Shown: positions 1 to 64,000 of the stretch, in pieces
Layout of the letters: the number at the start of each line of letters is the position of its first letter
How positions within the stretch are numbered: the stretch's first letter is position 1
Assembly (NCBI GenBank): GCA_965240335.1
Contig: CBDEKM010000008.1
Coordinates: 311,072 to 375,071 of the forward strand
Direction of reading: 5' to 3'
DNA: 64,000 nt
Source: a bacterium
GTDB taxonomy: Bacteria > JAAXHH01
Made by a program: the position numbers and the translations under genes
The notes under the pieces: generated by a model
What the model saw: only the letters and a program-made list of their open reading frames with translations
Databases searched by the model: none
What the model was told of the DNA's origin: nothing

Positions 1-670
1 CCAGGATCCGAGTGCCTTCGTCGATGGAGTAGTCTTTCAGTATCACCTGTTCGATGCGCGCCTGGTCCACCTCAAGCAGGTCCTTCTCGATCCAGTCGCC
101 GAAACGGGACGACACGTCCACGTCGAACCGCGCCGCGTAGGTCCGCTTCTGACCCGGCACCCGGATATAGCGGTACTTGCCCTCGCGTCCGGGCACGTTC
201 TCACCGACAATGAGATCGGCGAGCAGGTTGTCGTTCCCGTCCTTGATCGTAACGCGCATGCCGCGACCGGCCAGGGAGGCGACGGATTCGTCCAGCGGGT
301 CCACCACACCCAGGGCCTCATGGTCCAGGGCGACCTCGGCGACCACGTCGTCCTTGCGAACCTCGATGAGTCCGGCGGCGGTACGGGCCAGCCGGTCTTT
401 GTCATCGGCGGGGTAATTGTGGTGGGAAGGGATGCGCCAGCGCGTACCGTTGAACACCACGTTGAAAGCGTCGATGCGCCCGGTTACTTCGTCGAAGTCG
501 ATGACCTCGAGGGAGACCGCGTCGTTCGGATCGGTGAATTCGGGAAAGAAAACCTCGCCGCGGTCCGAAAACGCCTCCGGCGCAGGGTCGGCCGGGGCCG
601 TCAGAAAGGCGGCGACGGTCACCATTGCCGCCGCGGCGACATAGGCCAGGGTCTTGCGCGTTTCATCCAT
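1..670 (-). CDS. DUF4340-like protein (partner of GldG-type ABC systems); 3' end cut by window edge
   Basis: Manual minus-strand translation from ATG 668-670 (MDETRKTLAYVAAAAMVTVAAFL...) stays open to position 1 with strong GC3 bias. N-terminal hydrophobic anchor. Start lies 2 nt after the stop of the upstream GldG-like gene, the usual DUF4340 position. Absent from the ORF track because it is edge-truncated. Confidence 0.45.
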   Translation of the reverse strand, partial: MDETRKTLAYVAAAAMVTVAAFLTAPADPAPEAFSDRGEVFFPEFTDPNDAVSLEVIDFDEVTGRIDAFNVVFNGTRWRIPSHHNYPADDKDRLARTAAGLIEVRKDDVVAEVALDHEALGVVDPLDESVASLAGRGMRVTIKDGNDNLLADLIVGENVPGREGKYRYIRVPGQKRTYAARFDVDVSSRFGDWIEKDLLEVDQARIEQVILKDYSIDEGTRIL

Positions 671-672
671 AG

Positions 673-3333
673 TCAACTCCTCAACCGCCGCGCGGCCGCG
701 GTCGCCTCGTTCTCCCGCCGCCTGCGCCGGACGAAGATGAAAACGCCGAGGAGGAAGACCGGCACCGGCGGAAGCAGTGCGGCCAGATTCTTGATGGAGT
801 TCTGGATCAGGCGGATCTGGCTTTCCATCATCTCCTTGCTGTCCTGGATCCTGGCTTCCTTATCGGCCTCGATGTTGGTCTTCAGCGTCTCGAACCGCCG
901 GTTCTCGACTTCCTCCAGGTTGCGTACCATGATTCCACGGGTCTGTTCGTCCAGGTCGGTCCGTTGCCGGACCTCGTCCACGCGGGCCGTGAGGCGGCGG
1001 CGGGCCTGGTCCAGGGCCGCCTGCGCTTCCTGCTCGGCATCATCCTCGTCCTTGACCCGTTGCTGCGTGTACGCCAGGGTCTGCCTTTCGACGGTCTCGA
1101 GCGTCCGGTAACGCACCCGCTTGCTGCGCAGGGCGATGAAGGACTCGTCCCCGACCAGCACGTCCATGACGTTCAGGAAGAAGGTGACGTTGTCGAAACT
1201 GAATCCCCCGGCACCCAGTCGGCGGATGTCGAAGAACTGCTGCGAAGCGAAATCCACGTCGGCCACGACGATCAGGTTCACCGCTGCGGTTTCCCCCGTG
1301 ACGTGGGCCGCCATGGTGTAGGCGTTCTGGCTCGCGCGCCGCGGTACGTTGGAAAGGGACAGTTGCCAACCGCCGAAGAAGTTTCGATGAACGATCTGGG
1401 AATAGGCGGTCAGTCCGGACACCTCCCCGCTTTGCACCAGCGGCGAAAAGGTGAAATCGCCGGATCCGCTGGGCTGCAACCGGCCCGGGAAGATGAAGAC
1501 GAGTTCCTGCAGTGACGCGGTGCTGACGGCTTCCTGGTTGAAAGTGTCCGGATTCTCATTGCCCGGTGAGGCGAAGACCACCTCCGGTGGGAGATGGGCC
1601 ATGCCCGGATGGGGATTGTAGCGATCCCATACGATCAACCCGGAATTCCATTCTACGCCGAATCCCCGCAGCATGCCCTGGATGTCGCCTTTCGGTATCG
1701 GGGGCGGTTGCTGGTTTCCCGCGAAGGGATTGGCGCCAGCGCCCGGCTGCTCTGAGGGGGCAAGGGGCAGGTTGAAGGACGGCAGCGGGTCTGTCAGGAT
1801 GAGCGAAGGGTTACCCACCGCGATATAATCCGCAAGCCGGTCCATTTCCGGCTGGGGCAGGGTGTTGGGCAGGGCGACCAGGAGTACGTCCAGGTCATCG
1901 GGGTATTCTTCCTGGGGCTGCACCTGCACCACGTCGTACTGCTTGCGCAGTTCTTCGGTCATGGCCCAGGGCTGACGGCTCTGCATCGTGTTGAAATCAA
2001 ATCCACCGAAGAGCTGCACTTTGGTGGCGAGTATGCCGAGTTTAGCCCGGTCCGCGCGGGCGGCCACCCGCAGGCTGCGCACCAGTTCGTACTCGACCGA
2101 CAGCCCGGTATCCAGAAATTCTATCACCTGTTCCTCCGGACCGCAGGTGACGGCGATCCCGGCGAAGACATTCGTGAATCCCGATCGGGCGCTACGCAGG
2201 TCCGGCAGCTGCCTCGGCGCTATGCCGAACCGCTCCCGGGCCTCCCGGGCCTCGGGAGAGTACATCTCCGTGGCCTGGATCCGAACCTGGACCCGGCTGC
2301 CTCCCACGGCGTCCAGTTCCTTGAGCACGTCGATCAGGCTCGACCGGGTCTGTATGTAGGATTCCGGGACCTCGGGACTCACGAAGGCCTGGATGAACAC
2401 GGGACGCTCCGGGTCCAGTTCCGCCAGCATCTGCACGGTCTCGTTCGAGAGCGAATGCAGCCCTTCGGCGGTCACGTCCAGGCGGACGCCCGTCCGGCCC
2501 AGGATGGCGTTCAACCCGATAATAGCCACGACCAGCGCCGCCGCCCGTACGCCATGATGGATCCCTGTGCCGAAGCCCCCGGCCCGCGCAGGCCAGTGTC
2601 GTCGGCTGATCAGCACCACGTTGAGAAACAGCATCAGGCCCGTGACGGAGACGAAATGAATCAGGCCGGAGAAACTGACGACGCCGCGTGCAAAATCGTC
2701 GAAGGCGTTGAAGAGCCCCAGGGGCGAGAGCAGGTTCCGCAGCCCCTCGCTGATGCCGCCCGTAATGGGACCGACAAGCACGAAAACGCTACAGAAAAGC
2801 GCGCCCAGGATGAAGGCGATGGTCACGTGCGAGGTCAGCAGGGACGCCAGCATGCCGACGGAGACGAGGGCGGCGCCGGCGAGCCAGTAACCCAGGTAAT
2901 TGCCCGCCATGAGACCGAGGTCGGGGCTGCCGAGAAACATGAGGACCAGCACGTGGGTCAGAGACAGCAGCAGCGAGGCCGTGTAGACACCCAGTACTGC
3001 GAGGTACTTGCCCAGGACGATTTCCAGATCGGTCGCCGGAAGTGTTAGTAGCAGTTCATCCGTTCCCTGCCGGGCTTCATCGGCCCACACGCCCATGGTC
3101 AGGGCCGGTATGAAGAAAAGCAGCAGGTAAGGGAATACGGCGTTCAACTGGTCGAGGTTCGCCAGGTTGTTCAGGAAGAACTGGACCTGCCAGAATGCGG
3201 CGGCGGCGCTGAGGAAGATGAACAGGGTGACGAAGACGTATCCCGAGGGATTGCTGAAGGCCAGGCGCATGTCCCTGCGGACGATGGCCGCGATCACCTT
3301 GCCGTTGAGCCGGTTGACGGGACCGAGGTTCAT
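673..3333 (-). CDS. ABC-2 family permease (GldF-like) fused to GldG-like ABC auxiliary component; C-terminal coiled coil plus TM anchor
   Basis: 886 aa. N-terminal ~250 aa has 6 hydrophobic segments typical of ABC-2 permeases. The remainder matches the GldG-type periplasmic domain, ending in a coiled-coil segment and a terminal TM (PVPVFLLGVFIFVRRRRR). Overlaps the ATPase gene by 4 nt. Confidence 0.7.
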   Translation of the reverse strand: MNLGPVNRLNGKVIAAIVRRDMRLAFSNPSGYVFVTLFIFLSAAAAFWQVQFFLNNLANLDQLNAVFPYLLLFFIPALTMGVWADEARQGTDELLLTLPATDLEIVLGKYLAVLGVYTASLLLSLTHVLVLMFLGSPDLGLMAGNYLGYWLAGAALVSVGMLASLLTSHVTIAFILGALFCSVFVLVGPITGGISEGLRNLLSPLGLFNAFDDFARGVVSFSGLIHFVSVTGLMLFLNVVLISRRHWPARAGGFGTGIHHGVRAAALVVAIIGLNAILGRTGVRLDVTAEGLHSLSNETVQMLAELDPERPVFIQAFVSPEVPESYIQTRSSLIDVLKELDAVGGSRVQVRIQATEMYSPEAREARERFGIAPRQLPDLRSARSGFTNVFAGIAVTCGPEEQVIEFLDTGLSVEYELVRSLRVAARADRAKLGILATKVQLFGGFDFNTMQSRQPWAMTEELRKQYDVVQVQPQEEYPDDLDVLLVALPNTLPQPEMDRLADYIAVGNPSLILTDPLPSFNLPLAPSEQPGAGANPFAGNQQPPPIPKGDIQGMLRGFGVEWNSGLIVWDRYNPHPGMAHLPPEVVFASPGNENPDTFNQEAVSTASLQELVFIFPGRLQPSGSGDFTFSPLVQSGEVSGLTAYSQIVHRNFFGGWQLSLSNVPRRASQNAYTMAAHVTGETAAVNLIVVADVDFASQQFFDIRRLGAGGFSFDNVTFFLNVMDVLVGDESFIALRSKRVRYRTLETVERQTLAYTQQRVKDEDDAEQEAQAALDQARRRLTARVDEVRQRTDLDEQTRGIMVRNLEEVENRRFETLKTNIEADKEARIQDSKEMMESQIRLIQNSIKNLAALLPPVPVFLLGVFIFVRRRRRENEATAAARRLRS

Positions 3334-4100
3334 TCGCCTGTCTCCCCGGCGGCTGCCTCCGCGTTCCCCGATTCCCCAACGTCCGCTCCCGTGCGTCCGT
3401 GCCCGGTCAACGCGTAGAACGATTCTTCCAGCGTGCCGTCCCGGCGCAGCACCTCCGGCGTGCCGTCGAAGACCAGCCTGCCTTCGTTGATCAGGAGCAC
3501 GCGGTCGGCAATTACGTCCACTTCATGCAGGATGTGCGTGGAAAGGAGTACGGTCTTGGTCTGCCCGAGCAATCGGATGTCCTGCCGGAAATCCCGTATC
3601 TGGTTGGGATCCAGGCCGGCGGTCGGTTCGTCCATGATGAGTACGTCGGGGTCGTGGAGCAGGGCCTGTGCCAGGCCGACACGCTGCTTGTTGCCCCGGG
3701 ACAGTTTATCGATGGGTTTTTCAAGGGCCTGATCCAGGCTGCACCGGTCGATGACGTAGTCCAGGCGATTCGCCAGCAGGCCGGAATCCAGTCCCCGGAC
3801 CTCACCGAAGAACCGCAGGAGTTCCAGCGGCGTCATGTTCTGGTAAAGCGGACCGTTTTCGGGCAGGTAACCCAGGTGCCGCGACATGGCGAGACGGTCC
3901 CGCCTGACATCCAACCCGGCGATGGCCGCACTTCCCGCGCTTGCGCCCAGGTAGCCACTGAGGATCTTCATCGTCGTGGACTTTCCCGCGCCGTTAGGAC
4001 CCAGGAACGCCACGATCTGGCGGTCGGGTATTTCGAAGGAGATATCTTGCACGGCGACAAAGGAGCCGTAGTACTTGCATAGCCCCTTTGCTTCGATCAT
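3330..4100 (-). CDS. ABC transporter ATP-binding protein (GldA-like)
   Basis: Walker A GPNGAGKST, ABC signature LSRGNKQRV, Walker B LIMDEPTAGLD. Start set to the conserved MIEAKGLCKYYG N-terminus (ATG at 4098-4100) rather than the longer upstream ORF extension. Confidence 0.85.
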   Translation of the reverse strand: MIEAKGLCKYYGSFVAVQDISFEIPDRQIVAFLGPNGAGKSTTMKILSGYLGASAGSAAIAGLDVRRDRLAMSRHLGYLPENGPLYQNMTPLELLRFFGEVRGLDSGLLANRLDYVIDRCSLDQALEKPIDKLSRGNKQRVGLAQALLHDPDVLIMDEPTAGLDPNQIRDFRQDIRLLGQTKTVLLSTHILHEVDVIADRVLLINEGRLVFDGTPEVLRRDGTLEESFYALTGHGRTGADVGESGNAEAAAGETGE

Positions 4101-4262
4101 TACTTTGTCGGACACCCTTTTTACCACTCCTGTTTTGGCATGAAATCCAGATGTCCGCGTCCAATGGGCGCACGTTTGGACTTTCGTTCGTTTTCGCGGG
4201 GTCGAATGATAAACAGGGCGCTGAATCGTGTCAAGTTCAGAATGCACGAAGACGCGAATCTC

Positions 4263-4312
4263 TTGACATACGGCTTGATTAATCATATCATAAATTACTG
4301 ATTAATCAATAA
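4263..4312 (+). promoter_or_regulatory. Sigma70-like promoter (TTGACA-17-TATCAT) overlapped by two copies of the palindrome TGATTAATCA in an array of GATAAT-like hexamers; Fur-box-like operator
   Basis: TTGACA at 4263-4268, 17-nt spacer, TATCAT at 4286-4291. Palindromes at 4275-4285 and 4299-4309 within tGATTAATcATATcATAAATtActGATTAATcAATAAAT, which resembles Fur-box hexamer arrays. Sits upstream of the small peptide / lipoprotein / TonB-receptor operon. Confidence 0.4.
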
Positions 4313-4365
4313 ATAACAGATATATGTCAATGAATCCATGGCGGAACTCCGGTTCAACCTTTCCC

Positions 4366-4641
4366 ATGAAATTCCTCTCGCTGTCCTGCGTGCTCGTCTA
4401 CGCCCTGCTCTCCGCCGGCCCGGCGCTTCACTGCCATGGCCTCGAGGCGAGCACCGGTCATGAAGACCACTGCCAGGGATGCCAGTATACCTTCGCATCC
4501 TCCACGGTTTCCGACAAATCGACCGCGCCGGTTCCGGCCGACGACACATTCGGTACCATAGTCGCCGGTTTCGAACGGTGTTTTTCCCGGTCCCAAACCG
4601 GAATCCTCGGCAGCCGCGCTCCTCCTCCCGAAGCATCCTGA
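4366..4641 (+). CDS. Small secreted Cys/His-rich protein (91 aa), function unknown
   Basis: MKFLSLSCVLVYALLSAGPALHC... has a signal-peptide-like N-terminus. Mature part is His/Cys-rich (HCHG, HEDHCQGCQY). Codon third positions are strongly G/C as in neighbouring genes. An in-frame upstream ATG at 4324 is an alternative start. Confidence 0.4.
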   Translation: MKFLSLSCVLVYALLSAGPALHCHGLEASTGHEDHCQGCQYTFASSTVSDKSTAPVPADDTFGTIVAGFERCFSRSQTGILGSRAPPPEAS

Positions 4642-4868
4642 TAACGCGCTTGCGCGCGCCGATCAAGAAGTATTTTCCCGGTAAACCCGGATCCGCACTC
4701 AAATTTCGGGTTCCCAACGGCCCGGGCCGTACCATTCAGATTTCTCCAAGCCTGGTGATCCCGGCCTGCATATCCTGGCCAACCCAATGCGGTCCATGCA
4801 TCATCGAACAGGTCATTCGACGATGACATGACAACGAACGTCAACAGAGAAGCCAAGGAGCCCAGATC

Positions 4869-5498
4869 ATGTCGAAGCAACGCCTGCACATATTCGCAGT
4901 TTCGCTGTGCTTCACCGCCGCACTGGCCTTCGCCTGCGCCGACGACGAAGGCAGCCCCACAGGGCCCACGGATCCCACCGATCCCACGGATCCCACCGAT
5001 CCCACGGGACCGGGAGAGGAAGAACTCATTACGACCATCGTGATCACCCTGACTCCGACTACCGGGGGAGCGCCAATCATCGCACGGTTCGCTGATCTGG
5101 ATGGCGAGGGAGGCAACCCGCCGGAGGTCGACGAGATCACGGTGTCCAAGAATACCACGTACGACGGTAGTATTGAGGTACTCGACGAATCCGTAACACC
5201 GGCGGAGGACATCACCGAAGAAGTGAAGGAAGAGGCGGAGAATCACCAGTTCTTCTACGAACCCCAGGGCGGCATATCGGACGCGGTCATCACCTACCGG
5301 GACATGGAATCCGACTACGGAACCAACATTGGCGCCGATCATCCCGTCGGGGTGAATTTCCGCATCGAGATTCTTCAGGCCGCCACGGCCGGCAAGTTAA
5401 GGGTAACCCTCAGCCACTACGACGAGCGGCCGAAGGACGGTCAGAATCCGAGCGATGAAACGGATATAGACGTGACGTTCGACGTGATCGTTGAGTAA
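4869..5498 (+). CDS. Lipoprotein with (PTD)5 linker, unknown function, co-operonic with TonB-dependent receptor
   Basis: Signal peptide plus lipobox-like LAFAC|ADD. 9-bp tandem repeat encodes PTDPTDPTDPTDPT. Acidic beta-rich C-terminal domain. Stop overlaps the receptor start. Confidence 0.6.
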   Translation: MSKQRLHIFAVSLCFTAALAFACADDEGSPTGPTDPTDPTDPTDPTGPGEEELITTIVITLTPTTGGAPIIARFADLDGEGGNPPEVDEITVSKNTTYDGSIEVLDESVTPAEDITEEVKEEAENHQFFYEPQGGISDAVITYRDMESDYGTNIGADHPVGVNFRIEILQAATAGKLRVTLSHYDERPKDGQNPSDETDIDVTFDVIVE

Positions 5499-7821
5499 GT
5501 TCACATTGCTGGCGATACTACTGGCATTCGCGGGGCCGGTCCATGGGGCCACGGTTACCGGCAAGGTACTGAACGAGGAAAGCGTTCCACTGCCGTCGGT
5601 GACCGTCCTCCTGTCAGCCCTGGAGATCGGAACATTCACCGGCGATAACGGGCTGTTTACCCTGGAAAACGTACCCCCGGGGAGACACGGGATCGAATTC
5701 CGGTTCGTAGGGTACCGAACGATCACGACCGAAGTCATCGTTTCCGAATTTCGGCCAACCGTGCTCGAAGTAAGAATGGAACCGGAACCCCTCGTCGGCG
5801 AAGAGGTCGTCGTGACCGGTGAACGGAACCTGGCGGGTGAACTCACCGGCTCGAGCCAGTCCGTTCTCGTGCTGCCGCCGTCGGCCCTGGAGGAAAGACG
5901 GGGCCAGACGCTGGGGGAGACCCTGGAATCCTTGCCCGGCGTATCCGCGCTGACCACGGGACCGGCCGTATCGAAACCCGTGCTGCGCGGGGTCCACAGT
6001 GCCCGCGTGCTGGTGCTCAACGCCGGGGTTGCGCAGGAGGGCCAGCAGTGGGGTGGTGACCACGCCCCGGAGATCGATCCCTTTTCACCGGCCAGAATCG
6101 AGGTGCTCAAAGGCGCTGCGGGCGTACAGTACGGCGTTGGCGCCATCGGCGGTGTCATTCGCATCGAACCGCCCGAACTGCCCGAGAACCCCGGAATCGG
6201 CGGCAGGATCAACACGAATATGTTTTCCAATAATCGCCAGGGGGCCGGTTCCGCCCTCGTGCAGGGCGCGTTTCGCCGTCTCCGGGGGCTCAAATGGCGC
6301 GTGCAGGGCAGCCTCCGGCGTGCGGGGGACGCCCGCGCGCCTTCCCACGTCATCCGGAATACCGGGTTCGACGAGCGGAACTATTCCGCCGCCCTGGGCC
6401 TGACGACGGACTGGATGGACACCGAAGCCTATTTCAGCCATTTCGGTACGTGGATCGGTATCTTCAAGGGTTCCCACATCGGCAACACCACGGACCTCGA
6501 ACGAACGATCGCCCGGGGCGACCCGGACATCGTGGGGTCCTTTACCTACGACATCGACAATCCGCGGCAGCGGGTGGATCACGATCTGCTTTCACTCCGA
6601 TCCAGGATAGGATTGAAAGGCACAGGCAACCTGGAATTGCGTTACGGCCAGCAGTACAACCGGAGGGAGGAGTGGGACTCCCACACCCGGGGAGGCGGCA
6701 CGCCGGCCAGGCCCGGGTTCGCCCAGGGTCTGCAGACCCACAGCGGCGATATGATCTACCATCATCCAAATCTGGGACGGTGGTACGGCAAGATCGGCGT
6801 CAGCGGCATGCGCCAACGCAACAGGCGATTCAGCACGGGGTTCCTGATCCCCGATTTCCTGGCCTATAATCTTGGCGTATTCGCCCTGGAATCCTGGACG
6901 AACGGGAAGGTTACGTTGGAAACGGGCGCCAGGTACGATTACCGCTGGATGGAAATCTACCCGAATGAAAGCACACGGGCCTCCGAGCGTGTCGTGGGCC
7001 GAACGCATACATACAGCAACGTGACCGGCGTCGTGGGGCTGATCTACCAGTTGTCGCCGACCCTGGCCGCCGCCGCGAACGTGGGCCGGGCGTGGCGCCC
7101 GCCCGGGGTGAACGAGCTTTACAGCCACGGCGTACACCACGGGACGGCGCAGTTCGAGGTAGGCGATACGGATCTGGAGACCGAGTCGAGCGTGAACACG
7201 GACCTTACCCTGCGGTACCAGGGTGAGCACGGCCGTGGTGAATTAGGGTTTTTCAGGTCGCAGTACGACAACTACATTTCACTGCTGCCGGCGGACGATC
7301 TCGTATTGACAATCCGCGGCGCGTTTCCTAAATTCACCTACATACAAACCAATGCCGTAATACAGGGTGTGGACGGCTACCTCGAGTACGATCTCGCGCG
7401 GTACCTGGACGTATACCTGTCCGCGTCCCTCGTCCGGGGTCGAGACACCTCGAAAGACCGTCCCCTTTACCAGATGCCGTCTACCCGGCTGATTGCCGGG
7501 CTGGATTTCCACCTGCCCACCGCGGGGCGTCTGCTCGAAGCGGGTGTCGGATTCGAAGGCCGCTTCGTTATGCGGCAGAACAGTTTTCCCAGGGACATCG
7601 ACTACGTGGATCCCCCGGGCGGTTACAGCCTCTTCGATGTCCACATGCACGGGGAGTTCGCCGTGGCCGACCAACCGGTGCGGATGCAGTTCGGGGTTCA
7701 CAACCTGTTCAATAACCGGTACCGTGACTACCTGAGCCGGTTCCGGTATTTCATAGACAATCCAGGACGGAATGTCACGTTCAGCCTGTCCGTTCCCTTC
7801 GGGCAGCCGATGGAGGACTAA
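5491..7821 (+). CDS. TonB-dependent outer-membrane receptor with N-terminal carboxypeptidase-regulatory-like domain
   Basis: 776 aa. Signal peptide, CarbopepD_reg-like fold (TGKVLNEE...LPSVTVLL), plug region (EEVVVTGER), 22-strand-barrel-like body, terminal aromatic ...SLSVPF. TTG start overlapping the upstream gene. Confidence 0.85.
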   Translation: MSKFTLLAILLAFAGPVHGATVTGKVLNEESVPLPSVTVLLSALEIGTFTGDNGLFTLENVPPGRHGIEFRFVGYRTITTEVIVSEFRPTVLEVRMEPEPLVGEEVVVTGERNLAGELTGSSQSVLVLPPSALEERRGQTLGETLESLPGVSALTTGPAVSKPVLRGVHSARVLVLNAGVAQEGQQWGGDHAPEIDPFSPARIEVLKGAAGVQYGVGAIGGVIRIEPPELPENPGIGGRINTNMFSNNRQGAGSALVQGAFRRLRGLKWRVQGSLRRAGDARAPSHVIRNTGFDERNYSAALGLTTDWMDTEAYFSHFGTWIGIFKGSHIGNTTDLERTIARGDPDIVGSFTYDIDNPRQRVDHDLLSLRSRIGLKGTGNLELRYGQQYNRREEWDSHTRGGGTPARPGFAQGLQTHSGDMIYHHPNLGRWYGKIGVSGMRQRNRRFSTGFLIPDFLAYNLGVFALESWTNGKVTLETGARYDYRWMEIYPNESTRASERVVGRTHTYSNVTGVVGLIYQLSPTLAAAANVGRAWRPPGVNELYSHGVHHGTAQFEVGDTDLETESSVNTDLTLRYQGEHGRGELGFFRSQYDNYISLLPADDLVLTIRGAFPKFTYIQTNAVIQGVDGYLEYDLARYLDVYLSASLVRGRDTSKDRPLYQMPSTRLIAGLDFHLPTAGRLLEAGVGFEGRFVMRQNSFPRDIDYVDPPGGYSLFDVHMHGEFAVADQPVRMQFGVHNLFNNRYRDYLSRFRYFIDNPGRNVTFSLSVPFGQPMED

Positions 7822-7826
7822 ACATA

Positions 7827-10091
7827 ATGTATAGTTGTCGCGTGATTCTGCGCGTCGTAGCCGCATGCTGTGTCACGGCTTTGCTGGCCGGCATGGCTGG
7901 CGGCACCGCTTCGGCGCAGGATCGGGAACTGGTCCCCCTGCGCATTCTGGAATCGCTGCACATGGACGGGGTGCTGGACGAGGATATTTGGCAGAACGCC
8001 CTGGCGGCCTCCGGTTTCACCCAGCAGCGTCCCGACGAGGGACAGCCGGCGTCCGAGCGGACGGAGGTGCGGGTCCTGTACAACGAACAGACCCTGTACA
8101 TCGGTTTGTGGGCCTACGATTCGGACCCCGCCCAGATCATCGCCACCCAGATGGCCCGGGACGGCGACCTGGCCGACGATGATTACTTCCAGGTCATCCT
8201 GGATACCTACCTGGACCGTCAGAACGGCATTCTCTTCGCCACCAACCCCGACGGCGCCCGCTACGATGCCCAGGTGCGTAACGAAGGCCGGTCCGAGGGC
8301 CGCTTCAATACCAACGTCCTGACGGACTGGAACGGCGTATGGGACGTGTACACCTCCCGGAACGAAGCGGGGTGGTACGCCGAGATGGCCATCCCCTGGA
8401 GCACGCTGCGATTCGAAGCCGGCGATGACGTGGACTTCGGGTTGAACCTGGAGCGCCAGGTCCGCCGCCGCAACGAGCAGTCCTTCTGGGCGCCGGTCAT
8501 CCGGCCCTTCAGCATATCCCAGGTGTCGGTGGCCGGGACCCTGTCGGGCATGAACCTTACGAAACACGCCCACCGCTACCTTCAGATCACGCCCTATTCC
8601 CTGGGCGGCGCCACGTGGACTTTCCAACCCGGCACGACCAAGCGGGACGATGATTTTGACGGCGGGGTGGACGTCAAGTACGGACTGTCCCAGAACCTGT
8701 CCCTCGACCTGACCTATAACACCGATTTCTCCCAGGTTGAAGTGGACGACGCGCAGGTCAACCTCACCCAGTTCAACCTGTTTTTCCCGGAAAAGCGCTC
8801 CTTCTTCCTGGAGAACGCCGGCCTGTTTCGCTTCGGCGTGGCCCGGGAGACGGAATTGTTCTACAGCCGCAACATCGGTCTGGCGCGCGATGGGTCCGGA
8901 ACGCTGAGACAGGTGCCGATTACCGGCGGCGGCCGTATGACGGGCAAGGCCGGGAGAACCAATCTCGGCCTGCTGCTCATGCGCACCGGCGACCAGCAAT
9001 TCGGCGACTTCAAGATCGACAACAACATCTATGCCGTGGCGCGATTAAGCCGGGACGTGGGCGAGAAATCGAATATCGGCCTCATTATGACCAACCAGCG
9101 GATCGGCGGTGGCGATTACAACCAGGCGGGCGGCGCCGATTTAAACCTGGCGATCGGTCCGAAGCTGGCCGTCAGCGGTTTCCTGGCCGGGACCAGGTAC
9201 CAGGAAGGCGAGAACAGCGAATCGGGTTTCGCGGGACGGCTTTGGTCGCGGTGGAACGGTCCGCTGTGGCAGTTCGAGGGGCTCTACATGGGCGTGTCCG
9301 AGTTCTTCAATCCCGGCATGGGTTTCTTCAGCCGACGGAGCCTGGCCCGGAATTTCGGCGGATTTCACGAGGTTTCCGCCCGCGCGTTTTTTACCCCCGA
9401 ACCCGACAACAGTATCGTTCGGAGGTATTTCCCCCACATCGTGCTGGGCGCGACTTTCGGAGACGACGGCACGCAGCTGACCCGAAGGGAACACTACCAT
9501 TTCGAGACTGTTCTTCACGGGGGGTGAACAGGCGGGGATCACCCTGGACCGCGCCTTCCGGCGAATCAGCGAGGACACGCGGCCCATCCTGGGCGTCAAG
9601 CTTCCCGCGGGCAACTACACGGACGCGTCTTCGCGCATGCATTTCACGACGAACCTGAGCAAACCCCTGTCCGCCGACTTTCGAACTCATTCGTGGGCCA
9701 GTACATAAACGGCGACCGGCGCTCGCTGAGTCTCGGGGGCGGATTACGCACCGGTTCGAAGTTCACGATCGGTCCCCGGTACGAGTTGAACGACGTGACG
9801 CTCACCGACGCCGGCCAATATGAAGCGGGAGGTCACCGCCCATCATCTTCGGGGTCAGGACGAGCTATTCCTTCTCGCCGGACCTGTCGCTCCGCGCGCT
9901 GGTGCAGTGGGACACCCAGCAGGACCGGTTCGTTTCGAACTTCCGGTTCAACTATATCATCAACCCCGGGAGCAACCTCTTCGTCGTGTACAACGAGACG
10001 GCGGGACAACGGGGAGATGACGGACACCCTGCTCGGCGATCCGCTGGACCGTACCCTGGTGGTCAAGCTGGCCTACCTGTTCGACCTGTAG
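7827..10091 (+). pseudogene. DUF5916 / CBM9-like outer-membrane protein gene, disrupted by at least 4 frameshifts in its last 600 bp
   Basis: Intact for 566 codons (7827-9527). The protein then continues in frame +1 after a G6 run at 9519-9524 (QAGITLDRAFRRISEDTRPILGVKLPAGNYTDASS...), back in frame 0 (GQYINGDRRSLSLGGGLRTGSKFTIGPRYELNDVTLTDAGQYEAGG), frame +2 (VQWDTQQDRFVSNFRFNYIINPGSNLFVVYNETAGQRGDDG), and frame 0 again (EMTDTLLGDPLDRTLVVKLAYLFDL*). Each segment is clearly protein-like. Confidence 0.55.
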
Positions 10092-10098
10092 GAGTCTC

Positions 10099-10458
10099 AT
10101 GAACGTACTCGGCGGCACACTCATGGGATGTTCGACCGATCCCCTGACCGGGTTCTACCGCGACGGCGCATGCAATACCGGGTCGGGCGACGCCGGTGTG
10201 CACGCGGTCTGTACGGTAATGACCGAAGCGTTCCTCGTCTTTTCCAAAGAAACCGGGAACGATCTCAGCACGCCCGTGCCCGCCTTCGGCTTCGAGGGAC
10301 TCAAACCCGGCGACCGCTGGTGCATCTGCGTAAACCGCTGGAAAGAGGCCTACGACGCGGGCGTGGCCCCACCGGTGGTAATGAGCGCCACCCACCTCAT
10401 GGCACTGGAATTCGTGTCGCTGGACGAACTGAAGGCCTGCGCGATGGACGAGGCGTAG
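10099..10458 (+). CDS. DUF2237 family protein
   Basis: 119 aa with the family's conserved motifs TGFYRDGxCNTG, GxHxVC, GNDLSTP, LKPGDRWCxC. Confidence 0.7.
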   Translation: MNVLGGTLMGCSTDPLTGFYRDGACNTGSGDAGVHAVCTVMTEAFLVFSKETGNDLSTPVPAFGFEGLKPGDRWCICVNRWKEAYDAGVAPPVVMSATHLMALEFVSLDELKACAMDEA

Positions 10459-10546
10459 GCAGAGTCCCGCGAACCGCTTGAGTCGGCGCGCGGGTTGTCT
10501 CGAGATTGGGCGCAGGTAATGATGTAAGTGGTTTTGATTTATTTTC

Positions 10547-10618
10547 TTGATTTTCCTGTGCGCGCACATTAGATTTCATCGCTTGATCGGCAAAAATCAT
10601 CGCCTGATCGGAAAAATC
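10547..10618 (+). promoter_or_regulatory. Promoter-like TTGATT-17-TAGATT followed by two tandem 21-bp direct repeats (ATCGCYTGATCGGNAAAAATC) in the rpmG leader
   Basis: TTGATT at 10547-10552, TAGATT at 10570-10575. Repeats at 10578-10598 and 10599-10618, about 35 nt upstream of the rpmG Shine-Dalgarno. Confidence 0.3.
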
Positions 10619-10652
10619 GGCATTCTGAAGATTCGTTCGTCGAGGAGTACAG

Positions 10653-10815
10653 CATGGCCAAGGGCAAAAACCGTGACCTGGTAAAAATGAAGAGCACGGA
10701 AAGCGCGCATTGCTACTACACCAAGAAAAACCGGCGTAACACGACCGCCCGCATCGAAATGAAGAAATACGATCCCACGCTGCGGCGGCACGTCATGTAC
10801 CGGGAGACGCGGTAG
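10653..10815 (+). CDS. rpmG: 50S ribosomal protein L33, with apparent +1 frameshift (one extra G in CTGGGT) after codon 9
   Basis: Strong SD (GAGGAG) 6 nt before ATG 10653 gives MAKGKNRDL. The rest of L33 ([44 protein letters not shown]) lies in the +1 frame and ends at 10815. Matches non-zinc L33 family members (MAKKGNRIQVILECTEH...YITTKNKKNT...LEIKKFNP). The in-frame reading instead terminates at 10737-10739. Confidence 0.7.
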
Positions 10816-10838
10816 CGGCGTTCCTGGAGGTTTACCCC

Positions 10839-11078
10839 ATGTCGAGAAAATGCAAGTTGACCGGAAAAGGACCCCTGGTCGGCTTCAACGTATCCCACGC
10901 CCATAACAAGACCAAGCGGCGTCAATATCCCAATCTCCAGCTGAAGCGTATCTACGTACCCGAACTGGGCCGCACGGTGCGCATCAAGATGTCCGTCAGC
11001 GCCCTGCGGACGGTCACGAAGATCGGGCTGATGCCTTTCCTGAAGAAACAGGGACTGCGGCTGAAGGACGTGCTGTAG
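10839..11078 (+). CDS. rpmB: 50S ribosomal protein L28
   Basis: 79 aa, [33 protein letters not shown]..., typical L28. GGAGG SD upstream. Confidence 0.85.
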
Positions 11079-11089
11079 CATCCGGTCTC

Positions 11090-11605
11090 ATGCCATCGAA
11101 GAGCGCCTCATTCCATAAATCCCGCGCCGCCGAGCGCGGACCCGTGGGAGTCGCCGTCGTAACGGTCAGCGATTCCCGCACACCGGAAACGGACGTCAAC
11201 GGCGATTACCTCCGGGCGCGCATCGAAGAAGCGGGCCACCGGGTCGCCGGCTACCGGCTGATCCGGGACGAACCGGACCAGGTTGAAGACGCCCTGGAAA
11301 GCTGCACCGGCGAAGACGTCCAGGTCGTGATTTTCAATGGGGGAACCGGCATCTCGCAGAGAGACCGGACCTTCGACGTGCTGAACCGCAGGCTGGAAAA
11401 GCCCCTGCCCGGGTTCGGCGAGATATTCCGCATGCTCAGCTACGAACAGGTCGGCGCGGCGGCCATGATGTCCCGCGCCACCGCGGGCGTTTACCGAAAT
11501 ACAGTCATTATCTCTACGCCCGGCTCCCCGGCCGCGGTGAAACTCGCATGGGAGAAACTGATCGTGACGGAAATCTCCCACATGGGCTGGGAACTTACCC
11601 GGTAA
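11090..11605 (+). CDS. Molybdenum cofactor biosynthesis protein MogA/MoaB family
   Basis: 171 aa MoCF_biosynth-like: [11 protein letters not shown]...GGTGISQRD...[11 protein letters not shown]. Confidence 0.7.
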
Positions 11606-11676
11606 TCATCCCGGGCCGGGCGGTCCGGGCGGACCGGGAACTTACCCGATCATCAACATTACCCACGGAGGTCTTC

Positions 11677-13137
11677 ATGCTGTCCCCGAATCGAGGCACC
11701 GTACACGGGGTCGCGCACCACGTGATCCTGCGTTACTCCCTGTCCCTCGCCCTGAGCCTTGCGCTGGCATGCTCGGCGGCCATGGCTTTCGATGTCCGCG
11801 CACAAACCGACGACGAGAAAACCGTCGACGCCATTTTCGACGAACGGCTGACCACCGGCGAGATGTACGACCTGCTGGGCGATCTGTGCAAGAACATCGG
11901 ACCGCGCCTGAGTGGCTCGGAAGGCGCCGAACGCGCCGTGGCATGGGCCAAAGAGGTGATGGAAGGGTACGGGTTCGACCGGGTCTACCTCCAGGAAGTC
12001 ATGGTGCCCCACTGGGAACGTGGCGGTAAGGAGCAGGTACGGATAGTCGACGTCGAGGGAGGCATGATCGAATTGCGCGCCCTGGCCATCGGCGGATCGG
12101 TACCTACGGCTCCAGAGGGGATCGCGGCGGAGGTGGTGGTGGTTCACTCCGTCGACGAGGTGAATGATCTGGGTCGCGACGTCATTGAAGGGAAAATCGT
12201 TTTCTATAACCGGCCCTTCGACCAGACGGTGATCGGCACGGGACCCGGTTACGGCGGGGCGGTCGGTCAGCGTTCCGCGGGCCCTTCCCAGGCGGCGAAG
12301 CAGGGCGCCGTGGGCGTGGTGATCCGTTCGGTCGCCTCCAACTTCGACGACGAACCCCACACCGGCGGCCTGCGTTACCTCGACGGCACGGAGCGTATAC
12401 CCGCGGCGGCGCTGGGTTTTCAGTCCGCCGACCGGCTGATCAAGGTACTGGAAGATCAACCCGACGCCAGGCTCTACATGCACCTGTCCTCCAAGTGGCA
12501 TCCCGACGCCCTTTCCCATAACGTGATCGGCGAGATCCGGGGCAGCGAACGGCCGGACGAGATCATCCTGGTGGGCGGCCACCTGGATTCGTGGGACGTG
12601 GCTGAAGGCGCTCATGACGACGGCGCGGGCAGCGTCCATGCCATCGGCGTGCTGCGTACCTTCATGGAACTTGGCATCCGGCCCCGGCACACCATCCGGG
12701 CCGTCTTGTTCATGAACGAGGAAAACGGCCTTCGCGGCGGCATAAAATACGCCGAGGTGGCGAAGGAATCCGGCGAGAAACACCTGATCGCGCTCGAAAG
12801 CGACGCGGGCGGATTCAGCCCGAGGGGATTCGGCGTGAGTGCCGACGACGAAGTCATCGAGCGGTTCCGGTCGTGGCTGCCCCTCTTTCCCCAGAACACG
12901 ATCGCATACATCAACAAGGGTGGGGGCGGCGCAGACATCGGTCCGCTCCGCAGGGAGACGGGTACCCCGACCATCGGGTTCATTCCGGATTCGCAGCGCA
13001 TGTTCGACCTCCACCATGCCCCGACCGATGTTTTCGAGACGGTGAACCGGCGGGAACTGGAACTGGGAGGCGCGTCCATCGCCTCGTTGATCTACCTGAT
13101 CGACAAGTACGGCCTGCAGGACGACAAGGCGCAATAG
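11677..13137 (+). CDS. M28 family zinc peptidase with PA domain, secreted
   Basis: Start chosen at ATG 11677 (GGAGG upstream, signal peptide MLSPNRGTVHGVAHHVILRYSLSLALSLALACSAAMA). M28 motifs HLDSW, DDGAGS, NEENGLRG. Confidence 0.8.
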   Translation: MLSPNRGTVHGVAHHVILRYSLSLALSLALACSAAMAFDVRAQTDDEKTVDAIFDERLTTGEMYDLLGDLCKNIGPRLSGSEGAERAVAWAKEVMEGYGFDRVYLQEVMVPHWERGGKEQVRIVDVEGGMIELRALAIGGSVPTAPEGIAAEVVVVHSVDEVNDLGRDVIEGKIVFYNRPFDQTVIGTGPGYGGAVGQRSAGPSQAAKQGAVGVVIRSVASNFDDEPHTGGLRYLDGTERIPAAALGFQSADRLIKVLEDQPDARLYMHLSSKWHPDALSHNVIGEIRGSERPDEIILVGGHLDSWDVAEGAHDDGAGSVHAIGVLRTFMELGIRPRHTIRAVLFMNEENGLRGGIKYAEVAKESGEKHLIALESDAGGFSPRGFGVSADDEVIERFRSWLPLFPQNTIAYINKGGGGADIGPLRRETGTPTIGFIPDSQRMFDLHHAPTDVFETVNRRELELGGASIASLIYLIDKYGLQDDKAQ

Positions 13138-13146
13138 GAGGGGGCG

Positions 13147-13731
13147 ATGACGACGCTCAGAATCCTCCTCTGCCTGACGTTCATCCCGATCGGCCTGGTC
13201 GGCCCGGTCGGCCCGGTCAGCCCGGTCAGTCCAGTCAGCCTGGGCAGTCCAGTCAGCCTGGTCTGCATGCCATCCCCGGCATCGGCCCACGAGTTCTACG
13301 TCAGCATCACCAGGGTCAAATGGCACGCGGACGAACATCGGCTCGACATAACAGTGCGGATCTTTACGGACGACCTGGAGGAGGCCATCGTGGCGGAAGG
13401 CGGCCCCCGGCTCCGGCTCTGGACCGGCCAGGCCCATGTTGACCGCGACCTGCACGTGGCGGACTACCTGGCCTCCCGGCTGGCATTCCGTATCAACGGA
13501 GCGGAGGGGAAACTTGTCTACGCCGGCATGGAGGACGCGCTTGACGCCACCGCCTGTTTGGTGCAGATTACGGATGTGGACCGCGTGGAAACGATCGAGG
13601 TCGAGAACCGGATCCTGATCGATCTGTACGACACGCAGGCCAACGTGATGCGGTTCGAAATCGGCGGCGAGAAGAAGTACGTCAACCTGAGTAAGGGGAC
13701 CGTCAAGGGGACGGTTCGTTTCGGTTCCTGA
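13147..13731 (+). CDS. Secreted protein of the family usually found between M28 peptidase and HupE/UreJ (DUF6702-like, tentative)
   Basis: 194 aa. Long signal region containing a 9-bp tandem-repeat tract (GPVGPVSPVSPVSLGSPVS). Mature HEFYVSITRVKWH... Synteny M28 - this gene - HupE/UreJ. Confidence 0.45.
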   Translation: MTTLRILLCLTFIPIGLVGPVGPVSPVSPVSLGSPVSLVCMPSPASAHEFYVSITRVKWHADEHRLDITVRIFTDDLEEAIVAEGGPRLRLWTGQAHVDRDLHVADYLASRLAFRINGAEGKLVYAGMEDALDATACLVQITDVDRVETIEVENRILIDLYDTQANVMRFEIGGEKKYVNLSKGTVKGTVRFGS

Positions 13732-13733
13732 AT

Positions 13734-14306
13734 ATGTCCGAATTCCAGGTATATCTGCAAATCGGTTTCGACCATATTTCGGACCTGCGCGCCTACGACC
13801 ACATCGTATTCATCATCGCCCTCTGCGCCGCCTACCCGCTAAAACGGTGGCGTTCGGTACTTTTGCTCGTTACGGCTTTCACGATCGGGCATTCGATCAC
13901 CCTGGCGCTGGCCACGCTCCGCATCGTGCTGGTACCTTCGGACCTGGTCGAGACGCTCATCCCCGTGACGATACTGGCGACGTGCCTGATGAACGTCTTC
14001 AGGCCATCGGAGGGAAGAACCGGACGGAAGACGAGTTACGGACTTGCCCTGTTCTTCGGCCTTATCCACGGCCTGGGATTCTCGAACTACCTGAGGGCGC
14101 TGCTGGGCATGGAAGAATCGATCATCGTGCCGCTCCTGTCCTTCAACATCGGACTGGAACTTGGTCAGTTGATGATCGTGGCGGTCTTCACGAGCGCGGC
14201 CTTCGTGTTCCTTCAGATACTGGGTACGCCGCACCGTCAGTGGAACCTCTTCGTATCGGGTGCGGCCGCAGGAGTTTCGGCCATGTTGCTGCTGGGGGCG
14301 AGCTGA
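13734..14306 (+). CDS. HupE/UreJ family membrane protein (Ni/Co transporter-like)
   Basis: 190 aa, 6 TM. N-terminal HxxxxxH-type motif (GFDHISDLRAYDHIVFIIAL), GHSITL, typical of HupE/UreJ. Confidence 0.75.
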   Translation: MSEFQVYLQIGFDHISDLRAYDHIVFIIALCAAYPLKRWRSVLLLVTAFTIGHSITLALATLRIVLVPSDLVETLIPVTILATCLMNVFRPSEGRTGRKTSYGLALFFGLIHGLGFSNYLRALLGMEESIIVPLLSFNIGLELGQLMIVAVFTSAAFVFLQILGTPHRQWNLFVSGAAAGVSAMLLLGAS

Positions 14307-14331
14307 AGGCGATCGGGGAGGATAGACCATC

Positions 14332-14760
14332 GTGACGCTTGACACGACGATAGAAGAAGTGCTGGAAGACTTCGAATACCTGGATGACTGGGAAGAACGC
14401 TACCAGGAGATCATCGACCTGGGAAAGAAGATTCCGCCCCTGGACGCGTCCTACAAAACGGAAGCGTACAAGGTCAAGGGATGCGTGAGCCAGGTCTGGT
14501 TCGTTCCCCATGTCGTCGAGACCCTGCCGCCGACCATCACCTTCGACGCGGACAGCGACGCCCACATCGTCCGCGGCCTCGTGGCCATCCTCCTCATGGT
14601 CTACTCCGGCAAGACGCCGCGGCAGATCCTGGACGCCGATATAGAGGGCATCTTCGACCGGATGGACCTGGCTTCCCATCTCAGTCCGAGCAGAAGCAAC
14701 GGATTCCGCTCCATGGTTAAGAAGATCCGCTCGATCGCAAGCGGCGCGTTGGCCAACTAG
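14332..14760 (+). CDS. sufE: SufE family cysteine desulfuration protein
   Basis: 142 aa. Conserved KVKGCVSQVW active-site region. GTG start with GGGGAGGA upstream. Confidence 0.8.
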   Translation: MTLDTTIEEVLEDFEYLDDWEERYQEIIDLGKKIPPLDASYKTEAYKVKGCVSQVWFVPHVVETLPPTITFDADSDAHIVRGLVAILLMVYSGKTPRQILDADIEGIFDRMDLASHLSPSRSNGFRSMVKKIRSIASGALAN

Positions 14761-14816
14761 ACCTTCTCAGGCCGCATCGACCGCACCGGTCCGCCTAAAT
14801 CCCGCCCTGGACCCGT

Positions 14817-15758
14817 CTATACATTCATATCAGCCACGATATCGTCGATTTGTAAACGATGTTCGTCGGATAGCTCCCAACCCACCGCGTCGATGTTCTG
14901 TTCAACGTGGGCAGGACGCGTCGCTCCGCACAGGACCGACGTGATTCCCGGCTGGCGGGCCGTCCAGTGGATGACGAGCTGGGCGATGGATTTCCCGTAT
15001 GCATCGGCGATGGGTTTCATCCGATCGAGCGTGTCGAGCGTACGCCCCATCGCTTCCCCCTTGAACCGGCCGTCGTCGTTACGGGAATCGCCTTCCGGAA
15101 ACTGGTGGCCCCGGCCATATTTCCCGGTCAGCAGTCCCTTGTACAGCGGCCAGTAAGAGATCACGCCGATGCGGTGGTGCAGGCAGTGGGGCAGGATTTC
15201 CGCCTCGATGTCGCGGATGAGCAGGTTGTAGGGCGGCTGGTCCGAGTGCAGTGGCGCATGGTCTGCGAAACTTTTCATCTGCGCCACGTCGTAATTGCTC
15301 ACGCCGATCGCCCGGATCTTGCCCTGTTCCTTCAGTTCAGCAAGCGTGATGGCCGTTTCCTCGAAGGGGGTGTCCTCGTCCGGCGCGTGCACCTGGTACA
15401 GGTCGATGTAGTCGGTATTCAAGCGGCGCAGGCTCTCCTCGATCTGCTCCAGAATGCGTTTCCGCGAACTGTCGCGCATCAGCGTGGTGCCATCCCAGTA
15501 CAGACCGCATTTCGTCGCCAGTACGATCTGGTCTCGCCTGCCGGCGATGGCCCGGCCCACCAGCCGTTCCGATTCGCCGTTCCGCCCGTACATGTACGCG
15601 GTGTCGATGAGGGTAATGCCGCCGTCCATGGCCGCCTCCAGCGCCGCCAGGGACTCGTTGTCGTCGATGCCGGTCCAGCCGACGCCGGCCATGGGCCAGC
15701 AACCCATGCCGACGGCCGATACCGTCAGGCCCGATTCACCCAGTGCTCTGTATTCCAT
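14817..15758 (-). CDS. Aldo/keto reductase
   Basis: 313 aa. MEYRALGESGLTVSAVGMGCW..., IDTAYMYG, ATK catalytic Lys, IPGATR-type C-terminal motif (LCGATRPAHVEQN). Confidence 0.85.
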   Translation of the reverse strand: MEYRALGESGLTVSAVGMGCWPMAGVGWTGIDDNESLAALEAAMDGGITLIDTAYMYGRNGESERLVGRAIAGRRDQIVLATKCGLYWDGTTLMRDSSRKRILEQIEESLRRLNTDYIDLYQVHAPDEDTPFEETAITLAELKEQGKIRAIGVSNYDVAQMKSFADHAPLHSDQPPYNLLIRDIEAEILPHCLHHRIGVISYWPLYKGLLTGKYGRGHQFPEGDSRNDDGRFKGEAMGRTLDTLDRMKPIADAYGKSIAQLVIHWTARQPGITSVLCGATRPAHVEQNIDAVGWELSDEHRLQIDDIVADMNV

Positions 15759-16067
15759 GCTTGTTTCCTTTGACAGATGATCCCGGAACGCCAGTTGCCG
15801 GATGAGGCCGGAACCGGCATAGAGGGAAACCGGTAAAGACCGATCCTGGAAAGGCCGGGATGCGTCCCGCGATCGATTCGATTTGCGATTGACTTGGATG
15901 GCAGGGAGAACATATATTGAATATACTCGGAAGTTCTCGGTAAGGTAGCTTATACCGCGTGTCTATTTCGCGTTCAATCGATAATGACCAGTTCAGGGCA
16001 GCGACCTGTCCGAAAGCGCTGACCCCCAGAACCAGATTCCAAAAATCGCAAGTCCAGGGAGGTAAAC

Positions 16068-16715
16068 ATGTTGAAAACCGGATTTTCTCTCATGGTCGCT
16101 ATAGTCCTCGCGGCATCCCCGGCGCTCGCCGGTTCGCCGTCGGTTACCGGCGATTACGTGGAAGTACGCTCCAACCACATCCTCGGCGGCGGCTGTACCT
16201 ACTCGGCCGAGGCGGGGGGCGATGCCAACCAGGCCGTGGTGGCATGGCGCATCCGTGAAGGCGCGTTGGCCGATCTGGCCGTCGTCGCCGTCATACACGG
16301 AGAAGGCAACCTGCAACTCGGCCATCACGCCCGCGAAACCGTGTTGCTGATCGACAGCCGGGCCACGCCGACACAGCGGCAAGCCCTGAAAAGCACCTTC
16401 ACGGCCCGGTACGGTGATCTTTTCGGCACGGTAAAGACGGTGAAGCCAACCGAAATTTCCTTCCGCCACGATGGCGGTGATGCTTTCGCCGTTTCGGTGG
16501 ATGGCCACGTTCGCGTTTCTACCCGAACCATGCTGGCGACCGACCACGAGCCCAACTGCGACCGCATGGTCTGGTACGATCCCTTTACCCGTGACGCTTC
16601 GGCCACGCTGGTCCAGACCGCCGCCCACGCGTACAGCGGTTCGGACCTGATCGCGACGTGGAGCATACCGAACAAGCGCAGCGCATACGTGGGGACCTTC
16701 GCCTTTACGCCGTAA
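16068..16715 (+). CDS. Secreted hypothetical protein (DUF1326-like, tentative)
   Basis: 215 aa, signal peptide (LAASPALAGS), GDYVEVRS...GGGC motif. Co-directional with the downstream DMT transporter. Confidence 0.4.
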   Translation: MLKTGFSLMVAIVLAASPALAGSPSVTGDYVEVRSNHILGGGCTYSAEAGGDANQAVVAWRIREGALADLAVVAVIHGEGNLQLGHHARETVLLIDSRATPTQRQALKSTFTARYGDLFGTVKTVKPTEISFRHDGGDAFAVSVDGHVRVSTRTMLATDHEPNCDRMVWYDPFTRDASATLVQTAAHAYSGSDLIATWSIPNKRSAYVGTFAFTP

Positions 16716-16754
16716 CCAACCGACGGAGAGCAAACCACGGCGCTCGGACTCCTT

Positions 16755-17591
16755 TTGCTGATCACGGCGACGGTTGTGACGTCGTGCTTCGGCCTGATAC
16801 TGAAATCTGCCCACCAAAACGGCCGTAACCCCCTGGCGGTGGGCAGCCTGAACTACGCCGCCGGCGCCCTGTTCTCCGGCCTGTTGATGCTTACCGATTC
16901 GGGTTGGGTCTGGCACGGGACCACCGTGTTGATCGGCGCGGCCAGCGGGGTCTGCTACTTCGTCGCCTTCTACTTTCTGATCCAGGCCCTCCTGCAAGGT
17001 GGGGTCGCCGTGACCCTGGCGATCGTCCGCCTGTCCGTCCTGATTCCCATCCTCTGTTCGATCGTCATCTGGTATGAGATCCCCAATCTACAGCAAATTG
17101 CGGGCATCGCCACCGTCTGCGTCGCATTGCCGCTCCTGACGCTAGGCCTGGGCAGGCAAACCAACCTGTCGCTGCGCGGCGTCGCATGGCTGGTCAGCGC
17201 CCTCTTCGTCACGACGGGATTCTGCCATCTATCCCCCAAAGTCTTCAGCGAACTCGCACCCCAGAGCCAGATGTCGCTCTACCTGTTCTCACTCTTCGCC
17301 GTATCCGGTGTAATGGGACTGTGCTATATCTGGTACAAGCCGATCCGCGCGAGCTTGCCCGACGTGCGGTGGAGCTTTCTGCTGGGCGCGTGCAACGTCG
17401 TGGGAACCTGGCTTCTCGTCCTCACGCTCAAGTTTCTACCGGGCACCATTGTCTTTCCCTTCGTCAGCTCGGTCGGCCTTGTCATCACCACGCTCGTAGC
17501 TATATTGTACTGGAAAGAACAGGTGCGCAGGCTCGCTTACGTCGGCATCGGCCTGACCCTGGTCGCGGTCGTCCTGGTCAACAGCGGTTGA
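16755..17591 (+). CDS. EamA/DMT superfamily transporter (10 TM)
   Basis: 278 aa, 10 hydrophobic segments in two 5-TM halves. TTG start. Confidence 0.6.
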   Translation: MLITATVVTSCFGLILKSAHQNGRNPLAVGSLNYAAGALFSGLLMLTDSGWVWHGTTVLIGAASGVCYFVAFYFLIQALLQGGVAVTLAIVRLSVLIPILCSIVIWYEIPNLQQIAGIATVCVALPLLTLGLGRQTNLSLRGVAWLVSALFVTTGFCHLSPKVFSELAPQSQMSLYLFSLFAVSGVMGLCYIWYKPIRASLPDVRWSFLLGACNVVGTWLLVLTLKFLPGTIVFPFVSSVGLVITTLVAILYWKEQVRRLAYVGIGLTLVAVVLVNSG

Positions 17592-17665
17592 GACCTGTTT
17601 ACGATCCGCCATATACTGTTCCTTCCGTCCAGTGGACGTTCGTGCAACCAGCGAGGTAGTATATC

Positions 17666-19351
17666 GTGCTAAAGGAGACTGATCCGACCCGGCGAGTCGT
17701 AGGCGTCGGAAGCAACGTCATGGACGTGATCTACCGGGTGAACCGGATCGCGGGACCTGAGGAAAAAACCTATATCGTGCCGGACGAAGCAGGCGAGGTC
17801 GTGACCGAGGTGGTGGGTGGCGCGACGCTGAACCACCTGGCATGGACGGCTCTTCTGGGCGTCCCGGCCGGTCTCTTCGGTTTCCAGGGCGACGACCGGT
17901 ATGGAACGATGATCCGGGACGAGATGGACCGCCATGGAATCGACCGATCGGCCATCCGGGTTCGTGAGGGTTGCCCTTCCTCCTTTTCGGTTATCAATGT
18001 GGCGGACGACGCGGAACGGGCGATCTACATGGCCCGTGCATTGACGGCGGAGACCACGGCCACGGACGTGGAAACGCATTTCGCCGATTACATACGTACC
18101 GCCGCCATGGTGACGACCGAGATATCCCAGCTCCCGCTGGAAACCGTCATTGCCGTGCTGCGCATCGCCCGCGAGGCCGGCATTCTCACCGTACTGGACG
18201 TGGATGTCCCACCGGATTTCGCCATCGATGTGGCGGGGCTCGGTTCCGTGGACGATTTCGATACGGCCCTGCACCTGGCCGACATCGTCAAACCCGCCAA
18301 GGCCGCCGCGCAGCAGATGGTGGAAGCCGACAGTTCAGAAGCACGGGCCGAGGCCATTTTCGAACGGTATGGTGCCCGGTTGGTGGCCGTCACGGAAGGC
18401 GCGCAAGGCGCGGTTGTCACCGATGGGAACCAGACGACACGCACACCGGCGAAACCGGTCAGCGCCCGGGATACGACGGGTGCCGGAGACGCCTTTCTGG
18501 GTGGGCTGATCGCGGGGCTCTACCACGAACTCTCACTGCGGGATACCGCCAATCTGGCCAACGCCTGCGGCGCCGTATGTTGTCGCATCCCAGGGGCTTT
18601 CCCCCATCTCGGTGCGAGTCGCGATGAAGTGTTTGCGCTTTACGAAGGCGATCCGGTCCCGGGTCAAAACGTACCGGAAGCCGTTGCCGGAACGATGCCG
18701 GTGTCCGTGGAAACCGGCCGGGACGGTTCGAAGGTATCGACCGCTGGAGCAATCGGATTGAACGCCGTACGGAGGACCGCCGAAGCACTGGCACAACTGC
18801 ACGAAGGCCTGACAGACACCTACTTCGACGATACCATTTCGATCATACGAAAAGCGGAAGCATCGGGCGGGCGCGTACACGTCACCGGCGTGGGGAAATC
18901 CCGCCATATCGGCCTCAAGTTGGCAGCCACGCTAAAGAGTACGGGAACGAAGGCGTATTTCCTCGATCCGGCCGACTGCAACCACGGCGACAGTGGCCAG
19001 GTGGCGGAGGGAGACGTGGTCGTCGCCCTGTCCCACAGCGGGGAGACGGACGAACTCATGGCTGCCGTGCGTACCCTCGCGGCAAACGGCGCGACGCTCA
19101 TCGCGATCACCGGGAACGCTTCATCCAGCCTGGCCCGTTCGAGCGCGGCGACCCTGCACGTACCCGCGGACGGCGAGGCCGGACCCCTGGGTCTCGCGCC
19201 GACCGTGAGCACTTCCTGTCAATTGGCCGTGGCCGACGGTCTGGCTATGGCCCTGAAGGCCGACCGCGGGTTTACCCGGGAAGACTTTGCCCGGTACCAT
19301 CCCGGCGGCAGCATCGGAAAGAAACTGAAGGATAAGGAAGGAATGCCATGA
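17666..19351 (+). CDS. Fusion protein: PfkB-family carbohydrate kinase (N) + SIS-domain sugar-phosphate isomerase (C, KdsD/GutQ-like)
   Basis: N-terminal ribokinase-like fold with the DTTGAGDAF anion hole. C-terminal 180 aa matches the arabinose-5-phosphate isomerase SIS domain (GRVHVTGVGKSRHIGLKLAATLKSTGT...ALSHSGET...GLAPTVSTS...YHPGGSIGKKL) and lacks CBS domains. Confidence 0.7.
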   Translation: MLKETDPTRRVVGVGSNVMDVIYRVNRIAGPEEKTYIVPDEAGEVVTEVVGGATLNHLAWTALLGVPAGLFGFQGDDRYGTMIRDEMDRHGIDRSAIRVREGCPSSFSVINVADDAERAIYMARALTAETTATDVETHFADYIRTAAMVTTEISQLPLETVIAVLRIAREAGILTVLDVDVPPDFAIDVAGLGSVDDFDTALHLADIVKPAKAAAQQMVEADSSEARAEAIFERYGARLVAVTEGAQGAVVTDGNQTTRTPAKPVSARDTTGAGDAFLGGLIAGLYHELSLRDTANLANACGAVCCRIPGAFPHLGASRDEVFALYEGDPVPGQNVPEAVAGTMPVSVETGRDGSKVSTAGAIGLNAVRRTAEALAQLHEGLTDTYFDDTISIIRKAEASGGRVHVTGVGKSRHIGLKLAATLKSTGTKAYFLDPADCNHGDSGQVAEGDVVVALSHSGETDELMAAVRTLAANGATLIAITGNASSSLARSSAATLHVPADGEAGPLGLAPTVSTSCQLAVADGLAMALKADRGFTREDFARYHPGGSIGKKLKDKEGMP

Positions 19352-20256
19352 CGGTCGACACACCAGTGACCAACATCGAAACACCTGTAATCAAGCTGAT
19401 CGCCTTCGACCAGGACGACACGGCCCTGCTGCCAGACGGGAAACCCTCTCAAGAGGGGCTGCGCGCCATAGAAGCCGCACTGGACCGCGGGTTGATCGTG
19501 AGCTCAGTGAGCGGCCGGAACATCGACCGCAGCATCGAACCCTTCAGCAATGAACGCCCGCTGTTCGACCGGCTCTATCTGATTGCCAACAACGGTGGAA
19601 TCATACTCGGGCCGGTACACCAGGGTCAAAGGCCCTTGTTGTTCGAGAAGCGCATGCAGCGGAGCACTTTCCTGGACCTGCTTGATTTCATCGATGAGAA
19701 CGGTTTCAACTTCGTTTACAGCTGGCTGCGCGTAACGGAGACCGGCCCCCTGGACAGCGTGATCGCCAATCGGCATACCCCGTCTATTGCATCCATTGAG
19801 GAGCAGAGCCGCGCCGCCGTCGACTGTGACGACGACCTCCTGGCGAAACTGAGACAGGGCGACTACCCACCGCCGCCCAAGATGCTGATTCTGCCAGGTC
19901 TGGAAAGGCGGGAAGCGGTCCTGGCGGAACTGAAAGCCCGTTTCGATTCGCGCCTTTATCTCGTCAAAACGAACCCGGATCGCATCGAAGCCATGCATGC
20001 CGACGTCAATAAGAAAGTCGCCGTCGAGTTCATCGCCCGCGAACACGGGATATCCATGGATCACGTGATGGCGGTCGGGGACGGCGACAACGATCTGCCC
20101 ATGCTCTTCAACGCGGGCCTCGGCGTGATCATGGAAAACGCCCAGGACGCCGTCAAGGAGGCGGGCAGGGCGCAGGGCCTGGTCATTGCCCCGCCGAACC
20201 ACGAGAACGGCTTTGCCTGGGCGATTCGTCGATACGCGCTCAACGACGGCCATTGA
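19348..20256 (+). CDS. HAD-IIB (Cof-like) sugar-phosphate phosphatase
   Basis: 302 aa. Motif I FDQDDT, motif IV GDGDNDLPM. Start overlaps the stop of the kinase-SIS gene by 4 nt. Confidence 0.75.
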   Translation: MTVDTPVTNIETPVIKLIAFDQDDTALLPDGKPSQEGLRAIEAALDRGLIVSSVSGRNIDRSIEPFSNERPLFDRLYLIANNGGIILGPVHQGQRPLLFEKRMQRSTFLDLLDFIDENGFNFVYSWLRVTETGPLDSVIANRHTPSIASIEEQSRAAVDCDDDLLAKLRQGDYPPPPKMLILPGLERREAVLAELKARFDSRLYLVKTNPDRIEAMHADVNKKVAVEFIAREHGISMDHVMAVGDGDNDLPMLFNAGLGVIMENAQDAVKEAGRAQGLVIAPPNHENGFAWAIRRYALNDGH

Positions 20257-22130
20257 ACGGTTTTCCCCTCATGAGCCCATCCCTCCTCGATCATCTCCGG
20301 TCTTCCATGCTGGTGGCGGATGGCGCCATCGGAACCATGCTGTACGCCCGCGGTGTGCCGATGGAAGTCTGCTTCGACGAGATCAATCAAAGCCAGCCCG
20401 ACCTGGTCCGCCGGATCCACGAGGATTACGTGGACGCGGGCGCCGGGTTGATTGAAACAAATACCTTTGGCGCCAATGCCCTGTCGCTGTCCAAGTACAA
20501 CCTGGAGTTACAGACGGAAGTGTTGAACGCCCGGGGTGTCGAGATCGCACGGCAGGCGGCGGGGTCCCGGGCTTTCGTGGCGGGTGCCGTGGGGCCGGCG
20601 CGCGGTCTCCCCCAACAGGAATATACCGATACCGACTACGCGCGGGCCTATCGGGAGCAGATCACGGCCCTGGCAAATGGCGGGACGGACGCGGTTATCA
20701 TGGAGACTTTTCTCAGGCTCGATGAGCTCAAAGGGGCGCTGGAGATCTGCAAGGAAGTCTGCGACCTGCCGGTGATCTGTCAACTCGCGGTGGACCAGTA
20801 CGGCCAGACCGACGACGGGTTCGGAGTAGCGGAGGCTTTCGTTCAACTACGAGCGGGTGGCGCCGATGTAGTAGGGGTCAACTGCCGAAGCGGTCCCAAG
20901 GGCCTGCTGGACGCACTCGCTCCTGTCCCCCTTGCCGAAGGGCTGATGCTCTCCGCCTTCCCAAACGCCGGTTCCCCCGTCTACGTGGACGGGCGCTTCA
21001 TCTACGAGGCGACACCGGAGTACTTCGCAACGAGCGCCCTGCGTCTGAGGGACCAGGGCGTGCGGCTGATCGGTGGATGCTGTGGGACGATGCCTGAGCA
21101 CGTTCGGGCCATGGCCCGGGTGCTCGAAGGCAGTGAAATCGTAACGCGCAAGAAGGTCGTCCCGGTAGAAGTCCGGGTCGCGCCACGACCGGCCCGGCTG
21201 GTTCCCTCGCCTCCGGCGGTCGAACCGACGATCGTGGATCTGGTCAAAAAACGGGTGACTGTCATCGTCGAACTCGATCCGCCGCGGGACCTGGATCACG
21301 AACCCATCGTTCGTGGCGCCAGGGCCCTGAAGTCGGCGGGCGCCGACGCCCTTACCATGGCCGACAACTCCCTGGCCGTAACGCGGATCAGCAACATGGC
21401 CGTGGGGCAGATCGTCAAGGAGCAGGCCGGTATTCGCCCGCTGTTGCACATCGCCTGCCGGGACCGGAATCTGGCAAGCCTGCAGTCCCAGGTGCTCGGC
21501 ATGCACGCACTGGGCATCGATCACGTCCTCGCCGTCACGGGCGATCCCGTGAAATTCGGCGATCAGCCGGGGGCGAGCAACGTTTACGACGTTTCATCAT
21601 TCGAATTGATCCGGTTGATCAAGCAGATGAACGAGGGGGTGGGTTTTTCGGGTCGACCCCTGAACGGAAACACCGGTTTTATCGTCGCGGCGGCGTTCGA
21701 TCCCAACGGACCCAACCTGGAAAGAAGGATCAGGAGACTGGAAAGGAAGGTCGAGGCTGGCGCCGACATGATTATGACGCAGCCCCTCTTCGACCGCAGG
21801 CAGGCCAAAGAACTCTTCACGGCGACCCGGGATTCCGGCGTTCCCATATTTCCGGGCGTCATGCCCCTGGTCAGCGACGGCAACACGGAGTTCCTTCACA
21901 ACGAGGTGCCCGGATTCGTAGTTACCGACGAAGTTCGTGCACGCATGGCCCGGGCAGGCCGTGGACGAAAAGCCCGGAAAGAGGGCATCGCGATCGCGCG
22001 GGAGATCATCGAATCTGTCCTGACGTACTTCAACGGCCTCTACCTGATCACACCGTTCAACCGTTATCCCATGACGGTTGAACTGACGGAGTTTGCCCTG
22101 AAGACGACGTCTCGCGAGGAGACTGGATAG
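20253..22130 (+). CDS. Bifunctional homocysteine S-methyltransferase / 5,10-methylenetetrahydrofolate reductase
   Basis: 625 aa. N-terminal Hcy-MT (zinc site GGCCGT). C-terminal MetF-like TIM barrel (VELDPPR...HIACRDRN...MTQPLFD). A later ATG at 20271 is an alternative start. Confidence 0.8.
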   Translation: MNGFPLMSPSLLDHLRSSMLVADGAIGTMLYARGVPMEVCFDEINQSQPDLVRRIHEDYVDAGAGLIETNTFGANALSLSKYNLELQTEVLNARGVEIARQAAGSRAFVAGAVGPARGLPQQEYTDTDYARAYREQITALANGGTDAVIMETFLRLDELKGALEICKEVCDLPVICQLAVDQYGQTDDGFGVAEAFVQLRAGGADVVGVNCRSGPKGLLDALAPVPLAEGLMLSAFPNAGSPVYVDGRFIYEATPEYFATSALRLRDQGVRLIGGCCGTMPEHVRAMARVLEGSEIVTRKKVVPVEVRVAPRPARLVPSPPAVEPTIVDLVKKRVTVIVELDPPRDLDHEPIVRGARALKSAGADALTMADNSLAVTRISNMAVGQIVKEQAGIRPLLHIACRDRNLASLQSQVLGMHALGIDHVLAVTGDPVKFGDQPGASNVYDVSSFELIRLIKQMNEGVGFSGRPLNGNTGFIVAAAFDPNGPNLERRIRRLERKVEAGADMIMTQPLFDRRQAKELFTATRDSGVPIFPGVMPLVSDGNTEFLHNEVPGFVVTDEVRARMARAGRGRKARKEGIAIAREIIESVLTYFNGLYLITPFNRYPMTVELTEFALKTTSREETG

Positions 22131-22172
22131 ATTCTGTTCTCGCTCCGGATCTACCGAGCAAGAACGATCCAG

Positions 22173-22670
22173 CTATCCAGCATATAGCAGGCTTGCGATG
22201 ATCGAGCCGGCAATCACGAGCATCATTATCATCAGTTTGTTGGCCGCCGATGTCACGCTTTGCGCTATTTTAAGATCCTGTGAGGATATCTTTTCTTCAA
22301 GGAGATCGAATCGGCCTTCGTTCCCGGTAACCCATACCACCATATCTTTTTTTAAGGCCATGAATCTGCCTTCGAACTTGGCGTCCAGCGTCGCGATCTT
22401 TTCTACGACAGCCTCGAATCGTCTATCGTTCCTGGCATCCAGCGTCGCGATCTTTTCTCCCATGGCCGTTATCTTTTCTTCGACAGCTTCGAATCGGCTG
22501 TCGTTCCTGGCATCCAGCGTCGCGATCTTTTCTCCCATGGCCGTTATCTTTTCCTCGACAGCCTCGAATCTTACACCTAGCACGTCCTCCAGTGAATGAA
22601 AGGCGGAGTTCACGTCTGCCACCGTTGCATAGACCTCGCTGGGCGATTCCTTAACCTTGCTCTCTTCCAT
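22173..22670 (-). CDS. Tail-anchored coiled-coil repeat protein (C-terminal TM), unknown function
   Basis: 165 aa. Contains an exact tandem duplication RFEAVEEKITAMGEKIATLDARND x2 plus degenerate copies. C-terminal LMIMMLVIAGSIIASLLYAG. Lower GC than flanks. Confidence 0.5.
   Translation of the reverse strand: MEESKVKESPSEVYATVADVNSAFHSLEDVLGVRFEAVEEKITAMGEKIATLDARNDSRFEAVEEKITAMGEKIATLDARNDRRFEAVVEKIATLDAKFEGRFMALKKDMVVWVTGNEGRFDLLEEKISSQDLKIAQSVTSAANKLMIMMLVIAGSIIASLLYAG
22380..22580 (-). repeat. 72-bp near-perfect tandem duplication (about 2.7 units) inside the tail-anchored repeat gene
   Basis: Plus-strand units beginning GGCATCCAGCGTCGCGATCTTTTCTCCCATGGCCGTTATCTTTTC... at about 22434 and 22509, preceded by a shorter degenerate copy. 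Confidence 0.7.
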
Positions 22671-22761
22671 GATTTCCTCCGGGGATTCCAGTGGACTGGC
22701 TTCTATTCTTCTATATCAGTCGGAGAACGTCACAAGTTCTCGAAACAGAAATCCGTTGTGA

Positions 22762-24702
22762 TCAGGAAACCGGGCGGTTCCGGTAGTACAGGTAGGATAC
22801 GGCGATGAGGATGGCGCTCAGCCCCAGGAATGCGATGATCCGGTACAGCGTGTCCAGGAACATGAGGTCGAAGACGAACACCTTTACCACGGTGCAACCC
22901 AGGTAGACGATGGCCGCGGCACGTAGCGCACGGGTGTCCAGCACCCTTCCCATGATCATGACGAAGGACGCACCGATCAGCCACACACCGGAGACAGCCA
23001 GTTGCCGGAGGTTTTCCAGCTGTTCCGGCGAACCTTCTTCAAGCGTGATAATCCGGTATTTGAAATATGTCAGGACTTCCACCGTACCCCAGGCCAGGAG
23101 GAGAAACGTCCAGGCGACGTGAAATACTATTCCCAGCACGTGGTCGCCCTTCGATTCAGTATGGCCCCGCATCAAACCGGTACAGGCAAGCATCAAGCCA
23201 CCCACGACCCAGTAAGCGCCGGTTCGCAACGACAGGAACGGTACGTAAGCGGAAACGAGGTTGGAAATGATGTATCCACCAAAGAGAAAGATCCCAACGA
23301 ACGAAAGCGCGAAAAGGGCTGTTCCCGCGTGACGGACGGCACGACGGCCGTAATGCACGCCAAATCCGAAGAGGGCGAAGGCTTCAAGCGCCCAGATGAT
23401 CATGATTTCGTAGCTGGTGTAGAAGCTCGGGGGTGCGAGCACAGCCAGTATTACGGCCACCGTCGCGCAGCTTGCGGCCGCGGTTCGATCATCTGTTCGC
23501 CGCACGATCCACGCCGTAAGTGCGATGTACACCAGTGAAAGGACCACTGCAACGACGCCCGCGGAGTAGGCCTCGGCGTTCTGCAGGTTAATATCCTGGA
23601 TTCCGAAGAAGTTCCATATGTCTTCCGTGTACCGGGTAAGACGCATGAGCATGGTGTAGAAACCAATGACGTTTACCGATACGGCCATCCACCGCCACCA
23701 GCGGTTTCCCTGGTCGCCCGTAGCGGAACGGTAGAGGTTCATCCCGACGAAAAGCGCCCACCACAGGGTCAGAAAGAACAGGGCGGTTCCGAATCCTTCG
23801 GGCAGGTCGGCCCGGAAGGACCAAAACAGGTACGTAGTAAAGGTTGCCGCGATGGCCAGCGGTTCCAGTATTCTCCATTGACGCCGTTTCAGCAGGATGG
23901 CGATCAGGCCGGCGTCGAGCAGCGTGATATAAACGAAGAGCCCGATGGTGTTCAGTTCGGCCGTGACGAGCAGGAGGGGGGTGAGGAATCCGCCTGCCCA
24001 TCCGAGCAGGGCAATGGCCCGGGCGTCATAGTGCAGGGAAAGCAGGAAGACCGCGGCGGTCACCACGGCCATAAGGAAGAAGGCGGCTGGCTGTGGAACG
24101 AGATGGTAGAAGTCGTATGCGGCGTAAATCGTAAGGTACAGGATCGCCACGCCCGCGCCGGTCAGCCCCTGGGAGAAAATGGCCAGGTTTCTCTGGTGGA
24201 AACGATACCCGCCGGCGATCAGCAGCAGTCCGGCCGCTCCGCCCATGAGCACGCGCGCCGTTTCGTTGAGCCAGTCGTTGTCGAAGGCGTATTTCAGGAA
24301 GAATCCCACGCCGAGTATGAGGGCGAGGGCGCCCACCCGGTTGAGCAGCTTGCCGCCGATCAGGATTTCCCATTCTTCCCGGGTTCGGGGCCGCAGCACC
24401 CTGGAAATGCCGGTCGGCCGCGGCTGCGAGACGCGTTCCGCCTGGATGGGGACACCTTCAGTCTGCGCTGGAGTCGTTGAAGTGGCAGCAGGCACGTCTT
24501 CCTGCGAAGTCCCGGTTTCTGATTGATCGGCCTCGCTGATTCGCGGTTTCCCCGAGATCGAAGCATCCGTCTCCAAGTCCTGGCTTTCCCGGTGCCAGCG
24601 CCTGACGGCCTCTTCCAGATTCCTGACGCGTCCTGAAAGCGACAGGTACGTCCCGATGAGGAAGAGGAGCAGCAGGATATTGAGGACGATCAGCATTTCC
24701 AT
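22762..24702 (-). CDS. DUF2339-like polytopic membrane protein
   Basis: Start set to MEMLIVLNILLLLF (ATG 24700-24702). About 20 predicted TM segments after a polar N-terminal linker. The ORF-track upstream extension is not protein-like. Confidence 0.55.
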   Translation of the reverse strand: MEMLIVLNILLLLFLIGTYLSLSGRVRNLEEAVRRWHRESQDLETDASISGKPRISEADQSETGTSQEDVPAATSTTPAQTEGVPIQAERVSQPRPTGISRVLRPRTREEWEILIGGKLLNRVGALALILGVGFFLKYAFDNDWLNETARVLMGGAAGLLLIAGGYRFHQRNLAIFSQGLTGAGVAILYLTIYAAYDFYHLVPQPAAFFLMAVVTAAVFLLSLHYDARAIALLGWAGGFLTPLLLVTAELNTIGLFVYITLLDAGLIAILLKRRQWRILEPLAIAATFTTYLFWSFRADLPEGFGTALFFLTLWWALFVGMNLYRSATGDQGNRWWRWMAVSVNVIGFYTMLMRLTRYTEDIWNFFGIQDINLQNAEAYSAGVVAVVLSLVYIALTAWIVRRTDDRTAAASCATVAVILAVLAPPSFYTSYEIMIIWALEAFALFGFGVHYGRRAVRHAGTALFALSFVGIFLFGGYIISNLVSAYVPFLSLRTGAYWVVGGLMLACTGLMRGHTESKGDHVLGIVFHVAWTFLLLAWGTVEVLTYFKYRIITLEEGSPEQLENLRQLAVSGVWLIGASFVMIMGRVLDTRALRAAAIVYLGCTVVKVFVFDLMFLDTLYRIIAFLGLSAILIAVSYLYYRNRPVS

Positions 24703-24840
24703 GGTATCGCATACTAAGCACGCTATGGGGTATGTGTCAAGTTCGTCCCACAGGCAGTTCCTTTTGTACACGCCGCGACAGGTTCGCTGCCAGTGCTGCG
24801 CCAGGTTCGCAGGCAACGCGCAGGACCACGGTTGGCATCG

Positions 24841-24869
24841 TTGACACGACCAGGGCAGCCGCCTATATT
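24841..24869 (+). promoter_or_regulatory. Near-consensus sigma70 promoter TTGACA-17-TATATT
   Basis: TTGACA at 24841-24846, 17-nt spacer, TATATT at 24864-24869. Lies 49 nt upstream of the oxidoreductase start. Confidence 0.45.
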
Positions 24870-24917
24870 CCGTTATTCGATTTACCAATCCAAACCGAAT
24901 ACAGGGAGGAGTACTTG

Positions 24918-26006
24918 ATGTCCACGGTCTATCGTGTCGGCATTATTGGCTGCGGCAGCATCTCGAATCTACACATGCAGGGATACCTCGGCGAACCCCG
25001 GTTCAAGGTCGTCGCGCTTGCGGACCCGGTGCCCGGAGCCAGGCAGGATTTCGGCGATCGCTACGGGATCGAAAATCGCTACGCCGACGTCCGCGAGATG
25101 ATGGACGAGGAGCACCTGGACGTTGTCAGCATCTGTACCTGGCACAAGCTGCACGCCCCCATGACCATCGCCGCCTGTGCACGCCGCCCGAAGGCCATCC
25201 TCTGCGAAAAGCCCATGGCCATCAACATGGGCGAATGTGACGAGATGATGATCGCCGCCCGGCGGAATGACGTCAAACTTGCCATCGCTCACCAGCGGCG
25301 GTTCAACCCGGTGTGGACCGACGCCCGAAACCTGATCGCGGAAGGGGCGATCGGCGCGGTGCGCCACGTGACGTGCAGCGGGAGCCAGGGCTTGCTCAAC
25401 GACTGTTCCCACATGTTCGATTTCATGCGTTACGTCCTGGGTGACCCGGCGCCCGAGTGGGTAATCGGGAACATTGAACGTAAGACGGACCGATACGAGC
25501 GGGACATCCGGATCGAGGACCGCAGCGCGGGCATCGTCGGATTCGACAACGGCGCCGTGGGCATGCTCCTCCAGGAGCTGCATCCCGAGCGTCGCCAGGG
25601 CGGGTACGTTTACGGTACGGACGGCATGATGGACATAAACGAGCAGCGGGTACTCCTCATCAACTCGAAAACCGGAGGATGGGAAGAGCGGCCGTCCACG
25701 GGCGAGGACCCGAGCGTGGGCCAGGCCGTGGAATTGGCGGACTGGATTGAAGGCAAGTCCGGCCACCGCGGCGAGGCCTCCAACGGCCGGGCCGCCGTGG
25801 AGATCATCATGGGAATCTACGAGTCGGCGCGGCTCCACGAAGTCGTGCAGATGCCCGTACGTACCCACAGTTCTCCCATCGAAGAAATGATCGAAAGCGG
25901 CGACCTGCCCGTGGAACGCCCCGGCCGTTACGATATCCGGGCTTTCCTGCTGCGCGGAGAGTCCATGCAGGGTGAAATGCCAGGCGAAACAGATGAAGAA
26001 GGCTGA
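24918..26006 (+). CDS. Gfo/Idh/MocA family NAD(P)-dependent oxidoreductase
   Basis: Start at ATG 24918 with AGGGAGGAG SD. GIIGCGSISNLH Rossmann motif, EKP motif (LCEKPMA). Confidence 0.8.
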   Translation: MSTVYRVGIIGCGSISNLHMQGYLGEPRFKVVALADPVPGARQDFGDRYGIENRYADVREMMDEEHLDVVSICTWHKLHAPMTIAACARRPKAILCEKPMAINMGECDEMMIAARRNDVKLAIAHQRRFNPVWTDARNLIAEGAIGAVRHVTCSGSQGLLNDCSHMFDFMRYVLGDPAPEWVIGNIERKTDRYERDIRIEDRSAGIVGFDNGAVGMLLQELHPERRQGGYVYGTDGMMDINEQRVLLINSKTGGWEERPSTGEDPSVGQAVELADWIEGKSGHRGEASNGRAAVEIIMGIYESARLHEVVQMPVRTHSSPIEEMIESGDLPVERPGRYDIRAFLLRGESMQGEMPGETDEEG

Positions 26007-27027
26007 CCGCGCGGAAATCGGCCGGACGGGGTTGAAGATCAGTCGCCTGGGACTCGGCGGAGCCCCGTTGGCCGGCCTGTACCGGGGCGTTTCCGACGAG
26101 CAGTCCGCCCAGGTCGTAAATACCTATCTCGATCACGGCCTGGGCTTCTTCGACACGGCACCACTTTATGGCAGCGGCGTGAGCGAGACCCGTCTGGGCG
26201 CCGTACTGTCAGGGCACAGTCGCGACCGCGGAATCGACCTTGACAGCGACCTTGACCGCGGCATTGACCGCGATTCCTTCGTGCTCGCTACGTAGGTTGG
26301 CCGCCTCCTGGTGCCCGATCCGGCACGAGACCAGGACGTCTGGTCCGAAGATCTCCCACCCATCGGGCCGGTTTTCGACTACAGCTACGACGGCACGCTG
26401 CGATCCCTGGAGGAAAGTCTCGCGCGTCTGGGCCTGGATCGCGTGGATATCCTGCACATCCACGATCCGGACAACCACTACGACGAGGCGATGAAGGGCA
26501 GTTACAGGGCCCTGGTCCGACTTCGCGACGAAGGCGTGATCCGCGCCGTGGGCGCCGGTATGAACCAGGCGAAGATGCTCTCCCGTTTCGCCCAAGAGGG
26601 CGATTTTGATTGCTTCCTGTGTGCGGGCCGTTACACCCTGGTGGACCATAATGCATTAAAACAACTACTGCCCCTTTGCGTCGAACGAAATATCAGCCTC
26701 ATCATCGGCGGTCCCTACAACAGCGGCATCCTGGCCCAGGGCGCTGTGGAAGGCGCGAAATTCGATTACCGGAAGGCGCCGTCGCAGATCGTGGAAAAAG
26801 TTCGCCAAATTGAAGCGGTATGCGGCCGCCACGGCACGCCCCTCAAGGCAGCGGCGCTGCAGTTTCCCCTGGCCCATCCCGCGGTGGCCGCCGTCATTCC
26901 TGGCGCCCGTTCCTCGGAGGAAGTGAACGAAAACGTAAAGATGTTCGAGTTCGTGATTCCCGCGGACTTCTGGGCCGAACTGCGGGAGGAGGGACTGGTT
27001 CCCGACAAGGCGCCGACGCCGGCGTGA
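25993..27027 (+). pseudogene. Aldo/keto reductase gene interrupted by an in-frame TAG exactly at the catalytic-lysine codon, preceded by a 42-nt in-frame insertion of imperfect tandem repeats
   Basis: Same reading frame before and after the stop. ...SGHSRD[RGIDLDSDLDRGID]RDSFVLAT* (TAG 26293-26295) VGRLLVPD... The canonical AKR motif is RDxxVIATK. Downstream part carries IPGARS and the rest of the fold. Confidence 0.6.
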
Positions 27028-27127
27028 CGGGTCGCGGCTGGCGCTGAAGGTCGTCCCATTCCGGAAGCCGGGGCCGTCTCCTGCGGTCGCCCGCATCTCA
27101 ACAGCAATACTCGCAAGGAGTCCACAT

Positions 27128-27460
27128 ATGAGCAACCCCCAACGCTACGGCATGGTCCTGAAGGTCAAGCCGGAACGGCTCGAGGAATACAAGGAATACC
27201 ACAAGGAAATCTGGCCTGGCGTGGCAAAAATGATCACGGAGTGCAACATCACGAATTACTCCATCTACCTGAAGGACGGTTACCTCTTTTCCTATTTTGA
27301 ATACGTCGGTGATGACTTCAAGGCGGACATGGACAAAATGGCCGGCGATCCGGTCACACAGCAATGGTGGGACGTGATGATGCCCATGCAGGATCCCCTA
27401 CCGACCCGGAAAGAGGGCGAGTGGTGGGCGGAGATGGAGGAAGTCTTCCACCAGGATTGA
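27128..27460 (+). CDS. rhaM: L-rhamnose mutarotase
   Basis: 110 aa. MVLKVKPERLEEYKEYHKEIWPGV...YSIYLKDGYLFSYFEY, characteristic of RhaM. Confidence 0.8.
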   Translation: MSNPQRYGMVLKVKPERLEEYKEYHKEIWPGVAKMITECNITNYSIYLKDGYLFSYFEYVGDDFKADMDKMAGDPVTQQWWDVMMPMQDPLPTRKEGEWWAEMEEVFHQD

Positions 27461-27505
27461 GCATTGAGCCACGATAAGGATTCTACGCGACCAGGACTCC
27501 ACAAT

Positions 27506-37544: not shown

Positions 37545-38264
37545 ATGAAGAAAGTCCTGTTGCTCGGTGCGTCCGGACTCATCGCGCCGCACATCATCCC
37601 GTCGCTGGAGAAGGACTACGACCTGAAACTGGCCGACATCAAGGAACATCCGGACGGTAAACCCATTCTCAACGTGGATGTCCGTGATTACGGCCAGGTC
37701 CGCGAAGCCGTGGAGGGTGTGGACGCCGTGATGAACTTCACGGTGCTGCGCCACGACGACGTCCTCAGCTTCCAGGTGAACACCATCGGAGCCTGGAACG
37801 TCATGAGGGCGGCGGCCGACGCGGGGATCAAGAAAGTAATCCACTCCGGTCCCGCCCAGACCCTTGAGTGGTATACCCACGATACGGACATCCCCGTCGA
37901 CGCGCCCGACGCTCCGTCCACCGACTACTATTTCATCACCAAGCACATGAGCAACGAGATCGTCAGGAGCTTCGCCCGGCGCCATGAGATCCACACGGTC
38001 TGCTACCTGTTCCAGGGCCTGGCGCCCCGGCCGACCCAGCCCGCCAGAAAGACGTCGACCCGGGATTTCCTCATCATATACGACGATCTTGCCGTGGCCT
38101 GCCGCCAGGGACTCGAGCTCTCCTCGGTGCCTGGCTTCTACCAGGTCTTCAACCTCCACAGCCATTACGGACCGGGAAAGTACAGCCTCGAGAAGGCGGA
38201 GCGCATCCTGGGGTATGCTCCGCAGGAGAAGTGGTGGGACTGGAAACGTAGGCCGGCAGGCTAA
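37545..38264 (+). CDS. NAD-dependent epimerase/dehydratase family protein (atypical SDR)
   Basis: 239 aa. MKKVLLLGASGLIAPHII..., YxxxK-like YYFITKHMSNE. Confidence 0.6.
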   Translation: MKKVLLLGASGLIAPHIIPSLEKDYDLKLADIKEHPDGKPILNVDVRDYGQVREAVEGVDAVMNFTVLRHDDVLSFQVNTIGAWNVMRAAADAGIKKVIHSGPAQTLEWYTHDTDIPVDAPDAPSTDYYFITKHMSNEIVRSFARRHEIHTVCYLFQGLAPRPTQPARKTSTRDFLIIYDDLAVACRQGLELSSVPGFYQVFNLHSHYGPGKYSLEKAERILGYAPQEKWWDWKRRPAG

Positions 38265-38293
38265 CGATGGGCTAGCGACAGTATCAAGGGAGG

Positions 38294-38497
38294 TCAGTCG
38301 ACTTGGGGAGGTGGTCTGTTGGAGGGTCTTGGATGCTTCCAGCCGCGCCAGATCTTGTCCCGATAGCCGCTGGCGAGCTTAACATCGATCTCGATGCCCA
38401 GGGTTAGGATCTCTTCGTCATTCAATGATTCTAACAGCGTGTTTTTGATGGATTCAACGACCTCGGGGGTCAGAATCCGGCCTTTCTTCGTCGACAT
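38294..38497 (-). CDS. Small hypothetical protein (67 aa)
   Basis: Preceded by GGAGG SD. Co-operonic with the upstream 84-aa gene (16-nt spacer). Lies in a low-GC (~42%) islet. Confidence 0.35.
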   Translation of the reverse strand: MSTKKGRILTPEVVESIKNTLLESLNDEEILTLGIEIDVKLASGYRDKIWRGWKHPRPSNRPPPQVD

Positions 38498-38513
38498 GGC
38501 CGTCTCCTTCCGA

Positions 38514-38768
38514 TCAGTCCAGAAGTAGTTTGAGCGTAATGGTGACCAGGAGACCGAGAATTGCTAGTAAAATGGAAAGCATGAAGTTTCTCCACCACCG
38601 AGCATCGCTTTCCGTGTTCTTCAACCGTTCTACGTTGTATTCTATGAGTTCCCGCATGTTGTCGTCCGATGTTTCAAGGCCGGACAGACGGCTTTTGACG
38701 TTCTGGTCCTTGAAATACACTTCCTCCATTAGTTCTTCCGTGTCTCTTAGGGGTTTGTGATTGTTCAT
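38514..38768 (-). CDS. Small tail-anchored coiled-coil protein (84 aa), XhlA-like architecture
   Basis: Charged helical N-terminus and a single C-terminal TM (FMLSILLAILGLLVTITLKLLLD). Low-GC islet. Confidence 0.4.
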   Translation of the reverse strand: MNNHKPLRDTEELMEEVYFKDQNVKSRLSGLETSDDNMRELIEYNVERLKNTESDARWWRNFMLSILLAILGLLVTITLKLLLD

Positions 38769-38993
38769 GTTTGGGTTCTGTTCTTATCGGTGTATGCATG
38801 GCCCCACGAAGGAGACATGTTTTTTAATGAGGAATGTCGTATTCTCTGTCGCACGCTCGGTCGTATTTTCAATAGTCGGAAAAACGTCAAAAACCTCGGC
38901 GCTGTTTTGATAAGTAATCGGACTGTAATCGATTGCAAAAGAGATAACAAACTTATAACAGGTACATTTCAGCCAATCAAGGAGAATCACTAA

Positions 38994-40055
38994 ATGTCCA
39001 GAACCGTACGCGTATTCGTCGGCACCTACACCCAGACCACCAGTAAGGGCATCTACGTTTACGACGTCGACACCGATACGGGCGTCATGGATTACGTCAG
39101 CCACGTGGGCGGCATCGTGAACCCGTCCTTCCTGGCCCTCACGCCCGACGCCCGCTTCCTATACGCCGTCGGCGAGACGGGCGACCCCCACGGAGGCGTC
39201 TTCGCCTATTCCGTGGACGCGTCCGGCACGCTCACACCCCTGAACAACCAGTCGACCCACGGCTCCGGTCCCTGTTCCATCGACGTGCACCGCGGCGGCA
39301 AGGCCGTCCTCGTGGCCAACTACGGCGGCGGGTCCGTGTCGTCCTTCCCCGTAAACGGCGACGGTTCCCTGGGCGAGGCGGCCTCTGTGATCCAGCATAC
39401 CGGGTCGAGCGTCGACCAGGGCCGGCAGAAGGAACCCCACGCCCACATGATCCGCCACGACCTGGACTACAACTACGTCTTTTCGCCGGACCTTGGCACC
39501 GACAAGGTCATGATCTACGCGCTTGATCCAGATACGGCGGTCCTGACTCCCCACGGCGAGGCGTCCGTGCCGCTCGGTTCCGGACCGCGCCACATCGAGT
39601 TCCACCCCAACCGCAGGTTCGCCTACGTGATCAACGAGATGGGCAACACGATCACCGCCTTCGCCTACAACGCCGCGGCCGGTACGCTCGCCGAGATGGA
39701 GTCCGCGCCGACGCTCCCCGACGGTTACGACGAGGTCAGCCACACGGCGGACATCCACATCACCGACGACGGGAAGTATCTCTACGGGTCCAACCGCGGC
39801 CACGACAGTCTCGCCATGTATTCGGTGGATGGGGACTCGGGCCGTCTGACGCTCCTCGGCATCGTGCCCACGGGCGGCGAGAACCCGCGGAACTTCGGCA
39901 TCGACCCGACGAGCAGTTTCGTCCTCGTCGGCAACCAGAGCTCGGACACGGTCACGTACCACCGTCTCGACCCGGACACGGGCCGGCTCCATCTCTCGGG
40001 TGTCGTCGCCGACATCCCCATGGCGGTGTGCCTGAAGATGATCCTGGTAGACTGA
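38994..40055 (+). CDS. 7-bladed beta-propeller lactonase (6-phosphogluconolactonase Pgl/YbhE family)
   Basis: 353 aa. MSRTVRVFVGTYT...GIYVYDVD...NPSFLAL...FLYAV typical of YbhE-type lactonases. Confidence 0.8.
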   Translation: MSRTVRVFVGTYTQTTSKGIYVYDVDTDTGVMDYVSHVGGIVNPSFLALTPDARFLYAVGETGDPHGGVFAYSVDASGTLTPLNNQSTHGSGPCSIDVHRGGKAVLVANYGGGSVSSFPVNGDGSLGEAASVIQHTGSSVDQGRQKEPHAHMIRHDLDYNYVFSPDLGTDKVMIYALDPDTAVLTPHGEASVPLGSGPRHIEFHPNRRFAYVINEMGNTITAFAYNAAAGTLAEMESAPTLPDGYDEVSHTADIHITDDGKYLYGSNRGHDSLAMYSVDGDSGRLTLLGIVPTGGENPRNFGIDPTSSFVLVGNQSSDTVTYHRLDPDTGRLHLSGVVADIPMAVCLKMILVD

Positions 40056-42128
40056 GTGCAGACTGAGCGGCCGCCCTCTTCTTATCCAGAACCGGGGTCC
40101 GGACCGGACGATCGTTCGGATCCCTCCCAGCAGGATCGCGTCTGGCAGAAGTTCGTCGCCCGGTCCCGCCGCGAGCCCCTGCCCTTCGAGGACCACCTGG
40201 AGGCGTACCACCGCATCTTCGACGGCCGCCGGCCGGAAGACGGACCACCCGCCATCTGGTCGCCCGACGCGGAAACGATCCGTCGATCGAATCTCCAGGC
40301 CAGCATGGAAGCGCTGGGAATCGACCGCTACGAAGATTTCCACGCCTGGTCCGTGCGCGACCGCTCCGGCTTCTGGACCCAAACCCTCGAGCGGCTTGGT
40401 ATCGTATTAACGAAACCGCCGAACGCCATCCTCGACCTGGCCGGGGACGTTCGACAGCCCTGCTGGTTGCCCGGCGCGGAACTGAACATCGTCGACAGTT
40501 GCTTCACCACCGAACCCGGCCGTCCCGCAATCATCACCCCCGCGCCGGACGACCGATCGCTCTCCGTCACGACCTATGGCGAGCTGGAGCGCCTTGTAAA
40601 CCGCCTCGCCAACGGTCTGCGCGAACGGGGCCTGGCGCCCGATCGGGCCATTGCCCTCTACATACCTCTGAATCTGGAATGCGTGATCGCCTACCTGGCC
40701 ATCATCCGCGCGGGATCACGGGTGGTATCCATCGCCGACAGCTTTCCGGTAGCTGAAGTACGGCGCCGCATGGCCATCGCCGGCGCAAACTGCGTCGTCA
40801 CTATGGACCGTTACGTCCGCGCGGGAAAGACCATACCACTGTATGAGACGGTGATGGAGGCGGGCGCGTCCACGGTAATCGTCGTGCCATCGGGTGACGA
40901 AGCGCCGAAAGATTCCGCTGCAACCGCGGGAGTATCGAAAACCCGCGTTCGCGCCTGCGACATTTCCTGGCACGACCTCTTCTCCACCGACGACACCTTC
41001 GAATCCGTGACCGGCGACCCCAACCGAATGACCAACATCCTGTTCTCGTCGGGTACCACCGGTGAACCGAAAGCCATACCCTGGACCCATCTGACGCCCA
41101 TCAAGAGCGCCATGGACGGCTACTACCACCAGGACATCCACGGGGACGACGTGACGGCCTGGCCGACCAACATCGGATGGATGATGGGGCCGTGGCTCAT
41201 CTACTCCACCCTGGTCAACGGCGCGTCCATGGCCCTGTATCCCGACGCAACCAGCGGAGCCGACTATCCCAGTTTCATCCAGCGAGCGGGTGTTACCATG
41301 CTGGGCGTCATCCCATCCCTGGTACGGATCTGGAGACACAGCGGCGCGACCGACGGCGTCGACTGGCCGTCTATCCGCGTCTTCAGCTCCACGGGCGAAC
41401 CCGCCAGCCGTAACGACTATCTGTGGCTCATGAGCCGCACCGGTTATAGGGCACCCGTGATCGAATACCTGGGCGGTACGGAGATCGGCGGCGGTCACCT
41501 GGCCTGCACGGTCCTGCAGCCCTGCTCGCCTGCGGCATTCACCACGGCAAACCTGGGCGTGGACTTTGTCATTCTCGATGAAGCGGGGAGGGAGGTCGAA
41601 GAGGGTGGGACCGGAGAGCTATTCCTGTTGCCCCCGGCCCTCGGCATGTCAAAGCGCCTGTTAAACGGAGATCATGACGAAGTCTATTACGAAGGCTGCC
41701 CAACCGGACCCCGGGGCGAGATCCTGCGCCGGCATGGCGACAACACCCAGTTGCTTCACCGAGGCTATTACCGGGCCCAGGGCAGGGCCGACGACGGGAT
41801 GAACCTGGGCGGCATCAAGGTCAGTCCCCTGGAACTGGAGCGGATCGTAGATGGGCATCCCGCCATCTACGAAAGCGCGGCCGTGGCCGTGCAGCCCGAG
41901 GGTGAGGGCGCCGAACGGCTGGTGGTCTTCGTCGTCCTCGAAACCGTTACCGTCCGCTCGGACATCGACCCCTCCGCAATGAAAGAGGAACTCCAGGCCA
42001 TGATCTCCACAGGGCTGAACCCGCTCTTCAGGATTTACAATGTAGTCCTCTCGTCCGAACTGCCCCATACGGCTTCCGGCAAAATCGTCCGCCGCACGTT
42101 GCGGGAGAAGATGAACAGAGTACAGTGA
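40056..42128 (+). CDS. AMP-forming acyl-CoA synthetase (acetyl/propionyl-CoA synthetase-like, with ACAS_N region)
   Basis: 690 aa. YEDFHAWSVRDRSGFW (ACS N-domain), AMP-binding box ILFSSGTTGEPKAI, YRAQGRADD, C-terminal SGKIVRR. GTG start directly after the upstream stop, so the true start may be internal. Confidence 0.8.
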   Translation: MQTERPPSSYPEPGSGPDDRSDPSQQDRVWQKFVARSRREPLPFEDHLEAYHRIFDGRRPEDGPPAIWSPDAETIRRSNLQASMEALGIDRYEDFHAWSVRDRSGFWTQTLERLGIVLTKPPNAILDLAGDVRQPCWLPGAELNIVDSCFTTEPGRPAIITPAPDDRSLSVTTYGELERLVNRLANGLRERGLAPDRAIALYIPLNLECVIAYLAIIRAGSRVVSIADSFPVAEVRRRMAIAGANCVVTMDRYVRAGKTIPLYETVMEAGASTVIVVPSGDEAPKDSAATAGVSKTRVRACDISWHDLFSTDDTFESVTGDPNRMTNILFSSGTTGEPKAIPWTHLTPIKSAMDGYYHQDIHGDDVTAWPTNIGWMMGPWLIYSTLVNGASMALYPDATSGADYPSFIQRAGVTMLGVIPSLVRIWRHSGATDGVDWPSIRVFSSTGEPASRNDYLWLMSRTGYRAPVIEYLGGTEIGGGHLACTVLQPCSPAAFTTANLGVDFVILDEAGREVEEGGTGELFLLPPALGMSKRLLNGDHDEVYYEGCPTGPRGEILRRHGDNTQLLHRGYYRAQGRADDGMNLGGIKVSPLELERIVDGHPAIYESAAVAVQPEGEGAERLVVFVVLETVTVRSDIDPSAMKEELQAMISTGLNPLFRIYNVVLSSELPHTASGKIVRRTLREKMNRVQ

Positions 42129-42158
42129 ACCGACGACGAGGGGTTGGGATTGCCTCGA

Positions 42159-42452
42159 TCAAGTGAGATCACCCTGCCTTTCGCGAAACACGCTTTCCAG
42201 CAAGCCTTCAATTCGGGATACCCTGCTGTCGATATTCGAAACCCTACCGCTCAACTCCCGTATTTCAGATCTCAGTTCACCGGTTTCTTTGTTCATTTCG
42301 GATCGCAGGCTGCCGATCTCAATTCGCATATCGGATCGCAGGCCGCCGATCTCGTTGCGCATTTCTCTCGAATCCGCCTTGAGATCACGAAGCACGTAGA
42401 CGAGTACGGCAATCGTAACGGCCGGTGGAAGCCAGACTGCCAATGCATCCAT
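42159..42452 (-). CDS. N-terminally TM-anchored protein made of 11-residue repeats (xEIGxLRSxMx)
   Basis: 97 aa. TM residues 5-21, then about 6 consecutive 11-mers (ADSREMRNEIG GLRSDMRIEIG SLRSEMNKETG ELRSEIRELSG ...). Confidence 0.5.
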   Translation of the reverse strand: MDALAVWLPPAVTIAVLVYVLRDLKADSREMRNEIGGLRSDMRIEIGSLRSEMNKETGELRSEIRELSGRVSNIDSRVSRIEGLLESVFRERQGDLT

Positions 42453-42456
42453 GTGC

Positions 42457-42999
42457 TCACTCCTGTTTTCGGATCAGCATCCTCAACTCGCCTTCGACGC
42501 GTCCCAACCTGCCGTTCAATTCGTGGATGTCGGATCTGATCGCACGGTGCTCACTCTGCATATCATTCCTGATCGTACGGTGCTCACTCGTCATATCATT
42601 CCTGATTGCTTCAATTTGGTCCTTCAACTCAGTTCTGATCGCCTTGTGTTCACTGCGCATTTCTACCCTGATGGCGTTGAACCCGTCGTGCATTTCCGAT
42701 CTGAGAGTTTCGATCTGGTCCTTCATGTCACTTCTAATATCGCTGTGGTCGCTTTGTATTTCATTTCTGATCGCCTTGTGTTCACTGTGCATTTCTATTC
42801 TGATGGTGTTGAACCCGTCGTGCATTTCCGATCTTAGCGATTCAGTTTGGTCATTCATATCGGTCCTGATCGCCTCGAAACCATCTCTCATTTCGGCACG
42901 TAGCACGTTTGTAGATTCGTCCTGCCAGGTGACTACTGCGACGACAAGCAAGCCGGCTGCTGCCACGGCCTGGATGACGATAATGAGTTTCTGATACAT
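42457..42999 (-). CDS. N-terminally TM-anchored, His-rich protein made of 13 near-perfect 11-residue repeats (x[ED]MxxxxxxIR)
   Basis: 180 aa. TM residues 5-25, then AEMRDGFEAIR TDMNDQTESLR SEMHDGFNTIR IEMHSEHKAIR NEIQSDHSDIR SDMKDQIETLR SEMHDGFNAIR VEMRSEHKAIR TELKDQIEAIR NDMTSEHRTIR NDMQSEHRAIR ... The DNA shows about 120-bp internal near-identical repeats. Confidence 0.55.
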   Translation of the reverse strand: MYQKLIIVIQAVAAAGLLVVAVVTWQDESTNVLRAEMRDGFEAIRTDMNDQTESLRSEMHDGFNTIRIEMHSEHKAIRNEIQSDHSDIRSDMKDQIETLRSEMHDGFNAIRVEMRSEHKAIRTELKDQIEAIRNDMTSEHRTIRNDMQSEHRAIRSDIHELNGRLGRVEGELRMLIRKQE

Positions 43000-43216
43000 G
43001 TTACCCCACGAACTGAAACAAGTGCTGTAAACACGCTTCCTGCTTAGATCAGTCGAAATACGCGGTGGAATCTCGTAAGCTGTCTACTCAGCCCATCATC
43101 ACACGCCCACTGTAACCTGGGTATTGTTCTCTAGAGTCTTGGTCCCACTCCAACCACATATACGTCCCAACCTTCCCATGCATCCGAAGTCGGATAAAGA
43201 GAGGTCTCTTCTCGGC

Positions 43217-43302
43217 GGACCGCGGCGAATCCGAGCAAGGACTGATCGAGGTGCGCAGCCGACCGCAACGAATCCAGGCTAAGACTGATCGCAGTGCTCA
43301 TC
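43217..43302. repeat. Imperfect 43-bp tandem direct repeat x2 (GACCGCNNCGAATCCNNGCNAGGACTGATCGNNGTGC...) in a divergent intergenic region
   Basis: Units at 43217-43259 and 43260-43302, about 70% identical, with a further partial CGAATCC/GAAATCC motif downstream. Confidence 0.4.
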
Positions 43303-43580
43303 GAACCCGGCGGCAAATCCGGACAGCGAAATCCCGCACCTAAACTTAATGCTTATTTTTGAGTGAGTAAAAACTGTTAAACAGGTCTTGACTTACGCTA
43401 TTACTACTCAACACTATTTAGTAAACATATCTTGACTTAATCTACATTTAGTATAGTAATTCATTTATAATTACAAATACACCGCACGGCGCGGCAGAAA
43501 CAGTCACATCAATACGGTAAGACCGGCCGACAACAATGTGGTATGACCGTTCGCCAGACTACCGGGGAAAGATCTTTGAA

Positions 43581-44702
43581 ATGAGCCGTAAACGCGTCGC
43601 CATCGTCGCAGGCGGCCGCACGCCCTTCGTCAAGTCGGGGAAGGCCTTTGCGGAAATCGATTCCCTGGGCATGGCCGTACACGCCACGCGCGGCATGCTC
43701 GACCGGAGCGGGATCGACCCGGGGCTGATCGAATCCGTGGTCTTCGGCACGATGACGCCCGATCCCCTGAAGCCCAACCTAGCCCGGGAGCTCGTCTTCG
43801 AGGCGGGGTTGCCGATCGGTGCCGAGGCCCAAACCGTGGCCTCCTACTGCATCACCGGGCTGCGGGCGACTACGGTCGTGGCCGACGCCATCGCCGGCGG
43901 CCGTATCGAAGTGGGTCTGGCCGGCGGGGTCGATTCACTGACCCGGGCATCCATGGACCTCTTTAGAGAACCATCAACGGGCCTGACCATGGGTGAGCAC
44001 ATGGAGCTGACCGTCAAGGAGTGGGACATTCCGCGCGAGAGGCAGGACGAGGTAGCCCTGGCGAGCCACCAGAACGCGGTAGCTGCACGCGACAAGCTGG
44101 CAGGTGAAATCCACCCGCTGCTGGGCGAGGAGGCCGACTCGGGCCCGCGGGCCGAAACGTCGTTGGAAGCGCTGTCCGCGCTGAAGCCCGTATTCGACCC
44201 GGAGCACGGCACCCTGACGGCGGGCAACTCGTCGCCGGTGACCGACGGCGCAGCGGCGGTGCTGATGATGAGCGAAGAGAAGGCAGAAGCCGAACAGCTG
44301 GAACCCCTGGCCTTCATCGGCGGCATGGCCTACGCCGCCCACGACCCGGCCGAAGGGTTGCTCATGGCACCGGCCATCTCAGTGCCGCGGCTCCTGGAAG
44401 GAAGGAACCTGACGATGGAAGACATGGACCTGGTAGAGATCCACGAGGCCTTCGCGGCCCAGGCATTGGCCAGCGCGGCCGCCTGGGAACAGGGCTGGAA
44501 AGGCGCGCCCACGGGCGAGGTCGACTGGGACCGGGTGAACGTCAACGGCAGTTCCATCGCCGTGGGCCACCCCTGGGCGGCCACCGGGACGCGCATCCTC
44601 ACGACCCTGGCCAACGAGATGGCTAGGCGCGACGTTCGTTACGGCCTGGTCAGTATCTGTGCCGCCGGCGCCATGGCCGGAGCGTTCCTGCTTGAGCGGT
44701 AG
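43581..44702 (+). CDS. Acetyl-CoA C-acetyltransferase (thiolase II family)
   Basis: Start at MSRKRVAIVAGGRTPF (ATG 43581). Catalytic Cys context VASYCITGLRA. C-terminal GHPWAATGTRIL and CAAGAMAGAFLLER, typical of thiolases. Confidence 0.85.
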   Translation: MSRKRVAIVAGGRTPFVKSGKAFAEIDSLGMAVHATRGMLDRSGIDPGLIESVVFGTMTPDPLKPNLARELVFEAGLPIGAEAQTVASYCITGLRATTVVADAIAGGRIEVGLAGGVDSLTRASMDLFREPSTGLTMGEHMELTVKEWDIPRERQDEVALASHQNAVAARDKLAGEIHPLLGEEADSGPRAETSLEALSALKPVFDPEHGTLTAGNSSPVTDGAAAVLMMSEEKAEAEQLEPLAFIGGMAYAAHDPAEGLLMAPAISVPRLLEGRNLTMEDMDLVEIHEAFAAQALASAAAWEQGWKGAPTGEVDWDRVNVNGSSIAVGHPWAATGTRILTTLANEMARRDVRYGLVSICAAGAMAGAFLLER

Positions 44703-45326
44703 ATTGAAAGGAGGGAGGAATCTGAAATCACGAAAAGAGCCATATTTGTCTATACATCGGGAAAACGATCAAATAAGAGAAGAATCATAAAAAAGTTTTT
44801 GACTGAAGCATATTTACGGTAATAAATACTTGATTTAACAATGGGGAGCTGGTAAACTATCCCATGATTAATCCCACACTTGACAAAAATACAAAAAAGT
44901 TATTGACTTTGGCGCAGTTACGGGATTATTTACTTGATTTTGTAGCACGGTCCATATATACTAAGTCTTGTTTTCCGAAGAGGTTTCAGTCACGGAAAGC
45001 AAAATTGACACACGGTGAAGTAAGCGATACCCTTGCACCTCTTGGAGAGGTTGCAGGATAACGGGTAACGGTTTTCGTATGTTTGCAGTTGCGGTAATGA
45101 CCTTAAGATCATTCAGGTGTAAGAGCGTTTTACTCCACAACGCGCACGTCATTCTAAGGAGAATCAATATATGTGTGTTAGTCCGGTGCGGCCTGAAGCT
45201 AAACACGGTTCTCATGTTGCATTCTCCCGACGGGAATCCCGGTCTGATCATGCCGGCTTTTCCGCAAAGCGTATAGAAATGTGTGATCATCCATCCTTTC
45301 TTATAAGGTTTAAGGAGAATTTACAT

Positions 45327-48300
45327 ATGCGGTACATTTCCAGGTTCAAGAACTCTATACGTGCTTCGAGCGTTTACAGCCTGGCGTTCATGTTTGTGTT
45401 CGCCTTAGCTGCGAACCTGACGACGTACGAAGAAGCCCACGCACAGCGTTCGATTCAGCTGATTGTGGATGCGCCGGACCCTGCGGAATTGATGGAGACC
45501 GGTACTGCGACTACCGTTACGCTGTCAGCTGAGCATGTTGTAATAGATGAGGATTTAGCACTACCGACCGAAGCGATCACTATTACAGTAAAGTTACCCG
45601 TGCTCGAGGGAATGAATCCGGATTATGCCATCACAGACACTGATGGTACCGATGACGGAATGGTGGAGTTAACGCTCACTGGGGCTAGTTCCAATACGGT
45701 TAACTTCACCATAACCCCCCGTGACGATTCTGTCTTTGAAGCGGATAGGACAATTTCATTAACTGGTGAGGCCTCGGGATATGTCGTGCTTGCCGCCAAA
45801 ATCAAACTGCTGGATGACGATCATCAGCTGGAATTGTCAGTCGAACCATCTACGGTAAATGAGGATAAGGGCGAGCAGACGGTGATCGTGACCGCAAACC
45901 TCACTGAAGACGCGCCGTTAGCTACCACTGTGCCGTTGACGATATCTCCTGCGTCGACGTCGTTTTATACTCTTAGCGCTACCGCGCTGTCGATTCAGAT
46001 ATCGGCAGGTTCGAGTTCAGGTACGGCTAAGTTTAACATCACGCCTGTCGACAACGACACTTACGATGGTAACCAGAAGATCAAGGTTGATCTTAATGAT
46101 GCTCAGAGCAATCTGGCACTTAGAGAAGCGAAAGAGATCGTGCTGGCGGACGACGAAAGCCCACCCGCCTTGGATCTCTCCGTATCTCCTTCCAGTATTA
46201 AAGAGGCCAATGGCGCTCAGACAGTGACGGTGACCGCGAAGTTGACAGATGGCGTGCTGTTGTCGTCATCTACAGTGGTCACAGTCAATATCGCTGCCAA
46301 TGACGATCAGTATACTCTGAGCACCAAAGTACTTGCAATAACGATCAGGGCCAAACGTGATTCGGGGAGTGCTAGGCTTACTATTACTCCTGAGCCGGAT
46401 GGAACTTACGAAAGGCACATGGCCATTGGTCTGACCGGTAGAGCGACCATATTGGATGACGTAAACATCAGCGATACTGCGACGGTAACGTTGTTGGATG
46501 ATGATCAGGAAGTTACACTGTCGGTGTCGCCTGCGACGGTAAAAGGCGCAGCGGCGGAGGTAGTCATCACGGCCTTGTTGGATCGGCCAGCCAGGGATGC
46601 CAGTGGTTTCGACGTACCCATAACCATCGGTGAAGCAAATCCCTCCGCATATTCTTTGTCAGCTGAAACTGATGTCGGGCTATCCGGTAATGGATTGACG
46701 ATCACGGTTCCGACTGGATCCTCGATGCGATCAGTGACGGTGACTGTTACACCGGTTGATGTATATGCCGCCGGTAACGCGCAATACAATCGCGATGTAG
46801 AGATTGGCGTTGATGTCGCTGACGCTGGCCCGCTGGGGAGATCAGCCAAGATCACGCTGAAGGACTCGATCGACCGGCCGAAGCTGGAACTGGCGGTGAC
46901 GCCGGAAACTGTGATGGAAGAGCCGGCGATGGACGACGATGCCAATACTGATGGCGTTCAAACTGAATTAACCATCACGGCTACGCTGGACGGCGGGACT
47001 TTTCAAGGCGATTTTGGTGTAGTTGTAGAAATCTCCGAGGATGATGATTTCTATACCGTGTCTTCTAAAGAAGTAACCTTGACTCCCGCCGGTTCTTCGT
47101 CTGGACCATGGACGGGAACAGTGATGGTCACGCCTGATCCGGACAGCAAGTTCGAGGCGTACCAGACCATCTCCTTCTCGGCCAAAGCGACCGAAGCGAG
47201 TCCACCTGACGGAAGTGACGCGATCGAGTTAACGGCAAGCGATACGGTTCAGTTGCAGGACAACGATCATCACGTGACCTTGGCTGTAGAGCCTTCGTCA
47301 GTGACCGAAGAAGGCGGAGAACAGACGGTGATCGTGACCGCAGAACTGACCGCTCCTGCACCGATAGCGACCACAGTGCCGGTGACCTTGTCGCCCACGA
47401 CCTCATCGTTCTACAGTCTGGACGCTCATGTACTGTCAATCCAGATTGGAGCCGGTGCGAGTTCCGGTACGGCGAAGCTGAACGTCACGCCAGTCGACAA
47501 CAACACCTACAATGGTACACAGAAGATCAAGGTTGACATTGCAGACTCGAGTCCGCTGGTACTTCGCGCTACTAAAGAGATCGCGGTGACCGACGACGAG
47601 AATCTACCGGTGATGTCATTGTCGGTGGATCCGGATGAGATCACCGAGGCCGGTGGCGCGCAGACGGTGAGCGTAACGGCTAAGCTGATGGACGGCGTGA
47701 TACTGTCGACGCCCACGGTGGTGACGGTGAAGGTAGTCGACGATGACGAGCAGTATGCGCTGAGCTCGAAAGAGTTCGCGATCACGATTCCTGCCAACCA
47801 GGCAACCATGTCGGCGAACCTGCTCATTACACCTGAACCCGATGGGACCTACGAATCCCACCTGGGTATCGGTCTGTCGGCCGAAGCGACCATCAAGGAC
47901 GGCGATGATGACGTCAAGCTCAGCGCTGCCACGACGGTAACGCTGCTGGACGATGATCAGGAGGTTACGCTGTCAGTGTCGCCTGCGACGGTGAAGGGCG
48001 AAGCGACAGATGTAGTCATCACGGCCACACTGGACCGGCCAGCACGAGGCGTTAACGGTCTCACGGTTCCCGTAATGATCGCGACGGGTGGTAGCCATAG
48101 CTTGACAGATGAAGATGGAAATGCCATAGCTAATGGCCTCGTGAACATCGTGGTCCCAACGAGTGCTTCCGCACAGTCGATTACGGTTACGGTGACACCT
48201 GCCGGTGATTACGCCACCGGAACCGGCTACAATCGGGACGTGGGAATTGACGTTACGGTCACCAGTGCCAGCAACCTGCTGGGCCGGGAGGCGACGATCA

Positions 48301-51300
48301 CGTTGAAGGACTCGATCGACCTGCCGAAGTTGGAACTGGCGGTGACGCCGGAAACTGTGATGGAAGAGCCGGCGATGGACGACGATGCCAATACTGATGG
48401 CGTTCAAACTGAATTGACCATCACCGCCACACTGGAAGGCGGAACCTTTGGGACTGATTTCGAGGTAGTCGTAGAAATCTCCGAGAATGAGGATTTCTAT
48501 ACCTTATCCGCAAACGAGGTGACCTTTACGATTAGCGCGAATGGCACGTCTGGAACCGGAACGGTGAACATCACGCCTGACCCGGACAGCAAGTTCGAGG
48601 CGTACCAGACGATCTCGTTCTCGGCCAAGGCGACTGAAGATGTTACTGAAGATGCGATCGAGTTGACGGCAAGCGATACGGTTCAGTTGCAGGACAACGA
48701 TCATCACGTGACCCTGTCCGTAGAGCCTTCGTCAGTGACCGAGGATGGCGGAGAGCAGACGGTGATCGTGACTGCGGAACTGACCGCTCCTGCGCCGATA
48801 GCGACCACGGTGCCGGTGACCTTGTCGCCCACGACTTCGTCGTTCTACAGTCTGGACGCTCATGCGTTGGCGATTCAGATTGGAGCCGGTTCGAGTTCCG
48901 GTACGGCGAAGCTGAACGTCACGCCAGTCGACAACGACACCTACAATGGCACCCAGAAGATCAAGGTTGACATTGCAGACTCGAGTCCGCTGGTACTTCG
49001 CGCATCTAAAGAGATCGTGGTGACCGACGACGAGAATCTGCCGGTGATGTCTTTGTCGGTGGATCCGGAGGAGATCACCGAGGCCGATGGCGCGCAGACG
49101 GTGAGCGTGACGGCGAAGCTGATGGACGGCGTGCTGCTGTCGACGCCCACGGTTGTGACGGTGAAGGTGGCCGACGATGACGAGCAGTACGCACTGAGTT
49201 CGAAAGAGTTCGCGATCACGATTCCTGCCAACCAGGCAACCATGTCGGCGAACCTGGTCATTACACCTGAGCCCGATGGGACCTACGAATCCCACATGGG
49301 TATCGGTCTATCGGCCGAAGCGACCATCAAGGACGGCGATGATGACGTCAAGCTCAGCGCTGCCGCGACGGTAACGTTGCTGGACGATGATCAGGAGGTC
49401 ACGCTGTCGGTGACTCCAGGTACTGTGAAGGGCGACGCGACAGAGGTTATCATCACGGCCACGCTGGACCGGCCGGCTCGGGGCAACAACGGTCTCACCG
49501 TACCCGTAATGATCGGGGCTTCAGGTGACAGCGGTTATAGTTGGTCAGCTGAAGGTGTAACCAGCCCAAGTCCTGGCGATGTGGTGAACATCGTGGTCCC
49601 AACGAGTGCCTCTGAGCAATCCATGGCGGTGACGATTACTCCTACTGGTGATTACGCCACCGGAACCGGCTACAATCGGGACGTGGGAATTGACGTTACG
49701 GTCACCAGTGCCAGCAACCTGCTGGGCCGGGAGGCGACGATCACGTTGAAGGACTCGATCGACCTGCCGAAGTTGGAACTGGCGGTGACGCCGGAAACTG
49801 TGATGGAAGAGCCGGCGATGGACGACGATGCCAATACTGATGGCGTTCAAACTGAATTGACCATCACCGCCACACTGGAAGGCGGAACCTTTGGGACTGA
49901 TTTCGAGGTAGTCGTAGAAATCTCCGAGAATGAGGATTTCTATACCTTATCCGCAAACGAGGTGACCTTTACGATTAGCGCGAATGGCACGTCTGGAACC
50001 GGAACGGTGAACATCACGCCTGACCCGGACAGCAAGTTCGAGGCGTACCAGACGATCTCGTTCTCGGCCAAGGCGACTGAAGATGTTACTGAAGATGCGA
50101 TCGAGTTGACGGCAAGCGATACGGTTCAGTTGCAGGACAACGATCATCACGTGACCCTGTCCGTAGAGCCTTCGTCAGTGACCGAGGATGGCGGAGAGCA
50201 GACGGTGATCGTGACTGCGGAACTGACCGCTCCTGCGCCGATAGCGACCACGGTGCCATTGACCTTGTCGCCCACGACTTCGTCGTTCTACAGTCTGGAC
50301 GCTCATGCGCTGGCGATTCAGATTGGAGCCGGATCGAGTACCGGCACGGCGAAGCTGAACGTCACGCCGGTCGACAACGACACCTACAATGGCACCCAGA
50401 AGATCAAGGTTGACATTGCAGACTCGAGTCCGCTGGTACTTCGCGCTTCTAAAGAGATCGCGGTGACCGACGACGAGAATCTGCCTGTGATGTCTTTGTC
50501 AGTGGATCCGGAAGAGATCAACGAGGCCGATGGCGCTCAGTCGGTGAGCGTAACGGCTAAGCTGATGGACGGCGTGCTGCTGCAGACGCCCACGGTTGTG
50601 ACGGTGAAGGTGGCCGACGATGACGAGCAGTACGCACTGAGCTCGAAAGAGTTCGCGATCACGATTCCTGCCAATCAGGAATCCATGTCTGCGAACCTGG
50701 TCATTACGCCGATACCGGATGGAGCGTACGAAGCTCACATGGGTATCGGTCTGTCGGCCGAAGCAACCATCAAGGACGGCGATGATGACGTCAAGCTCAG
50801 CGCTACCGCGACGGTAAAGCTGCTGGACGATGATCAGGAGATCACGCTGGCGGTGTCGACCGCGACGGTGAAGGGCAAGGCGACGGACGTAGCCATCACG
50901 GCTATGCTGGACCGGCCGGCCCGCGGTACTAACGGTCTCACCGTACCCGTAATGATCGGTGCCGACGGCGATGATCAGTATACTTTGTCGTCTGAAGGTA
51001 CCCCCAGTCTCGCACCAGGTGGCACGGTGAACATCGTGGTCGCCACAGGTACATCCGCGAAATCGGTAACTGTAACGGTGACGCCAGCCGAGACCTATGT
51101 CGCAACTGACATGAATTACGATCGTGATGTAGGGATCGATGTTACGATCGCTGATGGCACAGCTTTGCTGGGCCGGTCGACGAAGATCACGCTGAACGAC
51201 TCGATTGATCTGCCGAAGCTGGAACTGGCGGTGACGCCGGATACTGTGATGGAAGAGCCAGCAGTGGATGCTGATAATGATGCAGCTAATGGCGTTCAAA

Positions 51301-54300
51301 CGCGGCTGACCATCATGGCCACGCTGGACGGTGGAACCTTTACGAACAATTTCGATATTGTCGTAGAAGTTTCACAGGATACTGATTTCTACAGCGTGTC
51401 CTTGGAAGAGGTAACATTAACTGGTTCTGCTAACGGACCCTGGACCGGAACGGTGGATATCACGCCTGATCCGGACAGCAAGTTCGAGGCGTACCAGACA
51501 ATATCGTTCTCTGCCGAAGCGACCGAGCAGAATCCTCCTGCGGGAAGCGATGCGATCGAGTTGACGGCAAGCGATAAAGTGCAGTTACGTGACAATGATC
51601 ATCACGTGACGCTGGCTGTAGATCCAGCTTCAGTAAATGAAGAAGACGGAGTACAAACGGTAGAGGTGACGGCGATGTTGACCGCACCTGCGCCTGTAGC
51701 TACCACGGTGCCGGTGACGTTGTCGCCTGCGACCTCGTCGTACTACAGTCTGGACGCTCATGCACTGGCAATAGAGATCGGGGCCGGTTCGAGTGAAGGC
51801 ACGAAGGAACTTAACATCACACCGGTCGACAACGACACCTACAATGGCACCCAGAAGATCAAGGTTGACATTGCAGATTCAAGTCCCCTGGTACTTCGCG
51901 GTTCGAAAGAGATCTCGGTAATTGACGACGAAAGCCTGCCGGTGCTCGCACTGACAGTGGATCCGTCCGAAGTTAACGAGGGTGGTGGCGCTCAGTCAGT
52001 AAGCGTGACTGCTGAACTGGTCGACGGTGTCGTGTTGCAGACGCCTACAATCGTAACCGTGAAGGTGGACGCCGATGACGATCAGTATGCGTTGAGTTCA
52101 AAAGAGTTTGCGATTACGATTCCAGCCAATCGGGATTCGAGATCCGCGGACTTGATTATTACTCCTAAGTCTGATGGATTGTTCGAAGCTCACATGGCAA
52201 TAGGTCTGTCGGCAGAAACAACCATCAAAGACGGCGATGATGACGTAGATCTCAGCGCTGCAGCGACGGTAACGCTGTTGGACGATGATCATGAAGTCAC
52301 GCTATCGGTTTCACCTGGTGAGGTGTCGGAAGTTGGCGGAAGCTTTCCTGTGACTGTAAAGGCAAGATTGAATAGTCCCGCAAAGAGTGACCTCACGATA
52401 CCGGTTGAGATCGAAACATATGATGAGAATGCGAATTCTCATCCTATCGGGTTTACCGTGACGGATACTGACAACACACCGAATGACGGTATGGTTGATA
52501 TTTCCATTGCCGCTGGAAAGTCAGAGGCGTCAACTACGGTGATGATCGCCGCGACATACAATGCCGATCATACCGAAAACGCTGTCATTAACGTAACAGG
52601 AGGAGATATCGCATTATCGGTTAGACCAACAACAATCTTGATCAGAGACTACGAACAGGTCTCTATACAGTTATTGGCTAGCCATCCCAGTATCACTGAA
52701 GCCGGAGGTTTACAGACTGTTGAGATCACGGCTGAAATAACACCCAATGCAATCGGTGATGATGTAGCTATCAGTCTAGCAGTCGGTGGACAGGCGACAC
52801 TGAATGAAGATTTCGGCGTTAGTGGTTTGCTGGAAATCGAAATCGGTGCCGGTAGTACCGAGGGATCGACGGAACTTACCTTCATACCGGTTGACGATTT
52901 TGTGAATGAGTTCAACGAGACGATTACGGTTTCTGGTTCAACAGTTGGCGGACATAGTGTTAGCTCGGTATCCATTGTGTTGGCTGATAACAATGAGATA
53001 CCACTGGCTAGTATCTCGGCGCCTTCAGTTGAACTTAGCGAAGCTGATGATGCCGTAACCGAGATCGCAGTAACTGCTACGCTGGCTGGAACGAGTGGTG
53101 AACCTATTAATGTAGTGCTTGATATTAATGGTTCGGCCACGGCCGGTGTTGACTATGAGGTTAGTGGAGATCTCAGGTTCTCGATAAATCCCGGAGACAG
53201 CAGTTACACGGCTAATGTCGCAATCACGGTCTTGGATGATGCGCTCTATGAGGGTAATGAGACCGTTGTGATCGAAGCCAGCGCGTCCTTGGGAGATCTT
53301 GAACTACCCAATAGATCTCAACCATTGAGATATATGATTATTGACAACGATTCGGCACCGATGATTGCCCTCTCAGTGGATGTAGAAACAATAAATGAGG
53401 GTGACGAAGCGACGGATGTGACCATCACTGCCACCGCATCCAGTGCTAGTGCCGTCAACATTCCAATCACGTTGGCCAAGCCTGGTACGGCCGTAATTGG
53501 TGAAGACTTCATGGTCTCGTCCGAACAGGAAGATTTCATCATAATCGCAGGCGAAACTACAGCAACGAAGGTAGTGACGATCACGCCGATCGATGATGAA
53601 ATCTATGAAGGTGACGAGCACTTCATGGTCAACGGTACGGTACCGGGTTCCGACGGTGAAATAGACGTCGACGGCACGATGATCACGCTGACTGACAACG
53701 ATGATGTGCCGACGGTTGCACTGACCGTGGAACCCGATATGATTGCTGAGGGTAGTGAAGTCGAATTCACGATCACGGCCACGCCGTCTCACATGAGTTC
53801 CATGCCGATTACAATCGTACTGGACAAGTCGGGTGGATCGGCTACGCTTGGCGAGGATTTCGAGATTGTAGCGGCTACCGAAGGCGAGTACGTGATCGAA
53901 GCGATGGATTCGTCCGCTACGAAGATGGTCACGCTTTCGGCTATAGCCGATATGCTCTACGAGCAGGAAGAGATCATCGTTGTGGGTGGAATGTCAATGG
54001 CAGGTGATTCGGAAGGCATAGCGGTTATGACTGACGAGATCACGCTGACCGACGGCGATCCGATGCCGATGGTCACGCTGATGGCGGACATGGAGTCGAT
54101 CAATGAGAACGGCGAGGCCGTGGACGTAACGGTTACGGCCATGCTTTCCGGTTTGAGTTCCATGCCCATCACAGTGGAACTGGCCAAGTCCGGTTCGGCC
54201 ACGAAGGGCGAGGACTACACCGTAACCGGCGAAGGTGCAATCACGGTTGCTGCCGGCGATGAAATGGGTATGACGATACTGACGATCGTTCCGGTAGATG

Positions 54301-57300
54301 ACGATGTCTACGAACGCGATGAGATGATTGTCATAGGCGGTACGGCCGGCGATGAAATAGCCCAAGCCGCGTCGATCACCTTGGTGGACGACGATCCGAT
54401 GCCGATGGTGGTACTGATGACGGACGTGGTGTCTATCACCGAGAACGGTGGAGCCCAGGAAGTGACGGTAACGGCAACGCTGTCCGGCTTGAGTTCTTTG
54501 CCCATCACGGTTGAACTGGCCAAGTCCGGTTCGGCCACGAAGGACGAGGACTACACCGTAACCGGCGAAGGTTCCATCACGGTTGCTGCCGGCGATGAAA
54601 TGGGTATGACGATACTGACGATCGCCCCGGTAGATGATGATGTCTACGAACGCGATGAGATGATTGTCATAGGCGGTACGGCCGGCGATGAAATAGCCCA
54701 GGCCGCGTCGATCACCCTGGTAGACGACGAAACGAAGCCGATAGTGGAACTGATGACGGACGTGGTGTCTATCACCGAAGACAGTGGAGCCCAGGAAGTG
54801 ACGGTAACGGCAACGCTGTCCGGCTTGAGTTCTATGCCCATCACGGTTGAACTGGCCAAGTCCGGTTCGGCCACGAAGGGCGAGGACTACACCGTGACCG
54901 GCGAAGGTTCAATCACGGTTGCTGCCGGCGAAGAAATGGGTATGACAATTCTGACGATCGCCCCGGTAGATGATGTTGTCTACGAACGCGATGAGATGAT
55001 TGTCATAGGCGGTACGGCGGCCGGTGACGAAGTGGCTACGACAGCATCGATCACGCTGGTCGACGACGAAACCATGCCTACGATTGCCCTTTCAGTAGAC
55101 ACTGATTCCGTGATGGAGGATGGCGGCGATCAGGAGGTCGTGGTTACCGCGACGGCATCCGGCTTGAGTTCCATGCCCATCGATGTTGTACTGGCGAAGT
55201 CCGGTACGGCCATTAAGGGCGAGGATTACACTGTGACCGGCGATGGTACGATCACGGTCGCGGCTCTTGCGATCGACGGCGTTACGACGCTGACAATCAC
55301 ACCTGTAGACGACGACGTCTATGAGAATGATGAGACGATCGTGGTTGGCGGTGAAGGTGTGTTGGAATCGGCAACGGTGACGCTGGTTGATGACGAAACC
55401 ATGCCTATGTTCACGCTGATGGCGGATCCGTCGGCGGTCATGGAGAATGCCGGTCCTACGCCTGTCGTAGTGACGGCGACCGCTTCGGGACTTAGTTCGA
55501 TGCCCATGACCCTGACGCTCCTTCCGTTACCGGATCAAGGCACCATTACGATTGGTGAAGACGCGGGCGTGACGGGTGATCTGTTCATCACAGTTGTCCC
55601 CGGTGCGCTGGAAGGCAGCACGACACTGACGGCATTGGTTATTGACGACGATATCTACGAGGGCGACGAGTACGTTGTGATCGTTGGAAATATAGGTGAT
55701 ATGGTCACGCCATCCATTACACTGACCATCATCGATGACGAAATGCAGCCGACGGTCACGCTGTCGCTGGATCCCGAGGCCGTGGAAGAAGGTGGCGGAG
55801 CGCAGCCCTTCACCGTATCGGGTGAAGCTTCCGGCAGAAGTTCAATGGACATGACAGTCATGCTCGGTCCGTTGCCGACGAGTACGGTAACGCTGGGTGA
55901 AGACGGCATAGTCGATGGAACCATGTCGTTCGTCATATCCGCGCTGGAGACCGAAGGCAGCACGACGCTGACGGCCGTGCCAGCGGATGACGATCTCTAC
56001 GAGACGACGGAGTACCTGGTCGTCGGCGGTAGTGTGAACGGTGTACCTACTGCCAACGCGGTGACGCTGGCGATCATGGACAACGACTCGCCGGACGTAG
56101 CGTTGAGCGTGAGTCCGACAGCTATTCGTGAAGACGGCGGCGCCCAGACGGTCACCGTGGAAGTGGTGATGTCAGGTATACCAGTACCCGTACCGACAGA
56201 TATTTCGCTGGCCCTGTCGGGTACGGCCGGTAACGCCGATTACACCATGTCCGGTACGCCGACTCTGCAGATTGCCGCCGGTGAAACGACAGCGTCGACG
56301 CAGTTGACTTTCGCGGTTGTTCCCGACGATATCTACGAGCCAAGTAACGAGACCATCGTACTAACGGCGAATTGGAACGCCACGAATATCGGTTCAGCTA
56401 CAATTAACGTGATCGACGATTACGCTCCGCCTTCGGTAATTAGCGCGCTTCCCGCGATATCATTGGAAGCCGGTGATTCGAGGCAAATGGATGTGGCTGG
56501 TACTTTCAGCGGCCGGGTTCTGGTGTTCGCGGCAACATCTTCGGATGTCGGCATAGCCACTGCAACGCTTTCTGGATCGGCACTGACGATCGAGGGAGTG
56601 CGCAAGGGTGCGGCGCGGGTCACGGTCACGGCGACTAATGACGCGTCGTCCGCGAGTTACGATATAGATGTAACCGTCACGGCAATTGCTGCAGAGCGGG
56701 AAGTCTATACCGACATCCTGGCGGCTATGGCACGGAGCATCATGTCGAGCGTCTCGCAGACGATCGGCGGTCGGTTCTCCGTTGGCGCAGCGGAACGTCA
56801 GATCGCGCTGGCCAACAGGCGTGTGGACGGAATGGCGGCCGGTTTGGAAGCCATGATCAGCCTGTCCGGTGCTCAGTCGACAAGAAAGTACGGTATCACA
56901 GATGATACCACGAATCGGCTTAGCAGGCAGCCGGTCTCCACCCGTGAACTGATGCGCGGTACGTCCTTCTACTACGCCCTCGACGATGCACCTCAGGGCG
57001 GTACGAACGGCGGATTGAGCTTCACGATCTGGGGAGCTGGTGACTGGAATGCCTTCGAAGGTGCGCATGATGTGGGCACCAGTTACGACGGAACGGTGAC
57101 CTCCGGCTATCTCGGTATCGATGTATCGAAGACCGCCAGCTGGATCGCCGGTGTGGCTGTCGGACGTACCATGGGTACTTCGGACTACGATGTAACCGTC
57201 ACTGACGGAACGTTGGAAGCCACCCTGAACAGTGTGTATCCTTACGTACACTGGACGGGTCCCGGTTGCTGCATCGAAATCTGGGCTATCGGTGGTTTCG

Positions 57301-58121
57301 GTACGGGTGAAGCCGAAGTAAGCGACGGTACGAGCGACCTGTCCATGAGTCTGGGTATGGTCGGTGTGCGCGCCCAGTTGGTCGGCGCTGCATCGGGCGG
57401 TCTGGACCTCGACCTGATCGGTGACGCAGGAATGACCAAGCTGTCGACGGCTGACAGCGAGTCCGCTTCCCTGAGCGACCTGGAAGCCAGCGTACAGCGC
57501 GTACGCGTGGGTCTCGAAGCTTCACGTACCTCCGACATGGGCAACGGCATGCTGGTAACGCCTTTCGCCCAGGTAGCCGGTCGGTATGACGCAGGTGACG
57601 GTGATACGGGTAACGGTCTTGAAGTTGCCGGTGGTCTTCGGATTGCCGGTGGCAGGGCTGGTCTCGAAGCCCGCGGTCGCCTGCTTGCCATGCATACTGG
57701 CGAAGAAGTCAAGGAGCACGGCGTGTCGGTGGTTGCTTACGTGAGGCCGATGGGCGCCGGCGGACAGGGTCTGTCGATGGCTATCGCTCCTCGTCTCGGC
57801 GCTGATACCGAAATGTCCAGTAACATCTGGCGCGAAGAACCGATGAACGACGTTAGAAGTTCGTCTCGGTCAGGCGTCGGTATGAAAGCTGAAATCGGTT
57901 ACGGTCTCCTGACTCCGATGATGAGCAGCATCGTGGTGACTCCGTTCGGTACGATGGACATGGCCGGTGATGACCAGCGCCGCATGCGTCTTGGCGCACG
58001 GTTCGGTTCCATCGGCGACACGACTACCGTACTGAGATTCGAGCTCGTTGGCGAGCGCATCGACGGCAACGGCCGTGCGACGGATCATCGCATCGGCCTG
58101 CTCGGTAGGATGAGCTTCTAA
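45327..58121 (+). CDS. Giant (4264 aa) surface protein: signal peptide, >35 Calx-beta/Ig-like repeat domains, Big_2-like domain, C-terminal autotransporter-like beta-barrel
   Basis: AAGGAG SD 9 nt before ATG 45327. Signal peptide MRYISRFKNSIRASSVYSLAFMFVFALAANL. Recurrent Calx-beta signatures (GEDYTVTGEG..ITVAAGDEMGMTILTIVPVDDDVYERDEMIVIGG). Penultimate Big_2-like unit. Final ~430 aa show alternating-hydrophobic beta-strand patterns and end in ...LLGRMSF. GC about 52% versus about 63% in flanks. Confidence 0.75.
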   Translation: MRYISRFKNSIRASSVYSLAFMFVFALAANLTTYEEAHAQRSIQLIVDAPDPAELMETGTATTVTLSAEHVVIDEDLALPTEAITITVKLPVLEGMNPDYAITDTDGTDDGMVELTLTGASSNTVNFTITPRDDSVFEADRTISLTGEASGYVVLAAKIKLLDDDHQLELSVEPSTVNEDKGEQTVIVTANLTEDAPLATTVPLTISPASTSFYTLSATALSIQISAGSSSGTAKFNITPVDNDTYDGNQKIKVDLNDAQSNLALREAKEIVLADDESPPALDLSVSPSSIKEANGAQTVTVTAKLTDGVLLSSSTVVTVNIAANDDQYTLSTKVLAITIRAKRDSGSARLTITPEPDGTYERHMAIGLTGRATILDDVNISDTATVTLLDDDQEVTLSVSPATVKGAAAEVVITALLDRPARDASGFDVPITIGEANPSAYSLSAETDVGLSGNGLTITVPTGSSMRSVTVTVTPVDVYAAGNAQYNRDVEIGVDVADAGPLGRSAKITLKDSIDRPKLELAVTPETVMEEPAMDDDANTDGVQTELTITATLDGGTFQGDFGVVVEISEDDDFYTVSSKEVTLTPAGSSSGPWTGTVMVTPDPDSKFEAYQTISFSAKATEASPPDGSDAIELTASDTVQLQDNDHHVTLAVEPSSVTEEGGEQTVIVTAELTAPAPIATTVPVTLSPTTSSFYSLDAHVLSIQIGAGASSGTAKLNVTPVDNNTYNGTQKIKVDIADSSPLVLRATKEIAVTDDENLPVMSLSVDPDEITEAGGAQTVSVTAKLMDGVILSTPTVVTVKVVDDDEQYALSSKEFAITIPANQATMSANLLITPEPDGTYESHLGIGLSAEATIKDGDDDVKLSAATTVTLLDDDQEVTLSVSPATVKGEATDVVITATLDRPARGVNGLTVPVMIATGGSHSLTDEDGNAIANGLVNIVVPTSASAQSITVTVTPAGDYATGTGYNRDVGIDVTVTSASNLLGREATITLKDSIDLPKLELAVTPETVMEEPAMDDDANTDGVQTELTITATLEGGTFGTDFEVVVEISENEDFYTLSANEVTFTISANGTSGTGTVNITPDPDSKFEAYQTISFSAKATEDVTEDAIELTASDTVQLQDNDHHVTLSVEPSSVTEDGGEQTVIVTAELTAPAPIATTVPVTLSPTTSSFYSLDAHALAIQIGAGSSSGTAKLNVTPVDNDTYNGTQKIKVDIADSSPLVLRASKEIVVTDDENLPVMSLSVDPEEITEADGAQTVSVTAKLMDGVLLSTPTVVTVKVADDDEQYALSSKEFAITIPANQATMSANLVITPEPDGTYESHMGIGLSAEATIKDGDDDVKLSAAATVTLLDDDQEVTLSVTPGTVKGDATEVIITATLDRPARGNNGLTVPVMIGASGDSGYSWSAEGVTSPSPGDVVNIVVPTSASEQSMAVTITPTGDYATGTGYNRDVGIDVTVTSASNLLGREATITLKDSIDLPKLELAVTPETVMEEPAMDDDANTDGVQTELTITATLEGGTFGTDFEVVVEISENEDFYTLSANEVTFTISANGTSGTGTVNITPDPDSKFEAYQTISFSAKATEDVTEDAIELTASDTVQLQDNDHHVTLSVEPSSVTEDGGEQTVIVTAELTAPAPIATTVPLTLSPTTSSFYSLDAHALAIQIGAGSSTGTAKLNVTPVDNDTYNGTQKIKVDIADSSPLVLRASKEIAVTDDENLPVMSLSVDPEEINEADGAQSVSVTAKLMDGVLLQTPTVVTVKVADDDEQYALSSKEFAITIPANQESMSANLVITPIPDGAYEAHMGIGLSAEATIKDGDDDVKLSATATVKLLDDDQEITLAVSTATVKGKATDVAITAMLDRPARGTNGLTVPVMIGADGDDQYTLSSEGTPSLAPGGTVNIVVATGTSAKSVTVTVTPAETYVATDMNYDRDVGIDVTIADGTALLGRSTKITLNDSIDLPKLELAVTPDTVMEEPAVDADNDAANGVQTRLTIMATLDGGTFTNNFDIVVEVSQDTDFYSVSLEEVTLTGSANGPWTGTVDITPDPDSKFEAYQTISFSAEATEQNPPAGSDAIELTASDKVQLRDNDHHVTLAVDPASVNEEDGVQTVEVTAMLTAPAPVATTVPVTLSPATSSYYSLDAHALAIEIGAGSSEGTKELNITPVDNDTYNGTQKIKVDIADSSPLVLRGSKEISVIDDESLPVLALTVDPSEVNEGGGAQSVSVTAELVDGVVLQTPTIVTVKVDADDDQYALSSKEFAITIPANRDSRSADLIITPKSDGLFEAHMAIGLSAETTIKDGDDDVDLSAAATVTLLDDDHEVTLSVSPGEVSEVGGSFPVTVKARLNSPAKSDLTIPVEIETYDENANSHPIGFTVTDTDNTPNDGMVDISIAAGKSEASTTVMIAATYNADHTENAVINVTGGDIALSVRPTTILIRDYEQVSIQLLASHPSITEAGGLQTVEITAEITPNAIGDDVAISLAVGGQATLNEDFGVSGLLEIEIGAGSTEGSTELTFIPVDDFVNEFNETITVSGSTVGGHSVSSVSIVLADNNEIPLASISAPSVELSEADDAVTEIAVTATLAGTSGEPINVVLDINGSATAGVDYEVSGDLRFSINPGDSSYTANVAITVLDDALYEGNETVVIEASASLGDLELPNRSQPLRYMIIDNDSAPMIALSVDVETINEGDEATDVTITATASSASAVNIPITLAKPGTAVIGEDFMVSSEQEDFIIIAGETTATKVVTITPIDDEIYEGDEHFMVNGTVPGSDGEIDVDGTMITLTDNDDVPTVALTVEPDMIAEGSEVEFTITATPSHMSSMPITIVLDKSGGSATLGEDFEIVAATEGEYVIEAMDSSATKMVTLSAIADMLYEQEEIIVVGGMSMAGDSEGIAVMTDEITLTDGDPMPMVTLMADMESINENGEAVDVTVTAMLSGLSSMPITVELAKSGSATKGEDYTVTGEGAITVAAGDEMGMTILTIVPVDDDVYERDEMIVIGGTAGDEIAQAASITLVDDDPMPMVVLMTDVVSITENGGAQEVTVTATLSGLSSLPITVELAKSGSATKDEDYTVTGEGSITVAAGDEMGMTILTIAPVDDDVYERDEMIVIGGTAGDEIAQAASITLVDDETKPIVELMTDVVSITEDSGAQEVTVTATLSGLSSMPITVELAKSGSATKGEDYTVTGEGSITVAAGEEMGMTILTIAPVDDVVYERDEMIVIGGTAAGDEVATTASITLVDDETMPTIALSVDTDSVMEDGGDQEVVVTATASGLSSMPIDVVLAKSGTAIKGEDYTVTGDGTITVAALAIDGVTTLTITPVDDDVYENDETIVVGGEGVLESATVTLVDDETMPMFTLMADPSAVMENAGPTPVVVTATASGLSSMPMTLTLLPLPDQGTITIGEDAGVTGDLFITVVPGALEGSTTLTALVIDDDIYEGDEYVVIVGNIGDMVTPSITLTIIDDEMQPTVTLSLDPEAVEEGGGAQPFTVSGEASGRSSMDMTVMLGPLPTSTVTLGEDGIVDGTMSFVISALETEGSTTLTAVPADDDLYETTEYLVVGGSVNGVPTANAVTLAIMDNDSPDVALSVSPTAIREDGGAQTVTVEVVMSGIPVPVPTDISLALSGTAGNADYTMSGTPTLQIAAGETTASTQLTFAVVPDDIYEPSNETIVLTANWNATNIGSATINVIDDYAPPSVISALPAISLEAGDSRQMDVAGTFSGRVLVFAATSSDVGIATATLSGSALTIEGVRKGAARVTVTATNDASSASYDIDVTVTAIAAEREVYTDILAAMARSIMSSVSQTIGGRFSVGAAERQIALANRRVDGMAAGLEAMISLSGAQSTRKYGITDDTTNRLSRQPVSTRELMRGTSFYYALDDAPQGGTNGGLSFTIWGAGDWNAFEGAHDVGTSYDGTVTSGYLGIDVSKTASWIAGVAVGRTMGTSDYDVTVTDGTLEATLNSVYPYVHWTGPGCCIEIWAIGGFGTGEAEVSDGTSDLSMSLGMVGVRAQLVGAASGGLDLDLIGDAGMTKLSTADSESASLSDLEASVQRVRVGLEASRTSDMGNGMLVTPFAQVAGRYDAGDGDTGNGLEVAGGLRIAGGRAGLEARGRLLAMHTGEEVKEHGVSVVAYVRPMGAGGQGLSMAIAPRLGADTEMSSNIWREEPMNDVRSSSRSGVGMKAEIGYGLLTPMMSSIVVTPFGTMDMAGDDQRRMRLGARFGSIGDTTTVLRFELVGERIDGNGRATDHRIGLLGRMSF
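46491..52263 (+). repeat. Four tandem 1443-bp (481-aa) super-repeats inside the giant gene; copies 2 and 3 include >550 bp of 100% identity
   Basis: Units start with LLDDDQEVTLSVSPATVKG... at about 46491, 47934, 49377 and 50820. Identical spurious antisense ORFs at 48504-48707 and 49947-50150 (offset exactly 1443) confirm the period. Flanking repeat sequence is about 97% identical. Confidence 0.85.
54056..55060 (+). repeat. Three near-identical tandem 330-bp (110-aa Calx-beta) repeats, within a longer array of diverged copies (about 53340-56100)
   Basis: PMVTLMADMESINENGEAVDVTVTAMLSGLSSMPITVELAKSGSATKGEDYTVTGEG...ASITLVDDD repeated with only a few substitutions. Antisense ORFs 54308-54538 and 54644-54874 are near-identical. 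Confidence 0.8.
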
Positions 58122-58201
58122 GGACCGAAACAAAAATACCTGTTCGGGGTCAGCCTTAAGCGCCGACCCCGAAGGGCGTTTCTCGAAACGCCTGGAACAT
58201 G

Positions 58202-58260
58202 AAAGGGCGTTTGCAGGATCCGGTAAAAGACCAACCGGAAAATGCAGACGCCCTTTTCTT
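58202..58260 (+). terminator. Candidate intrinsic terminator of the giant gene: 14-bp stem (AAAGGGCGTTTGCA / TGCAGACGCCCTTT, one G-U), structured 26-nt loop, U-tract
   Basis: Arms at 58202-58215 and 58243-58256 followed by TTTTCTTT. Two shorter GC hairpins sit upstream (58145-58171, 58175-58192) without U-tracts. Confidence 0.4.
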
Positions 58261-58437
58261 TGGTATCTGTTCTTCAGTAACTTGGCCGTTTAACTGCGGA
58301 AAATGTAATGCGGGACCTGAGGCAGGAATGGGGCTCACCAAACGGGAGGAATTGAAGAAAATCGGTTTAAGGAAACCCAACGCTGTGGTCAATACACAGA
58401 GGTTGACTGTTTAATCTTCAATCGATATTTCGTTTTG

Positions 58438-60348
58438 TTAAAGGAACTTTACTGCCGTGTTTTTCGGATGAGGGTATACGTCTCGAGATATTCGATAGGA
58501 TCTTAATGCCCCGATCATATCACCCTTCTTCTGTAGAAACTCTCCATTAAGGTTGTATAGCCAGGCCTGCATCGGTTTGGACGTCGCTTCGCGCTTTCTG
58601 TATTCGGCTAGCGATATCCAATCGGAGACCTGTTCCCAGTAGGTTTGATTGCCGTATCGAAGCAGGGATGTTGCCATACCGATCAGACCGGAGTATTGCT
58701 CCGCCGCAAGGTCTATCAAGCCGCCCATCGAATCGAGGTACAGCGGATTTCCAGAATAGGTGACTATGCCCAAATACCGGCCGTATTCAAACATCAACTG
58801 ATTTCGAAGGTGTCGTTCCCAACGATCGACCGGTTGACTGTGGACAAGGCGCGTGAAGAATTCCTGTCCGCCGTCGTGGGGGTATAGTTCTATCGTTCCG
58901 GATTCAATCTCCCTTATGGCTTCACACAGAAAGCCGTAGTACCTGACACAACGGATGGGAAACAAACTCGTGTCTCCAATCACGAAAAGTCTGCGGTCGT
59001 TACTGTCGATGTACCGTTGTAGAATTTCCTTCCGTATTGGGATTTTCTCGAATGGACCGTAGAGGCGGTTGCTGTATATGAGACCGTCCAATGCATAGAA
59101 ATCGACATCCGGGCGGAGGTTTTCCACGTACTTGAAATACCCGATCGGCAGGACATTGTCGCCGTTTACGAACAACGCCGTGTTTTCTGGCAGAAAATCC
59201 AGGATAGTCTTTACGTATTATTCGGCGAAGTCACTCTCCGAACGGTCATTTGATTCCAGATTTCGATGCACCGACCAGCCGGCCATCGTAGTGAGGAAAA
59301 CCGCCGATAGATCTGCAATCAACAGTGACCTTTGGACGGTCTGAAAATCGCTATTCTGAAAAAATCGAAATCGTACCTGATGAGGGTGATCAATACGATA
59401 CTGTTGCCGAGTAAAACGAGTAGTCCCGACACAACGTGATAAACCCGCCGATTTTTCAAGAGGACTACAAGACCGATCACGGCGAGTGCGAAACCTGGAA
59501 GTGTCAGTTGCCAGACCAGCTCGTTGCCCAGCCACTGCAAGTATTCCAACCTGTCGTGCCACCCCGCGCTTGGGCTTGCGTCAGCGTAAGCGTATCCCCT
59601 TCGACTTACGTAGATCCAGAACTTCCTGAGTGAATTGATCGGACCGTAAAAGCTGATGGGTGTAATCTGGTTCGAGCGCCATACCATCCAGATGTACGGC
59701 ACGATGGTGGACAGCAGCAAAGCGCCGATATGCCGGGTCAGATTCCGATATAGGAAACGCCTTACTGGTACGGCCGGAAAAACCAATCCAGGCGTGGACA
59801 GTATCATCAGCGGCCAGTGATTGGCGAGGCTGAACCCGTAACATATGGCGCCCATGGTCCAGACCCAGGTTCGGTTTGGTTGGCGGACGCCGTACAGCAC
59901 CAGCCCTATACAGTCCGAATAAAAACAGCGCGTTTAACGTGTAGACCTCGGTGATAATCGCCTGGGACCAGAAGTGCTCGGAGGCTGCGAACAGCCAGGA
60001 CGAGGCGAGGGACGGAACCATGGATACACTCATCAGACGGGCGCACAGGTAAACACATCAGCATGCCAATGTGCCCAGCACCGCGCTGGACAGATGTCCC
60101 AGGAAAGCTGGACTCCCGAACGGAAGCTGAGTAAAGAGATAGACGATGAGATTATGAACAGGGTATTCGGGTGGGTGGGCTACACCGAGATGCGCGCCGG
60201 CCATGAGAAACAGCCCGTCGTCTTCCAACACCACCGTCAGGGGCATCGTAAAAACATATAAGTCCAAAGGTCCAAAAACTGATGCGGCGAGCGCCGGTCC
60301 ATCGTTATTGGCGTCGAACCACTTCGAACCGTCACGGTTTCGATTCAT
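58438..60348 (-). pseudogene. DUF2723 (GT117/TMEM260-like putative protein O-mannosyltransferase) gene, fragmented by 2 in-frame stops and 2 frameshifts
   Basis: N-terminal fragment with the family signature GAHLGVAHPPEYP (60058-60348). In-frame TGA at 60058-60060 (...GTLAC*CVYLCARLMSVSMVPSL...). Frameshift near 59890. Frameshift at an A7/T7 run near 59350. In-frame TAA at 59218-59220 (...SDFAE*YVKTILDFLPENTALFVNGDNVLPIGYF...). Lower GC (~48%). Confidence 0.55.
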
Positions 60349-60506
60349 GGGGTGGTATCCTTAGATATCTTCCCTTTGCTGTTGACACTTATCTTAACTT
60401 ATTACAATATATGTAGGTTAAATGCTCTGAAAAGGCGGAATATCCGGCTATCCTGATGGTGGCCCTTCATATCTTGATGTCAGATGTAGTCCTAAGGGAG
60501 AAGACC

Positions 60507-60968
60507 ATGAAAACGCTAAAACGCGTATTAGCGGTAATCGCTGTGTCGACGGGCGTTGCGTGCGCACAAGCACCGCCTCCCCCTGAAGCAGTCTATCTGA
60601 ACTCGGAAAAAGCGGCTGACAGGAACCTCCCCTTTTCCGAGGCGGTACGCGTAGGACAAGTTTTGTATCTTTCAGGACAGATTGGCACGCAGCAAGGCTC
60701 ATTGGAAGTGGTTCCCGGCGGCATTCAGGCCGAAGCCGCTCAGACCATGGAGAACATAAAAGCGGTCCTGGAAGCAAATGGATCTTCCCTGGACCGGGTG
60801 GTCAAGGCAACGGTCATGCTGGCGGATATCGCGGAATGGCCAGCCTTTAATGAAGTGTACGTAACGTACTTTCCTGGTCCGAAACCAGCCCGCAGTGCAT
60901 TCGCGGGAAGTGGTCTGGCTCTAGGAGCCCGGTGCGAGGTCGAGGTGATTGCCCTGGTGGGAGAGTAG
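60507..60968 (+). CDS. RidA/YjgF family protein with signal peptide (periplasmic)
   Basis: Start ATG 60507 with AAGGGAGAAG upstream. Signal peptide MKTLKRVLAVIAVSTGVACAQA. RidA fold motifs (VRVGQVLYLSGQIG..., PARSAFAGSGLALGARCEVEVIA). Confidence 0.75.
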   Translation: MKTLKRVLAVIAVSTGVACAQAPPPPEAVYLNSEKAADRNLPFSEAVRVGQVLYLSGQIGTQQGSLEVVPGGIQAEAAQTMENIKAVLEANGSSLDRVVKATVMLADIAEWPAFNEVYVTYFPGPKPARSAFAGSGLALGARCEVEVIALVGE

Positions 60969-60996
60969 TGTTCTGAATAGACGCGAGGACGAAGAC

Positions 60997-61440
60997 ATGT
61001 CGAAAGGCAAGTTCTGGCACGATGGCGTGAAGTTCAGTTGTCAGCAATGTGGGCACTGCTGCACCTTTCCGGGCGGGTTCGTGTACGGCAGCGAAAAGGA
61101 ATTCCGGCGCATCGCCGAATACCTGAACCTACCCTTCGAGACCTTTCTGGAACGTTACACGGAGGAGATCGACGGGAAAGTCTCGTTGGTATCGCCGGAC
61201 AACGGACCGTGCGTTTTCTATGACAACGGATGTTCGATCTATCCGGTGCGGCCGTCCCAGTGCAGCAGCTATCCCTTCTGGCAGGACATTCTTAAATCCC
61301 GGAGACGATGGGAACGGGAAGCAGAGATGTGCCGGGGCATGGACCGCGGTAAGCAGTGGACTCGAAAGGAGATCGAGTCCCAGGTCAACGCGAGGGCAAC
61401 GAATCTCATGAACGCTGAATCGAGGGAGGACGAATCATGA
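60997..61440 (+). CDS. YkgJ family (UPF0153) cysteine-cluster protein
   Basis: Start at MSKGKFWHDG. CQQCGHCC ... CVFYDNGCSIYPVRPSQCSSYP cysteine pattern typical of YkgJ/Fe-S-or-zinc cluster proteins. Confidence 0.65.
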   Translation: MSKGKFWHDGVKFSCQQCGHCCTFPGGFVYGSEKEFRRIAEYLNLPFETFLERYTEEIDGKVSLVSPDNGPCVFYDNGCSIYPVRPSQCSSYPFWQDILKSRRRWEREAEMCRGMDRGKQWTRKEIESQVNARATNLMNAESREDES

Positions 61441-62795
61441 AAGAGGACATCACGGTCGACGAAGATCGTATCGACGAGGATCTTATAGACGAAGAAACCC
61501 GTTCTCCGCGGCTGAATCGGCGTGGCTTTCTAAGGATCGGCGCACTGGCCGGAGTCGCGGGCGTGGCAGCTGCGAGTTGCGCAGGGATGGATGGTGCGGG
61601 AGAAGGTGGAGGCGGCGCGGTCGAAGCGGTAAAGAGTCCGGAGGACGTCGCGGCCGATCTGCAGGATAACGTCTATACACGGATGCTCGGCGTACGGCCC
61701 CATGTCGGCGCCCATTCGCATCTGTCCAGTATGGGTGGTTCCCGCATGCCGCCGGAGGTCATGGAGGCGATGACCGAGGCCAATCGTTTCTTCGTGGATA
61801 TGCAGGACCTCCACGAAGCAGCCGGGCGCCGTCTCGCGGAAATCGCAGGCTCCGAGGACGCGCTGGTCTCGTCCGGCGCCTTCGCCGCGTTGCTCGTTGG
61901 CGCGGCCGGGGTCCTTACCGGGACCGATACGGAGCGCATGGCGGAACTGCCCCGTCCGACCTGGCCAAAGGTCGAATGCCTTTTTCAAACGCCGCACCGG
62001 TTCTTCTACGACATGGTCTTTCAGTACGCGGGCATGACGCTGGTGGAAGCAGATACGAGGGAAGCCTACGAGGCGGCGATCACGGACCGTACGGCCCTGC
62101 TCGTGGGGCTGTCCTTCATCGAGCATCAGAACACAGGGAGGCCGCCGTTTCCCGCGAAGTACCGCGAGCCGACCCCGGCGGAAACGCTCCTGCCGGAGGA
62201 GATCATCGAAATCGGCAAACGGAAAGGCGTGCCGGTCATGATCGACATGGCTTCCGACGTGCGCCCCATCAAAAACCTGAAGCGCTATATCGAAATGGGG
62301 GCAGACCTGGTCATCGTCAGCGGCGGCAAGGCGCTGCGGGGCCCCAATTCGTCGGGCATCCTGGCGGGTCGCGGGGATATCATCGAAGCCGCGCGGATGC
62401 AGAACGCGCCGAACAACGGGATCGGCCGGGGACTCAAGGTGGGCAAGGAAGAGATCGTCGGTCTCATCGCCGCGGTGGAGCAGTTCATCGCTATCGACGA
62501 AGACGAAATGATCGCGGAATGGAACCGGAAGGCCCAGTGGGTTGCGGATCAGCTCCAGGACATACCCGGTCTCGAGGCCAGTTACGAGATCAATACGGCC
62601 GGTTACGCCGACGTGGAACTGATCTGGGACCAGGAAATCATCTCCCTTTCCCGGGACGACGTCAACAAGGCGCTTAAGGAGGGCTCTCCGAGCATCATCT
62701 ACTACGGGGAAGGTATCTGCACCAAGCAGTTCGAGAACGGCGAGGAGGTCCTCGTCGCCAACCGGCTGCGTGAGTTATTTACAGCAGGAAGCTGA
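61437..62795 (+). CDS. SelA-like fold-type I PLP-dependent enzyme with twin-arginine (Tat) signal peptide
   Basis: Tat motif SPRLNRRGFLRIGALAGVAGVAAA. SelA-family blocks EDALVSSGAFAALLVGAAGVLTG and VIVSGGKALRGPNSSGILAGR (PLP lysine) align with E. coli SelA (EDALVVNNNAAAVLL..., [20 protein letters not shown]). Confidence 0.5.
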   Translation: MKEDITVDEDRIDEDLIDEETRSPRLNRRGFLRIGALAGVAGVAAASCAGMDGAGEGGGGAVEAVKSPEDVAADLQDNVYTRMLGVRPHVGAHSHLSSMGGSRMPPEVMEAMTEANRFFVDMQDLHEAAGRRLAEIAGSEDALVSSGAFAALLVGAAGVLTGTDTERMAELPRPTWPKVECLFQTPHRFFYDMVFQYAGMTLVEADTREAYEAAITDRTALLVGLSFIEHQNTGRPPFPAKYREPTPAETLLPEEIIEIGKRKGVPVMIDMASDVRPIKNLKRYIEMGADLVIVSGGKALRGPNSSGILAGRGDIIEAARMQNAPNNGIGRGLKVGKEEIVGLIAAVEQFIAIDEDEMIAEWNRKAQWVADQLQDIPGLEASYEINTAGYADVELIWDQEIISLSRDDVNKALKEGSPSIIYYGEGICTKQFENGEEVLVANRLRELFTAGS

Positions 62796-62886
62796 TAGAA
62801 TTTAGGTACGGTGTGGGCGTGATCGGCGGATGACCGATGGCCTGATTGACCGATGCTTTTCCTGTGACGGAGCGAACGAAGAACAA

Positions 62887-63996
62887 ATGACCGATGATCG
62901 GCTGACCTACGAAGATTCCGGCGTGGATTACGACCGGATCGATCCGCTGAAGGTCCTGGCCCAGCGGGCGGCACGGACCACGGGGATCAATCTGGAAGGC
63001 GCCGGCGTGCGCGAGGTGGCCGCCAGCCGTGGGGAATCGGCCTACGTCGTGGACATCGGCGACGCGTACCTGGCCTCCATCACCGAATGCCTGGGCACCA
63101 AGGCCCTTGTGGCCGACGCGGTGCGTGGGCCGTCGGGACGGACCTGGTACGACCATATTGCGCAGGACACCATCGCTACGGCCGTCAACGACATCATAAC
63201 CGTCGGAGCCCGGCCCCTGAGCATACATGCCTACTGGGCCGCGGGATCTTCTGACTGGTTCGACGACGAAGCGCGCATGAACGACCTGGTATCGGGTTGG
63301 AAGGCGGCCTGCGACGTGCTGGGCGTGACCTGGGGCGGCGGCGAGACCCCATGCCTGACGGGCGTGGTGGTAGAAAGCGCCATCGACCTGGCCGCTTCCT
63401 GCGTGGGGATCATACGCCCTAAATTGCGTCTCACCCTGGGGGAGGACCTGGCGCCCGGGGACGCGATCATCCTCCTGGAGAGCAGCGGTATCCACGCCAA
63501 TGGCCTCACCCTGGCCCGCAAGCTGGCGGAAAGGCTCCCGGATGGGTACGCCACGGCCATGGCCGATGGCCGGATGTACGGCGAGGCGTTGCTGGACCCC
63601 ACCGTGCTCTATCCTCCCGTGACCGAGGCGGCTTTCGAGGCCGGAATCGACCTGCATTACATCGCCAACATTACCGGCCACGGATGGCGTAAGATCATGC
63701 GCCATCCCGGAAGCTTCACCTACCGAATCACCGAAGTGCCGCCCGTGCCCGAGGTCTTGCGGTTTATGGCGGATGAGTCCCGGCAGACGCCGGAAGAAGC
63801 CTACGGCAGCCTGAACATGGGCGCGGGGTTCGCCCTCTTCGTCCCTCCCGGGGACGTGGGGAAGGCGGTGGCCTGTGCCGATAGGTGCGGCGTGCGGGCT
63901 TGGCATGCCGGCGTAGTGGAGGATGGCCCCCGCCAGGTGGTCATCGAACCGCTGGGGGTGACTTTGGCCGGCGAAAGCCTGGCTTTACGGGGTTGA
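62887..63996 (+). CDS. AIR synthase (PurM)-family protein, likely phosphoribosylformylglycinamidine cyclo-ligase
   Basis: N-terminus LTYEDSGVDYDRIDPLK is PurM-like (SYKDAGVDIDAGN). Blocks ECLGTKALVA, NDIITVGARPLSIHAYWA, ITGHGWRKI, LNMGAGFALFV match PurM. An upstream in-frame ATG at 62830 would add a 19-aa extension. Confidence 0.6.
   Translation: MTDDRLTYEDSGVDYDRIDPLKVLAQRAARTTGINLEGAGVREVAASRGESAYVVDIGDAYLASITECLGTKALVADAVRGPSGRTWYDHIAQDTIATAVNDIITVGARPLSIHAYWAAGSSDWFDDEARMNDLVSGWKAACDVLGVTWGGGETPCLTGVVVESAIDLAASCVGIIRPKLRLTLGEDLAPGDAIILLESSGIHANGLTLARKLAERLPDGYATAMADGRMYGEALLDPTVLYPPVTEAAFEAGIDLHYIANITGHGWRKIMRHPGSFTYRITEVPPVPEVLRFMADESRQTPEEAYGSLNMGAGFALFVPPGDVGKAVACADRCGVRAWHAGVVEDGPRQVVIEPLGVTLAGESLALRG

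Positions 63997-64000: not shown

Follow-up and report, generated by a model that had tools for sequence, protein, structure and literature searches.

In the TnaC-tnaAB system of E. coli, a ribosome stalls under ligand control close to the end of a leader peptide, and this stall decides on Rho-dependent termination within a spacer of about 220 nt that precedes the structural genes. Tryptophan induces this stall, which occurs at the stop codon, whereas in the model for CruR the ligand relieves a stall at a RAPP motif. CruR (Bp2923, DUF2946/PF11162) is the copper-responsive arrest-peptide uORF of cruR-bfrG-bp2921 in Bordetella pertussis (Roy et al. 2022, PMC9426467). Its RAPP motif is needed for function, the gap between CxxC and RAPP is 45 residues, a distance that more than 2000 DUF2946 proteins keep to within ±1-2, and five additional residues between the two motifs break regulation; the peptide itself was reported to be poorly structured, and it is followed by a 162-nt spacer with a C>G bubble, which is the Rho-utilisation site for Rho-dependent attenuation (PMC9426467). 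RAPP is a structurally characterised arrest motif, and ApdA, ApdP and ApcA are further RAPP/RGPP arrest peptides (PMC7897499, PMC10951233, PMC12992588). Bacterial proteomes are depleted of RAPP, and small exported uORFs ahead of TonB-dependent receptors are enriched for it at their C-termini; a proteome-wide survey from 2025 reports this enrichment of RAPP/RGPP uORFs ahead of such receptors for Gram-negative bacteria (PMC12992588).

Here we analysed a bacterial DNA stretch of 64 kb (hereafter, the window), in which a 91-aa ORF precedes the genes of a lipoprotein and a TonB-dependent receptor. We consider it likely that this ORF is a cis-acting regulatory uORF of the CruR/DUF2946 type, which would stall its own ribosome at RAPP, and not a structural protein. 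An earlier reading of the DNA, made without database searches (the sequence-only reading), had taken such a peptide to be not described for this receptor class; uORFs of the RAPP/RGPP kind ahead of TonB-dependent receptors have, however, been published (PMC9426467, PMC12992588).

Like CruR, the uORF is the first gene of a TonB-dependent receptor operon, carries an N-terminal export signal and encodes a peptide with little predicted structure; CxxC is followed by RAPP at a fixed gap (45 residues in CruR and 44 in the window), RAPP lies three residues before the stop in CruR and four in the window, and a long spacer with a C>G bubble follows (227 nt as compared to 162 nt). In contrast, CruR comprises 145 aa, and the window peptide has additional conserved His and Cys residues (HCHG, HxDH) and does not reach the Pfam threshold for DUF2946. 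The window comes from an organism near Gemmatimonadota and Latescibacterota, whereas the CruR host belongs to the Proteobacteria, the first downstream gene encodes a lipoprotein, and DUF5916 and DUF2237 genes are found where B. pertussis has a PepSY_TM gene.

A further likeness exists to CutF (DUF2946) of the Rhodobacter capsulatus cutFOG operon. This small uORF is exported through Sec, combines a metal-binding Cys motif with a C-terminal Pro-rich stalling motif and acts in cis, and its mature form is not detectable (PMC9973294; bioRxiv 10.1101/2025.02.05.636593). ApdA, ApdP, ApcA and SecM (RAGP) share the C-terminal R-A/G-P-P in a small exported protein upstream of a regulated gene, but these peptides monitor the activity of Sec or YidC and control the machinery of protein localisation, whereas the window uORF has a metal-type Cys/His sensor at a fixed gap from the arrest motif.

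Conservation and motifs of the uORF

The Cys/His-rich first gene with an export signal, as proposed in the sequence-only reading, is real and conserved, and together with its homologues it forms a family of 15 members. Orthologue comparison showed that the start codon given in Table 1 is conserved, in contrast to an in-frame ATG at 4324, and that the upstream ATG of the orthologous locus L001 is out of frame with the uORF. Purifying selection is strong on residues 1-45 (dN/dS about 0.1-0.15), whereas the remainder, including residues 46-83, evolves with a dN/dS of about 0.4-0.8; here the sequence drifts and the length is strictly kept. Residues 3-17 have a mean Kyte-Doolittle hydropathy of 2.17 and directly follow Lys2, and 13 of the 15 family members start with a comparable hydrophobic stretch, the remaining two being truncated gene calls. 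In the AlphaFold2 model of the peptide, the helix at residues 2-17 is the sole confident segment and the rest is predicted to be disordered.

Table 1 Features of the uORF locus in window coordinates.
Feature	Position	Strand	Remarks
Divergent promoter-like site for gldA-like ABC ATPase gene (3330-4109, minus strand)	4206..4234	-	TTGACA-17-TATCAT
Operon promoter	4263..4291	+	TTGACA (4263-4268), 17 nt, TATCAT (4286-4291); 11/12 match
Palindrome 1, operator-like	4276..4285	.	TGATTAATCA; overlaps promoter spacer, adjoins -10 hexamer
Palindrome 2, operator-like	4299..4308	.	TGATTAATCA; about +1 to +11
C>G bubble over uORF and spacer, candidate Rho-utilisation region	4337..4860	+	
Putative CruR-like regulatory uORF, 91 aa	4366..4641	+	MKFLSLSCVLVYALLSAGPALHCHG...HEDHCQGCQY; conserved ATG 4366, 14 homologues
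N-terminal hydrophobic export signal or membrane anchor, residues 2-17	4369..4416	+	Hydropathy, AlphaFold2 helix
Putative Cys/His sensor motif	4429..4482	+	H22-C-H-G ... H32-E-D-H-C36-Q-G-C39; CxxC codons 4471-4482
Putative ribosome-arrest motif RAPP	4615..4626	+	R84-A85-P86-P87; 4 residues before UGA stop 4639-4641
Untranslated spacer, uORF to lipoprotein gene, 227 nt	4642..4868	+	Shine-Dalgarno AAGGAG at 4855-4860
Lipoprotein, 209 aa	4869..5498	+	Lipobox LAFAC Cys23, acidic residues after Cys, (PTD)4 linker
TonB-dependent receptor, 776 aa, metal-ion/haem receptor group	5491..7821	+	TTG start
DUF5916/CBM9-like outer-membrane barrel gene	7827..10091	+	Interrupted in window
DUF2237 gene	10099..10458	+	7 nt after DUF5916 stop

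The most conserved feature of the uORF is R-x-P-P, which is invariant in all 15 members. This conservation exceeds that of every Cys and His except for H32, which is equally invariant; C36 and C39 are kept in at least 90% of the members, and other Cys or His residues are missing from several of them, whereas RxPP is missing from none. The distance between CxxC and RAPP in the window uORF is exactly 44 residues, and of the 25 relatives with a retained CxxC, 24 have a corresponding gap to R[AGS]PP of 43-44 residues, the exception being L068 with 40 residues. This ruler holds across phyla, as Bacteroidota uORFs ending in RGPP, which were found independently ahead of the same lipoprotein family, obey the 43-44 spacing as well. 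The invariance of RxPP, the fixed ruler, the drifting middle of constant length and the predicted disorder support the CruR-type reading. What counts against it is that the window peptide has no Pfam DUF2946 match at E ≤ 1 and that matches in its relatives are sub-threshold. In favour of it, six of the 15 family members and the uORF of L013 match at E ≤ 10, with best scores among the relatives of 21.8 and 20.1 bits at a curated cut-off of 23.7, and the four matches that were inspected are all colinear and extend from the CxxC region through the end of the profile.

RNA and promoter elements

Between the uORF and the lipoprotein gene, orthologous loci have spacers of 193-395 nt; the spacer of the window matches no Rfam family. 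C minus G amounts to +11.6% over 4381-4830, which is reached by 0.3% of the 450-nt segments of the sequence, and in eight orthologous loci C likewise exceeds G in both uORF and spacer, except for the spacer of L005, in which the two bases are about equal. The little C>G bias in the spacers of L002 and L005 counts against a Rho step. Nevertheless, spacers of this length with a C>G bias are a better fit to the Rho model than to an arrest peptide acting on translation in the manner of SecM, MifM, VemP or CutF, in which case the stalled ribosome would melt RNA that hides the Shine-Dalgarno sequence of the lipoprotein gene and might sense Sec-dependent export instead of cytoplasmic metal. For such a mode speaks that CutF, which is a DUF2946 protein as well, uses it and needs its own signal peptide (PMC9973294; bioRxiv 10.1101/2025.02.05.636593), and that in the minimum-free-energy fold of 4590-4885 the AAGGAGC of the Shine-Dalgarno region is base-paired to a GCUCCU located in the RAPP codons, a pairing that is also possible in L001. 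However, this fold is no more stable than those of shuffled sequences (z = 0.32), L002 and L010-L013 have not conserved the pairing, and forcing the footprint of the stalled ribosome to be unpaired leaves the predicted accessibility of the Shine-Dalgarno sequence nearly unchanged (shift of at most 0.12, and of at most 0.06 in eight of nine loci). CutF itself differs from the window uORF in that it has CxxxC, that copper induces its stalling and does not relieve it, and that it melts a hairpin that hides the Shine-Dalgarno sequence, with a detoxifying multicopper oxidase encoded downstream, whereas no such hairpin is supported in the window and the downstream genes are those of an uptake system. 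Overall, we regard control at the level of translation as unlikely.

Transcription of the operon is expected to start near 4298. The -35 TTGACA, the 17-nt spacer and the A/T-rich -10 element of the promoter are conserved in seven of eight orthologous loci (exception: L006), and the divergent promoter-like block is conserved in L001, L002, L005 and L010-L013. The sequence-only reading had correctly located the promoter and the two palindromes overlapping it, and had interpreted them as a classic Fur-repression architecture within an array of GATAAT hexamers. Control mainly at transcription, with Fur or some other dimeric repressor that depends on a metal bound to the palindromes, would be in line with their positions, which are the usual ones for a repressor (promoter spacer and transcription start), with the low G+C content of the promoter region (33% in a genome of about 60%) and with the exactness of the duplication: the two copies lie 23 bp apart, no other exact copy exists in the 64 kb, and when these AT-rich 71 nt were shuffled 20,000 times, a repeated perfect 10-bp palindrome turned up in only 10 cases. 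Such a second control layer would also be compatible with a CruR-type uORF. However, there is no GATAAT/ATTATC hexamer at ≥ 5/6 in 4255-4325, and the promoter region fits the consensus sequences of Fur, Zur, PerR and Mur no better than shuffled sequence does; for the 19-mer Fur consensus, the top match (11/19) was attained by 63% of the shuffles, and for the 7-1-7 consensus (10/14) by 17%. Moreover, while the promoter hexamers are kept outside L006, palindrome 1 is absent from all eight distinct orthologous promoters compared, and palindrome 2 is kept in L001 only, as a single copy, so that seven of the eight have neither (L002, L005, L006 and L010-L013); solely the ACTGA at the 5' edge of palindrome 2 is kept more widely. 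No Fur-family gene was found among the scanned genes, which cover part of the window, and iron was without effect on the CruR operon of B. pertussis (PMC9426467). Hence the Fur architecture did not hold up, and a dimeric repressor as the main regulator appears quite improbable to us, but the two palindromes suggest a further layer of control, at transcription, for which the uORF model does not account.

Genes downstream of the uORF

The (PTD)n lipoprotein and the receptor with CarboxypepD_reg, Plug and barrel domains were confirmed as previously read. C-terminal to its linker, the lipoprotein is predicted to fold into an Ig-like beta-sandwich (AlphaFold2 pLDDT 85), which contains invariant His, Asp and Glu residues and has no significant match among solved structures; invariant in the protein are C23, E52, D76, D78, Y98, E118, E122, H126, D145, H183, E197 and D199. 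Some homologues have His/Asp-rich linkers. Judging from the acidic residues that follow the lipobox Cys and from the invariant His, Asp and Glu positions, the lipoprotein is probably located at the cell surface, where it would pass the ligand to the receptor.

The receptor gene overlaps the lipoprotein stop by 8 nt. Its product scores 177 bits with the TonB-hemin profile, 118 with ZnuD and 79 with the copper receptor model, all under the cut-offs, and is thus closer to haem receptors and ZnuD than to the copper receptor model. The nearest solved structures, at low similarity, are ZnuD (E = 3e-21) and OprC (E = 1e-9). The plug Asp-His and a HGxH loop motif aligning with ZnuD, the zinc receptor of Neisseria, are retained, but in contrast to ZnuD and the Pseudomonas copper receptor OprC, the window receptor has an additional N-terminal CarboxypepD_reg domain and a dedicated lipoprotein partner. 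Both solved relatives bind free metal ions, which we count in favour of a metal-uptake operon.

The DUF5916 gene of the window is disrupted by five small insertions within the final ~600 nt and has its first in-frame stop at 9525-9527, whereas its orthologues are intact (749 aa). The DUF2237 gene, which is probably the last of the operon, is also located next to DUF5916 in L001. The order of uORF, lipoprotein and receptor genes, as in the window, recurs in L001-L013, and the linkage of these three with DUF5916 persists even with different upstream neighbours (L006-L009). In two Bacteroidota loci, the cassette is followed by a ChaN-like haem-binding gene. The sequence-only reading had included neither the DUF5916 and DUF2237 genes nor the C-terminal RAPP and the C-rich spacer.

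Proposed regulation by the leader peptide

It was previously suggested that the peptide might be metallophore-like, hemophore-like or regulatory, of which the regulatory role is borne out, whereas a metallophore or hemophore is unlikely because residues 46-83 are poorly conserved but fixed in length and disorder is predicted past the N-terminal helix. More generally, a working exported metallochaperone, receptor partner or membrane-anchored sensor with an incidental RAPP would agree with the export signal, the conserved Cys/His cluster and the constant association with the receptor gene, but is very unlikely in view of the conservation of RxPP, the free drift between the motifs, the missing fold, the distance to the next gene, and the characterised relatives CruR and CutF, which act in cis and are either not detectable or quickly degraded (PMC9426467; PMC9973294; bioRxiv 10.1101/2025.02.05.636593).

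Most likely, the window uORF represents a divergent DUF2946-like member of the CruR type ahead of an outer-membrane metal-uptake operon. By analogy with CruR, we infer that stalling occurs, that it is relieved by a metal and that Rho is involved. The metal might be copper, again by this analogy, with zinc or haem as alternatives; the haem/ZnuD-like receptor, the His/Asp-rich lipoprotein linkers and the ChaN-like neighbours count against copper. Transcription would initiate at the TTGACA-17-TATCAT promoter, and in a ribosome stalled at RAPP about 45 residues would lie between the peptidyl-transferase centre and the CxxC/His cluster, which would therefore be just out of the exit tunnel. When the sensed metal is scarce, the stall would persist and the ribosome would shield the C-rich, G-poor RNA of uORF and spacer, or the polymerase, from Rho, so that transcription could run on into the lipoprotein, receptor, DUF5916 and DUF2237 genes. 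When metal is available, it would bind to the nascent Cys/His motif and relieve the stall, translation would terminate and Rho could load, whereupon transcription would end in the spacer and the uptake operon would therefore be off.

Conservation of the small upstream ORF and its likeness to CruR

The small ORF upstream of the lipoprotein gene (uORF) has four homologues in a word-indexed search (45-74% identity) and ten more in an exhaustive profile search (down to 25%). Among the resulting 15 sequences, the columns H32, R84, P86 and P87 are invariant, and L15, C36 and C39 are kept in 90% or more. The two cysteines form a CxxC motif (C36-Q-G-C39), while the C-terminus carries RAPP (R84-A-P-P87), four residues from the stop. 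R-x-P-P is found in 15/15 family members, as part of a C-terminal [NS]-R-[AS]-P-P motif, with 2-11 residues between this motif and the stop. The gap between CxxC and RxPP comprises 44 residues in the window and 43-44 residues in the 12 other family members that keep CxxC, so that the length of this segment is fixed though its sequence is poorly conserved. Residues 1-45 have pairwise dN/dS values of about 0.1-0.15, the remainder roughly 0.4-0.8. A hydrophobic N-terminal segment (residues 3-17, Kyte-Doolittle 2.17), which follows Lys2, is present in 13/15 members; it is modelled as a helix, and the remainder of the peptide is predicted to be disordered (pLDDT 42-58). By hydropathy and predicted helix, this segment thus has the properties of a signal peptide or an N-in/C-out membrane segment. 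A longer version of 105 residues, starting from the in-frame ATG at 4324, was rejected, since this start is out of frame in the closest relative (L001) and absent elsewhere, which indicates that the 91-residue form is the real one. Searches of Pfam and NCBIfam with the window peptide gave no match.

Features of the locus, in order along the window
Feature	Position	Strand	Remarks
gldA/gldF/gldG-like ABC transporter	end ~4109	-	
Promoter-like site, facing away	4234-4206	-	TTGACA-17-TATCAT
Promoter-like site	4263-4291	+	TTGACA-17-TATCAT
Exact palindromes	4276-4285 and 4299-4308		TGATTAATCA
uORF	4366-4641	+	91 aa
Gap between uORF and lipoprotein gene			227 nt
Lipoprotein	4869-5498	+	lipobox
TonB-dependent receptor	5491-7821	+	CarboxypepD_reg, Plug, barrel; start 8 nt inside lipoprotein gene
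DUF5916/CBM9-like barrel gene	from 7827	+	
DUF2237 gene	10099-10458	+	E = 4.5e-52; start 7 nt past DUF5916 stop

At the 3' end of the uORF, the sequence CC-TGA is found in 9/9 loci (4636-4641 in the window; L001, L002, L005, L006 and L010-L013 among the orthologous loci). The stop is always UGA and follows either TCC (Ser) or CCC (Pro), which places the conservation at the nucleotide level irrespective of the amino acid; the termination context may therefore matter.

RAPP is a characterised ribosome arrest motif, and in this family R-x-P-P stands near the end of a small, putatively exported protein upstream of a lipoprotein-receptor gene pair (the cassette), as R-A/G-P-P does in RAPP-type arrest peptides. 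CruR, the copper-responsive arrest-peptide uORF of Bordetella pertussis, is the first gene of the cruR-bfrG-bp2921 operon (Roy et al. 2022, PMC9426467). This protein belongs to DUF2946 and has an export signal, a CxxC and, after 45 intervening residues, a RAPP, and the gap is constant to ±1-2 residues across more than 2000 homologues (PMC9426467). Receptor expression depends on the RAPP and copper repression on the CxxC, and regulation is lost when five residues are added to the spacing (PMC9426467). Repression occurs by Rho-dependent termination in the spacer downstream of cruR, where a region with more C than G (C>G bubble) represents the Rho-utilisation site (PMC9426467). Moreover, uORFs with a signal sequence and RAPP or RGPP are reported to be over-represented ahead of TonB-dependent receptor genes across the Gram-negative bacteria (Fujiwara et al. 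2025, PMC12992588).

Like CruR, the window uORF heads an operon with a TonB-dependent receptor, and a long intergenic spacer separates it from the next gene. CxxC and a RAPP near the C-terminus are common to both peptides (three residues from the end in CruR, four in the window), the gap amounts to 45 residues in CruR and 44 in the window, and the spacer measures 162 nt and 227 nt, respectively. At the level of sequence, the window ORF has every hallmark of the RAPP/RGPP uORF class. The DUF2946 model (PF11162), however, gave no match with the window peptide at E ≤ 1, so that the gathering score is not reached; sub-threshold matches were obtained for 6/15 relatives and for the uORF of L013, with top scores of 21.8 and 20.1 bits (cut-off 23.7), and the matches inspected are colinear from the CxxC region through the end of the profile. 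As no match lies above the cut-off, the peptide is either a divergent relative or an analogue of the family, and by the Pfam criterion it is no member. Homology to CruR/DUF2946 is probable, and by analogy we file the window uORF as a divergent CruR-like uORF that would be CruR-like in its working. The sequence-only reading had seen here a tiny metal-binding peptide that is exported ahead of a receptor under Fur control; the observation as such is real, Fur control is not supported, and the ORF is best explained, by analogy, as a regulatory uORF encoding a metal-sensing RAPP arrest peptide of the CruR kind.

The CxxC-to-RxPP gap in other phyla

For a wider sample, the DNA upstream of lipoprotein relatives was scanned for ORFs with an RxPP-type end in 80 loci from species-representative genomes. 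In 14 of these, a same-strand uORF combines CxxC, about 40-46 residues and R-A/G-P-P (in one case K-S-P-P) near the stop, and two further loci, L018 and L028, have a RAPP or RGPP end without CxxC. The uORF-bearing loci span Latescibacterota, Gemmatimonadota, Saprospiraceae, Flavobacteriales, Chitinophagaceae, Rhodothermales and others. Such a uORF is missing from roughly 64 of the 80 sampled cassettes, for which some other form of regulation must exist.

The peptides from Bacteroidota are unrelated in sequence and rich in histidine, with, for instance, CDLC, CELC or CIVC ahead of RGPP. RGPP-ending His-rich uORFs of this type lie upstream of the lipoprotein match in L017, L028, L030, L038, L042, L050, L061, L068 and L089, and Pfam left those of Bacteroidota and Rhodothermales unrecognised, save for a weak sub-threshold DUF2946 match of L068. 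Of the eight Bacteroidota/Rhodothermales uORFs that have CxxC, six show a gap of 44 residues, the exceptions being L089 (43 residues) and L068 (40 residues); L028 is the one that lacks the CxxC. Taking all relatives that retain CxxC together, a gap of 43-44 residues is found in 24/25. The persistence of this ruler in peptides of unrelated sequence points to a mechanical constraint, set by the length of the ribosomal exit tunnel, and not to a folded domain.

The spacer, the promoter and the mode of regulation

The region 4337-4860, which includes the uORF and most of the spacer, represents a C>G bubble and thereby a candidate Rho-utilisation region, with C exceeding G by 11.6%, a value attained by just 0.3% of 450-nt segments. 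C also mostly exceeds G in the orthologous uORFs and spacers, the latter measuring 193-395 nt. Following the logic of CruR, a ribosome stalled on the uORF when the metal is scarce would block termination, so that the operon would be expressed, which would suit an uptake operon; that stalling occurs, that metal relieves it and that Rho takes part is what we infer for this locus.

A second mode of action, the unmasking of a Shine-Dalgarno sequence as in SecM and CutF (the latter a DUF2946 uORF of Rhodobacter capsulatus), was tested as the alternative. In the minimum-free-energy fold, the RAPP codons are indeed base-paired to the Shine-Dalgarno sequence of the lipoprotein gene. This fold is no more stable than that of shuffled sequence (z = 0.32), and a modelled stalled-ribosome footprint raises the predicted accessibility of the Shine-Dalgarno sequence by 0.12 at most, and by no more than 0.06 in eight of nine loci. 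Because of this z score and the nearly unchanged accessibility, we rejected unmasking as the main mechanism. A hairpin resembling an intrinsic terminator at 4563-4580 was also discarded, since it falls within the uORF, comprises no more than five pairs and belongs to a type of site that is rarer than expected from shuffles. An Rfam search of 4100-5000 for riboswitches or leader RNAs gave no match at E ≤ 1. The spacers of nine loci, when aligned, diverge too much to be tested for covariation.

The promoter lies in an A/T-rich island (33% G+C at 4250-4350, compared to about 60% in the window). The -35 TTGACA, the 17-nt spacing, an A/T-rich -10 and the divergent promoter recur in seven of eight distinct orthologous promoters (L001, L002, L005, L006 and L010-L013, with L006 as the exception), and the divergent site together with the adjoining ABC transporter gene is kept in L001-L005 and L010-L013, but not in L006-L009. 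A duplicated palindrome as found here is not due to chance, as just 10 of 20,000 shuffles gave one. The upstream copy, however, is kept in none of the eight orthologous promoters, and the downstream copy in L001 only.

The sequence-only reading had described the promoter, the palindromes, the small ORF, the lipoprotein and the receptor accurately, except for a GATAAT hexamer array, which is absent: none of the hexamers within 4255-4325 reaches a 5/6 match. Its proposal of a Fur-repressed promoter did not withstand the scans of this segment. The E. coli Fur 19-mer consensus GATAATGATAATCATTATC matches at 11/19 at best, which 63% of same-segment shuffles reach and which is also scored at 143 other positions within the window, and for the 7-1-7 consensus the highest score, 10/14, is attained by 17% of shuffles. 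Fur-consensus scores are thus at shuffle level, and the operator is not conserved at orthologous promoters. Consensus scans for Zur, PerR and Mur gave background values, worse than those for Fur. From the sequence comparisons we conclude that the palindromes contain no recognisable Fur box, lie outside the conserved design of the locus and are lineage-specific; they may represent an operator for some other regulator. Further copies of TGATTAATCA as a sign of a regulon were also considered: the window holds one single-mismatch site (TGATTAATCC at 44865, some 300 nt before an ORF for 4316 residues), which is no more than chance would give and is probably fortuitous.

The cassette, its likely ligand and the wider meaning

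The lipoprotein belongs to a large family (786 matches), many members of which are named 'type 1 periplasmic binding fold superfamily protein'; a literature search on this name and on DUF5916 found nothing. Its segment LCFTAALAFAC fits the PROSITE-type lipobox pattern, and C23 is invariant in 47 sequences, as are D76, D78, Y98, E118, E122, H126, D145, H183, E197 and D199 in the family. Acidic residues directly follow the lipobox cysteine, which we take to resemble the surface-export signal of Bacteroidota. Structure prediction gave, with confidence, an Ig-like sandwich, for which structural comparison yielded no informative neighbour. In place of the (PTD)4 of the window, the homologues P0039, P0059, P0064 and P0074 (alignment A3), from some of the metagenome-assembled genomes, carry a His/Asp-rich linker after the lipobox (e.g. 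HEEDDHDDDHDHG), which in those proteins hints at a capture of metal by the linker.

The receptor is a TonB-dependent receptor by its domains (Plug, PF07715, E = 1e-17; barrel, PF00593, E = 6e-35; CarboxypepD_reg). Models for haem (177 bits) and ZnuD (118 bits) scored highest, though below their cut-offs, and the copper receptor model TIGR01778 (OprC type) scored 78.8 bits, compared to an NCBIfam cut-off of 472. The nearest solved structures are ZnuD, followed by OprC. In the alignment with ZnuD, the receptor retains the plug Asp-His (GGDHAPE) and an HGxH loop motif (SHGVHHG), which presumably match positions of zinc ligands in ZnuD; haem receptors bind haem through similar His residues.

Downstream, the DUF5916 outer-membrane gene of the window differs at 9440-10091 from its intact orthologue of 749 residues in L001 by five insertions of 1, 2, 1, 1 and 1 nt (near 9506, 9679-9680, 9819, 9843 and 9997), which introduce a stop at 9525-9527 and shift the frame several times. 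The original frame is regained by the end, and nucleotide identity to L001 in this region is 94%. Either the gene is a recent pseudogene, or the insertions are a local cluster of assembly errors; the lipoprotein and receptor genes are intact. Since the DUF5916-DUF2237 arrangement is the same in L001, the operon probably runs past 7821, where the sequence-only reading had ended it. A plus-strand cluster at 11548-14306, 1-4 kb downstream of the operon, encodes Peptidase_M28, DUF6702 and HupE/UreJ_2 proteins, HupE/UreJ being a putative Ni/Co/Zn-type metal transporter family. The window also contains two giant ORFs, one at 27464-33526 (2020 residues, with leucine-rich repeats and Big_2 domains) and the repetitive 4316-residue ORF at 45171-58121, which has a signal-like N-terminal segment.

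The substrate of the operon is likely a metal ion. Copper is favoured solely by the analogy to CruR, and the ligand may instead be zinc or haem. Neighbouring genes in Bacteroidota are mixed as a metal clue and not decisive (bestrophin, ChaN-like haem-binding, DUF2961, cytochrome P460-like); two of these loci have a ChaN-like gene downstream of the cassette. A bolder variant, which we rate as unlikely, is that the short HCHG...HxDHCxGC subfamily and the RGPP uORFs that precede the same cassette in Bacteroidota sense zinc or haem-iron and not copper, with an additional transcriptional layer at the orphan TGATTAATCA palindromes in this lineage; if true, no ribosome-arrest peptide responsive to zinc or haem would have been described before.

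Metal-sensing arrest peptides of the CruR/CutF type are a recently recognised form of gene control after transcription start, of which two have been studied experimentally, both from Proteobacteria. The mechanism has been in print since 2022, and its association with TonB-dependent receptors was generalised in 2025; new and testable are the 44-residue ruler across phyla, the peptides unrecognised by Pfam and the possible non-copper ligand. The phyla and the gene cassette found here are settings without an earlier description of a uORF of the CruR kind. The ruler (CxxC, about 44 residues, R-x-P-P) now extends to a Gemmatimonadota/Latescibacterota-like lineage, to Bacteroidota/Rhodothermales and to peptides that the DUF2946 model misses, and offers a simple sequence rule for annotating uORFs that were overlooked by gene callers and by the first-stage ORF track. 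These uORFs precede a very widespread, uncharacterised uptake cassette of a lipoprotein and a ZnuD/haem-like TonB-dependent receptor, for the function of which they provide a regulatory handle, and the locus lends itself to testing whether such a mechanism is confined to copper.

Follow-up and report, generated by a model that had tools for sequence, protein, structure and literature searches.

The sequence analysed here, a 64-kb stretch of a bacterial metagenome-assembled contig (hereafter the window), carries a gene for a DUF5916/CBM9-like protein whose reading frame is broken several times close to its 3′ end, and it raises the question of whether this locus is decaying in the organism or has been damaged during assembly. 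The original prediction had counted five single-base frameshifts spread over two genes, four in the DUF5916 gene and one in the downstream gene rpmG for ribosomal protein L33, and offered two readings, a localised region of low coverage or homopolymer error in the assembly, or a real decay of the locus, an L33 paralogue included. The window was therefore compared at the nucleotide level with the 24 closest orthologous loci (80–90% identity), as had also been proposed there. This alignment, together with a gene map and Pfam checks, was used in place of a GC3 phase scan of the window, which was uninformative: at 59% GC the signal was too noisy, and an intact 13-kb ORF also switched phase.

Six single-base insertions in the DUF5916 gene

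As recorded, the gene lacks a single continuous ORF of the length normal for its family (~730–790 aa). Translation stops at 566 aa, while the remainder of the protein can be traced through other frames up to position 10091. The broken frame is thus real in the record, but the count of four frame changes is not: the alignment uncovered six window-private 1-bp insertions, at about positions 9506, 9679, 9690, 9819, 9843, and 9997, all in this one gene, and each of the inserted bases is missing in every one of the 24 orthologous loci (Table 1). The lower count is explained by the close pairs 9679/9690 and 9819/9843, which leave frame segments too short to be recognised by eye. The frame first shifts at 9506, where the window reads GAGACTG against GAA/GAG-CTG in its relatives, and not at the G6 run to which the first shift had been assigned; L010 (OZ252103.1), the nearest relative, has the same run in frame. 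After the sixth insertion the frame is again the original one, and it remains so through the last 31 codons.

Removing the six bases yields one stop-free ORF of 752 aa. Its product is 90.7% identical to the OZ252103.1 ortholog (98.5% over the last 202 aa), and 80–87% identical to orthologs of 749–779 aa over 99–100% of the length. The gene is open throughout in 23 of the 24 orthologous loci, including L022, where it is intact at 752 aa. Searches with the reconstructed protein returned 6607 homologs, with a coverage of 94–100% among the matches listed. The gene matches the Pfam families PF19313 (1.6e-21) and PF06452 (2.7e-05), and its product is of the outer-membrane type. Rerunning Pfam on the corrected protein raised the DUF5916 score from 77 to 84 bits with the same best stretch; because the C-terminus is barely informed by the profile, full-length coverage by homologs is the better evidence. 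The product of the truncated ORF corresponds exactly to P0009, a protein recorded on a single contig of 405,297 bp. Exact-sequence look-ups with neighbouring proteins and fragment ORFs returned this one contig only, present in NCBI and ENA and absent from Logan, and no independent strain assembly; a search of JGI metagenomes with a pattern that would match with or without insertions 4 and 5 gave 0 matches, and the protein search recovered no JGI relatives above 71% identity.

Table 1 Features of the DUF5916 locus and its downstream neighbours (positions in the window).
Feature	Position	Strand	Details
DUF5916/CBM9-like gene	7827–10091	+	six 1-bp insertions; Pfam PF19313 and PF06452
Truncated ORF, 566 aa	7827–9527	+	as it would be called from the record; TGA stop just past the G6 run
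Mosaic tract, 618 bp	9477–10094		~99% identical to L010 (OZ252103.1), six insertions set aside; both flanks ~85–87%
Insertion 1	9504–9507	+	GAGA for one Glu codon; orthologs GAG (18), GAA (6)
G6 run, no frameshift site	9519–9524	+	same G6 in frame in L010; others CGGGGG, a synonymous ACC/ACG change
Insertion 2	9679–9682	+	TTTC for one codon; orthologs TTC (11), TTT (3), ATC (3), others
Insertion 3	9689–9692	+	ATTC for one Ile codon; orthologs ATC (20), ATT (1); L010 AAC
Insertion 4	9816–9819	+	CAAT for one codon; overlaps CAA (L010) and AAT (3 orthologs)
Insertion 5	9841–9844	+	CATC for one His codon; orthologs CAC (17), CAT (7)
Insertion 6	9995–9998	+	GAGA for one Glu codon; orthologs GAG (19), GAA (5)
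DUF2237 gene, intact	10099–10458	+	between the DUF5916 gene and rpmG; order as in relatives
rpmG, ribosomal protein L33, 53 aa, intact	10654–10815	+	PF00471; GAGGAG 7 nt upstream of ATG
rpmB, ribosomal protein L28, intact	10839–11078	+	23 nt downstream of rpmG

The neighbouring genes are unaffected. An extra G (CTGGGT) had been reported after codon 9 of rpmG, yet codons 9 and 10 read CTG GTA, and CTGGGT has zero occurrences in positions 10000–11500. The gene is an uninterrupted ORF whose product matches PF00471 (6.5e-16) over profile positions 2–47 of 47 and aligns to its orthologs without gaps; the predicted start with its Shine-Dalgarno sequence is borne out, and an identical protein has been recorded from the source contig. 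The intact rpmG means that this locus contains no L33 pseudogene and that no essential ribosomal gene is missing; it gives no cause to search for a second L33 copy, and completeness estimates, for which the call had been thought to matter, are unaffected. No other L33-like sequence is found in the window. The surroundings comprise genes for a TonB-dependent receptor, DUF2237, L33, L28, and a molybdopterin-binding (MoaB-like) protein, and the order DUF2237-L33-L28-MoaB is common to the window and the relatives L001 and L002.

The two long ORFs cited earlier as intact are indeed unbroken (45171–58121, 12.9 kb, and 27464–33526, 6.1 kb), and no further split genes were detected among the window genes checked on the gene map and with Pfam. 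The uneven distribution of lesions noted in the original prediction is confirmed, and their clustering is far beyond chance: all six insertions lie in 492 bp of the 2265-bp gene (P = 0.002), the upstream 1.68 kb is free of lesions, and the coding sequence aligned elsewhere, ~17 kb, contains zero private frame-breaking indels (P about 1e-7).

Merged codons within a mosaic tract

In all six cases, the four bases that stand in place of one codon are equivalent to a merged pair of codons, both of which are observed among the orthologs: GAG+GAA, TTT+TTC, ATT+ATC, CAA+AAT, CAT+CAC, and GAG+GAA. At sites 2 and 3 the OZ252103.1 codon differs from both inferred alleles. A random insertion mimics an ortholog-observed synonymous third-position pair in 22.6% of cases, and such a match at five or more of six sites has a probability of 0.003, a moderate value from a post hoc test.

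All six insertions also fall within the mosaic tract. Identity to OZ252103.1 is 87.0% at positions 7950–9505, rises to 96–99% across 9506–10091, and drops to 82% past the stop codon. Universally conserved rpmB aside, a comparison of positions 1–19.6 kb of the window with 25 relatives gives no other tract whose identity reaches 96.5%. It contains six private insertions, zero deletions, and zero window-private substitutions, while 23 private substitutions were counted over 1556 bp of the gene's 5′ part, and OZ252103.1 shows no discordance of its own within the tract. In bacterial mutation-accumulation studies, natural substitutions outnumber indels by 5–20 to 1; at these ratios, the probability of six indels occurring before any substitution is about 2e-5 to 1e-8. 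Natural mosaics do occur in this clade, as in part of the TonB-receptor gene, where L010 is 99% identical to L001 and about 76% identical to L017, and given these examples from relatives, the tract itself could be a real product of natural recombination.

Origin of the extra bases

The combination of merged codons, a private-substitution-free tract, and intact orthologs suggests that the six extra bases are likely a local consensus or merging artefact, in which two near-identical alleles were collapsed, rather than a sign of gene decay. Over the 3′-terminal 618 bp of the gene, two such alleles would have been piled up together during consensus computation, assembly polishing, or contig merging. 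One allele would have been very near an OZ252103.1-like lineage, and the other may have come from a co-occurring population, the contig's own lineage, or an overlapping contig end. At the positions distinguishing the two alleles, for the most part synonymous third positions, the aligner may have written an insertion and a deletion instead of a mismatch, and the consensus would have kept both bases (GAG|GAA giving GAGA, TTT|TTC giving TTTC, and so on). Each event would thereby add one base, producing six frame changes followed by a return to the original frame. Most probably, the gene of the real organism is intact and encodes about 752 aa.

Comparable errors have been described in collapsed assemblies, in which read alignments are displaced by allelic variants close by; the resulting INDEL errors truncate ORFs and disappear on phasing (PMC8445201). 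The collapsed-haplotype or strain assemblies of Trypanosoma brucei Tb427 (PMC8445201) resemble the present case in that local indels at polymorphic sites truncate ORFs. They differ from it in that here the contig is bacterial and metagenome-assembled, all events are +1, and the alleles are deduced from ortholog variation and the mosaic tract rather than from reads.

Of the two options in the original prediction, a localised assembly error is thus the better supported, although its homopolymer component is not: since the G6 run is not at fault and none of the insertions lengthens a long run, the error would be of a non-homopolymer type. Homopolymer indels of nanopore, 454, or Ion Torrent data likewise split a gene by single-base frameshifts in an otherwise good assembly; here, however, the sites are not long homopolymers, and they cluster in 492 bp and not across the homopolymers of the window.

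Genuine gene decay would leave a different record. Bacterial pseudogenes are deletion-biased, contrary to the six 1-bp insertions in six events found here, and the signature of neutral decay (substitutions, deletions at least as frequent as insertions, and lesions gene-wide) is not what the DUF5916 gene displays. These observations make it unlikely that the locus is a genuine recent pseudogene, formed when homologous recombination brought in the 618-bp tract of an OZ252103.1-like donor and six real +1 insertions followed, perhaps in one error-prone repair or recombination event, to leave a 566-aa product with a dead C-terminus. The public record does carry the frameshifted sequence and the 566-aa P0009, the clade has natural recombination mosaics, the frameshifted ortholog in L019 hints that loss of the gene may be tolerated, and a pure short-read de Bruijn assembly without polishing, gap-filling, or merging would hardly invent insertions. 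Such a history nevertheless sits poorly with a tract that lacks private substitutions beside six indels, with the sparing of the upstream 1.68 kb, a part that should be no less neutral once the gene is dead, with inserted bases that reproduce alternative synonymous alleles, and with the conservation of the full-length frame, both in the orthologs and in the distant homologs listed. The pseudogenes of host-associated, genome-reducing symbionts are similar in that a conserved gene carries several frameshifts while its neighbours remain intact, but here there is no deletion bias, substitutions do not accompany the indels, the 5′ 1.68 kb is undecayed, and the insertions fall on synonymous polymorphic positions within a foreign-looking tract.

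A second origin, residual random long-read error, appears improbable. The tract would then be a patch taken from a single uncorrected long read, or a handful of them, with an insertion-dominated error profile, for example from gap-filling in a hybrid assembly or from a low-pass read end, and the match to polymorphic sites would be coincidental. This would account for lesions that are insertion-only, non-homopolymer, and sharply bounded, and for a tract lineage that differs from its flanks, as with a recruited foreign read. It does not lead one to expect third-position ortholog alleles at five to six of six sites (P about 0.003), nor the lack of substitution or deletion errors over the same 618 bp. 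In any case, it is a sub-type of the artefact reading and makes the same practical prediction.

Very improbable, in our estimation, is a single natural event, in which heteroduplex mismatches formed during homeologous recombination with an OZ252103.1-like donor were resolved by keeping both alleles in tandem. Gene-conversion tracts do resemble the one described here in their length of ~0.6 kb, their sharp boundaries, and their ~99% identity to another species-level genome. However, recombination alone makes no insertions, and the same signal is expected from a chimeric or collapsed assembly. Should such an event have occurred, tandem retention (GAG/GAA giving GAGA) would represent a mutational signature not yet described for recombination between diverged bacterial lineages, and that single event would have killed a conserved outer-membrane-type gene.

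Functional recoding or diversification, that is, programmed ribosomal frameshifting at six sites or mutagenesis of the C-terminus by a diversity-generating retroelement (DGR), is effectively refuted by the ortholog comparison and a missing template copy: 0 of 24 orthologs need a frameshift, a conserved recoding signal is lacking, six frameshift events per mRNA would give negligible full-length product, and although all six events touch an adenine relative to L010, superficially like DGR adenine mutagenesis, DGRs make substitutions and not +1 insertions, a second copy of 9450–10100 is absent from the 64-kb window, and no reverse transcriptase occurs among the annotated ORFs, which represent a subset of the window genes.

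Two types of site-specific error were also considered and rejected. For a methylation- or motif-specific error, sites 1 and 6 share the change CGAAC to CGAGAC, but a third CGAAC, at 9682–9686, is unaltered, and the other sites have no motif in common. For a homopolymer error, the longest run extended by any insertion is at most 2, and the G6 run is the same in L010.

Implications for annotation and quality control

With a merging of alleles as the probable cause, the DUF5916 gene is best treated as a probable assembly error, mendable by removing the six bases, and should not count towards gene loss in a symbiont lineage associated with sponges or corals. More generally, a tight cluster of +1 events at synonymous sites, within a short tract whose similarity to another genome sets in abruptly, offers a quality-control signature of collapsed or merged alleles, one that is detectable by ortholog comparison alone and for which reads are not needed. 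If the insertions are real, the pattern merits renewed attention as a mutational event linked to recombination.

This region of the gene is open to frameshifts or errors in other assemblies as well: L019 (JAPOOT010000312.1) lacks one base of this gene at the equivalent of about position 9518, 12 nt from insertion 1, a deletion of its own.

Six single-base insertions in the DUF5916 gene

The DUF5916/CBM9-like gene is surrounded by a compact conserved gene row, all on the forward strand, whose order is identical in the related contigs L001 and L002 and recurs at ~20 genome loci in MAGs associated with sponges or corals, which are labelled Latescibacterota or Gemmatimonadota. As recorded, its ORF ends after 566 aa, and the public record has this product, P0009, on a 405,297-bp contig; DUF5916 orthologs at 80–87% identity are 749–779 aa long. 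The gene, aligned with 24 orthologous loci, shows six window-private 1-bp insertions, each missing from 24/24 relatives, and no window-private deletions. The insertions take the frame through 0, 1, 2, 0, 1, 2 and back to 0, and removal of one base per site yields a single 752-aa ORF free of stops, with 90.7% identity to the protein of L010 (OZ252103.1, a MAG chromosome). Frameshifts are present in the record as originally predicted, but they number six and not four; two of the frame segments span only ~10 and 24 nt, which explains the lower count. At 9519–9524, the G6 run that had been taken for the first frameshift site is not involved: L010 has it too, and in frame.

Genes of the conserved row and insertions in the DUF5916 gene (window coordinates)
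Feature	Position	Strand	Window bases in place of one codon	Ortholog codons (loci)
TonB-dependent receptor	5491–7821	+
DUF5916/CBM9-like gene	start 7827; ORF as recorded ends 9527	+
Insertion 1	9504–9507		GAGA	GAG (18), GAA (6)
Insertion 2	9679–9682		TTTC	TTC (11), TTT (3)
Insertion 3	9689–9692		ATTC	ATC (20), ATT (1)
Insertion 4	9816–9819		CAAT	CAA (1), AAT (3)
Insertion 5	9841–9844		CATC	CAC (17), CAT (7)
Insertion 6	9995–9998		GAGA	GAG (19), GAA (5)
DUF2237	10099–10458	+
rpmG/L33	10654–10815	+
rpmB/L28	10839–11078	+
Molybdopterin-binding (MoaB-like) protein	11090–11605	+
M28 peptidase (last listed, after MoaB-like gene)		+

At all six sites, the four bases combine two codons that are both found among orthologs, and five of the six sites are synonymous third-position transitions. 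When all possible single-base insertions in the 3′ mosaic tract (9477–10094, 618 bp) were enumerated as a null, 22.6% were readable as an allele pair (P = 0.003 for at least five of six), a test that is supportive and not decisive because it was devised after the pattern was seen.

A separate lesion is present in the DUF5916 ortholog of a related MAG contig, L019, where a complex 1-bp deletion (ACCGGGGGC to ACAGGGGC, aligned to window ~9516–9520) cuts the product short at about the same residue as the window's truncation. L019 is 96–99% identical to L002, L004, and L008 over most of the gene, with one 120-bp interval at 85%; no mosaic break was seen at the deletion in these comparisons.

A mosaic tract and the locality of the damage

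Identity between the window and L010 is 87.0% over 7950–9505, 96.1% over 9506–10000 (with misaligned insertion sites scored as differences), and 98.9% over 10001–10091, and drops to ~82% just past the DUF5916 stop codon. All differences from L010 within the tract consist of the six sites, two substitutions adjoining sites 2 and 3, and five single substitutions. For four of these five, the window allele is common to L001 and/or L013 in a four-way alignment, while at the fifth, 10083, the window matches other orthologs. L010 is not discordant within the tract (against L001 it scores 91.9% identity for the 5′ part of the gene and 94.3% inside the tract; against L013, 90.0% and 90.6%), and therefore the unusual sequence is the window's. 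Window-private substitutions number zero in the tract vs. 23 in the 1556 bp upstream, and no other tract at least 96.5% identical to any relative was found in 1–19.6 kb, universally conserved rpmB apart.

Against as many as 25 relatives, the six insertions are the only frame-breaking private indels in 1–19.6 kb, the remaining consistent indels all being intergenic or at gene boundaries. For six events to cluster inside 492 bp, P is 0.002 if only the gene is considered and ~1e-7 relative to the other aligned coding sequence. The gene map is compact, with the frameshifted DUF5916 tail as its sole unexplained hole (571 bp), and adjacent same-strand ORF pairs elsewhere in the window are separate complete proteins. 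The 13-kb and 6-kb ORFs reported as intact are both open, at 12.9 and 6.1 kb.

The larger of these (45171–58121) encodes 4316 aa with one Calx-beta domain as its sole Pfam match at E ≤ 1e-5, and the smaller (27464–33526) encodes 2020 aa in which leucine-rich repeats and Big_2 Ig-like domains are numerous; both products resemble surface proteins of eukaryote-like or adhesin type. Two NAD-dependent epimerase/dehydratase paralogs form a tandem pair that shares one reading frame (36771–37511 and 37545–38264, 33 nt between), each with a Pfam match from position 1 to profile position 167–176 of 240. These are probably short paralogs, with C-terminal truncation a conceivable alternative. ORF 4869–5498, without any Pfam match, contains a repetitive CCGATCCCAC motif region (4985–5015) that is net +1 (+2 in one case) relative to all six aligning relatives, at only 67–80% identity. 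Since this ORF is uninterrupted and close to its orthologs in length (197–212 aa), the offset probably reflects noisy alignment of a variable segment of low complexity.

Mosaicism also occurs naturally among the relatives, in the TonB-dependent receptor gene (L010 6801–9600, orthologous to window ~5500–7800). Part of this gene in L010 shows 99% identity to L001 and only 74–77% to L017, whereas downstream of the mosaic segment the three are mutually 90–96% alike, which points to allelic replacement among co-existing lineages.

Origin of the insertions

The six insertions are most likely an ordinary, local assembly artefact, and the sequence pattern makes it probable that two near-identical alleles were collapsed into one consensus. 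The merged alleles may have come from co-occurring populations with a common conserved 3′ end or from two overlapping contig ends, and during pile-up SNPs would have been rendered as an insertion paired with a deletion, with both bases kept. Such a collapse, as one cause, would account for why the events are local, why the tract looks foreign, why only insertions occur, and why they follow the allele pattern. A published account documents indel errors of such kind in collapsed assemblies, where neighbouring allelic variants displace read alignments and the resulting errors truncate ORFs until the alleles are phased (PMC8445201).

That the gene is instead a real pseudogene with six natural insertions appears unlikely, although insertions are not readily created by a pure short-read de Bruijn assembly, these lineages show natural recombination mosaics (part of the receptor gene of L010 matches L001 at 99% but L017 at only about 76%), the same gene in another MAG, L019 (JAPOOT010000312.1), bears a 1-bp deletion of its own at ~9518, and no independent assembly of the window's strain was found in the collections queried. 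Bacterial mutation-accumulation data give substitution-to-indel ratios of 5–20 to 1, under which the six independent +1 insertions, zero substitutions, and zero deletions required by a natural origin have P ~2e-5 to 1e-8. Such an origin also conflicts with the bias of bacterial pseudogenes toward deletions and would spare the 5′ 1.68 kb, equally useless in a dead gene. A random long-read patch is a very improbable source of the artefact.

Four further candidates were rejected: homopolymer error, as the G6 run is correct; programmed frameshifting, as none of the orthologs requires any shift; DGR mutagenesis, as the events are insertions and not substitutions and a template copy was not found within the window; and motif-specific error, as a CGAAC copy at 9682–9686 is unaltered and the other sites are without a common motif.

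rpmG and its surroundings

rpmG is intact. The original prediction coupled the DUF5916 frameshifts, which are in the record, with one in rpmG at CTGGGT, which is absent and reflects a misreading: the gene begins ATG GCC AAG GGC AAA AAC CGT GAC CTG GTA AAA ATG AAG, with CTG GTA as codons 9–10, and CTGGGT occurs nowhere in window 10000–11500. The ORF encodes a 53-aa protein that covers positions 2–47 of 47 of the Pfam L33 profile (E = 6.5e-16) and aligns to orthologs without gaps. This exact product is on record from the source contig, within a cluster of 53-aa L33 proteins, and a search of the window for another rpmG found no further L33-like sequence. The 90%-identity cluster also lists 422–438-aa KDO transferases from Pseudoalteromonas ulvae, which looks like a database clustering oddity and not a feature of the window.

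About 40 nt upstream of rpmG, in its leader or promoter region, lies a 21-bp tandem duplication of TCATCGCCTGATCGGCAAAAA (10576–10618; 2.1 copies, 91% match), while the unit occurs once in L010, L001, and L013, seen as a 21-column gap in the alignment.

Follow-up and report, generated by a model that had tools for sequence, protein, structure and literature searches.

The locus studied here encodes a single 561-residue protein in which a PfkB-family sugar kinase is joined to a SIS isomerase domain of predicted arabinose-5-phosphate isomerase (API) type. The fusion is real and widely conserved, not an artefact. Our preferred but tentative reading is that it salvages or breaks down a free pentose, probably D-arabinose, in two steps; the sugar would be phosphorylated by one domain and isomerized by the other on its way into central metabolism.

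A conserved kinase–isomerase fusion

The fusion gene lies in a 64-kb stretch of bacterial DNA, called the window here, between a permease gene and a phosphatase gene on the same strand. The features of the locus are as follows.

16068..16715, + strand: DUF1326 protein with a signal-peptide-like N-terminus (Pfam DUF1326, 2.3e-11)
16755..17591, + strand: EamA/DMT-type membrane permease, 278 aa (Pfam EamA, 2.1e-9)
17588..17617, + strand: sigma-70-like promoter match, TTGAGA-18-TATACT, from the permease stop towards the fusion start
17666..19351, + strand: PfkB kinase/SIS isomerase fusion gene, 561 aa (open reading frame and domain models)
17693..18598, + strand: PfkB (ribokinase-like) domain, aa 10–311 (Pfam PfkB, E 1.3e-44)
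18668..18739, + strand: disordered interdomain linker, aa 335–358 (pLDDT < 50)
18776..19333, + strand: KpsF/GutQ-type SIS domain, aa 371–556, without a CBS pair (NCBIfam models)
19348..19351, + strand: ATGA stop/start overlap of the fusion and phosphatase genes (junction sequence)
19348..20256, + strand: Cof-type HAD-IIB phosphatase, ATG start, 302 aa (Pfam Hydrolase_3, E 1.2e-35)
20271..22130, + strand: YitJ-type bifunctional homocysteine S-methyltransferase/MTHFR (NF006396, 775 bits)

The fusion gene begins with GTG, preceded at 10 nt by GAGG, and its N-terminus agrees in length with those of aligned homologues. The sigma-70-like match is a weak candidate for its promoter, agreeing at 10 of 12 positions with a consensus that may not be the host's. 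At the junction with the phosphatase gene (GGA ATG CCA TGA), 5′ of which lies AAGGAAGGA, the ATG of the second gene falls within the end of the first, giving a 4-bp overlap. The stop of the fusion gene also overlaps the start of the phosphatase gene in each related locus whose junction was read, by 4 bp in L084, L085 and L086 and by 1 bp in L089, in agreement with the translational coupling proposed in the initial annotation, whose domain calls (PfkB and SIS in one polypeptide, followed by a Cof-type HAD protein) were likewise confirmed with Pfam and NCBIfam models. The YitJ-type gene, with a likely ATG at 20271, 14 nt 3′ of the phosphatase gene, is a neighbour with no known functional link to the fusion.

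A protein identical to the 561-residue fusion was already on record, on a 405-kb contig, and more than 120 full-length homologues share 46–80% identity with it. Homologues occur in several phyla, and 29 or more clusters, defined at 50% identity, can be aligned over both domains. A fusion without counterparts elsewhere would have told against the first description; instead, it is conserved across phyla. An AlphaFold model has two well-folded domains connected by the low-confidence linker, which differs in sequence and length between homologues (alignment columns ~330–395). A literature search found no paper on the PfkB–SIS architecture, so the gene itself stands as undescribed. The chemistry of a kinase followed by an isomerase, from D-arabinose through D-arabinose 5-phosphate (A5P) to D-ribulose 5-phosphate, reportedly dates from about 1960, and the earlier claim of an undescribed route is therefore sound for the gene and not for the reactions.

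Partner genes differ between clades

In clade A, to which the window belongs, the fusion is accompanied by the DMT permease and by a HAD phosphatase of its own. Each clade A locus has the permease gene directly 5′ of the fusion: tblastn places it there in L084–L087 and L089, with 55–88% identity, and the same holds for L098, L100, L101, L107, L122, L127, L145, L153 and L156. It is presumed to be the sugar transporter of the module. The DUF1326 gene sits 5′ of the permease in L084, L085, L086, L089, L100, L101, L145, L153 and L156, a conservation that may mirror shared ancestry alone, since the wider synteny is conserved too. The YitJ-type gene follows the phosphatase in six of the seven distinct clade A loci, the exception being L086/L087.

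The phosphatase passes the HAD-SF-IIB model TIGR01484 (56.6 against a cut-off of 41.8). On TIGR00099, the model for the Cof subfamily, its score of 109 (E 2.8e-31) misses the cut-off of 137, and it is thus a HAD-IIB, Cof-like enzyme without being a trusted Cof member. The original assignment to a Cof-like type in place of HAD-IIIA holds. HAD motifs I–IV are present (D21-x-D23-x-T25, S55-G-R, K221/K222 and GDGDND at 244–249), and among solved structures the enzyme comes closest to 3mpo, YidA and PfHAD1. Orthologues with at least 59% identity are confined to clade A lineages, the next matches falling to 36% and 33%, and in 19 of the 54 orthologue clusters the longest contig is exactly equal in size to that of a listed fusion cluster. 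Clades B, C and D carry the same fusion and lack this partner. We conclude that the phosphatase is a clade-A-specific, dedicated and co-inherited partner of the fusion.

Elsewhere the fusion keeps different company. In clade B, a gene of GH172, a family that also includes fructofuranosidases, lies 3′ of the fusion in L083, L088, L104 and L125, and GH127-like genes are near it in six or seven loci; fewer than half of the clade B loci show these links. Exo-alpha-D-arabinofuranosidases belong to GH172 (PMC10509167). In clade C, a Schiff-base aldolase of the DHDPS/NAL type (motifs GTTGE, LYDN and GIK) is encoded directly 5′ of the fusion in 10 of 10 loci, comprising all nine genome loci (Myxococcota, Binatus and Acidiferrales) and L151. 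The 895-residue protein P0267 carries aldolase, kinase and isomerase on one chain (37% identity, 2e-65). No sugar-releasing partner of either kind, aldolase or furanosidase, occurs in the window's clade. Judged by family, each of these partners would set free an aldose suited to a kinase coupled to an API, and these genes suggest that the fusion feeds free D-arabinose into central metabolism and does not contribute to nucleotide-sugar building.

The isomerase domain is of the API type

Pfam SIS matches the fusion at aa 403–528 (E 3.5e-25), and the KdsD, KpsF/GutQ and GutQ models match aa 371–556 at 1e-46 to 1e-48 (NCBIfam KdsD 2.1e-48, KpsF/GutQ 3.6e-48); AlsR, RpiR, HxlB and GlmS models reach only about 1e-11. 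The best solved matches are c3406 of E. coli CFT073 (5uqi, 8e-36), KdsD (2xhz, 2.6e-30) and the B. fragilis API (3etn, 8e-25), with no GmhA chain among the PDB matches listed and the regulatory protein MurR at only about 1e-5. The domain thus groups with catalytic APIs and not with regulatory SIS proteins, an outcome that would have gone against the initial annotation had it been reversed. Residues K411, H440, E463, E504 and H545 align with K59, H88, E111, E152 and H193 of E. coli KdsD, which we take to be its catalytic residues, and none of the five varies across a diverse set of 14 fusions with 45–80% identity. No characterised SIS enzyme of the KpsF/GutQ type is known to be anything other than an A5P isomerase. 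By sequence, then, the domain is a catalytic API-type isomerase.

Although the domain is 45–49% identical to annotated KdsD/KpsF proteins, it differs from KdsD, GutQ and KpsF in several respects. The match to the KdsD model is confined to the SIS part of the profile (positions 23–202 of 328). With its end at aa 561, 13 residues past the HPGG motif, the protein leaves no room for the tandem CBS domains, whose absence had been noted from the start. Its scores fall below the family cut-offs (164.5 against 203.7 for TIGR00393; 165 against 505 for KdsD), and the neighbourhoods examined contain no Kdo/LPS genes. The lack of CBS domains and the sub-cut-off scores exclude a KdsD orthologue. They do not exclude an API, as the proven single-domain APIs c3406 and B. 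fragilis API also lack CBS domains. These two proteins have the same residues as the fusion at the KdsD catalytic positions, and the structure of c3406 has A5P bound. In the c3406 gene cluster, which also encodes a PTS transporter together with an antiterminator, uptake, phosphorylation and isomerization are combined in a catabolic layout resembling that of the fusion, in which the isomerase forms the C-terminal half of the protein and the PfkB domain is predicted to phosphorylate in place of the PTS.

Could the fusion instead be a housekeeping source of Kdo precursor? The SIS domain would then be the cell's sole API, the HAD-IIB phosphatase would replace KdsC, and the kinase would top up pentose phosphates, for example from D-ribulose or D-arabinose. 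The likeness to KdsD with its full catalytic residue set, the diderm character of the host phyla and the absence of a second SIS gene from the 64-kb window and the related loci read would all fit, and a dedicated, co-inherited phosphatase suits a fixed biosynthetic step. We nevertheless find this improbable. Neither the window nor the 10 kb flanking related loci showed a kdsA, kdsB, KdsC, waaA or lpx gene; three clades have the fusion without the phosphatase, and degradative partners accompany it outside clade A; the other constant partner is a permease; and a closely related SIS gene is present in an actinomycete, an organism expected to make no Kdo.

A divergent ribokinase-like kinase

The kinase domain is a PfkB member (153 bits against a Pfam cut-off of 25.8), and Foldseek returns ribokinases as its best matches (target TM-score ~0.8). 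Its scores on family models include 112 bits for IolC, 110 for ribokinase and 94 for fructokinase, the ribokinase score lying far below the equivalog cut-off of TIGR02152 (299.65). It shares the fold of RbsK at 22–29% identity and retains the glycine pair G51-G52, D20, N56, E152 and the anion-hole motif DTTGAGD at 269–275 with the catalytic Asp275 of GAGD, all invariant in the fusion family and conserved with RbsK as GG, Asp20, Asn56, Glu152 and the GAGD Asp. It departs from RbsK in lacking the sugar-binding Lys43 and the NXXE motif, the site for Mg2+/phosphate. Where ribokinase has GGKGANQ, fusion kinases have GGxTLNHLAW (GGATLNHLAW in the window protein), and KPAKAAA at 209–215 aligns with ribokinase PNETEAE, a change kept across the subfamily. 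These losses suggest that the chemistry may differ from that of ribokinase; overall, the domain is most like kinases that act on a 5- or 6-hydroxyl of a sugar.

The likeness to ribokinase raises the prospect of ribose or nucleoside salvage, with a divergent ribokinase and a SIS domain acting on ribose 5-phosphate/ribulose 5-phosphate or sensing phosphosugars. Ribokinases are the closest solved structures as well as the top equivalog-type match, and two gene contexts favour ribose and count against the D-arabinose reading. First, the kinase belongs to a distinct subfamily that also holds kinase-only proteins (36–40% identity), whose genes lie between those of a nucleoside hydrolase and a DMT sugar transporter in five Acidiferrales loci. 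Second, Catelliglobosispora koreensis has a separate API-like SIS gene that overlaps the gene of a classical ribokinase, with RbsD and a LacI regulator close by. However, ribose 5-phosphate is already a central metabolite, which would make a fused isomerase needless, and A5P isomerization is the activity that we know for KpsF/GutQ-type enzymes. In fused kinases, moreover, the sugar-pocket signature reads GGVTLNHLAW where the nucleoside-hydrolase-linked ones have GGVTANNLTQ, a six-residue insertion is a further difference between the two, and the aldolase and furanosidase partners yield no ribose. We rank ribose salvage next, and it too seems doubtful.

The initial annotation had drawn on nucleotide-sugar logic, citing GmhA/HldE/GmhB for heptose and KdsD/KdsC for Kdo. 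Read in that way, the SIS domain would convert ribulose 5-phosphate to A5P, the PfkB domain would phosphorylate the anomeric position as HldE does, and the HAD enzyme would remove the 5-phosphate as GmhB does, giving D-arabinose 1-phosphate for NDP-D-arabinose. In a variant with the reaction order of eukaryotes, A5P made from ribulose 5-phosphate would be dephosphorylated to D-arabinose before a 1-kinase acts. The locus does hold the same three superfamilies (SIS, PfkB and HAD) in one operon with a dedicated phosphatase, the pairing of a kinase with a phosphatase is easier to explain if they act at different positions, and the eukaryotic D-arabinose route uses the same three activities, namely an isomerase, an A5P phosphatase that has yet to be identified, and a kinase (PMC11301363). 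Still, the analogy is not supported. The protein has no nucleotidyltransferase domain, and no nucleotidyltransferase or glycosyltransferase gene, and thus no adenylyltransferase counterpart, was found in the neighbourhoods examined in any clade, nor kdsA or kdsB; the SIS domain, with no GmhA among its listed matches, is not GmhA-type and the phosphatase is HAD-IIB, not IIIA; the kinase scores 54.8 bits on HldE domain I (rfaE domain I; cut-off 345), below ribokinase, IolC and fructokinase; and most fusion-bearing clades have no phosphatase, their partners being catabolic (aldolase, furanosidases and transporters). We regard the two orders, taken together, as quite unlikely.

A proposed route from D-arabinose and possibly from Kdo

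In the scheme that we infer, from the sugar and the order of reactions to the direction of transport and the substrate of the phosphatase, the DMT permease encoded just 5′ of the fusion would import the sugar, and the PfkB domain would use ATP to phosphorylate the primary 5-hydroxyl of D-arabinose, giving A5P. The SIS domain, of the CBS-less c3406/B. fragilis API type, would then convert A5P to D-ribulose 5-phosphate, which would enter the pentose phosphate pathway; A5P could alternatively supply Kdo synthesis. There is a rationale for joining the two enzymes: A5P, which strongly inhibits phosphoglucose isomerase, can be catabolized in no other way, so that its direct transfer to the fused isomerase would prevent build-up. 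Inhibition of the Trypanosoma brucei phosphoglucose isomerase by A5P has a Ki of 50 nM (PMC11301363), which offers a rationale for the fusion and for the phosphatase alike.

The proposed chemistry has a precedent in Propionibacterium pentosaceum, from which Volk is said to have purified a D-arabinokinase (EC 2.7.1.54, product A5P) and a phosphoarabinoisomerase (EC 5.3.1.13) in about 1960–62. The link to the fusion is one that we draw: those activities were reportedly separate and from a Gram-positive organism, whereas the fusion would hold both on one polypeptide in diderm phyla. We know of no gene or reference sequence assigned to D-arabinokinase. The assignment of that activity (EC 2.7.1.54) to the PfkB domain leans on gene context.

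The clade C loci hint at a further extension. Kdo aldolase splits Kdo into D-arabinose and pyruvate. In a 2007 survey this activity (EC 4.1.2.23) was an orphan. It is conceivable, though we consider it unlikely, that the fusion supplies both the missing D-arabinokinase gene and an API, and that the divergent NAL-type aldolase of Myxococcota, Binatia, Acidobacteriota and P0267 is the orphan Kdo aldolase gene. If so, this would be the first genetically assigned route for the breakdown of Kdo and D-arabinose, from Kdo to pyruvate and D-arabinose and on through A5P to ribulose 5-phosphate, acting on sugars that occur in lipopolysaccharide, in the arabinan of mycobacteria and in pectin RG-II. The window's clade would keep a reduced route of permease, kinase–isomerase and a dedicated phosphatase controlling A5P. 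The logic of the clade C gene pair and of P0267 would match that of sialic acid catabolism by NanA–NanK–NanE, in which the aldose set free by a NAL-family aldolase is phosphorylated by a kinase and the resulting sugar phosphate is turned into a central metabolite by a further enzyme. The differences are that the fusion kinase is PfkB and not ROK, that the last step is an isomerization and not an epimerization, that the presumed substrate is Kdo and not Neu5Ac, and that the window's clade lacks the aldolase.

The aldolase could also act after the kinase, in a semi-phosphorylative breakdown of 2-keto-3-deoxy acids: PfkB would phosphorylate the terminal hydroxyl of Kdo or a Kdo-like acid in the manner of KDG kinase, the aldolase would give pyruvate and A5P, and the SIS domain would form ribulose 5-phosphate. 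KDG kinases are PfkB proteins and give weak matches here, the aldolase adjoins the fusion throughout clade C and is fused to it in P0267, a separate fusion of ROK, two SIS domains and a KDPG-aldolase exists (KDPG-type aldolases act on phosphorylated acids), and the kinase lid region has an invariant Arg118; yet the window's clade has no aldolase, LDVDVP replaces the DxNxR arginine that we take to be a KDG kinase feature, and KDG kinase models score just 44–59 bits, far under ribokinase, so that this reading ranks with the nucleotide-sugar schemes as quite unlikely.

For D-arabinose salvage, the phosphatase is the least certain step. Simple catabolism does not account for an operon that pairs a kinase with a phosphatase of its own. 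The enzyme may be a clade-specific accessory sugar-phosphate phosphatase, most likely one that drains off excess A5P or some other pentose phosphate, in the manner of AraL, a HAD phosphatase of the Bacillus subtilis L-arabinose operon that is thought to prevent the build-up of phosphorylated intermediates. Both would be HAD enzymes encoded beside a kinase in a pentose catabolic operon, AraL being HAD-IIA and the window's enzyme HAD-IIB of the Cof type.

A kinase-isomerase fusion coupled to a phosphatase

The module examined here consists of two overlapping genes.

17666-19351, + strand: fusion of a PfkB kinase and a KpsF/GutQ-type SIS domain, 561 aa, GTG start with GAGG 10 nt upstream
19348-20256, + strand: Cof-type HAD-IIB phosphatase, 302 aa

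The initial annotation had placed both reading frames exactly, and profile matches and the gene junction bear out its description of a PfkB kinase joined to a SIS domain without CBS domains and translationally coupled to a Cof-like phosphatase. The junction reads ...GGA ATG CCA TGA, a 4-bp ATGA stop/start overlap preceded by a AAGGAAGGA stretch. Within the fusion, the PfkB domain spans aa 10-311 (Pfam 1.3e-44) and the SIS domain aa 403-528 (Pfam 3.5e-25). NCBIfam models for KdsD (2.1e-48), KpsF/GutQ (3.6e-48) and GutQ (1.7e-46) match the C-terminal part and are confined to its SIS portion (KdsD positions 23-202 of 328); as the protein ends 13 residues past the HPGG motif, it has no CBS domains. 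An AlphaFold model (mean pLDDT 80) features two well-folded domains and a low-confidence linker at aa 335-358, the region where homologues vary in length.

The fusion is conserved elsewhere, contrary to one of the doubts raised at the outset. An identical protein is on record (405-kb contig), and more than 120 full-length homologues with both domains share 46-80% identity, the few that are named coming from Gemmatimonadetes, Zixibacteria or Poribacteria. Going by the names of relatives at 76-79% identity and by shared synteny, the window probably stems from a member of Gemmatimonadota. Among 1.84 billion cluster representatives searched, 29 or more clusters at 50% identity align over both domains, down to about 30% identity. 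Together, these homologues and clusters rule out an assembly or frameshift artefact. Automatic annotation currently calls the fusions 'SIS domain-containing protein' or 'PfkB family carbohydrate kinase', and our literature search found nothing on a PfkB-SIS fusion, on a D-arabinose kinase/phosphoarabinoisomerase or on c3406 (see below) in connection with arabinose.

The two halves of the fusion

The SIS domain has its best solved relative in c3406 of E. coli CFT073, a CBS-less arabinose-5-phosphate isomerase (API; 5uqi, 8e-36), followed by the KdsD SIS domain (2xhz, 2.6e-30) and the Bacteroides fragilis API (3etn, 8e-25); no GmhA structure is among the PDB matches listed. It shares 45-49% identity with KdsD and KpsF/GutQ proteins annotated on plasmids and chromids. 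The residues that we take to be catalytic in E. coli KdsD, K59, H88, E111, E152 and H193, align with K411, H440, E463, E504 and H545 of the fusion, all invariant in an alignment of 14 fusions at 45-80% identity; 2xhz itself is the K59A mutant, visible in the alignment as GMGASGH. A regulatory SIS domain, the other doubt raised initially, was rejected, as RpiR/MurR-type models and structures match at only 1e-5 to 1e-11 (MurR itself at about 1e-5) versus 1e-36 to 1e-48 for APIs. The domain should thus be read as a predicted single-domain isomerase of D-arabinose 5-phosphate (A5P) and D-ribulose 5-phosphate (Ru5P). Being below the equivalog cut-offs and without CBS domains, it is no KdsD orthologue. 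A role of the fusion in Kdo housekeeping seems unlikely.

The nearest solved relative, c3406, is likewise encoded among genes for uptake and phosphorylation, beside a PTS transporter and an antiterminator.

NC_004431.1, 3249590-3254819, E. coli CFT073: PRD antiterminator, PTS EIIC, MalY/PatB-family protein, SIS isomerase (c3406), 2-hydroxyacid dehydrogenase

This cluster adjoins a T6SS island and contains no PfkB kinase, so phosphorylation is presumably supplied by the PTS.

The kinase half is ribokinase-like, both in sequence (22-29% identity) and in fold (Foldseek target TM-score about 0.8, uninformative on specificity). Invariant features are a GG dipeptide, D20, N56, E152 and a DTTGAGD anion hole, which contains the catalytic Asp275. 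Family models for IolC (112 bits), ribokinase (110), fructokinase (94), ribose-1-P kinase (87) and HldE domain I (55) all score far under their cut-offs and do not discriminate the substrate; a keto-deoxy-acid kinase is an improbable assignment. Two features set the subfamily apart: where ribokinase has GGKGANQ, with its sugar-binding lysine, the fusions have GG(A/V)TLNHL(A/S)W, and in place of the ribokinase NXXE metal/phosphate motif they have KPAKAAA. Fructosamine metabolism of the FrlD/FrlB kind was also considered and rejected, as FrlD reaches only 65 bits and the SIS domain is of the KpsF kind instead of a GlmS/FrlB-like double SIS.

A possible route from D-arabinose to ribulose 5-phosphate

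We tentatively favour a role of the fusion in salvage or catabolism, taking free D-arabinose through A5P to Ru5P. The predicted isomerase domain would anchor the chemistry at A5P/Ru5P, and the fused kinase would most simply make A5P from free D-arabinose, a sugar that is abundant in actinobacterial cell walls and, via Kdo, present in every Gram-negative outer membrane. We know of no catabolic exit for A5P other than this isomerase. A5P is a strong inhibitor of phosphoglucose isomerase (Ki 50 nM for the T. brucei enzyme; PMC11301363), which would give a reason for fusing kinase and isomerase.

The enzyme families are known, and probably the chemistry is too. Volk reportedly purified a D-arabinokinase (EC 2.7.1.54, product A5P) and a phosphoarabinoisomerase from Propionibacterium pentosaceum; to our knowledge, the kinase was never cloned and no gene has been assigned to it. 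If this account is right, the chemistry is old. The fusion, its dedicated HAD partner and its aldolase-linked variants are undescribed.

Neighbourhoods of the fusion

By identity and neighbours, the fusion loci fall into three main groups, which suggest different sources of the sugar. Clade A (at least 61% identity) comprises the window, L084, L085/L153, L086/L087/L122, L089, L127, L156 and partial loci. Its gene order is DUF1326, an EamA/DMT permease, the fusion and the HAD gene overlapping the fusion stop; the adjoining permease would be the sugar source. A Methyltransf_32 gene lies between permease and fusion in a subclade at 63-72% identity, and a further gene follows HAD in six of the seven distinct loci.

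20271-22130, + strand: YitJ-type bifunctional homocysteine S-methyltransferase/MTHFR, also in L084, L089, L127, L153 and L156

The YitJ-type and Methyltransf_32 neighbours form an unexplained link to SAM/methionine metabolism. No Rfam family, including SAM riboswitches, reaches threshold anywhere in the 64-kb window. Wider synteny is kept too (M28 peptidase, DUF6702, HupE, SufE, aldo-keto reductase), so part of the clade A order is simply common ancestry.

In clade B (about 46-52% identity to the window fusion, about 28 loci), the fusion is preceded by genes for a GlcD-like FAD oxidase, a GDSL hydrolase and an isocitrate-dehydrogenase-family enzyme, in that order. The dehydrogenase, upstream in 28 loci, was rejected as a functional partner; given gaps of 93-257 nt, its position was judged conserved synteny. 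A GH127-like gene is inserted upstream of the fusion in six or seven loci, and a GH172 gene lies downstream in four (L083, L088, L104 and L125). Members of GH172 include exo-alpha-D-arabinofuranosidases (PMC10509167), and such furanosidases would release D-arabinose from arabinans.

Clade C (40-43% identity) occurs in Myxococcota, Candidatus Binatus and Acidiferrales. In all nine genome loci and in one metagenome locus, the fusion starts within a few bases of the end of a divergent DHDPS/NAL-family gene.

L001-L009, about 6800-7990 (also in metagenome locus L151): DHDPS/NAL-family aldolase

Conserved in the aldolase are the GTTGE motif, the tyrosine of LYDN and, in the position of the Schiff-base lysine, the lysine of GIK(V)S. 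Protein P0267 unites all three domains in one 895-aa polypeptide, a DHDPS domain (2.4e-16) followed by PfkB and SIS; over its N-terminal part it shares 37% identity with the aldolase that adjoins the clade C fusions (2e-65). P0255 is similar, such aldolase-kinase-isomerase fusions measuring 861-895 aa; the genomic context of P0267 was uninformative. Kdo aldolase splits Kdo into D-arabinose and pyruvate, and its activity, EC 4.1.2.23, was listed as an orphan in a 2007 survey. The clade C enzyme is a candidate for this activity and, if Kdo is its substrate, could release D-arabinose, as a second kind of partner unrelated to the GH172 furanosidases. The order of aldolase, kinase and isomerase mirrors NanA, NanK and NanE of sialic acid catabolism. 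P0302 (1363 aa), in which a ROK kinase is joined with two API-like SIS domains and with a KDPG/KHG aldolase, is unrelated to the PfkB-type triple fusion; it is an independent case of kinase, isomerase and aldolase in one protein, with its kinase and aldolase drawn from other families.

Other relatives are less uniform. Poribacteria-type fusions (54-58% identity) have no constant partner. Kinase-only relatives in Acidiferrales have both subfamily features, minus the HL..W part of the signature, and are flanked by genes for a nucleoside hydrolase and a DMT sugar transporter, to which the window permease shows no significant similarity (E 0.019). Catelliglobosispora koreensis, an actinomycete that presumably makes no Kdo, yet has an A5P isomerase-like gene, encodes separate proteins.

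L016, 6449-9523: API-like SIS-only gene (7824-8603) overlapping by 4 bp a classical ribokinase gene (8600-9523)

RbsD and a LacI-type regulator lie near this pair, as does a very large ORF upstream (3255-6434, 1059 aa). A pairing of SIS and ribokinase beside RbsD, like the nucleoside hydrolases next to kinase-only genes, would suit ribose salvage, which we consider an improbable role for the fusion.

The dedicated phosphatase

HAD belongs to HAD-IIB of the Cof/YidA kind (Hydrolase_3 1.2e-35; TIGR01484 over its cut-off), has all four HAD motifs and has 3mpo, YidA and PfHAD1 as its closest relatives of solved structure. Orthologues at 59% identity or more are confined to clade A lineages, after which identity drops to 36% and 33%. 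In 19 of 54 clusters of orthologues, the longest contig is exactly as long as one of a listed fusion cluster. HAD is thus a dedicated, co-inherited partner of the fusion in clade A.

It is also the weak point of the salvage model, as encoding a kinase alongside a phosphatase in the same operon is wasteful, except where the phosphatase serves as a relief valve, where its substrate is another ester or where the pathway is biosynthetic. A relief-valve role has been proposed for AraL of Bacillus subtilis, and the same is conceivable for HAD. A biosynthetic role akin to heptose activation, in line with the nucleotide-sugar precursor logic of the initial annotation, is kept alive for clade A by the eukaryotic D-arabinose route, in which an isomerase is followed by an unidentified A5P phosphatase and then a kinase (PMC11301363). 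We nevertheless find it unlikely: no nucleotidyltransferase or glycosyltransferase is encoded close by in any of the loci, the kinase does not resemble HldE and the phosphatase is absent from most clades. What stands of the undescribed sugar-phosphate route originally suggested is an uncharacterised, coherent module; its nucleotide-sugar logic is not supported, and the evidence favours A5P salvage or catabolism.

If true, this reading would have several consequences. First, one conserved gene would give sequences to a kinase activity reportedly known since the 1960s, and the orphan Kdo aldolase would gain a candidate gene. Second, it would become clear how D-arabinose is recycled by common bacteria of soils, sediments and the sea (Gemmatimonadota, Zixibacteria, Myxococcota, Acidobacteriota and Poribacteria), and the automatic annotation of the fusions would be corrected. 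Finally, a compact kinase-isomerase would be available to make A5P, Ru5P or Kdo analogues enzymatically. Should the reading be wrong, what is left is a conserved module with a dedicated phosphatase, of ordinary interest only.

Other features of the window

22173-22670, - strand: 165-aa protein, largely 75-bp tandem repeats (22396-22592) with repeated RFEAVEEKITAMGEKIATLDARND units
24732-27460 and 33687-40055: sugar-oxidation-like cluster (GFO/IDH/MocA oxidoreductase, aldo-keto reductase (AKR), RhaM mutarotase, PhyH, SGL lactonase, amidohydrolase_2, two SDR/epimerases, lactonase)
25972-27027, + strand: AKR gene, orthologue of a 328-aa gene in L084
27464-33526, + strand: 2020-aa protein with many leucine-rich repeats and Big_2 domains, inside the sugar cluster
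45171-58121, + strand: 4316-aa ORF, its only Pfam match one Calx-beta domain, with a 336-bp tandem repeat (2.9 copies, 54051-55018)

The sugar-oxidation-like cluster directly follows the fusion-HAD pair in L086/L087 and is split in the window by YitJ, DUF2339 and the 2020-aa protein; by analogy, it may resemble non-phosphorylative deoxy-sugar routes. Its AKR gene has an in-frame TAG at 26293-26295, read FVLAT*VGR, at the position where we take the ...LATK(V)G motif of AKRs to have its catalytic lysine. The TAG could mark a pseudogene or a recoded codon, or it could be a sequencing error. Just upstream of it, a 12-bp tandem repeat (26235-26273) encodes DRGIDLDSDLDRGIDRDS.

Follow-up and report, generated by a model that had tools for sequence, protein, structure and literature searches.

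The stretch of bacterial DNA analyzed here (64,000 nucleotides in its full length, hereinafter the window) carries an aldo/keto reductase (AKR) gene that is split by one in-frame TAG and lies between intact genes for a GFO/IDH/MocA-family oxidoreductase and a RhaM-family sugar mutarotase (Table 1). This arrangement had been noticed in a preliminary description of the window made from the sequence alone, and the domain matches of both neighbors bear it out. The translation of positions 25972–27027 in one frame contains a single internal stop and ends with a normal stop codon at 27025–27027; the start codon of the AKR gene (ATG at 25993) overlaps the stop codon of the upstream oxidoreductase gene.

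Table 1. Coordinates of the interrupted AKR gene, its neighbors and its sequence features in the window
Feature	Position	Strand	Remarks
GFO/IDH/MocA-family oxidoreductase gene, intact	24918–26006	+	open reading frame opens at 24732; probable start is the M of MSTVYRVG
AKR gene (L-galactose/L-fucose-type aldose 1-dehydrogenase family)	25993–27027	+	split by one in-frame TAG
Imperfect direct and tandem repeat DNA	26224–26273	+	direct repeat plus TRF array
14 extra in-frame codons, RGIDLDSDLDRGID	26227–26268	+	separate the first RD dipeptide of the RDRD baseline loop from the second
Five window-unique substitutions (26289, 26292, 26293, 26298, 26310)	26289–26310	+	columns invariant or nearly so in 12 orthologous loci
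Premature TAG at the catalytic Lys codon	26293–26295	+	Lys invariant in the family alignment; AAG or AAA in readable orthologous loci
Downstream two-thirds of the AKR gene	26296–27027	+	in frame, conserved
RhaM-family sugar mutarotase gene, intact	27128–27460	+	118.9 bits, full-length profile match

The aldo/keto reductase and its catalytic lysine codon

When a lysine is placed at the stop, the resulting 344-aa product matches the Pfam profile Aldo_ket_red (PF00248) with a score of 161.6 bits (cut-off, 24) over profile positions 1–288 of 291, that is, in full length. The best relatives of solved structure are L-galactose dehydrogenases (E-values from 6e-31 to 2e-26), and several homologs bear the name D-threo-aldose 1-dehydrogenase in JGI; none of the NCBIfam equivalogs matched the AKR at its cut-off. 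The catalytic tetrad Asp-Tyr-Lys-His of the spinach L-GalDH consists of Asp57, Tyr62, Lys90, and His127 (PMC9381564). In the window AKR, Asp54, Tyr59, and His157 are present and are invariant in the family alignment, whereas the codon for Lys101 is TAG, so that the tetrad is not fully encoded. Thus, the window AKR has Asp, Tyr, and His in common with the L-galactose dehydrogenase/D-threo-aldose (L-fucose) 1-dehydrogenase branch of the AKR superfamily, and its Lys position corresponds, but this position is occupied by TAG. Compared with the plant enzymes, the clade of the window AKR possesses, in addition, a hypervariable loop between helix α2 and strand β3 and a conserved extra segment of ~25 residues after β3. 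A (β/α)8 barrel, with alternating strand and helix elements, is seen in the model of the ortholog P0013 (pTM 0.85). Taken together, these comparisons point to a conserved aldose 1-dehydrogenase of the AKR superfamily.

Reading through the stop gives ...SGHSRDRGIDLDSDLDRGIDRDSFVLAT-stop-VGRLLVPD..., and the two open reading frames that flank the TAG (25972–26295 and 26311–27027) are in the same frame. In the alignment with the L-galactose dehydrogenase 7lh6_B, the TAG falls on the K of 'STKVGR'. Among the 11 related loci with a readable motif, the catalytic Lys codon is AAG in 10 and AAA in one, and about 56 close orthologous proteins carry Lys at this position. A single A-to-T change at 26293 separates the TAG from AAG, the codon found most often in the orthologs; GCC ACC AAG GTG in the nearest relative, L002, corresponds to GCT ACG TAG GTT in the window. 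The identification of the gene as an AKR, the location of the TAG at the catalytic Lys and the single A-to-T change, all of which had been proposed earlier, are therefore confirmed by the Pfam match, the 7lh6_B alignment and the 11 loci. The first possible restart, a GTG at 26311, would yield a 238-aa fragment without the Asp, Tyr, and Lys. As written, the gene cannot, judging from its sequence, be expected to give rise to an active enzyme.

No ortholog from the protein search was split by a stop at the Lys site. One protein of 238 aa (P0087), which starts exactly where the downstream open reading frame of the window starts, was considered as a second case of TAG and rejected: in its scaffold (L001), the Lys codon is a normal AAG, and P0087 was called as a fragment because the α2-β3 loop is covered by a gap of Ns. 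Two further candidates were discarded. An 8-nt palindrome that surrounds the stop, CTACGTAG, has one copy in the window, compared with 0.4 expected, and 29 of 100 shuffled sequences reach one copy, as expected by chance. Gene conversion from a paralog was rejected as well: the rest of the window contains no similar 20-mer, and its second AKR is only 24% identical.

A second variable low-complexity stretch, from 0 to about 60 residues in length, follows the N-terminal MRKDD (window 25993–26013) at the junction with the stop of the GFO/IDH/MocA gene. It is apparent in the N-termini of P0004, P0012, P0014, P0034, P0036, and P0040, and in L001 (5440–5660), where the repeats (ADPGAN...) disturb the start of the AKR gene as well as the end of the preceding gene. 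Some of the AKR orthologs begin directly at MAEIG, and the N-terminal extension may be dispensable or untranslated.

The gene neighborhood

Upstream, the gene order in the window is EamA, PfkB/SIS, HAD, MetH-like, a small open reading frame, DUF2339, GFO/IDH/MocA, and AKR; downstream of the AKR follow RhaM, PhyH, NHL, Amidohydro_2, two SDRs, a lactonase, and an acyl-CoA synthetase. The GFO/IDH/MocA gene is syntenic in L001, L031, L033, and L034, and the RhaM gene in all related loci examined; the relatives of the lineage are MAGs labeled Latescibacterota or Gemmatimonadota. The window shares its gene order with L033 (3.97 Mb), a relative whose AKR is intact, the only difference being a Big_2/LRR protein. 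In a more distant relative, the array GFO-AKR-RhaM-PhyH adjoins a sulfatase and a sugar-acid dehydratase.

Given this conserved cluster (GFO/IDH/MocA, RhaM, PhyH, NHL/SGL, a lactonase-like Amidohydro_2, SDRs, and a lactonase), the AKR would be the aldose 1-dehydrogenase of a sugar-oxidation route. The Amidohydro_2 protein of the cluster is weakly similar to L-fucono-1,5-lactonase, and the context of RhaM and Amidohydro_2 is no more than suggestive with regard to the L-galactose/L-fucose subgroup.

Several other features of the neighborhood deserve mention. The Big_2/leucine-rich-repeat protein (2020 aa, window 27464–33526, plus strand), encoded between RhaM and PhyH, occurs in L002 and in L034, whose ortholog also contains Peptidase_M66, is absent from L033, and is reduced in L001 to a Big-like open reading frame of 119 aa. 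The second AKR gene of the window (14817–15758, minus strand) is intact, encodes 313 aa with the motif RDQIVLATKCG, is 24% identical to the interrupted one and ends in TAG. The tandem short SDR/epimerase-family genes (36771–37511 and 37545–38264, plus strand; 246 and 239 aa) occur as a pair also in L033. In a giant open reading frame of 4316 aa (45171–58121, plus strand), the only recognizable domain is Calx-beta (residues 2606–2705). A search for internal promoter or terminator signals gave nothing meaningful.

The variable α2-β3 loop

Just upstream of the TAG, the AKR gene contains an insertion with repeats, the existence of which was correctly described before; the repeats are modest, consisting of a 16-nt direct repeat (26224–26239 and 26254–26269; 88% identity, 30 nt apart) and a TRF array with a period of 12 (26235–26273; 3.2 copies, score 57). 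Compared with L002, the window loop is 30 nt longer, and compared with the 10-residue baseline, it is longer by 16 codons.

A search of a large protein collection yielded about 60 orthologs that are 80–88% identical to the window AKR and 323–398 aa in length; where source labels are given, these are MAGs of Latescibacterota, Gemmatimonadota, or Zixibacteria. The length differences among the orthologs concentrate at two sites, namely the stretch that follows MRKDD and the α2-β3 loop. The length of the loop, defined as the number of residues between the RLG motif and FVLATK, was determined for 56 close orthologs and for 24 more distant homologs. Among the close orthologs, the loop ranges from 10 to 52 residues, with 27 distinct lengths, and exceeds the baseline of 10 in 41 of the 56; in 23 of the 24 distant homologs, it is 10 residues long. 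The window loop consists of 26 residues. The hypervariable region corresponds to window positions 26200–26277 and was also observed in L003, L006, L007, L009–L011, L018, and L019, and in the proteins P0001–P0062. In the AlphaFold model of P0013, which has a loop of 28 residues, the segment lies between a helix (residues 73–91) and the strand that carries the Lys (residues 109–114), and the mean pLDDT of residues 91–100 is 53. The model thus places the loop between α2 and β3, outside the predicted active-site strand. In (β/α)8 barrels, the loops that lead from helix to strand are located on the face opposite the catalytic face.

That the orthologs have insertions of widely differing lengths at this site argues that the extra segment is tolerated and does not represent damage. 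The preliminary description had counted this segment as one of two independent lesions, allowing that its presence in orthologs would make it a tolerated loop; since the alignment of the orthologs finds just such insertions, only the TAG remains as a lesion. Judging from the compared sequences, the extra segment is a tolerated state of a clade-wide hypervariable surface loop, unrelated to inactivation.

With respect to the origin of this variability, the baseline loop, xRDRD(S/T)F, is encoded in L003 by CGCGACCGCGAC, a perfect two-copy hexamer, and peptide repeats are visible in the longer orthologous loops, for example, RVRGGRASVRGGRASVRGGRA in P0040. Probably, the loop grows and shrinks in frame by replication slippage that would have been seeded by (CGCGAC)2, which encodes Arg-Asp-Arg-Asp. 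The loop resembles known in-frame slippage length polymorphisms of low-complexity or tandem-repeat loops in that its units are multiples of three, it contains a TRF array, and it varies both in length and in sequence, but typical cases concern surface or contingency proteins, whereas this loop is part of a metabolic enzyme. Phase-variable (frame-shifting) behavior of the loop was not seen. The data support the α2-β3 loop as a hypervariable region that is probably driven by slippage. For annotators, this means that a variable low-complexity loop next to the catalytic strand is the normal state in this clade rather than a sign of damage, and also that the loop can break short-read scaffolds.

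Origin of the stop and loss of the enzyme in relatives

The rest of the AKR gene was analyzed for traces of decay. In an alignment of 47 sequences, the window AKR deviates at 2 of the 237 nearly invariant columns, compared with 0–5 deviations in the intact orthologs and 13 in P0001, which comes from a contig with 2x coverage. Pairwise dN/dS values between the window AKR and 12 orthologous loci are in the range of 0.08–0.15 (the median among the others is 0.116). Neither the conserved columns nor dN/dS give a sign of relaxed selection in the window AKR, and no frameshift or further lesion was found in it. The absence of decay outside the TAG implies that the stop is either very young or not real. 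In having one premature stop in a conserved, syntenic gene with intact orthologs, the window AKR is similar to an ordinary nonsense pseudogene, but differs from it by the lack of any secondary decay.

These observations bear on the scenario in which the gene is an old pseudogene, hit twice, by the insertion and by the stop, with the pathway rewired around it. The insertion and the stop both exist and are adjacent, and the distant second AKR and the adjacent GFO/IDH/MocA gene, both intact, could in principle substitute for the interrupted enzyme. Nevertheless, insertions at the loop site are present in most of the intact orthologs (see above), conserved-site substitutions have not accumulated, and dN/dS is not raised. 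The rewiring that had been suggested at first finds no counterpart in the neighborhood either: the cluster is otherwise intact, its order and content are those of the relatives with an intact AKR, and the identity of the second AKR is low. Altogether, this scenario appears highly improbable.

An undamaged downstream frame would also be expected if the TAG were decoded, yielding the full-length enzyme, through programmed read-through, a suppressor tRNA, pyrrolysine, a near-cognate tRNA-Lys, or genome-wide reassignment. The TAG is one base away from AAG, the downstream frame is perfectly kept, and in some organisms, tRNAs for Gln, Tyr, or Lys do decode UAG at a low level as near-cognates. However, TAG terminates at least 6 genes of the window at complete domains (M28 peptidase, SufE, the second AKR, MetH-like, NHL, and Amidohydro_2) and, under a rough coding-potential model, closes 13 of 38 open reading frames, about a third. 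Reading TAG as a sense codon is not required for any other gene of the window. Furthermore, the 64-kb window contains no tRNA gene and no Rfam element, and none of the 11 related loci with a readable motif has TAG at the Lys site, so the stop is not conserved in the way a recoding site would be. Pyrrolysine would not be able to replace the ε-amine of a catalytic lysine. Thus, decoding of the TAG is extremely unlikely. The same assessment, that is, a very slim chance, applies to a leaky UAG, where low-level suppressor or near-cognate decoding, possibly by tRNA-Lys, which would restore the catalytic residue, would produce a little full-length dehydrogenase; if true, it would account for the undecayed downstream two-thirds of the AKR.

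A very recent, genuine A-to-T nonsense mutation at the catalytic Lys codon, either fixed or segregating, is the probable explanation. Under this scenario, the single change would stop translation after about 100 residues, and any product of a restart would have only one of the four catalytic residues, so that the enzyme would be lost; the mutation may be fixed, or the population may be polymorphic, with this allele having been the one assembled. The absence of decay is predicted by a recent mutation and equally by an artifact of sequencing, consensus building or assembly, or by a minor allele promoted into the consensus, in which case the codon in the organism would be AAG and the enzyme would be active. 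This alternative, the main one, is possible but, in our assessment, not likely.

Within 22 nt, the nonsense change is accompanied by four other window-unique substitutions (permutation P about 0.01 for one such cluster of five), and a second cluster of window-unique substitutions is found at 26651–26667; the two clusters together were obtained in 0 of 20,000 permutations. The first cluster is located 20–40 nt from the repeat, and the TAG itself 20–25 nt downstream of the repeat-rich hypervariable segment at which the L001 assembly has its gap. Such tight clustering next to a difficult segment is compatible with an artifact, as is the fact that the AKR is otherwise indistinguishable from intact orthologs under strong purifying selection. 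Obvious errors are also present in related long-read contigs: the orthologous gene in L035 (986–2016), a contig with 8x coverage, contains three +1 insertions, each lengthening a single base or a short run (homopolymer). We considered these frameshifts as a possible indication of clade-wide decay and rejected this interpretation because three +1 extensions at 8x coverage are likely to be long-read errors; L035 thus calls for caution with regard to disrupted genes in public assemblies.

Against an artifact, the other four changes in the first cluster are synonymous third-position substitutions, which favors real evolution over noise. The remainder of the window is clean, with about 45 apparently intact genes, including open reading frames of 12.9 kb and 6.1 kb, and without a frameshift, another internal stop or any other disrupted gene, and its domain matches extend over the full length. 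This indicates a low base-level error rate, and of the few errors to be expected, only a small share would be substitutions that create a stop. Searches for contigs of the same species gave nothing by exact-protein look-ups of the 238-aa downstream open reading frame and of RhaM, nor, in metagenome contigs, by exact DNA matching with position 26293 set to N, and protein-guided scans of genome and metagenome contigs retrieved only relatives with at most 85% identity. On balance, the TAG is probably carried by the organism itself and not confined to the consensus. The assertion that the locus reflects genuine inactivation rather than random error nonetheless goes beyond what can be concluded from the sequence, with one lesion and no relaxed constraint.

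Some additional local peculiarities were noticed. The second cluster falls within an AT-rich patch (26646–26690; GC content of 0.46 vs. 0.63 for the AKR gene) and consists mostly of G/C-to-A/T changes, including T-to-N and R-to-Q replacements; a multi-nucleotide mutation, a recombination tract and a local consensus problem are the candidate explanations. The nucleotide identity between the window and L002 is mosaic, with 94% at 26014–26216 and 78–81% at 26278–26680, which weakly hints at recombination at the loop, L002 being a 2x-coverage contig with local frameshift errors.

Loss of the same enzyme was detected in a related lineage. In L034, a contig of 3.69 Mb with 28x coverage, an in-frame deletion of 186 bp in the AKR gene (protein P0083; L034 3001–3831, equivalent to window 26354–26539) takes out β4 together with the catalytic His; an imperfect direct repeat of 13 nt, TCCSGSCCGTCGG, flanks the deletion. 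This stretch is also missing from the protein P0088, which is encoded in a separate ENA contig. The L034 deletion has inactivated the same enzyme independently, so that loss of the AKR appears to recur in the clade, and this precedent counts in favor of a real mutation in the window.

A young nonsense pseudogene and a consensus error would each be an ordinary event. If the mutation is real, the first oxidative step of a conserved cluster for the oxidation of deoxy-sugars or aldoses has only just been lost in this lineage. Given that a sister lineage has damaged the same step by a different mutation, the enzyme appears to be dispensable in some strains. The loss of the AKR, if real, would then be a small, ordinary case of strain-level metabolic variation.

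Follow-up and report, generated by a model that had tools for sequence, protein, structure and literature searches.

Two Hendecad-Repeat Membrane Proteins of an Unnamed Multigene Family from Sponge and Coral Symbionts

Introduction

Between the genes for an AMP-forming acyl-CoA ligase and a thiolase, the window (the whole 64,000-nt stretch of DNA analyzed here) contains two small adjacent genes whose products consist almost entirely of 11-residue repeats behind a hydrophobic N-terminal helix. What such proteins could do, and whether the two neighboring enzymes say anything about it, is the question raised by this locus. A preliminary description read the pair as a possible coat of lipid or polyhydroxyalkanoate (PHA) inclusions. 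This guess, based on the neighborhood, is here replaced by a defined protein family characterized by a transmembrane (TM) helix, an array of hendecads and a heptad tip.

Gene Layout

The locus comprises the following features:

42457..42999, minus strand: gene A, an ORF for a putative bitopic membrane protein of 180 aa, with a TM helix, 12 hendecads and a C-terminal heptad motif
42925..42987, minus strand: predicted TM anchor of A (about residues 5-25), LIIVIQAVAAAGLLVVAVVTW, read directly from the sequence
42505..42900, minus strand: array of twelve 11-residue repeats in A (residues 34-165), recognized by periodicity, a position table and DNA repeats
42472..42534, minus strand: C-terminal motif of A (residues 156-176), SDIHELNGRLGRVEGELRMLI, recognized by residues invariant in the family alignment
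42159..42452, minus strand: gene B, an ORF for a paralogue of A of 97 aa, with an N-terminal TM helix, about four EIGxLRxEM-type hendecads and the C-terminal segment GRVSNIDSRVSRIEGLLE
43047..43078, minus strand: 32-nt upstream element TTACGAGATTCCACCGCGTATTTCGACTGATC, matched by a position weight matrix (PWM) at 31.5 bits, 47 nt before the ATG of A

The coordinates originally given for the two genes coincide exactly with these ORFs. Only 4 nt separate the stop codon of A from the ATG of B, an AGGAG sequence is located 8 nt 5' of the latter, and B appears to be translationally coupled to A. On the evidence of their sequences, both genes can be regarded as real and co-transcribed, each encoding a small bitopic membrane protein. 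The A+B region is atypical in codon usage as well as in GC content, which is 50.5% overall and drops to 45% in 200-nt windows, while the flanking genes reach 63.4% and 66.8%; thus, the low-GC contrast noted earlier (47% versus 63%) stands, although not the figure of 47%. No RNA family was matched in an Rfam scan of positions 38000-45400 at E<=1, and neither a sigma-70 promoter-like site nor a terminator 3' of B was found.

Hendecad Repeats, Membrane Anchor and Predicted Structure

The twelve regular units of protein A, which are followed by a single degenerate one, conform to the consensus R-x-[ED]-[MIL]-x-x-x-[FHI]-x-x-[IL], with R1, [ED]3, [MIL]4 and [IL]11 present in 12/12 units. In protein B, about four clear 11-mers (R-x-[ED]-[MI]-x-x-E-[IT]-G-x-L) and two degenerate units follow the N-terminal hydrophobic helix. 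Self-identity at an offset of 11 residues is 0.33 in A (z=12 versus shuffled sequences) and 0.30 in B (z=6), and the peak of the hydrophobicity spectrum lies at 3.65 residues in A and 3.6 in B, close to 11/3 and not to the heptad value of 3.5. At the DNA level, Tandem Repeats Finder returns a 132-bp unit in 2.0 copies (77% matches) and 33-bp units in 2.1-2.2 copies (86-92%). The 11-residue periodicity that the preliminary description had seen in both proteins is therefore well founded, as is the array in A, although its 13 near-perfect 11-mers become 12 regular units and 1 degenerate unit with 4 of 11 positions fixed. Likewise, the internal DNA duplication exists but measures 132 bp instead of about 120 bp, and "His-rich" is too strong a term for the modest enrichment in A (9/180 residues, 5%).

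On a helical wheel of A, the hydrophobic positions 4, 8 and 11 fall within approximately 65 degrees, with the invariant R at 0 and E/D at 196. The hydrophobic face takes up 3/11 residues, with Arg along one edge and Glu/Asp along the opposite one. Judged by residue pattern, this narrow seam with split charges is that of a coiled coil and not that of a class-A lipid-binding helix. With His at core position 8 in 5/12 repeats of A, and with a polar position 7, the seam would be weak for a stable coiled coil. The hydrophobic moment of the repeats (muH 0.36) is as high as that of apoA-I (0.34); hence, amphipathicity does not set A and B apart from apoA-I and was counted neither way.

AlphaFold2 predicts a single continuous helix for A (residues 2-179, pLDDT 88) and for B (residues 3-92, pLDDT 89), a single-chain result that cannot tell a coiled coil from a monomeric or surface-lying helix. 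In the PDB, Foldseek found 0 matches to the model, which is normal for a single helix. Disorder or lack of amphipathicity, which had been named as grounds for rejecting the repeats as lipid-surface helices, is not what these predictions give, the repeats being predicted as helical (pLDDT 88-89) and amphipathic (muH 0.36).

One N-terminal TM helix per protein had been proposed, in agreement with the hydrophobic residues 5-24 of A and the N-terminal hydrophobic helix of B; among the members of the family described below, 128/134 carry such a helix. Family members have on average 0.43 K+R in the N-terminal tail versus 3.7 in the stretch of 15 residues that follows the TM helix, and 96% of members are richer after the helix. 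The flanks of the TM helix of A itself are basic before (MYQK) and acidic after (WQDEST), which leaves the topology of A ambiguous by charge.

At the opposite end of A, the family alignment shows no variation at N162, R164, L165, G166, R167, V168, E169 and G170. Because of the spacing of its hydrophobic residues, this C-terminal motif would read as three canonical heptads with the core I158-L161-L165-V168-L172-L175. The conserved end motifs are NGRLGRVEG in A and SRVSRIEG in B.

Family, Copy Number and Distribution

A and B belong, by sequence comparison, to a rapidly diversifying multigene family that no curated library names, and the earlier suggestion of a new family agrees with the fact that no curated Pfam or NCBIfam family claims either protein. 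The family is defined here by three traits: a TM helix at the N-terminus, an array of 11-mers that varies, and the motif [NS]-x-R-[LV]-x-R-[VI]-E-G-x-L at the C-terminus. All three traits are present in A, with the exact NGRLGRVEG, and in B, with the variant SRVSRIEGLL; A additionally carries the upstream element shared by the family (43047-43078).

When 185,579 species genomes were scanned for N[GT]RLGRVEG, 137 matches were obtained, and the best 80 loci are all in sponge or coral metagenome-assembled genomes. These 80 loci carry 134 family genes, with 2-5 copies each in 33 loci, and complete chromosomes contain at least 7-13 copies. Most probably, the carriers belong to Ca. Palauibacter, Gemmatimonadota; their source records are inconsistently labelled as Latescibacterota or Gemmatimonadota. 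Repeat number varies freely in the family, with 2, 4, 5, 5 and 12 repeats in A orthologues at the same position. Depending on the relative, the slot itself contains [A,B], only [A] or [B,A], B being missing in some. The family has many copies per genome, a fast-evolving repeat length and a common cis-element, and in the scans made here it is confined to uncultured symbionts of sponges and corals.

A second phylum of symbionts carries an analogous family. In Ca. Poriferisodalis, Actinomycetota that live as sponge symbionts, there are proteins with the same order of N-terminal TM helix, variable 11-mer array and near-identical end motif "NGQRLARIEGYLGIG", also in several paralogues, whereas the sequences of their TM helix and C-terminal tail differ from those of the A/B family.

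Relation to Known Stalk Proteins

Among known families, a close parallel is offered by DUF1640/CCDC90-like proteins (PF07798; MCUR1, CCDC90B, yeast Put6/Put7 and many bacterial members), which are likewise small and combine one TM segment with a long coiled-coil stalk. Their repeat unit is EF-A-A-V-R-x-E-M-K, as compared with G-F-x-A-I-R-x-E-M in the A/B family. The F-x-x-[VI]-R-x-E-M hendecad stalk is common to both, and hhalign aligned the A family with bona fide members over 75 columns (99.1% probability, E=3.7e-19), a score inflated by composition, as are those between repeat-rich coiled coils in general. Moreover, 100 of the top 140 profile matches also match PF07798, several of them above its cutoff. 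A and B themselves stay below it, with 24.0 and 18.2 bits versus 33.5, and match positions 76-152 of the profile only, that is, the stalk. In the bona fide members examined, the Pfam match runs from position 1 (the head) to the C-terminal end and the proteins are classed as C-terminal-TM; A and B, in contrast, have no head domain, are anchored at the N-terminus and carry a distinct C-terminal heptad motif (NGRLGRVEG in A). The PDB sequence search returned the three-chain entry 6h9l, in keeping with a DUF1640 stalk that we take to be trimeric, and a DUF1640 structure was reportedly determined by Adlakha et al. in 2019. Eukaryotic members of this family have been described as membrane scaffolds (bioRxiv 10.1101/2025.10.14.682030; PMC7519068). 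Since the repeat unit ties A and B to these poorly understood DUF1640/MCUR1 scaffolds, the pair could provide simple bacterial models of that stalk.

A second parallel is subunit b of F-type ATP synthase, with its N-terminal TM anchor followed by a long hendecad helix and a C-terminal binding region. In subunit b, the hendecad helix forms a right-handed coiled-coil stalk. Membership in that family was rejected, the match to NCBIfam PRK08476 (b') reaching E=0.04 and 14 bits versus a cutoff of 118, with no atp genes in the flanks; unlike subunit b, A and B have many paralogues per genome and a variable repeat number.

Proposed Function and Alternative Explanations

The reading that we favor, with a probability of roughly 55%, is that A and B are membrane-tethered coiled-coil stalks of variable length, similar to a stalk and anchor, and that their neighbors are incidental. 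The oligomeric state, topology and cellular role that we infer for them can be outlined as follows. The M/F/I seam between the Arg and Glu/Asp flanks would drive the formation of a parallel homo-oligomeric, possibly A-B hetero-oligomeric, coiled coil, which would stand as a nearly straight rod of about 20 nm (A) or 10 nm (B) on the cytoplasmic membrane and, according to the positive-inside rule, would project into the cytoplasm. The invariant C-terminal heptad segment may serve as a register-setting or partner-binding tip, while the repeat array would be a length-adjustable spacer that grows and shrinks in 11-residue units. In terms of known systems, A and B would thus function as the anchor and stalk of DUF1640/CCDC90-like (MCUR1-type) scaffolds do, or as the stalk of ATP synthase subunit b does, and not like lipid-coating apolipoproteins. 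The two-fold difference in length between A and B argues against a full-length heterodimer, and the lack of B in some relatives was also counted against this reading.

It is unlikely, yet deserves consideration, that the 11-mer helix lies flat on the inner membrane as in apolipoproteins or LEA proteins, stabilizing or sensing the bilayer, for instance during stress, and that no coiled coil is formed. The 11/3 periodicity and a hydrophobic moment comparable to that of apoA-I would suit such a binder, and ApoA-I, ApoA-IV and ApoE share with A and B the 11-residue periodicity and an amphipathic helix rich in Arg, Glu, Leu and Met. Apolipoprotein (PF01442) is the best Pfam match of A (31.4 bits, E=2e-7; B, 13.3 bits), 102 of the top 140 profile matches also match it, and the best PDB sequence matches are ApoE (E=1e-4) and ApoA-I. 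None of this amounts to family membership, since 31 bits fall far short of the cutoff of 90, and the resemblance seen earlier holds as a weak, sub-threshold likeness. Moreover, apolipoproteins are secreted, soluble proteins with Pro-punctuated 22-mers, whereas A is devoid of Pro, neither protein has such 22-mers, and both are TM-anchored with a narrow hydrophobic face. A class-A helix, with a wide face and basic residues at both interfaces, was rejected for A on account of its 3/11 face and Arg on one flank only, opposite the acidic one, and the net charge of -8 in its repeat region would disfavor binding to anionic bacterial membranes.

The orientation of the rod could also be the reverse, with a type II signal-anchor and a coiled coil that spans the periplasm, as in Lpp, TolA or i-spanins, so that the tip meets the wall or the outer membrane. 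We consider this arrangement rather improbable. The basic tail and acidic post-TM residues (WQDES) of A would fit it, as would a variable rod length in a spacer, and a close relative, P0025, marginally passes the Lectin_N model of type II stalks (29.4 versus a cutoff of 28.3 bits). Against it stand the family-wide excess of K+R after the TM helix, the absence of an apparent partner lipoprotein gene and the absence of a phage context: a scan of viral contigs revealed no relatives, tblastn against phages gave only two weak coiled-coil matches at 27% identity, and PHROG matches are limited to generic coiled coils and to phrog_21734, a family of unknown function (56 bits). With such matches and no phage genes around, the phage lysis proteins XhlA and i-spanin were likewise discarded.

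Two further candidates were rejected. PARCEL repeats are based on a motif of 25 residues whose coding DNA shows dyad symmetry (PMC2996958), and were dismissed because of that period and symmetry, the period of A and B being 11 residues and the region containing only one weak 18-nt inverted pair. For defense systems, PADLOC matches were only weak, the best being LeoA at E=4.5e-6, and fell on long defense proteins rich in coiled coils, such as ZorA.

That the pair coats lipid or PHA inclusions in functional connection with the flanking enzymes now seems very improbable. The acyl-CoA ligase was correctly identified as AMP-forming, and the arrangement of ligase, pair and thiolase recurs in five related contigs; nevertheless, these are close relatives that share the whole neighborhood. 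The thiolase is not of the PhaA type as first proposed (173 versus a PhaA cutoff of 740), and with 344 bits clears the cutoff of 240 of TIGR01930, the generic model for acetyl-CoA C-acyltransferases. A and B are encoded on the strand opposite to both flanking genes, tail to tail with the ligase gene and head to head with the thiolase gene across a 536-bp spacer. The neighbors of the 134 paralogues fall into about 50 unrelated gene clusters (e.g., GatB, peroxiredoxin, an LRR protein, nitrile hydratase or a histidine kinase), and more distant homologues are also located beside unrelated genes, synteny being limited to close relatives. Homologues set apart from lipid genes had been named beforehand as an outcome that would refute the inclusion role, and this is the outcome obtained. 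The position of A and B between ligase and thiolase appears to be incidental. Phasin, perilipin and LEA models are absent from the Pfam matches listed (all E<0.05), and phasin and perilipin also from the NCBIfam matches listed. Inclusions bounded by a monolayer are not known to accommodate TM helices, and a true TM helix would be unsuited to them. Membership among phasins and other PHA-granule or lipid-droplet coats was consequently rejected on the lack of a model match, the TM helix, the unrelated neighbors of paralogues and the nature of the thiolase.

Finally, it is hardly credible that A and B are spurious ORFs in a non-coding tandem repeat open by chance on both strands: in spite of long ORFs on both strands (189 aa on the plus strand), the unusual codon usage and GC content, and the absence of the exact protein A sequence from the protein collection searched, both genes are under purifying selection in their minus-strand frames (dN/dS of 0.12-0.36 for A versus orthologues and 0.105 for B), orthologues of each differ in length by whole repeats, the TM helix and C-terminal motif are kept in at least 130 diverged paralogues, a Shine-Dalgarno-like motif precedes family genes in 67/90 distinct upstream regions, and the exact B sequence is present in the protein collection (NCBI and ENA sources). 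Selection and conservation analyses thus refute this reading.

Shared Upstream Element and Wider Implications

The 32-nt element is a candidate promoter or operator shared by the family. Over the window and 2.7 Mb of family loci, its PWM gave 69 matches versus 2 in shuffled sequences, and most of them are located directly 5' of family genes, across subfamilies. The pattern CGAG-N13-YTYCGACY occurs 4 times in the window versus 0.09 expected, and the element is also common to two other small TM coiled-coil ORFs there. If it marks a regulon, this element would be one of the earliest cis-regulatory signals to be reported from this uncultured lineage.

A wider reading, which is doubtful and offered as speculation, would place A and B in a co-regulated set of length-variable coiled-coil stalks, anchored at the N- or C-terminus, that share one 32-nt promoter/operator and have been expanded or exchanged specifically in symbionts of sponges and corals that are not related to each other (Ca. 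Palauibacter-like Gemmatimonadota and Ca. Poriferisodalis of the Actinomycetota). If true, this would point to a symbiosis-associated system of membrane architecture with a dedicated regulator, e.g., a lattice on the cytoplasmic face or a spacer layer of adjustable height.

As regards RNA structure in the element, inspection of its arm sequences revealed no covariation between subfamilies. A further signal obtained by k-mer enrichment upstream of family genes, EMHDMNG, turned out to be coding sequence of upstream paralogues.

Genes A and B and their products

Genes A and B belong to a fast-evolving family, expanded within its lineage, whose products are hendecad (11-residue repeat) helices tethered to the membrane; the two proteins are most likely coiled-coil stalks with adjustable length and a conserved tip.

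42457..42999, minus strand: gene A, ORF of 180 aa
42159..42452, minus strand: gene B, ORF of 97 aa

The ATG of B lies 4 nt past the stop codon of A and has AGGAG 8 nt upstream, and the Shine-Dalgarno motif of A is of the GGGG type. Protein A begins with a 4-residue tail and a hydrophobic helix of ~20 residues, followed by twelve regular 11-mers at residues 34-165, R-x-[ED]-[MIL]-x-x-x-[FHI]-x-x-[IL], and the tail ...HELNGRLGRVEGELRMLIRKQE. Protein B comprises a hydrophobic N-terminus, approximately four 11-mers, R-x-[ED]-[MI]-x-x-E-[IT]-G-x-L, and the tail ...LSGRVSNIDSRVSRIEGLLESVF.... Both proteins combine an N-terminal transmembrane (TM) helix with 11-mers, as the preliminary description had observed, and the periodicity it reported is recovered as offset-11 self-identity (0.33, z=12 for A; 0.30, z=6 for B) and as hydrophobicity spectra peaking at 3.65 (A) and 3.6 (B) residues, near 11/3. 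At the DNA level, TRF detects a 132-bp unit present twice (77% matches) together with 33-bp units (86-92%). The low GC content noted earlier also holds, although at 50.5% rather than 47%, whereas the genes on either side have 63.4% and 66.8%. If A and B were recoded with the codon usage of the flanks, their GC would be 58-62%, so that roughly half of the deficit is due to amino-acid composition and half to codon choice; AGA/AGG account for 14 of 20 Arg codons in A versus 6 of 56 in the neighbouring ligase gene.

A and B are real genes. Among orthologues in five related contigs, dN/dS in the minus-strand frame is 0.12-0.36 for A and 0.105 for B, and orthologues differ in length by whole repeats. 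The plus-strand ORFs that overlap A and B were rejected as shadows of the repeat. AlphaFold2, run with family alignments as input, models A (residues 2-179, pLDDT 88) and B (residues 3-92, pLDDT 89) each as one uninterrupted helix, so that the repeats are not predicted to be disordered, an outcome that the preliminary description had named as refuting. A Foldseek search with the model returned zero matches, as expected for a lone helix.

Topology and nature of the helix

In the family as a whole, the N-terminal tail has a mean of 5 residues with 0.43 K+R, whereas the 15 residues past the TM helix contain a mean of 3.7, and 96% of members carry more K+R past the helix than before it. Under the positive-inside rule, this excess predicts an N-out/C-in orientation with the repeats in the cytoplasm; the flanking charges of A itself (MYQK ahead of the TM helix, WQDES behind) are ambiguous.

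On an 11/3 wheel of A, the hydrophobic positions 11 (I/L), 4 (M/I), and 8 (F/H/I) span only ~65 degrees and are flanked by an invariant Arg on one side and an invariant Glu/Asp on the other, as would be expected if interhelical salt bridges ran alongside a narrow core. Pro is absent and the net charge is -8. The alternative that the repeats form a membrane-surface-binding helix has a lower probability: a class-A helix differs in that its hydrophobic face is wide and basic residues line both interfaces, but the mean hydrophobic moment does not separate A (0.36) from apoA-I (0.34), and surface binding is retained for that reason. With regard to the putative coiled coil, the last ~21 residues of A change to 3-4-3-4 spacing (I158, L161, L165, V168, L172, L175), from which we infer that the protein ends in three canonical heptads bearing the invariant residues. 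In some paralogues (loci L017, at 8001-8462, L022, L031, and L041) this end unit is duplicated, as RLGRVEG three times or as NTRLDRVNTRMDGVNTRLGRVEG, and these tandem copies of the 7-residue motif indicate that the tip is repeat-expandable too.

Relationship to known repeat proteins

No curated model in Pfam or NCBIfam claims A or B; the NCBIfam search gave only generic coiled-coil noise, and the nearest Pfam matches are all sub-threshold.

Sub-threshold Pfam matches of A and B
Apolipoprotein, A: 31 bits (cutoff 90)
CCDC90-like, A: 24 bits (cutoff 33.5)
CCDC90-like, B: 18 bits (cutoff 33.5)
DUF1664, B: 15.6 bits (cutoff 34.6)

An A-family profile searched against 1.84 billion representative proteins matched 2,514 at E<=1e-3 and 207 at E<=1e-10, most of them through the repeat region alone. 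Among the top 140 matches, the TM helix is C-terminal in 52, N-terminal in 26, and absent in 51, and at E<=1e-3 100 match the CCDC90-like and 102 the Apolipoprotein model. Several C-terminally anchored matches are bona fide CCDC90-like/DUF1640 proteins (34-52 bits, cutoff 33.5), whose unit E-F-A-A-V-R-x-E-M-K superimposes on the A unit G-F-x-A-I-R-x-E-M. The hhalign comparison of the A family with CCDC90-like proteins reaches a probability of 99.1% (E=3.7e-19, 75 columns), a score of the kind that repeat-rich coiled coils inflate. The best PDB sequence matches are ApoE (E=1e-4) and ApoA-I (~2e-3), and the three-chain DUF1640-type entry 6h9l gives E=0.16. The 11-mer is hence a widespread stalk unit. 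A and B are tied to DUF1640/CCDC90-like scaffolds through this unit and are not members of that family; they stand apart in their N-terminal anchor, in lacking a head domain, and in how their sequences end, with a conserved motif. Candidatus Poriferisodalis, an actinobacterial sponge symbiont, has an analogous set in which an N-terminal TM helix is combined with 11-mers in variable number and the end motif ...NGQRLARIEGYLGIG.

Family expansion and hosts

An index of 5.8 billion proteins contains 9 relatives of A and 5 of B; in all of them, an N-terminal TM helix and 11-mers of varying number are combined with the invariant C-terminal N-[GT]-R-L-G-R-V-E-G. When 185,579 species, represented by one genome each, were scanned for this end motif, 137 matches resulted, of which tblastn confirmed 90. 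The 80 best-scoring loci are confined to ~20 MAGs from sponges and a coral. These MAGs are labelled at source as Latescibacterota, Gemmatimonadetes/Gemmatimonadota, or plain 'bacterium'. The 80 loci hold 134 family genes (128 with an N-terminal TM helix), with 2-5 copies each at 33 loci, and the number of distinct members per complete chromosome is at least 7-13. Related proteins found by a search seeded with a Ca. Poriferisodalis protein and by cluster look-ups bear the source names Ca. Palauibacter or 'Gemmatimonadetes bacterium'. The Ca. Palauibacter epithets irciniicola, poriticola, and rhopaloidicola agree with the hosts of the family MAGs, and Palauibacterales are abundant in sponges (PMC10469786). 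Most probably, then, the window derives from a symbiont of the Gemmatimonadota that resembles Ca. Palauibacter. Family genes have a mean GC of 52.9% versus 63.3% in their neighbours. Across the lineage (the window and loci L009-L088), housekeeping genes have ~63-67% GC (GC3 0.77-0.89), and the range is 33-53% in intergenic spacers and in one group of genes that are small or repetitive.

Genomic neighbourhood

A and B lie between an AMP-forming acyl/acetyl-CoA ligase, in agreement with the earlier assignment of an acyl-CoA synthetase, and a thiolase; they are convergent with the former and divergent from the latter over a 536-bp spacer. From these neighbours, a coat on lipid or PHA inclusions had been proposed, a reading that is not supported. 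The only model that the thiolase, previously termed PhaA-type, passes is the generic one for acetyl-CoA C-acyltransferase; with the PhaA model it scores 173 bits, far short of the cutoff of 740. The arrangement thiolase, small genes, ligase, lactonase, second small-gene pair, and epimerases recurs only in close relatives with the whole region in common. Even among close relatives, the slot between thiolase and ligase is an unstable rearrangement hotspot.

Content of the thiolase/ligase slot
A then B: window, contigs L001 and L002
A alone, B-type gene missing: contigs L006 and L014
Inverted, B-type gene first, then a 139-aa A-type gene: contig L089, 6001-6768

The A orthologues have 2, 4, 5, 5, and 12 repeats, and the A-type gene of L089 has ~8. 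More distant homologues adjoin genes for a trypsin-like peptidase and for a histidine kinase, lie between peroxiredoxin/DsbD and PhyH, or adjoin a molybdopterin oxidoreductase and a peptidase M74. Around the 80 loci, the closest large genes sort into 50 unrelated clusters, among them GatB, phosphodiesterase, GFO/IDH oxidoreductase, peroxiredoxin, PhyH, an AIR-synthase-like protein, an LRR protein, RDD, nitrile hydratase, an enolase-superfamily enzyme, methylmalonyl-CoA mutase, E2 acyltransferase, and a hybrid kinase; homologues outside the close relatives are hence not associated with lipid genes, an outcome that the preliminary description had itself named as refuting its proposal.

A shared upstream element and other small genes

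A 32-nt element with the consensus TTaCGAGATTnnCCnGGtTTCTCCGACTaAT precedes family genes in several subfamilies, usually within ~100 nt of the start codon and at ~250 nt in one subfamily. A PWM scan yields 69 matches in 2.7 Mb versus 2 in shuffles. The pattern CGAG-N13-YTYCGACY occurs four times in the window, always on the minus strand (0.09 expected; none of 100 shuffles had four).

43047..43078, minus strand: 47 nt upstream of A
38870-38901, minus strand: 101 nt upstream of an 84-aa ORF, 38514..38768
22714-22745, minus strand: 43 nt before the ATG of a 165-aa ORF, 22173..22670
36691-36722, minus strand: in the 157-bp amidohydrolase/epimerase spacer, towards the amidohydrolase 3' end

The 84-aa protein pairs a coiled coil with a TM helix at its C-terminus and is weakly similar to XhlA (22.6 bits with that model, cutoff 34.7). 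In the product of the 165-aa ORF (minus strand, GC 50.8%), repeats of ~22-25 residues (RFEAVEEKITAMGEKIATLDARND) are likewise combined with a TM helix at the C-terminus, and its Pfam matches are all sub-threshold. These features suggest that the element is a common candidate promoter or operator of small membrane-anchored coiled-coil genes. A search of 42000-43600 for canonical sigma-70-like promoters found none, and the element shows no evident conserved RNA structure. Downstream of 36691-36722 no convincing ORF was found, and a small RNA or an antisense transcript may be expressed from this copy; near-identical copies of its variant (…TCCGG…TTCCGACCAATC) occur in loci L010 and L016, where a homologous short ORF follows them. 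The 84-aa ORF is part of a second low-GC small-gene pair (38294-38901, minus strand) between lactonase and epimerase, which is kept in syntenic relatives and whose 67-aa ORF has no family match.

Other features of the window

The spacer between A and the thiolase contains a 43-nt tandem direct repeat (43215-43300, 77% identity, length no multiple of 3) and two 23-nt repeats (TAAACA..TCTTGACTTA) 44 nt apart at 43378-43444. The second of these holds TTGACT with a TATAGT-like hexamer ~16 nt downstream, a possible promoter region of the thiolase gene. A giant ORF of 4,316 aa (45171-58121, plus strand) is built of many ~100-residue tandem domains; its syntenic homologues have a faint precomputed Calx-beta match, and by eye its C-terminal region looks like a putative outer-membrane beta-barrel. 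With 55% GC and 62% GC3, it shares the atypical codon usage of the small coiled-coil genes. Another very large ORF, of 2,020 aa, lies at 27464-33526 on the plus strand.
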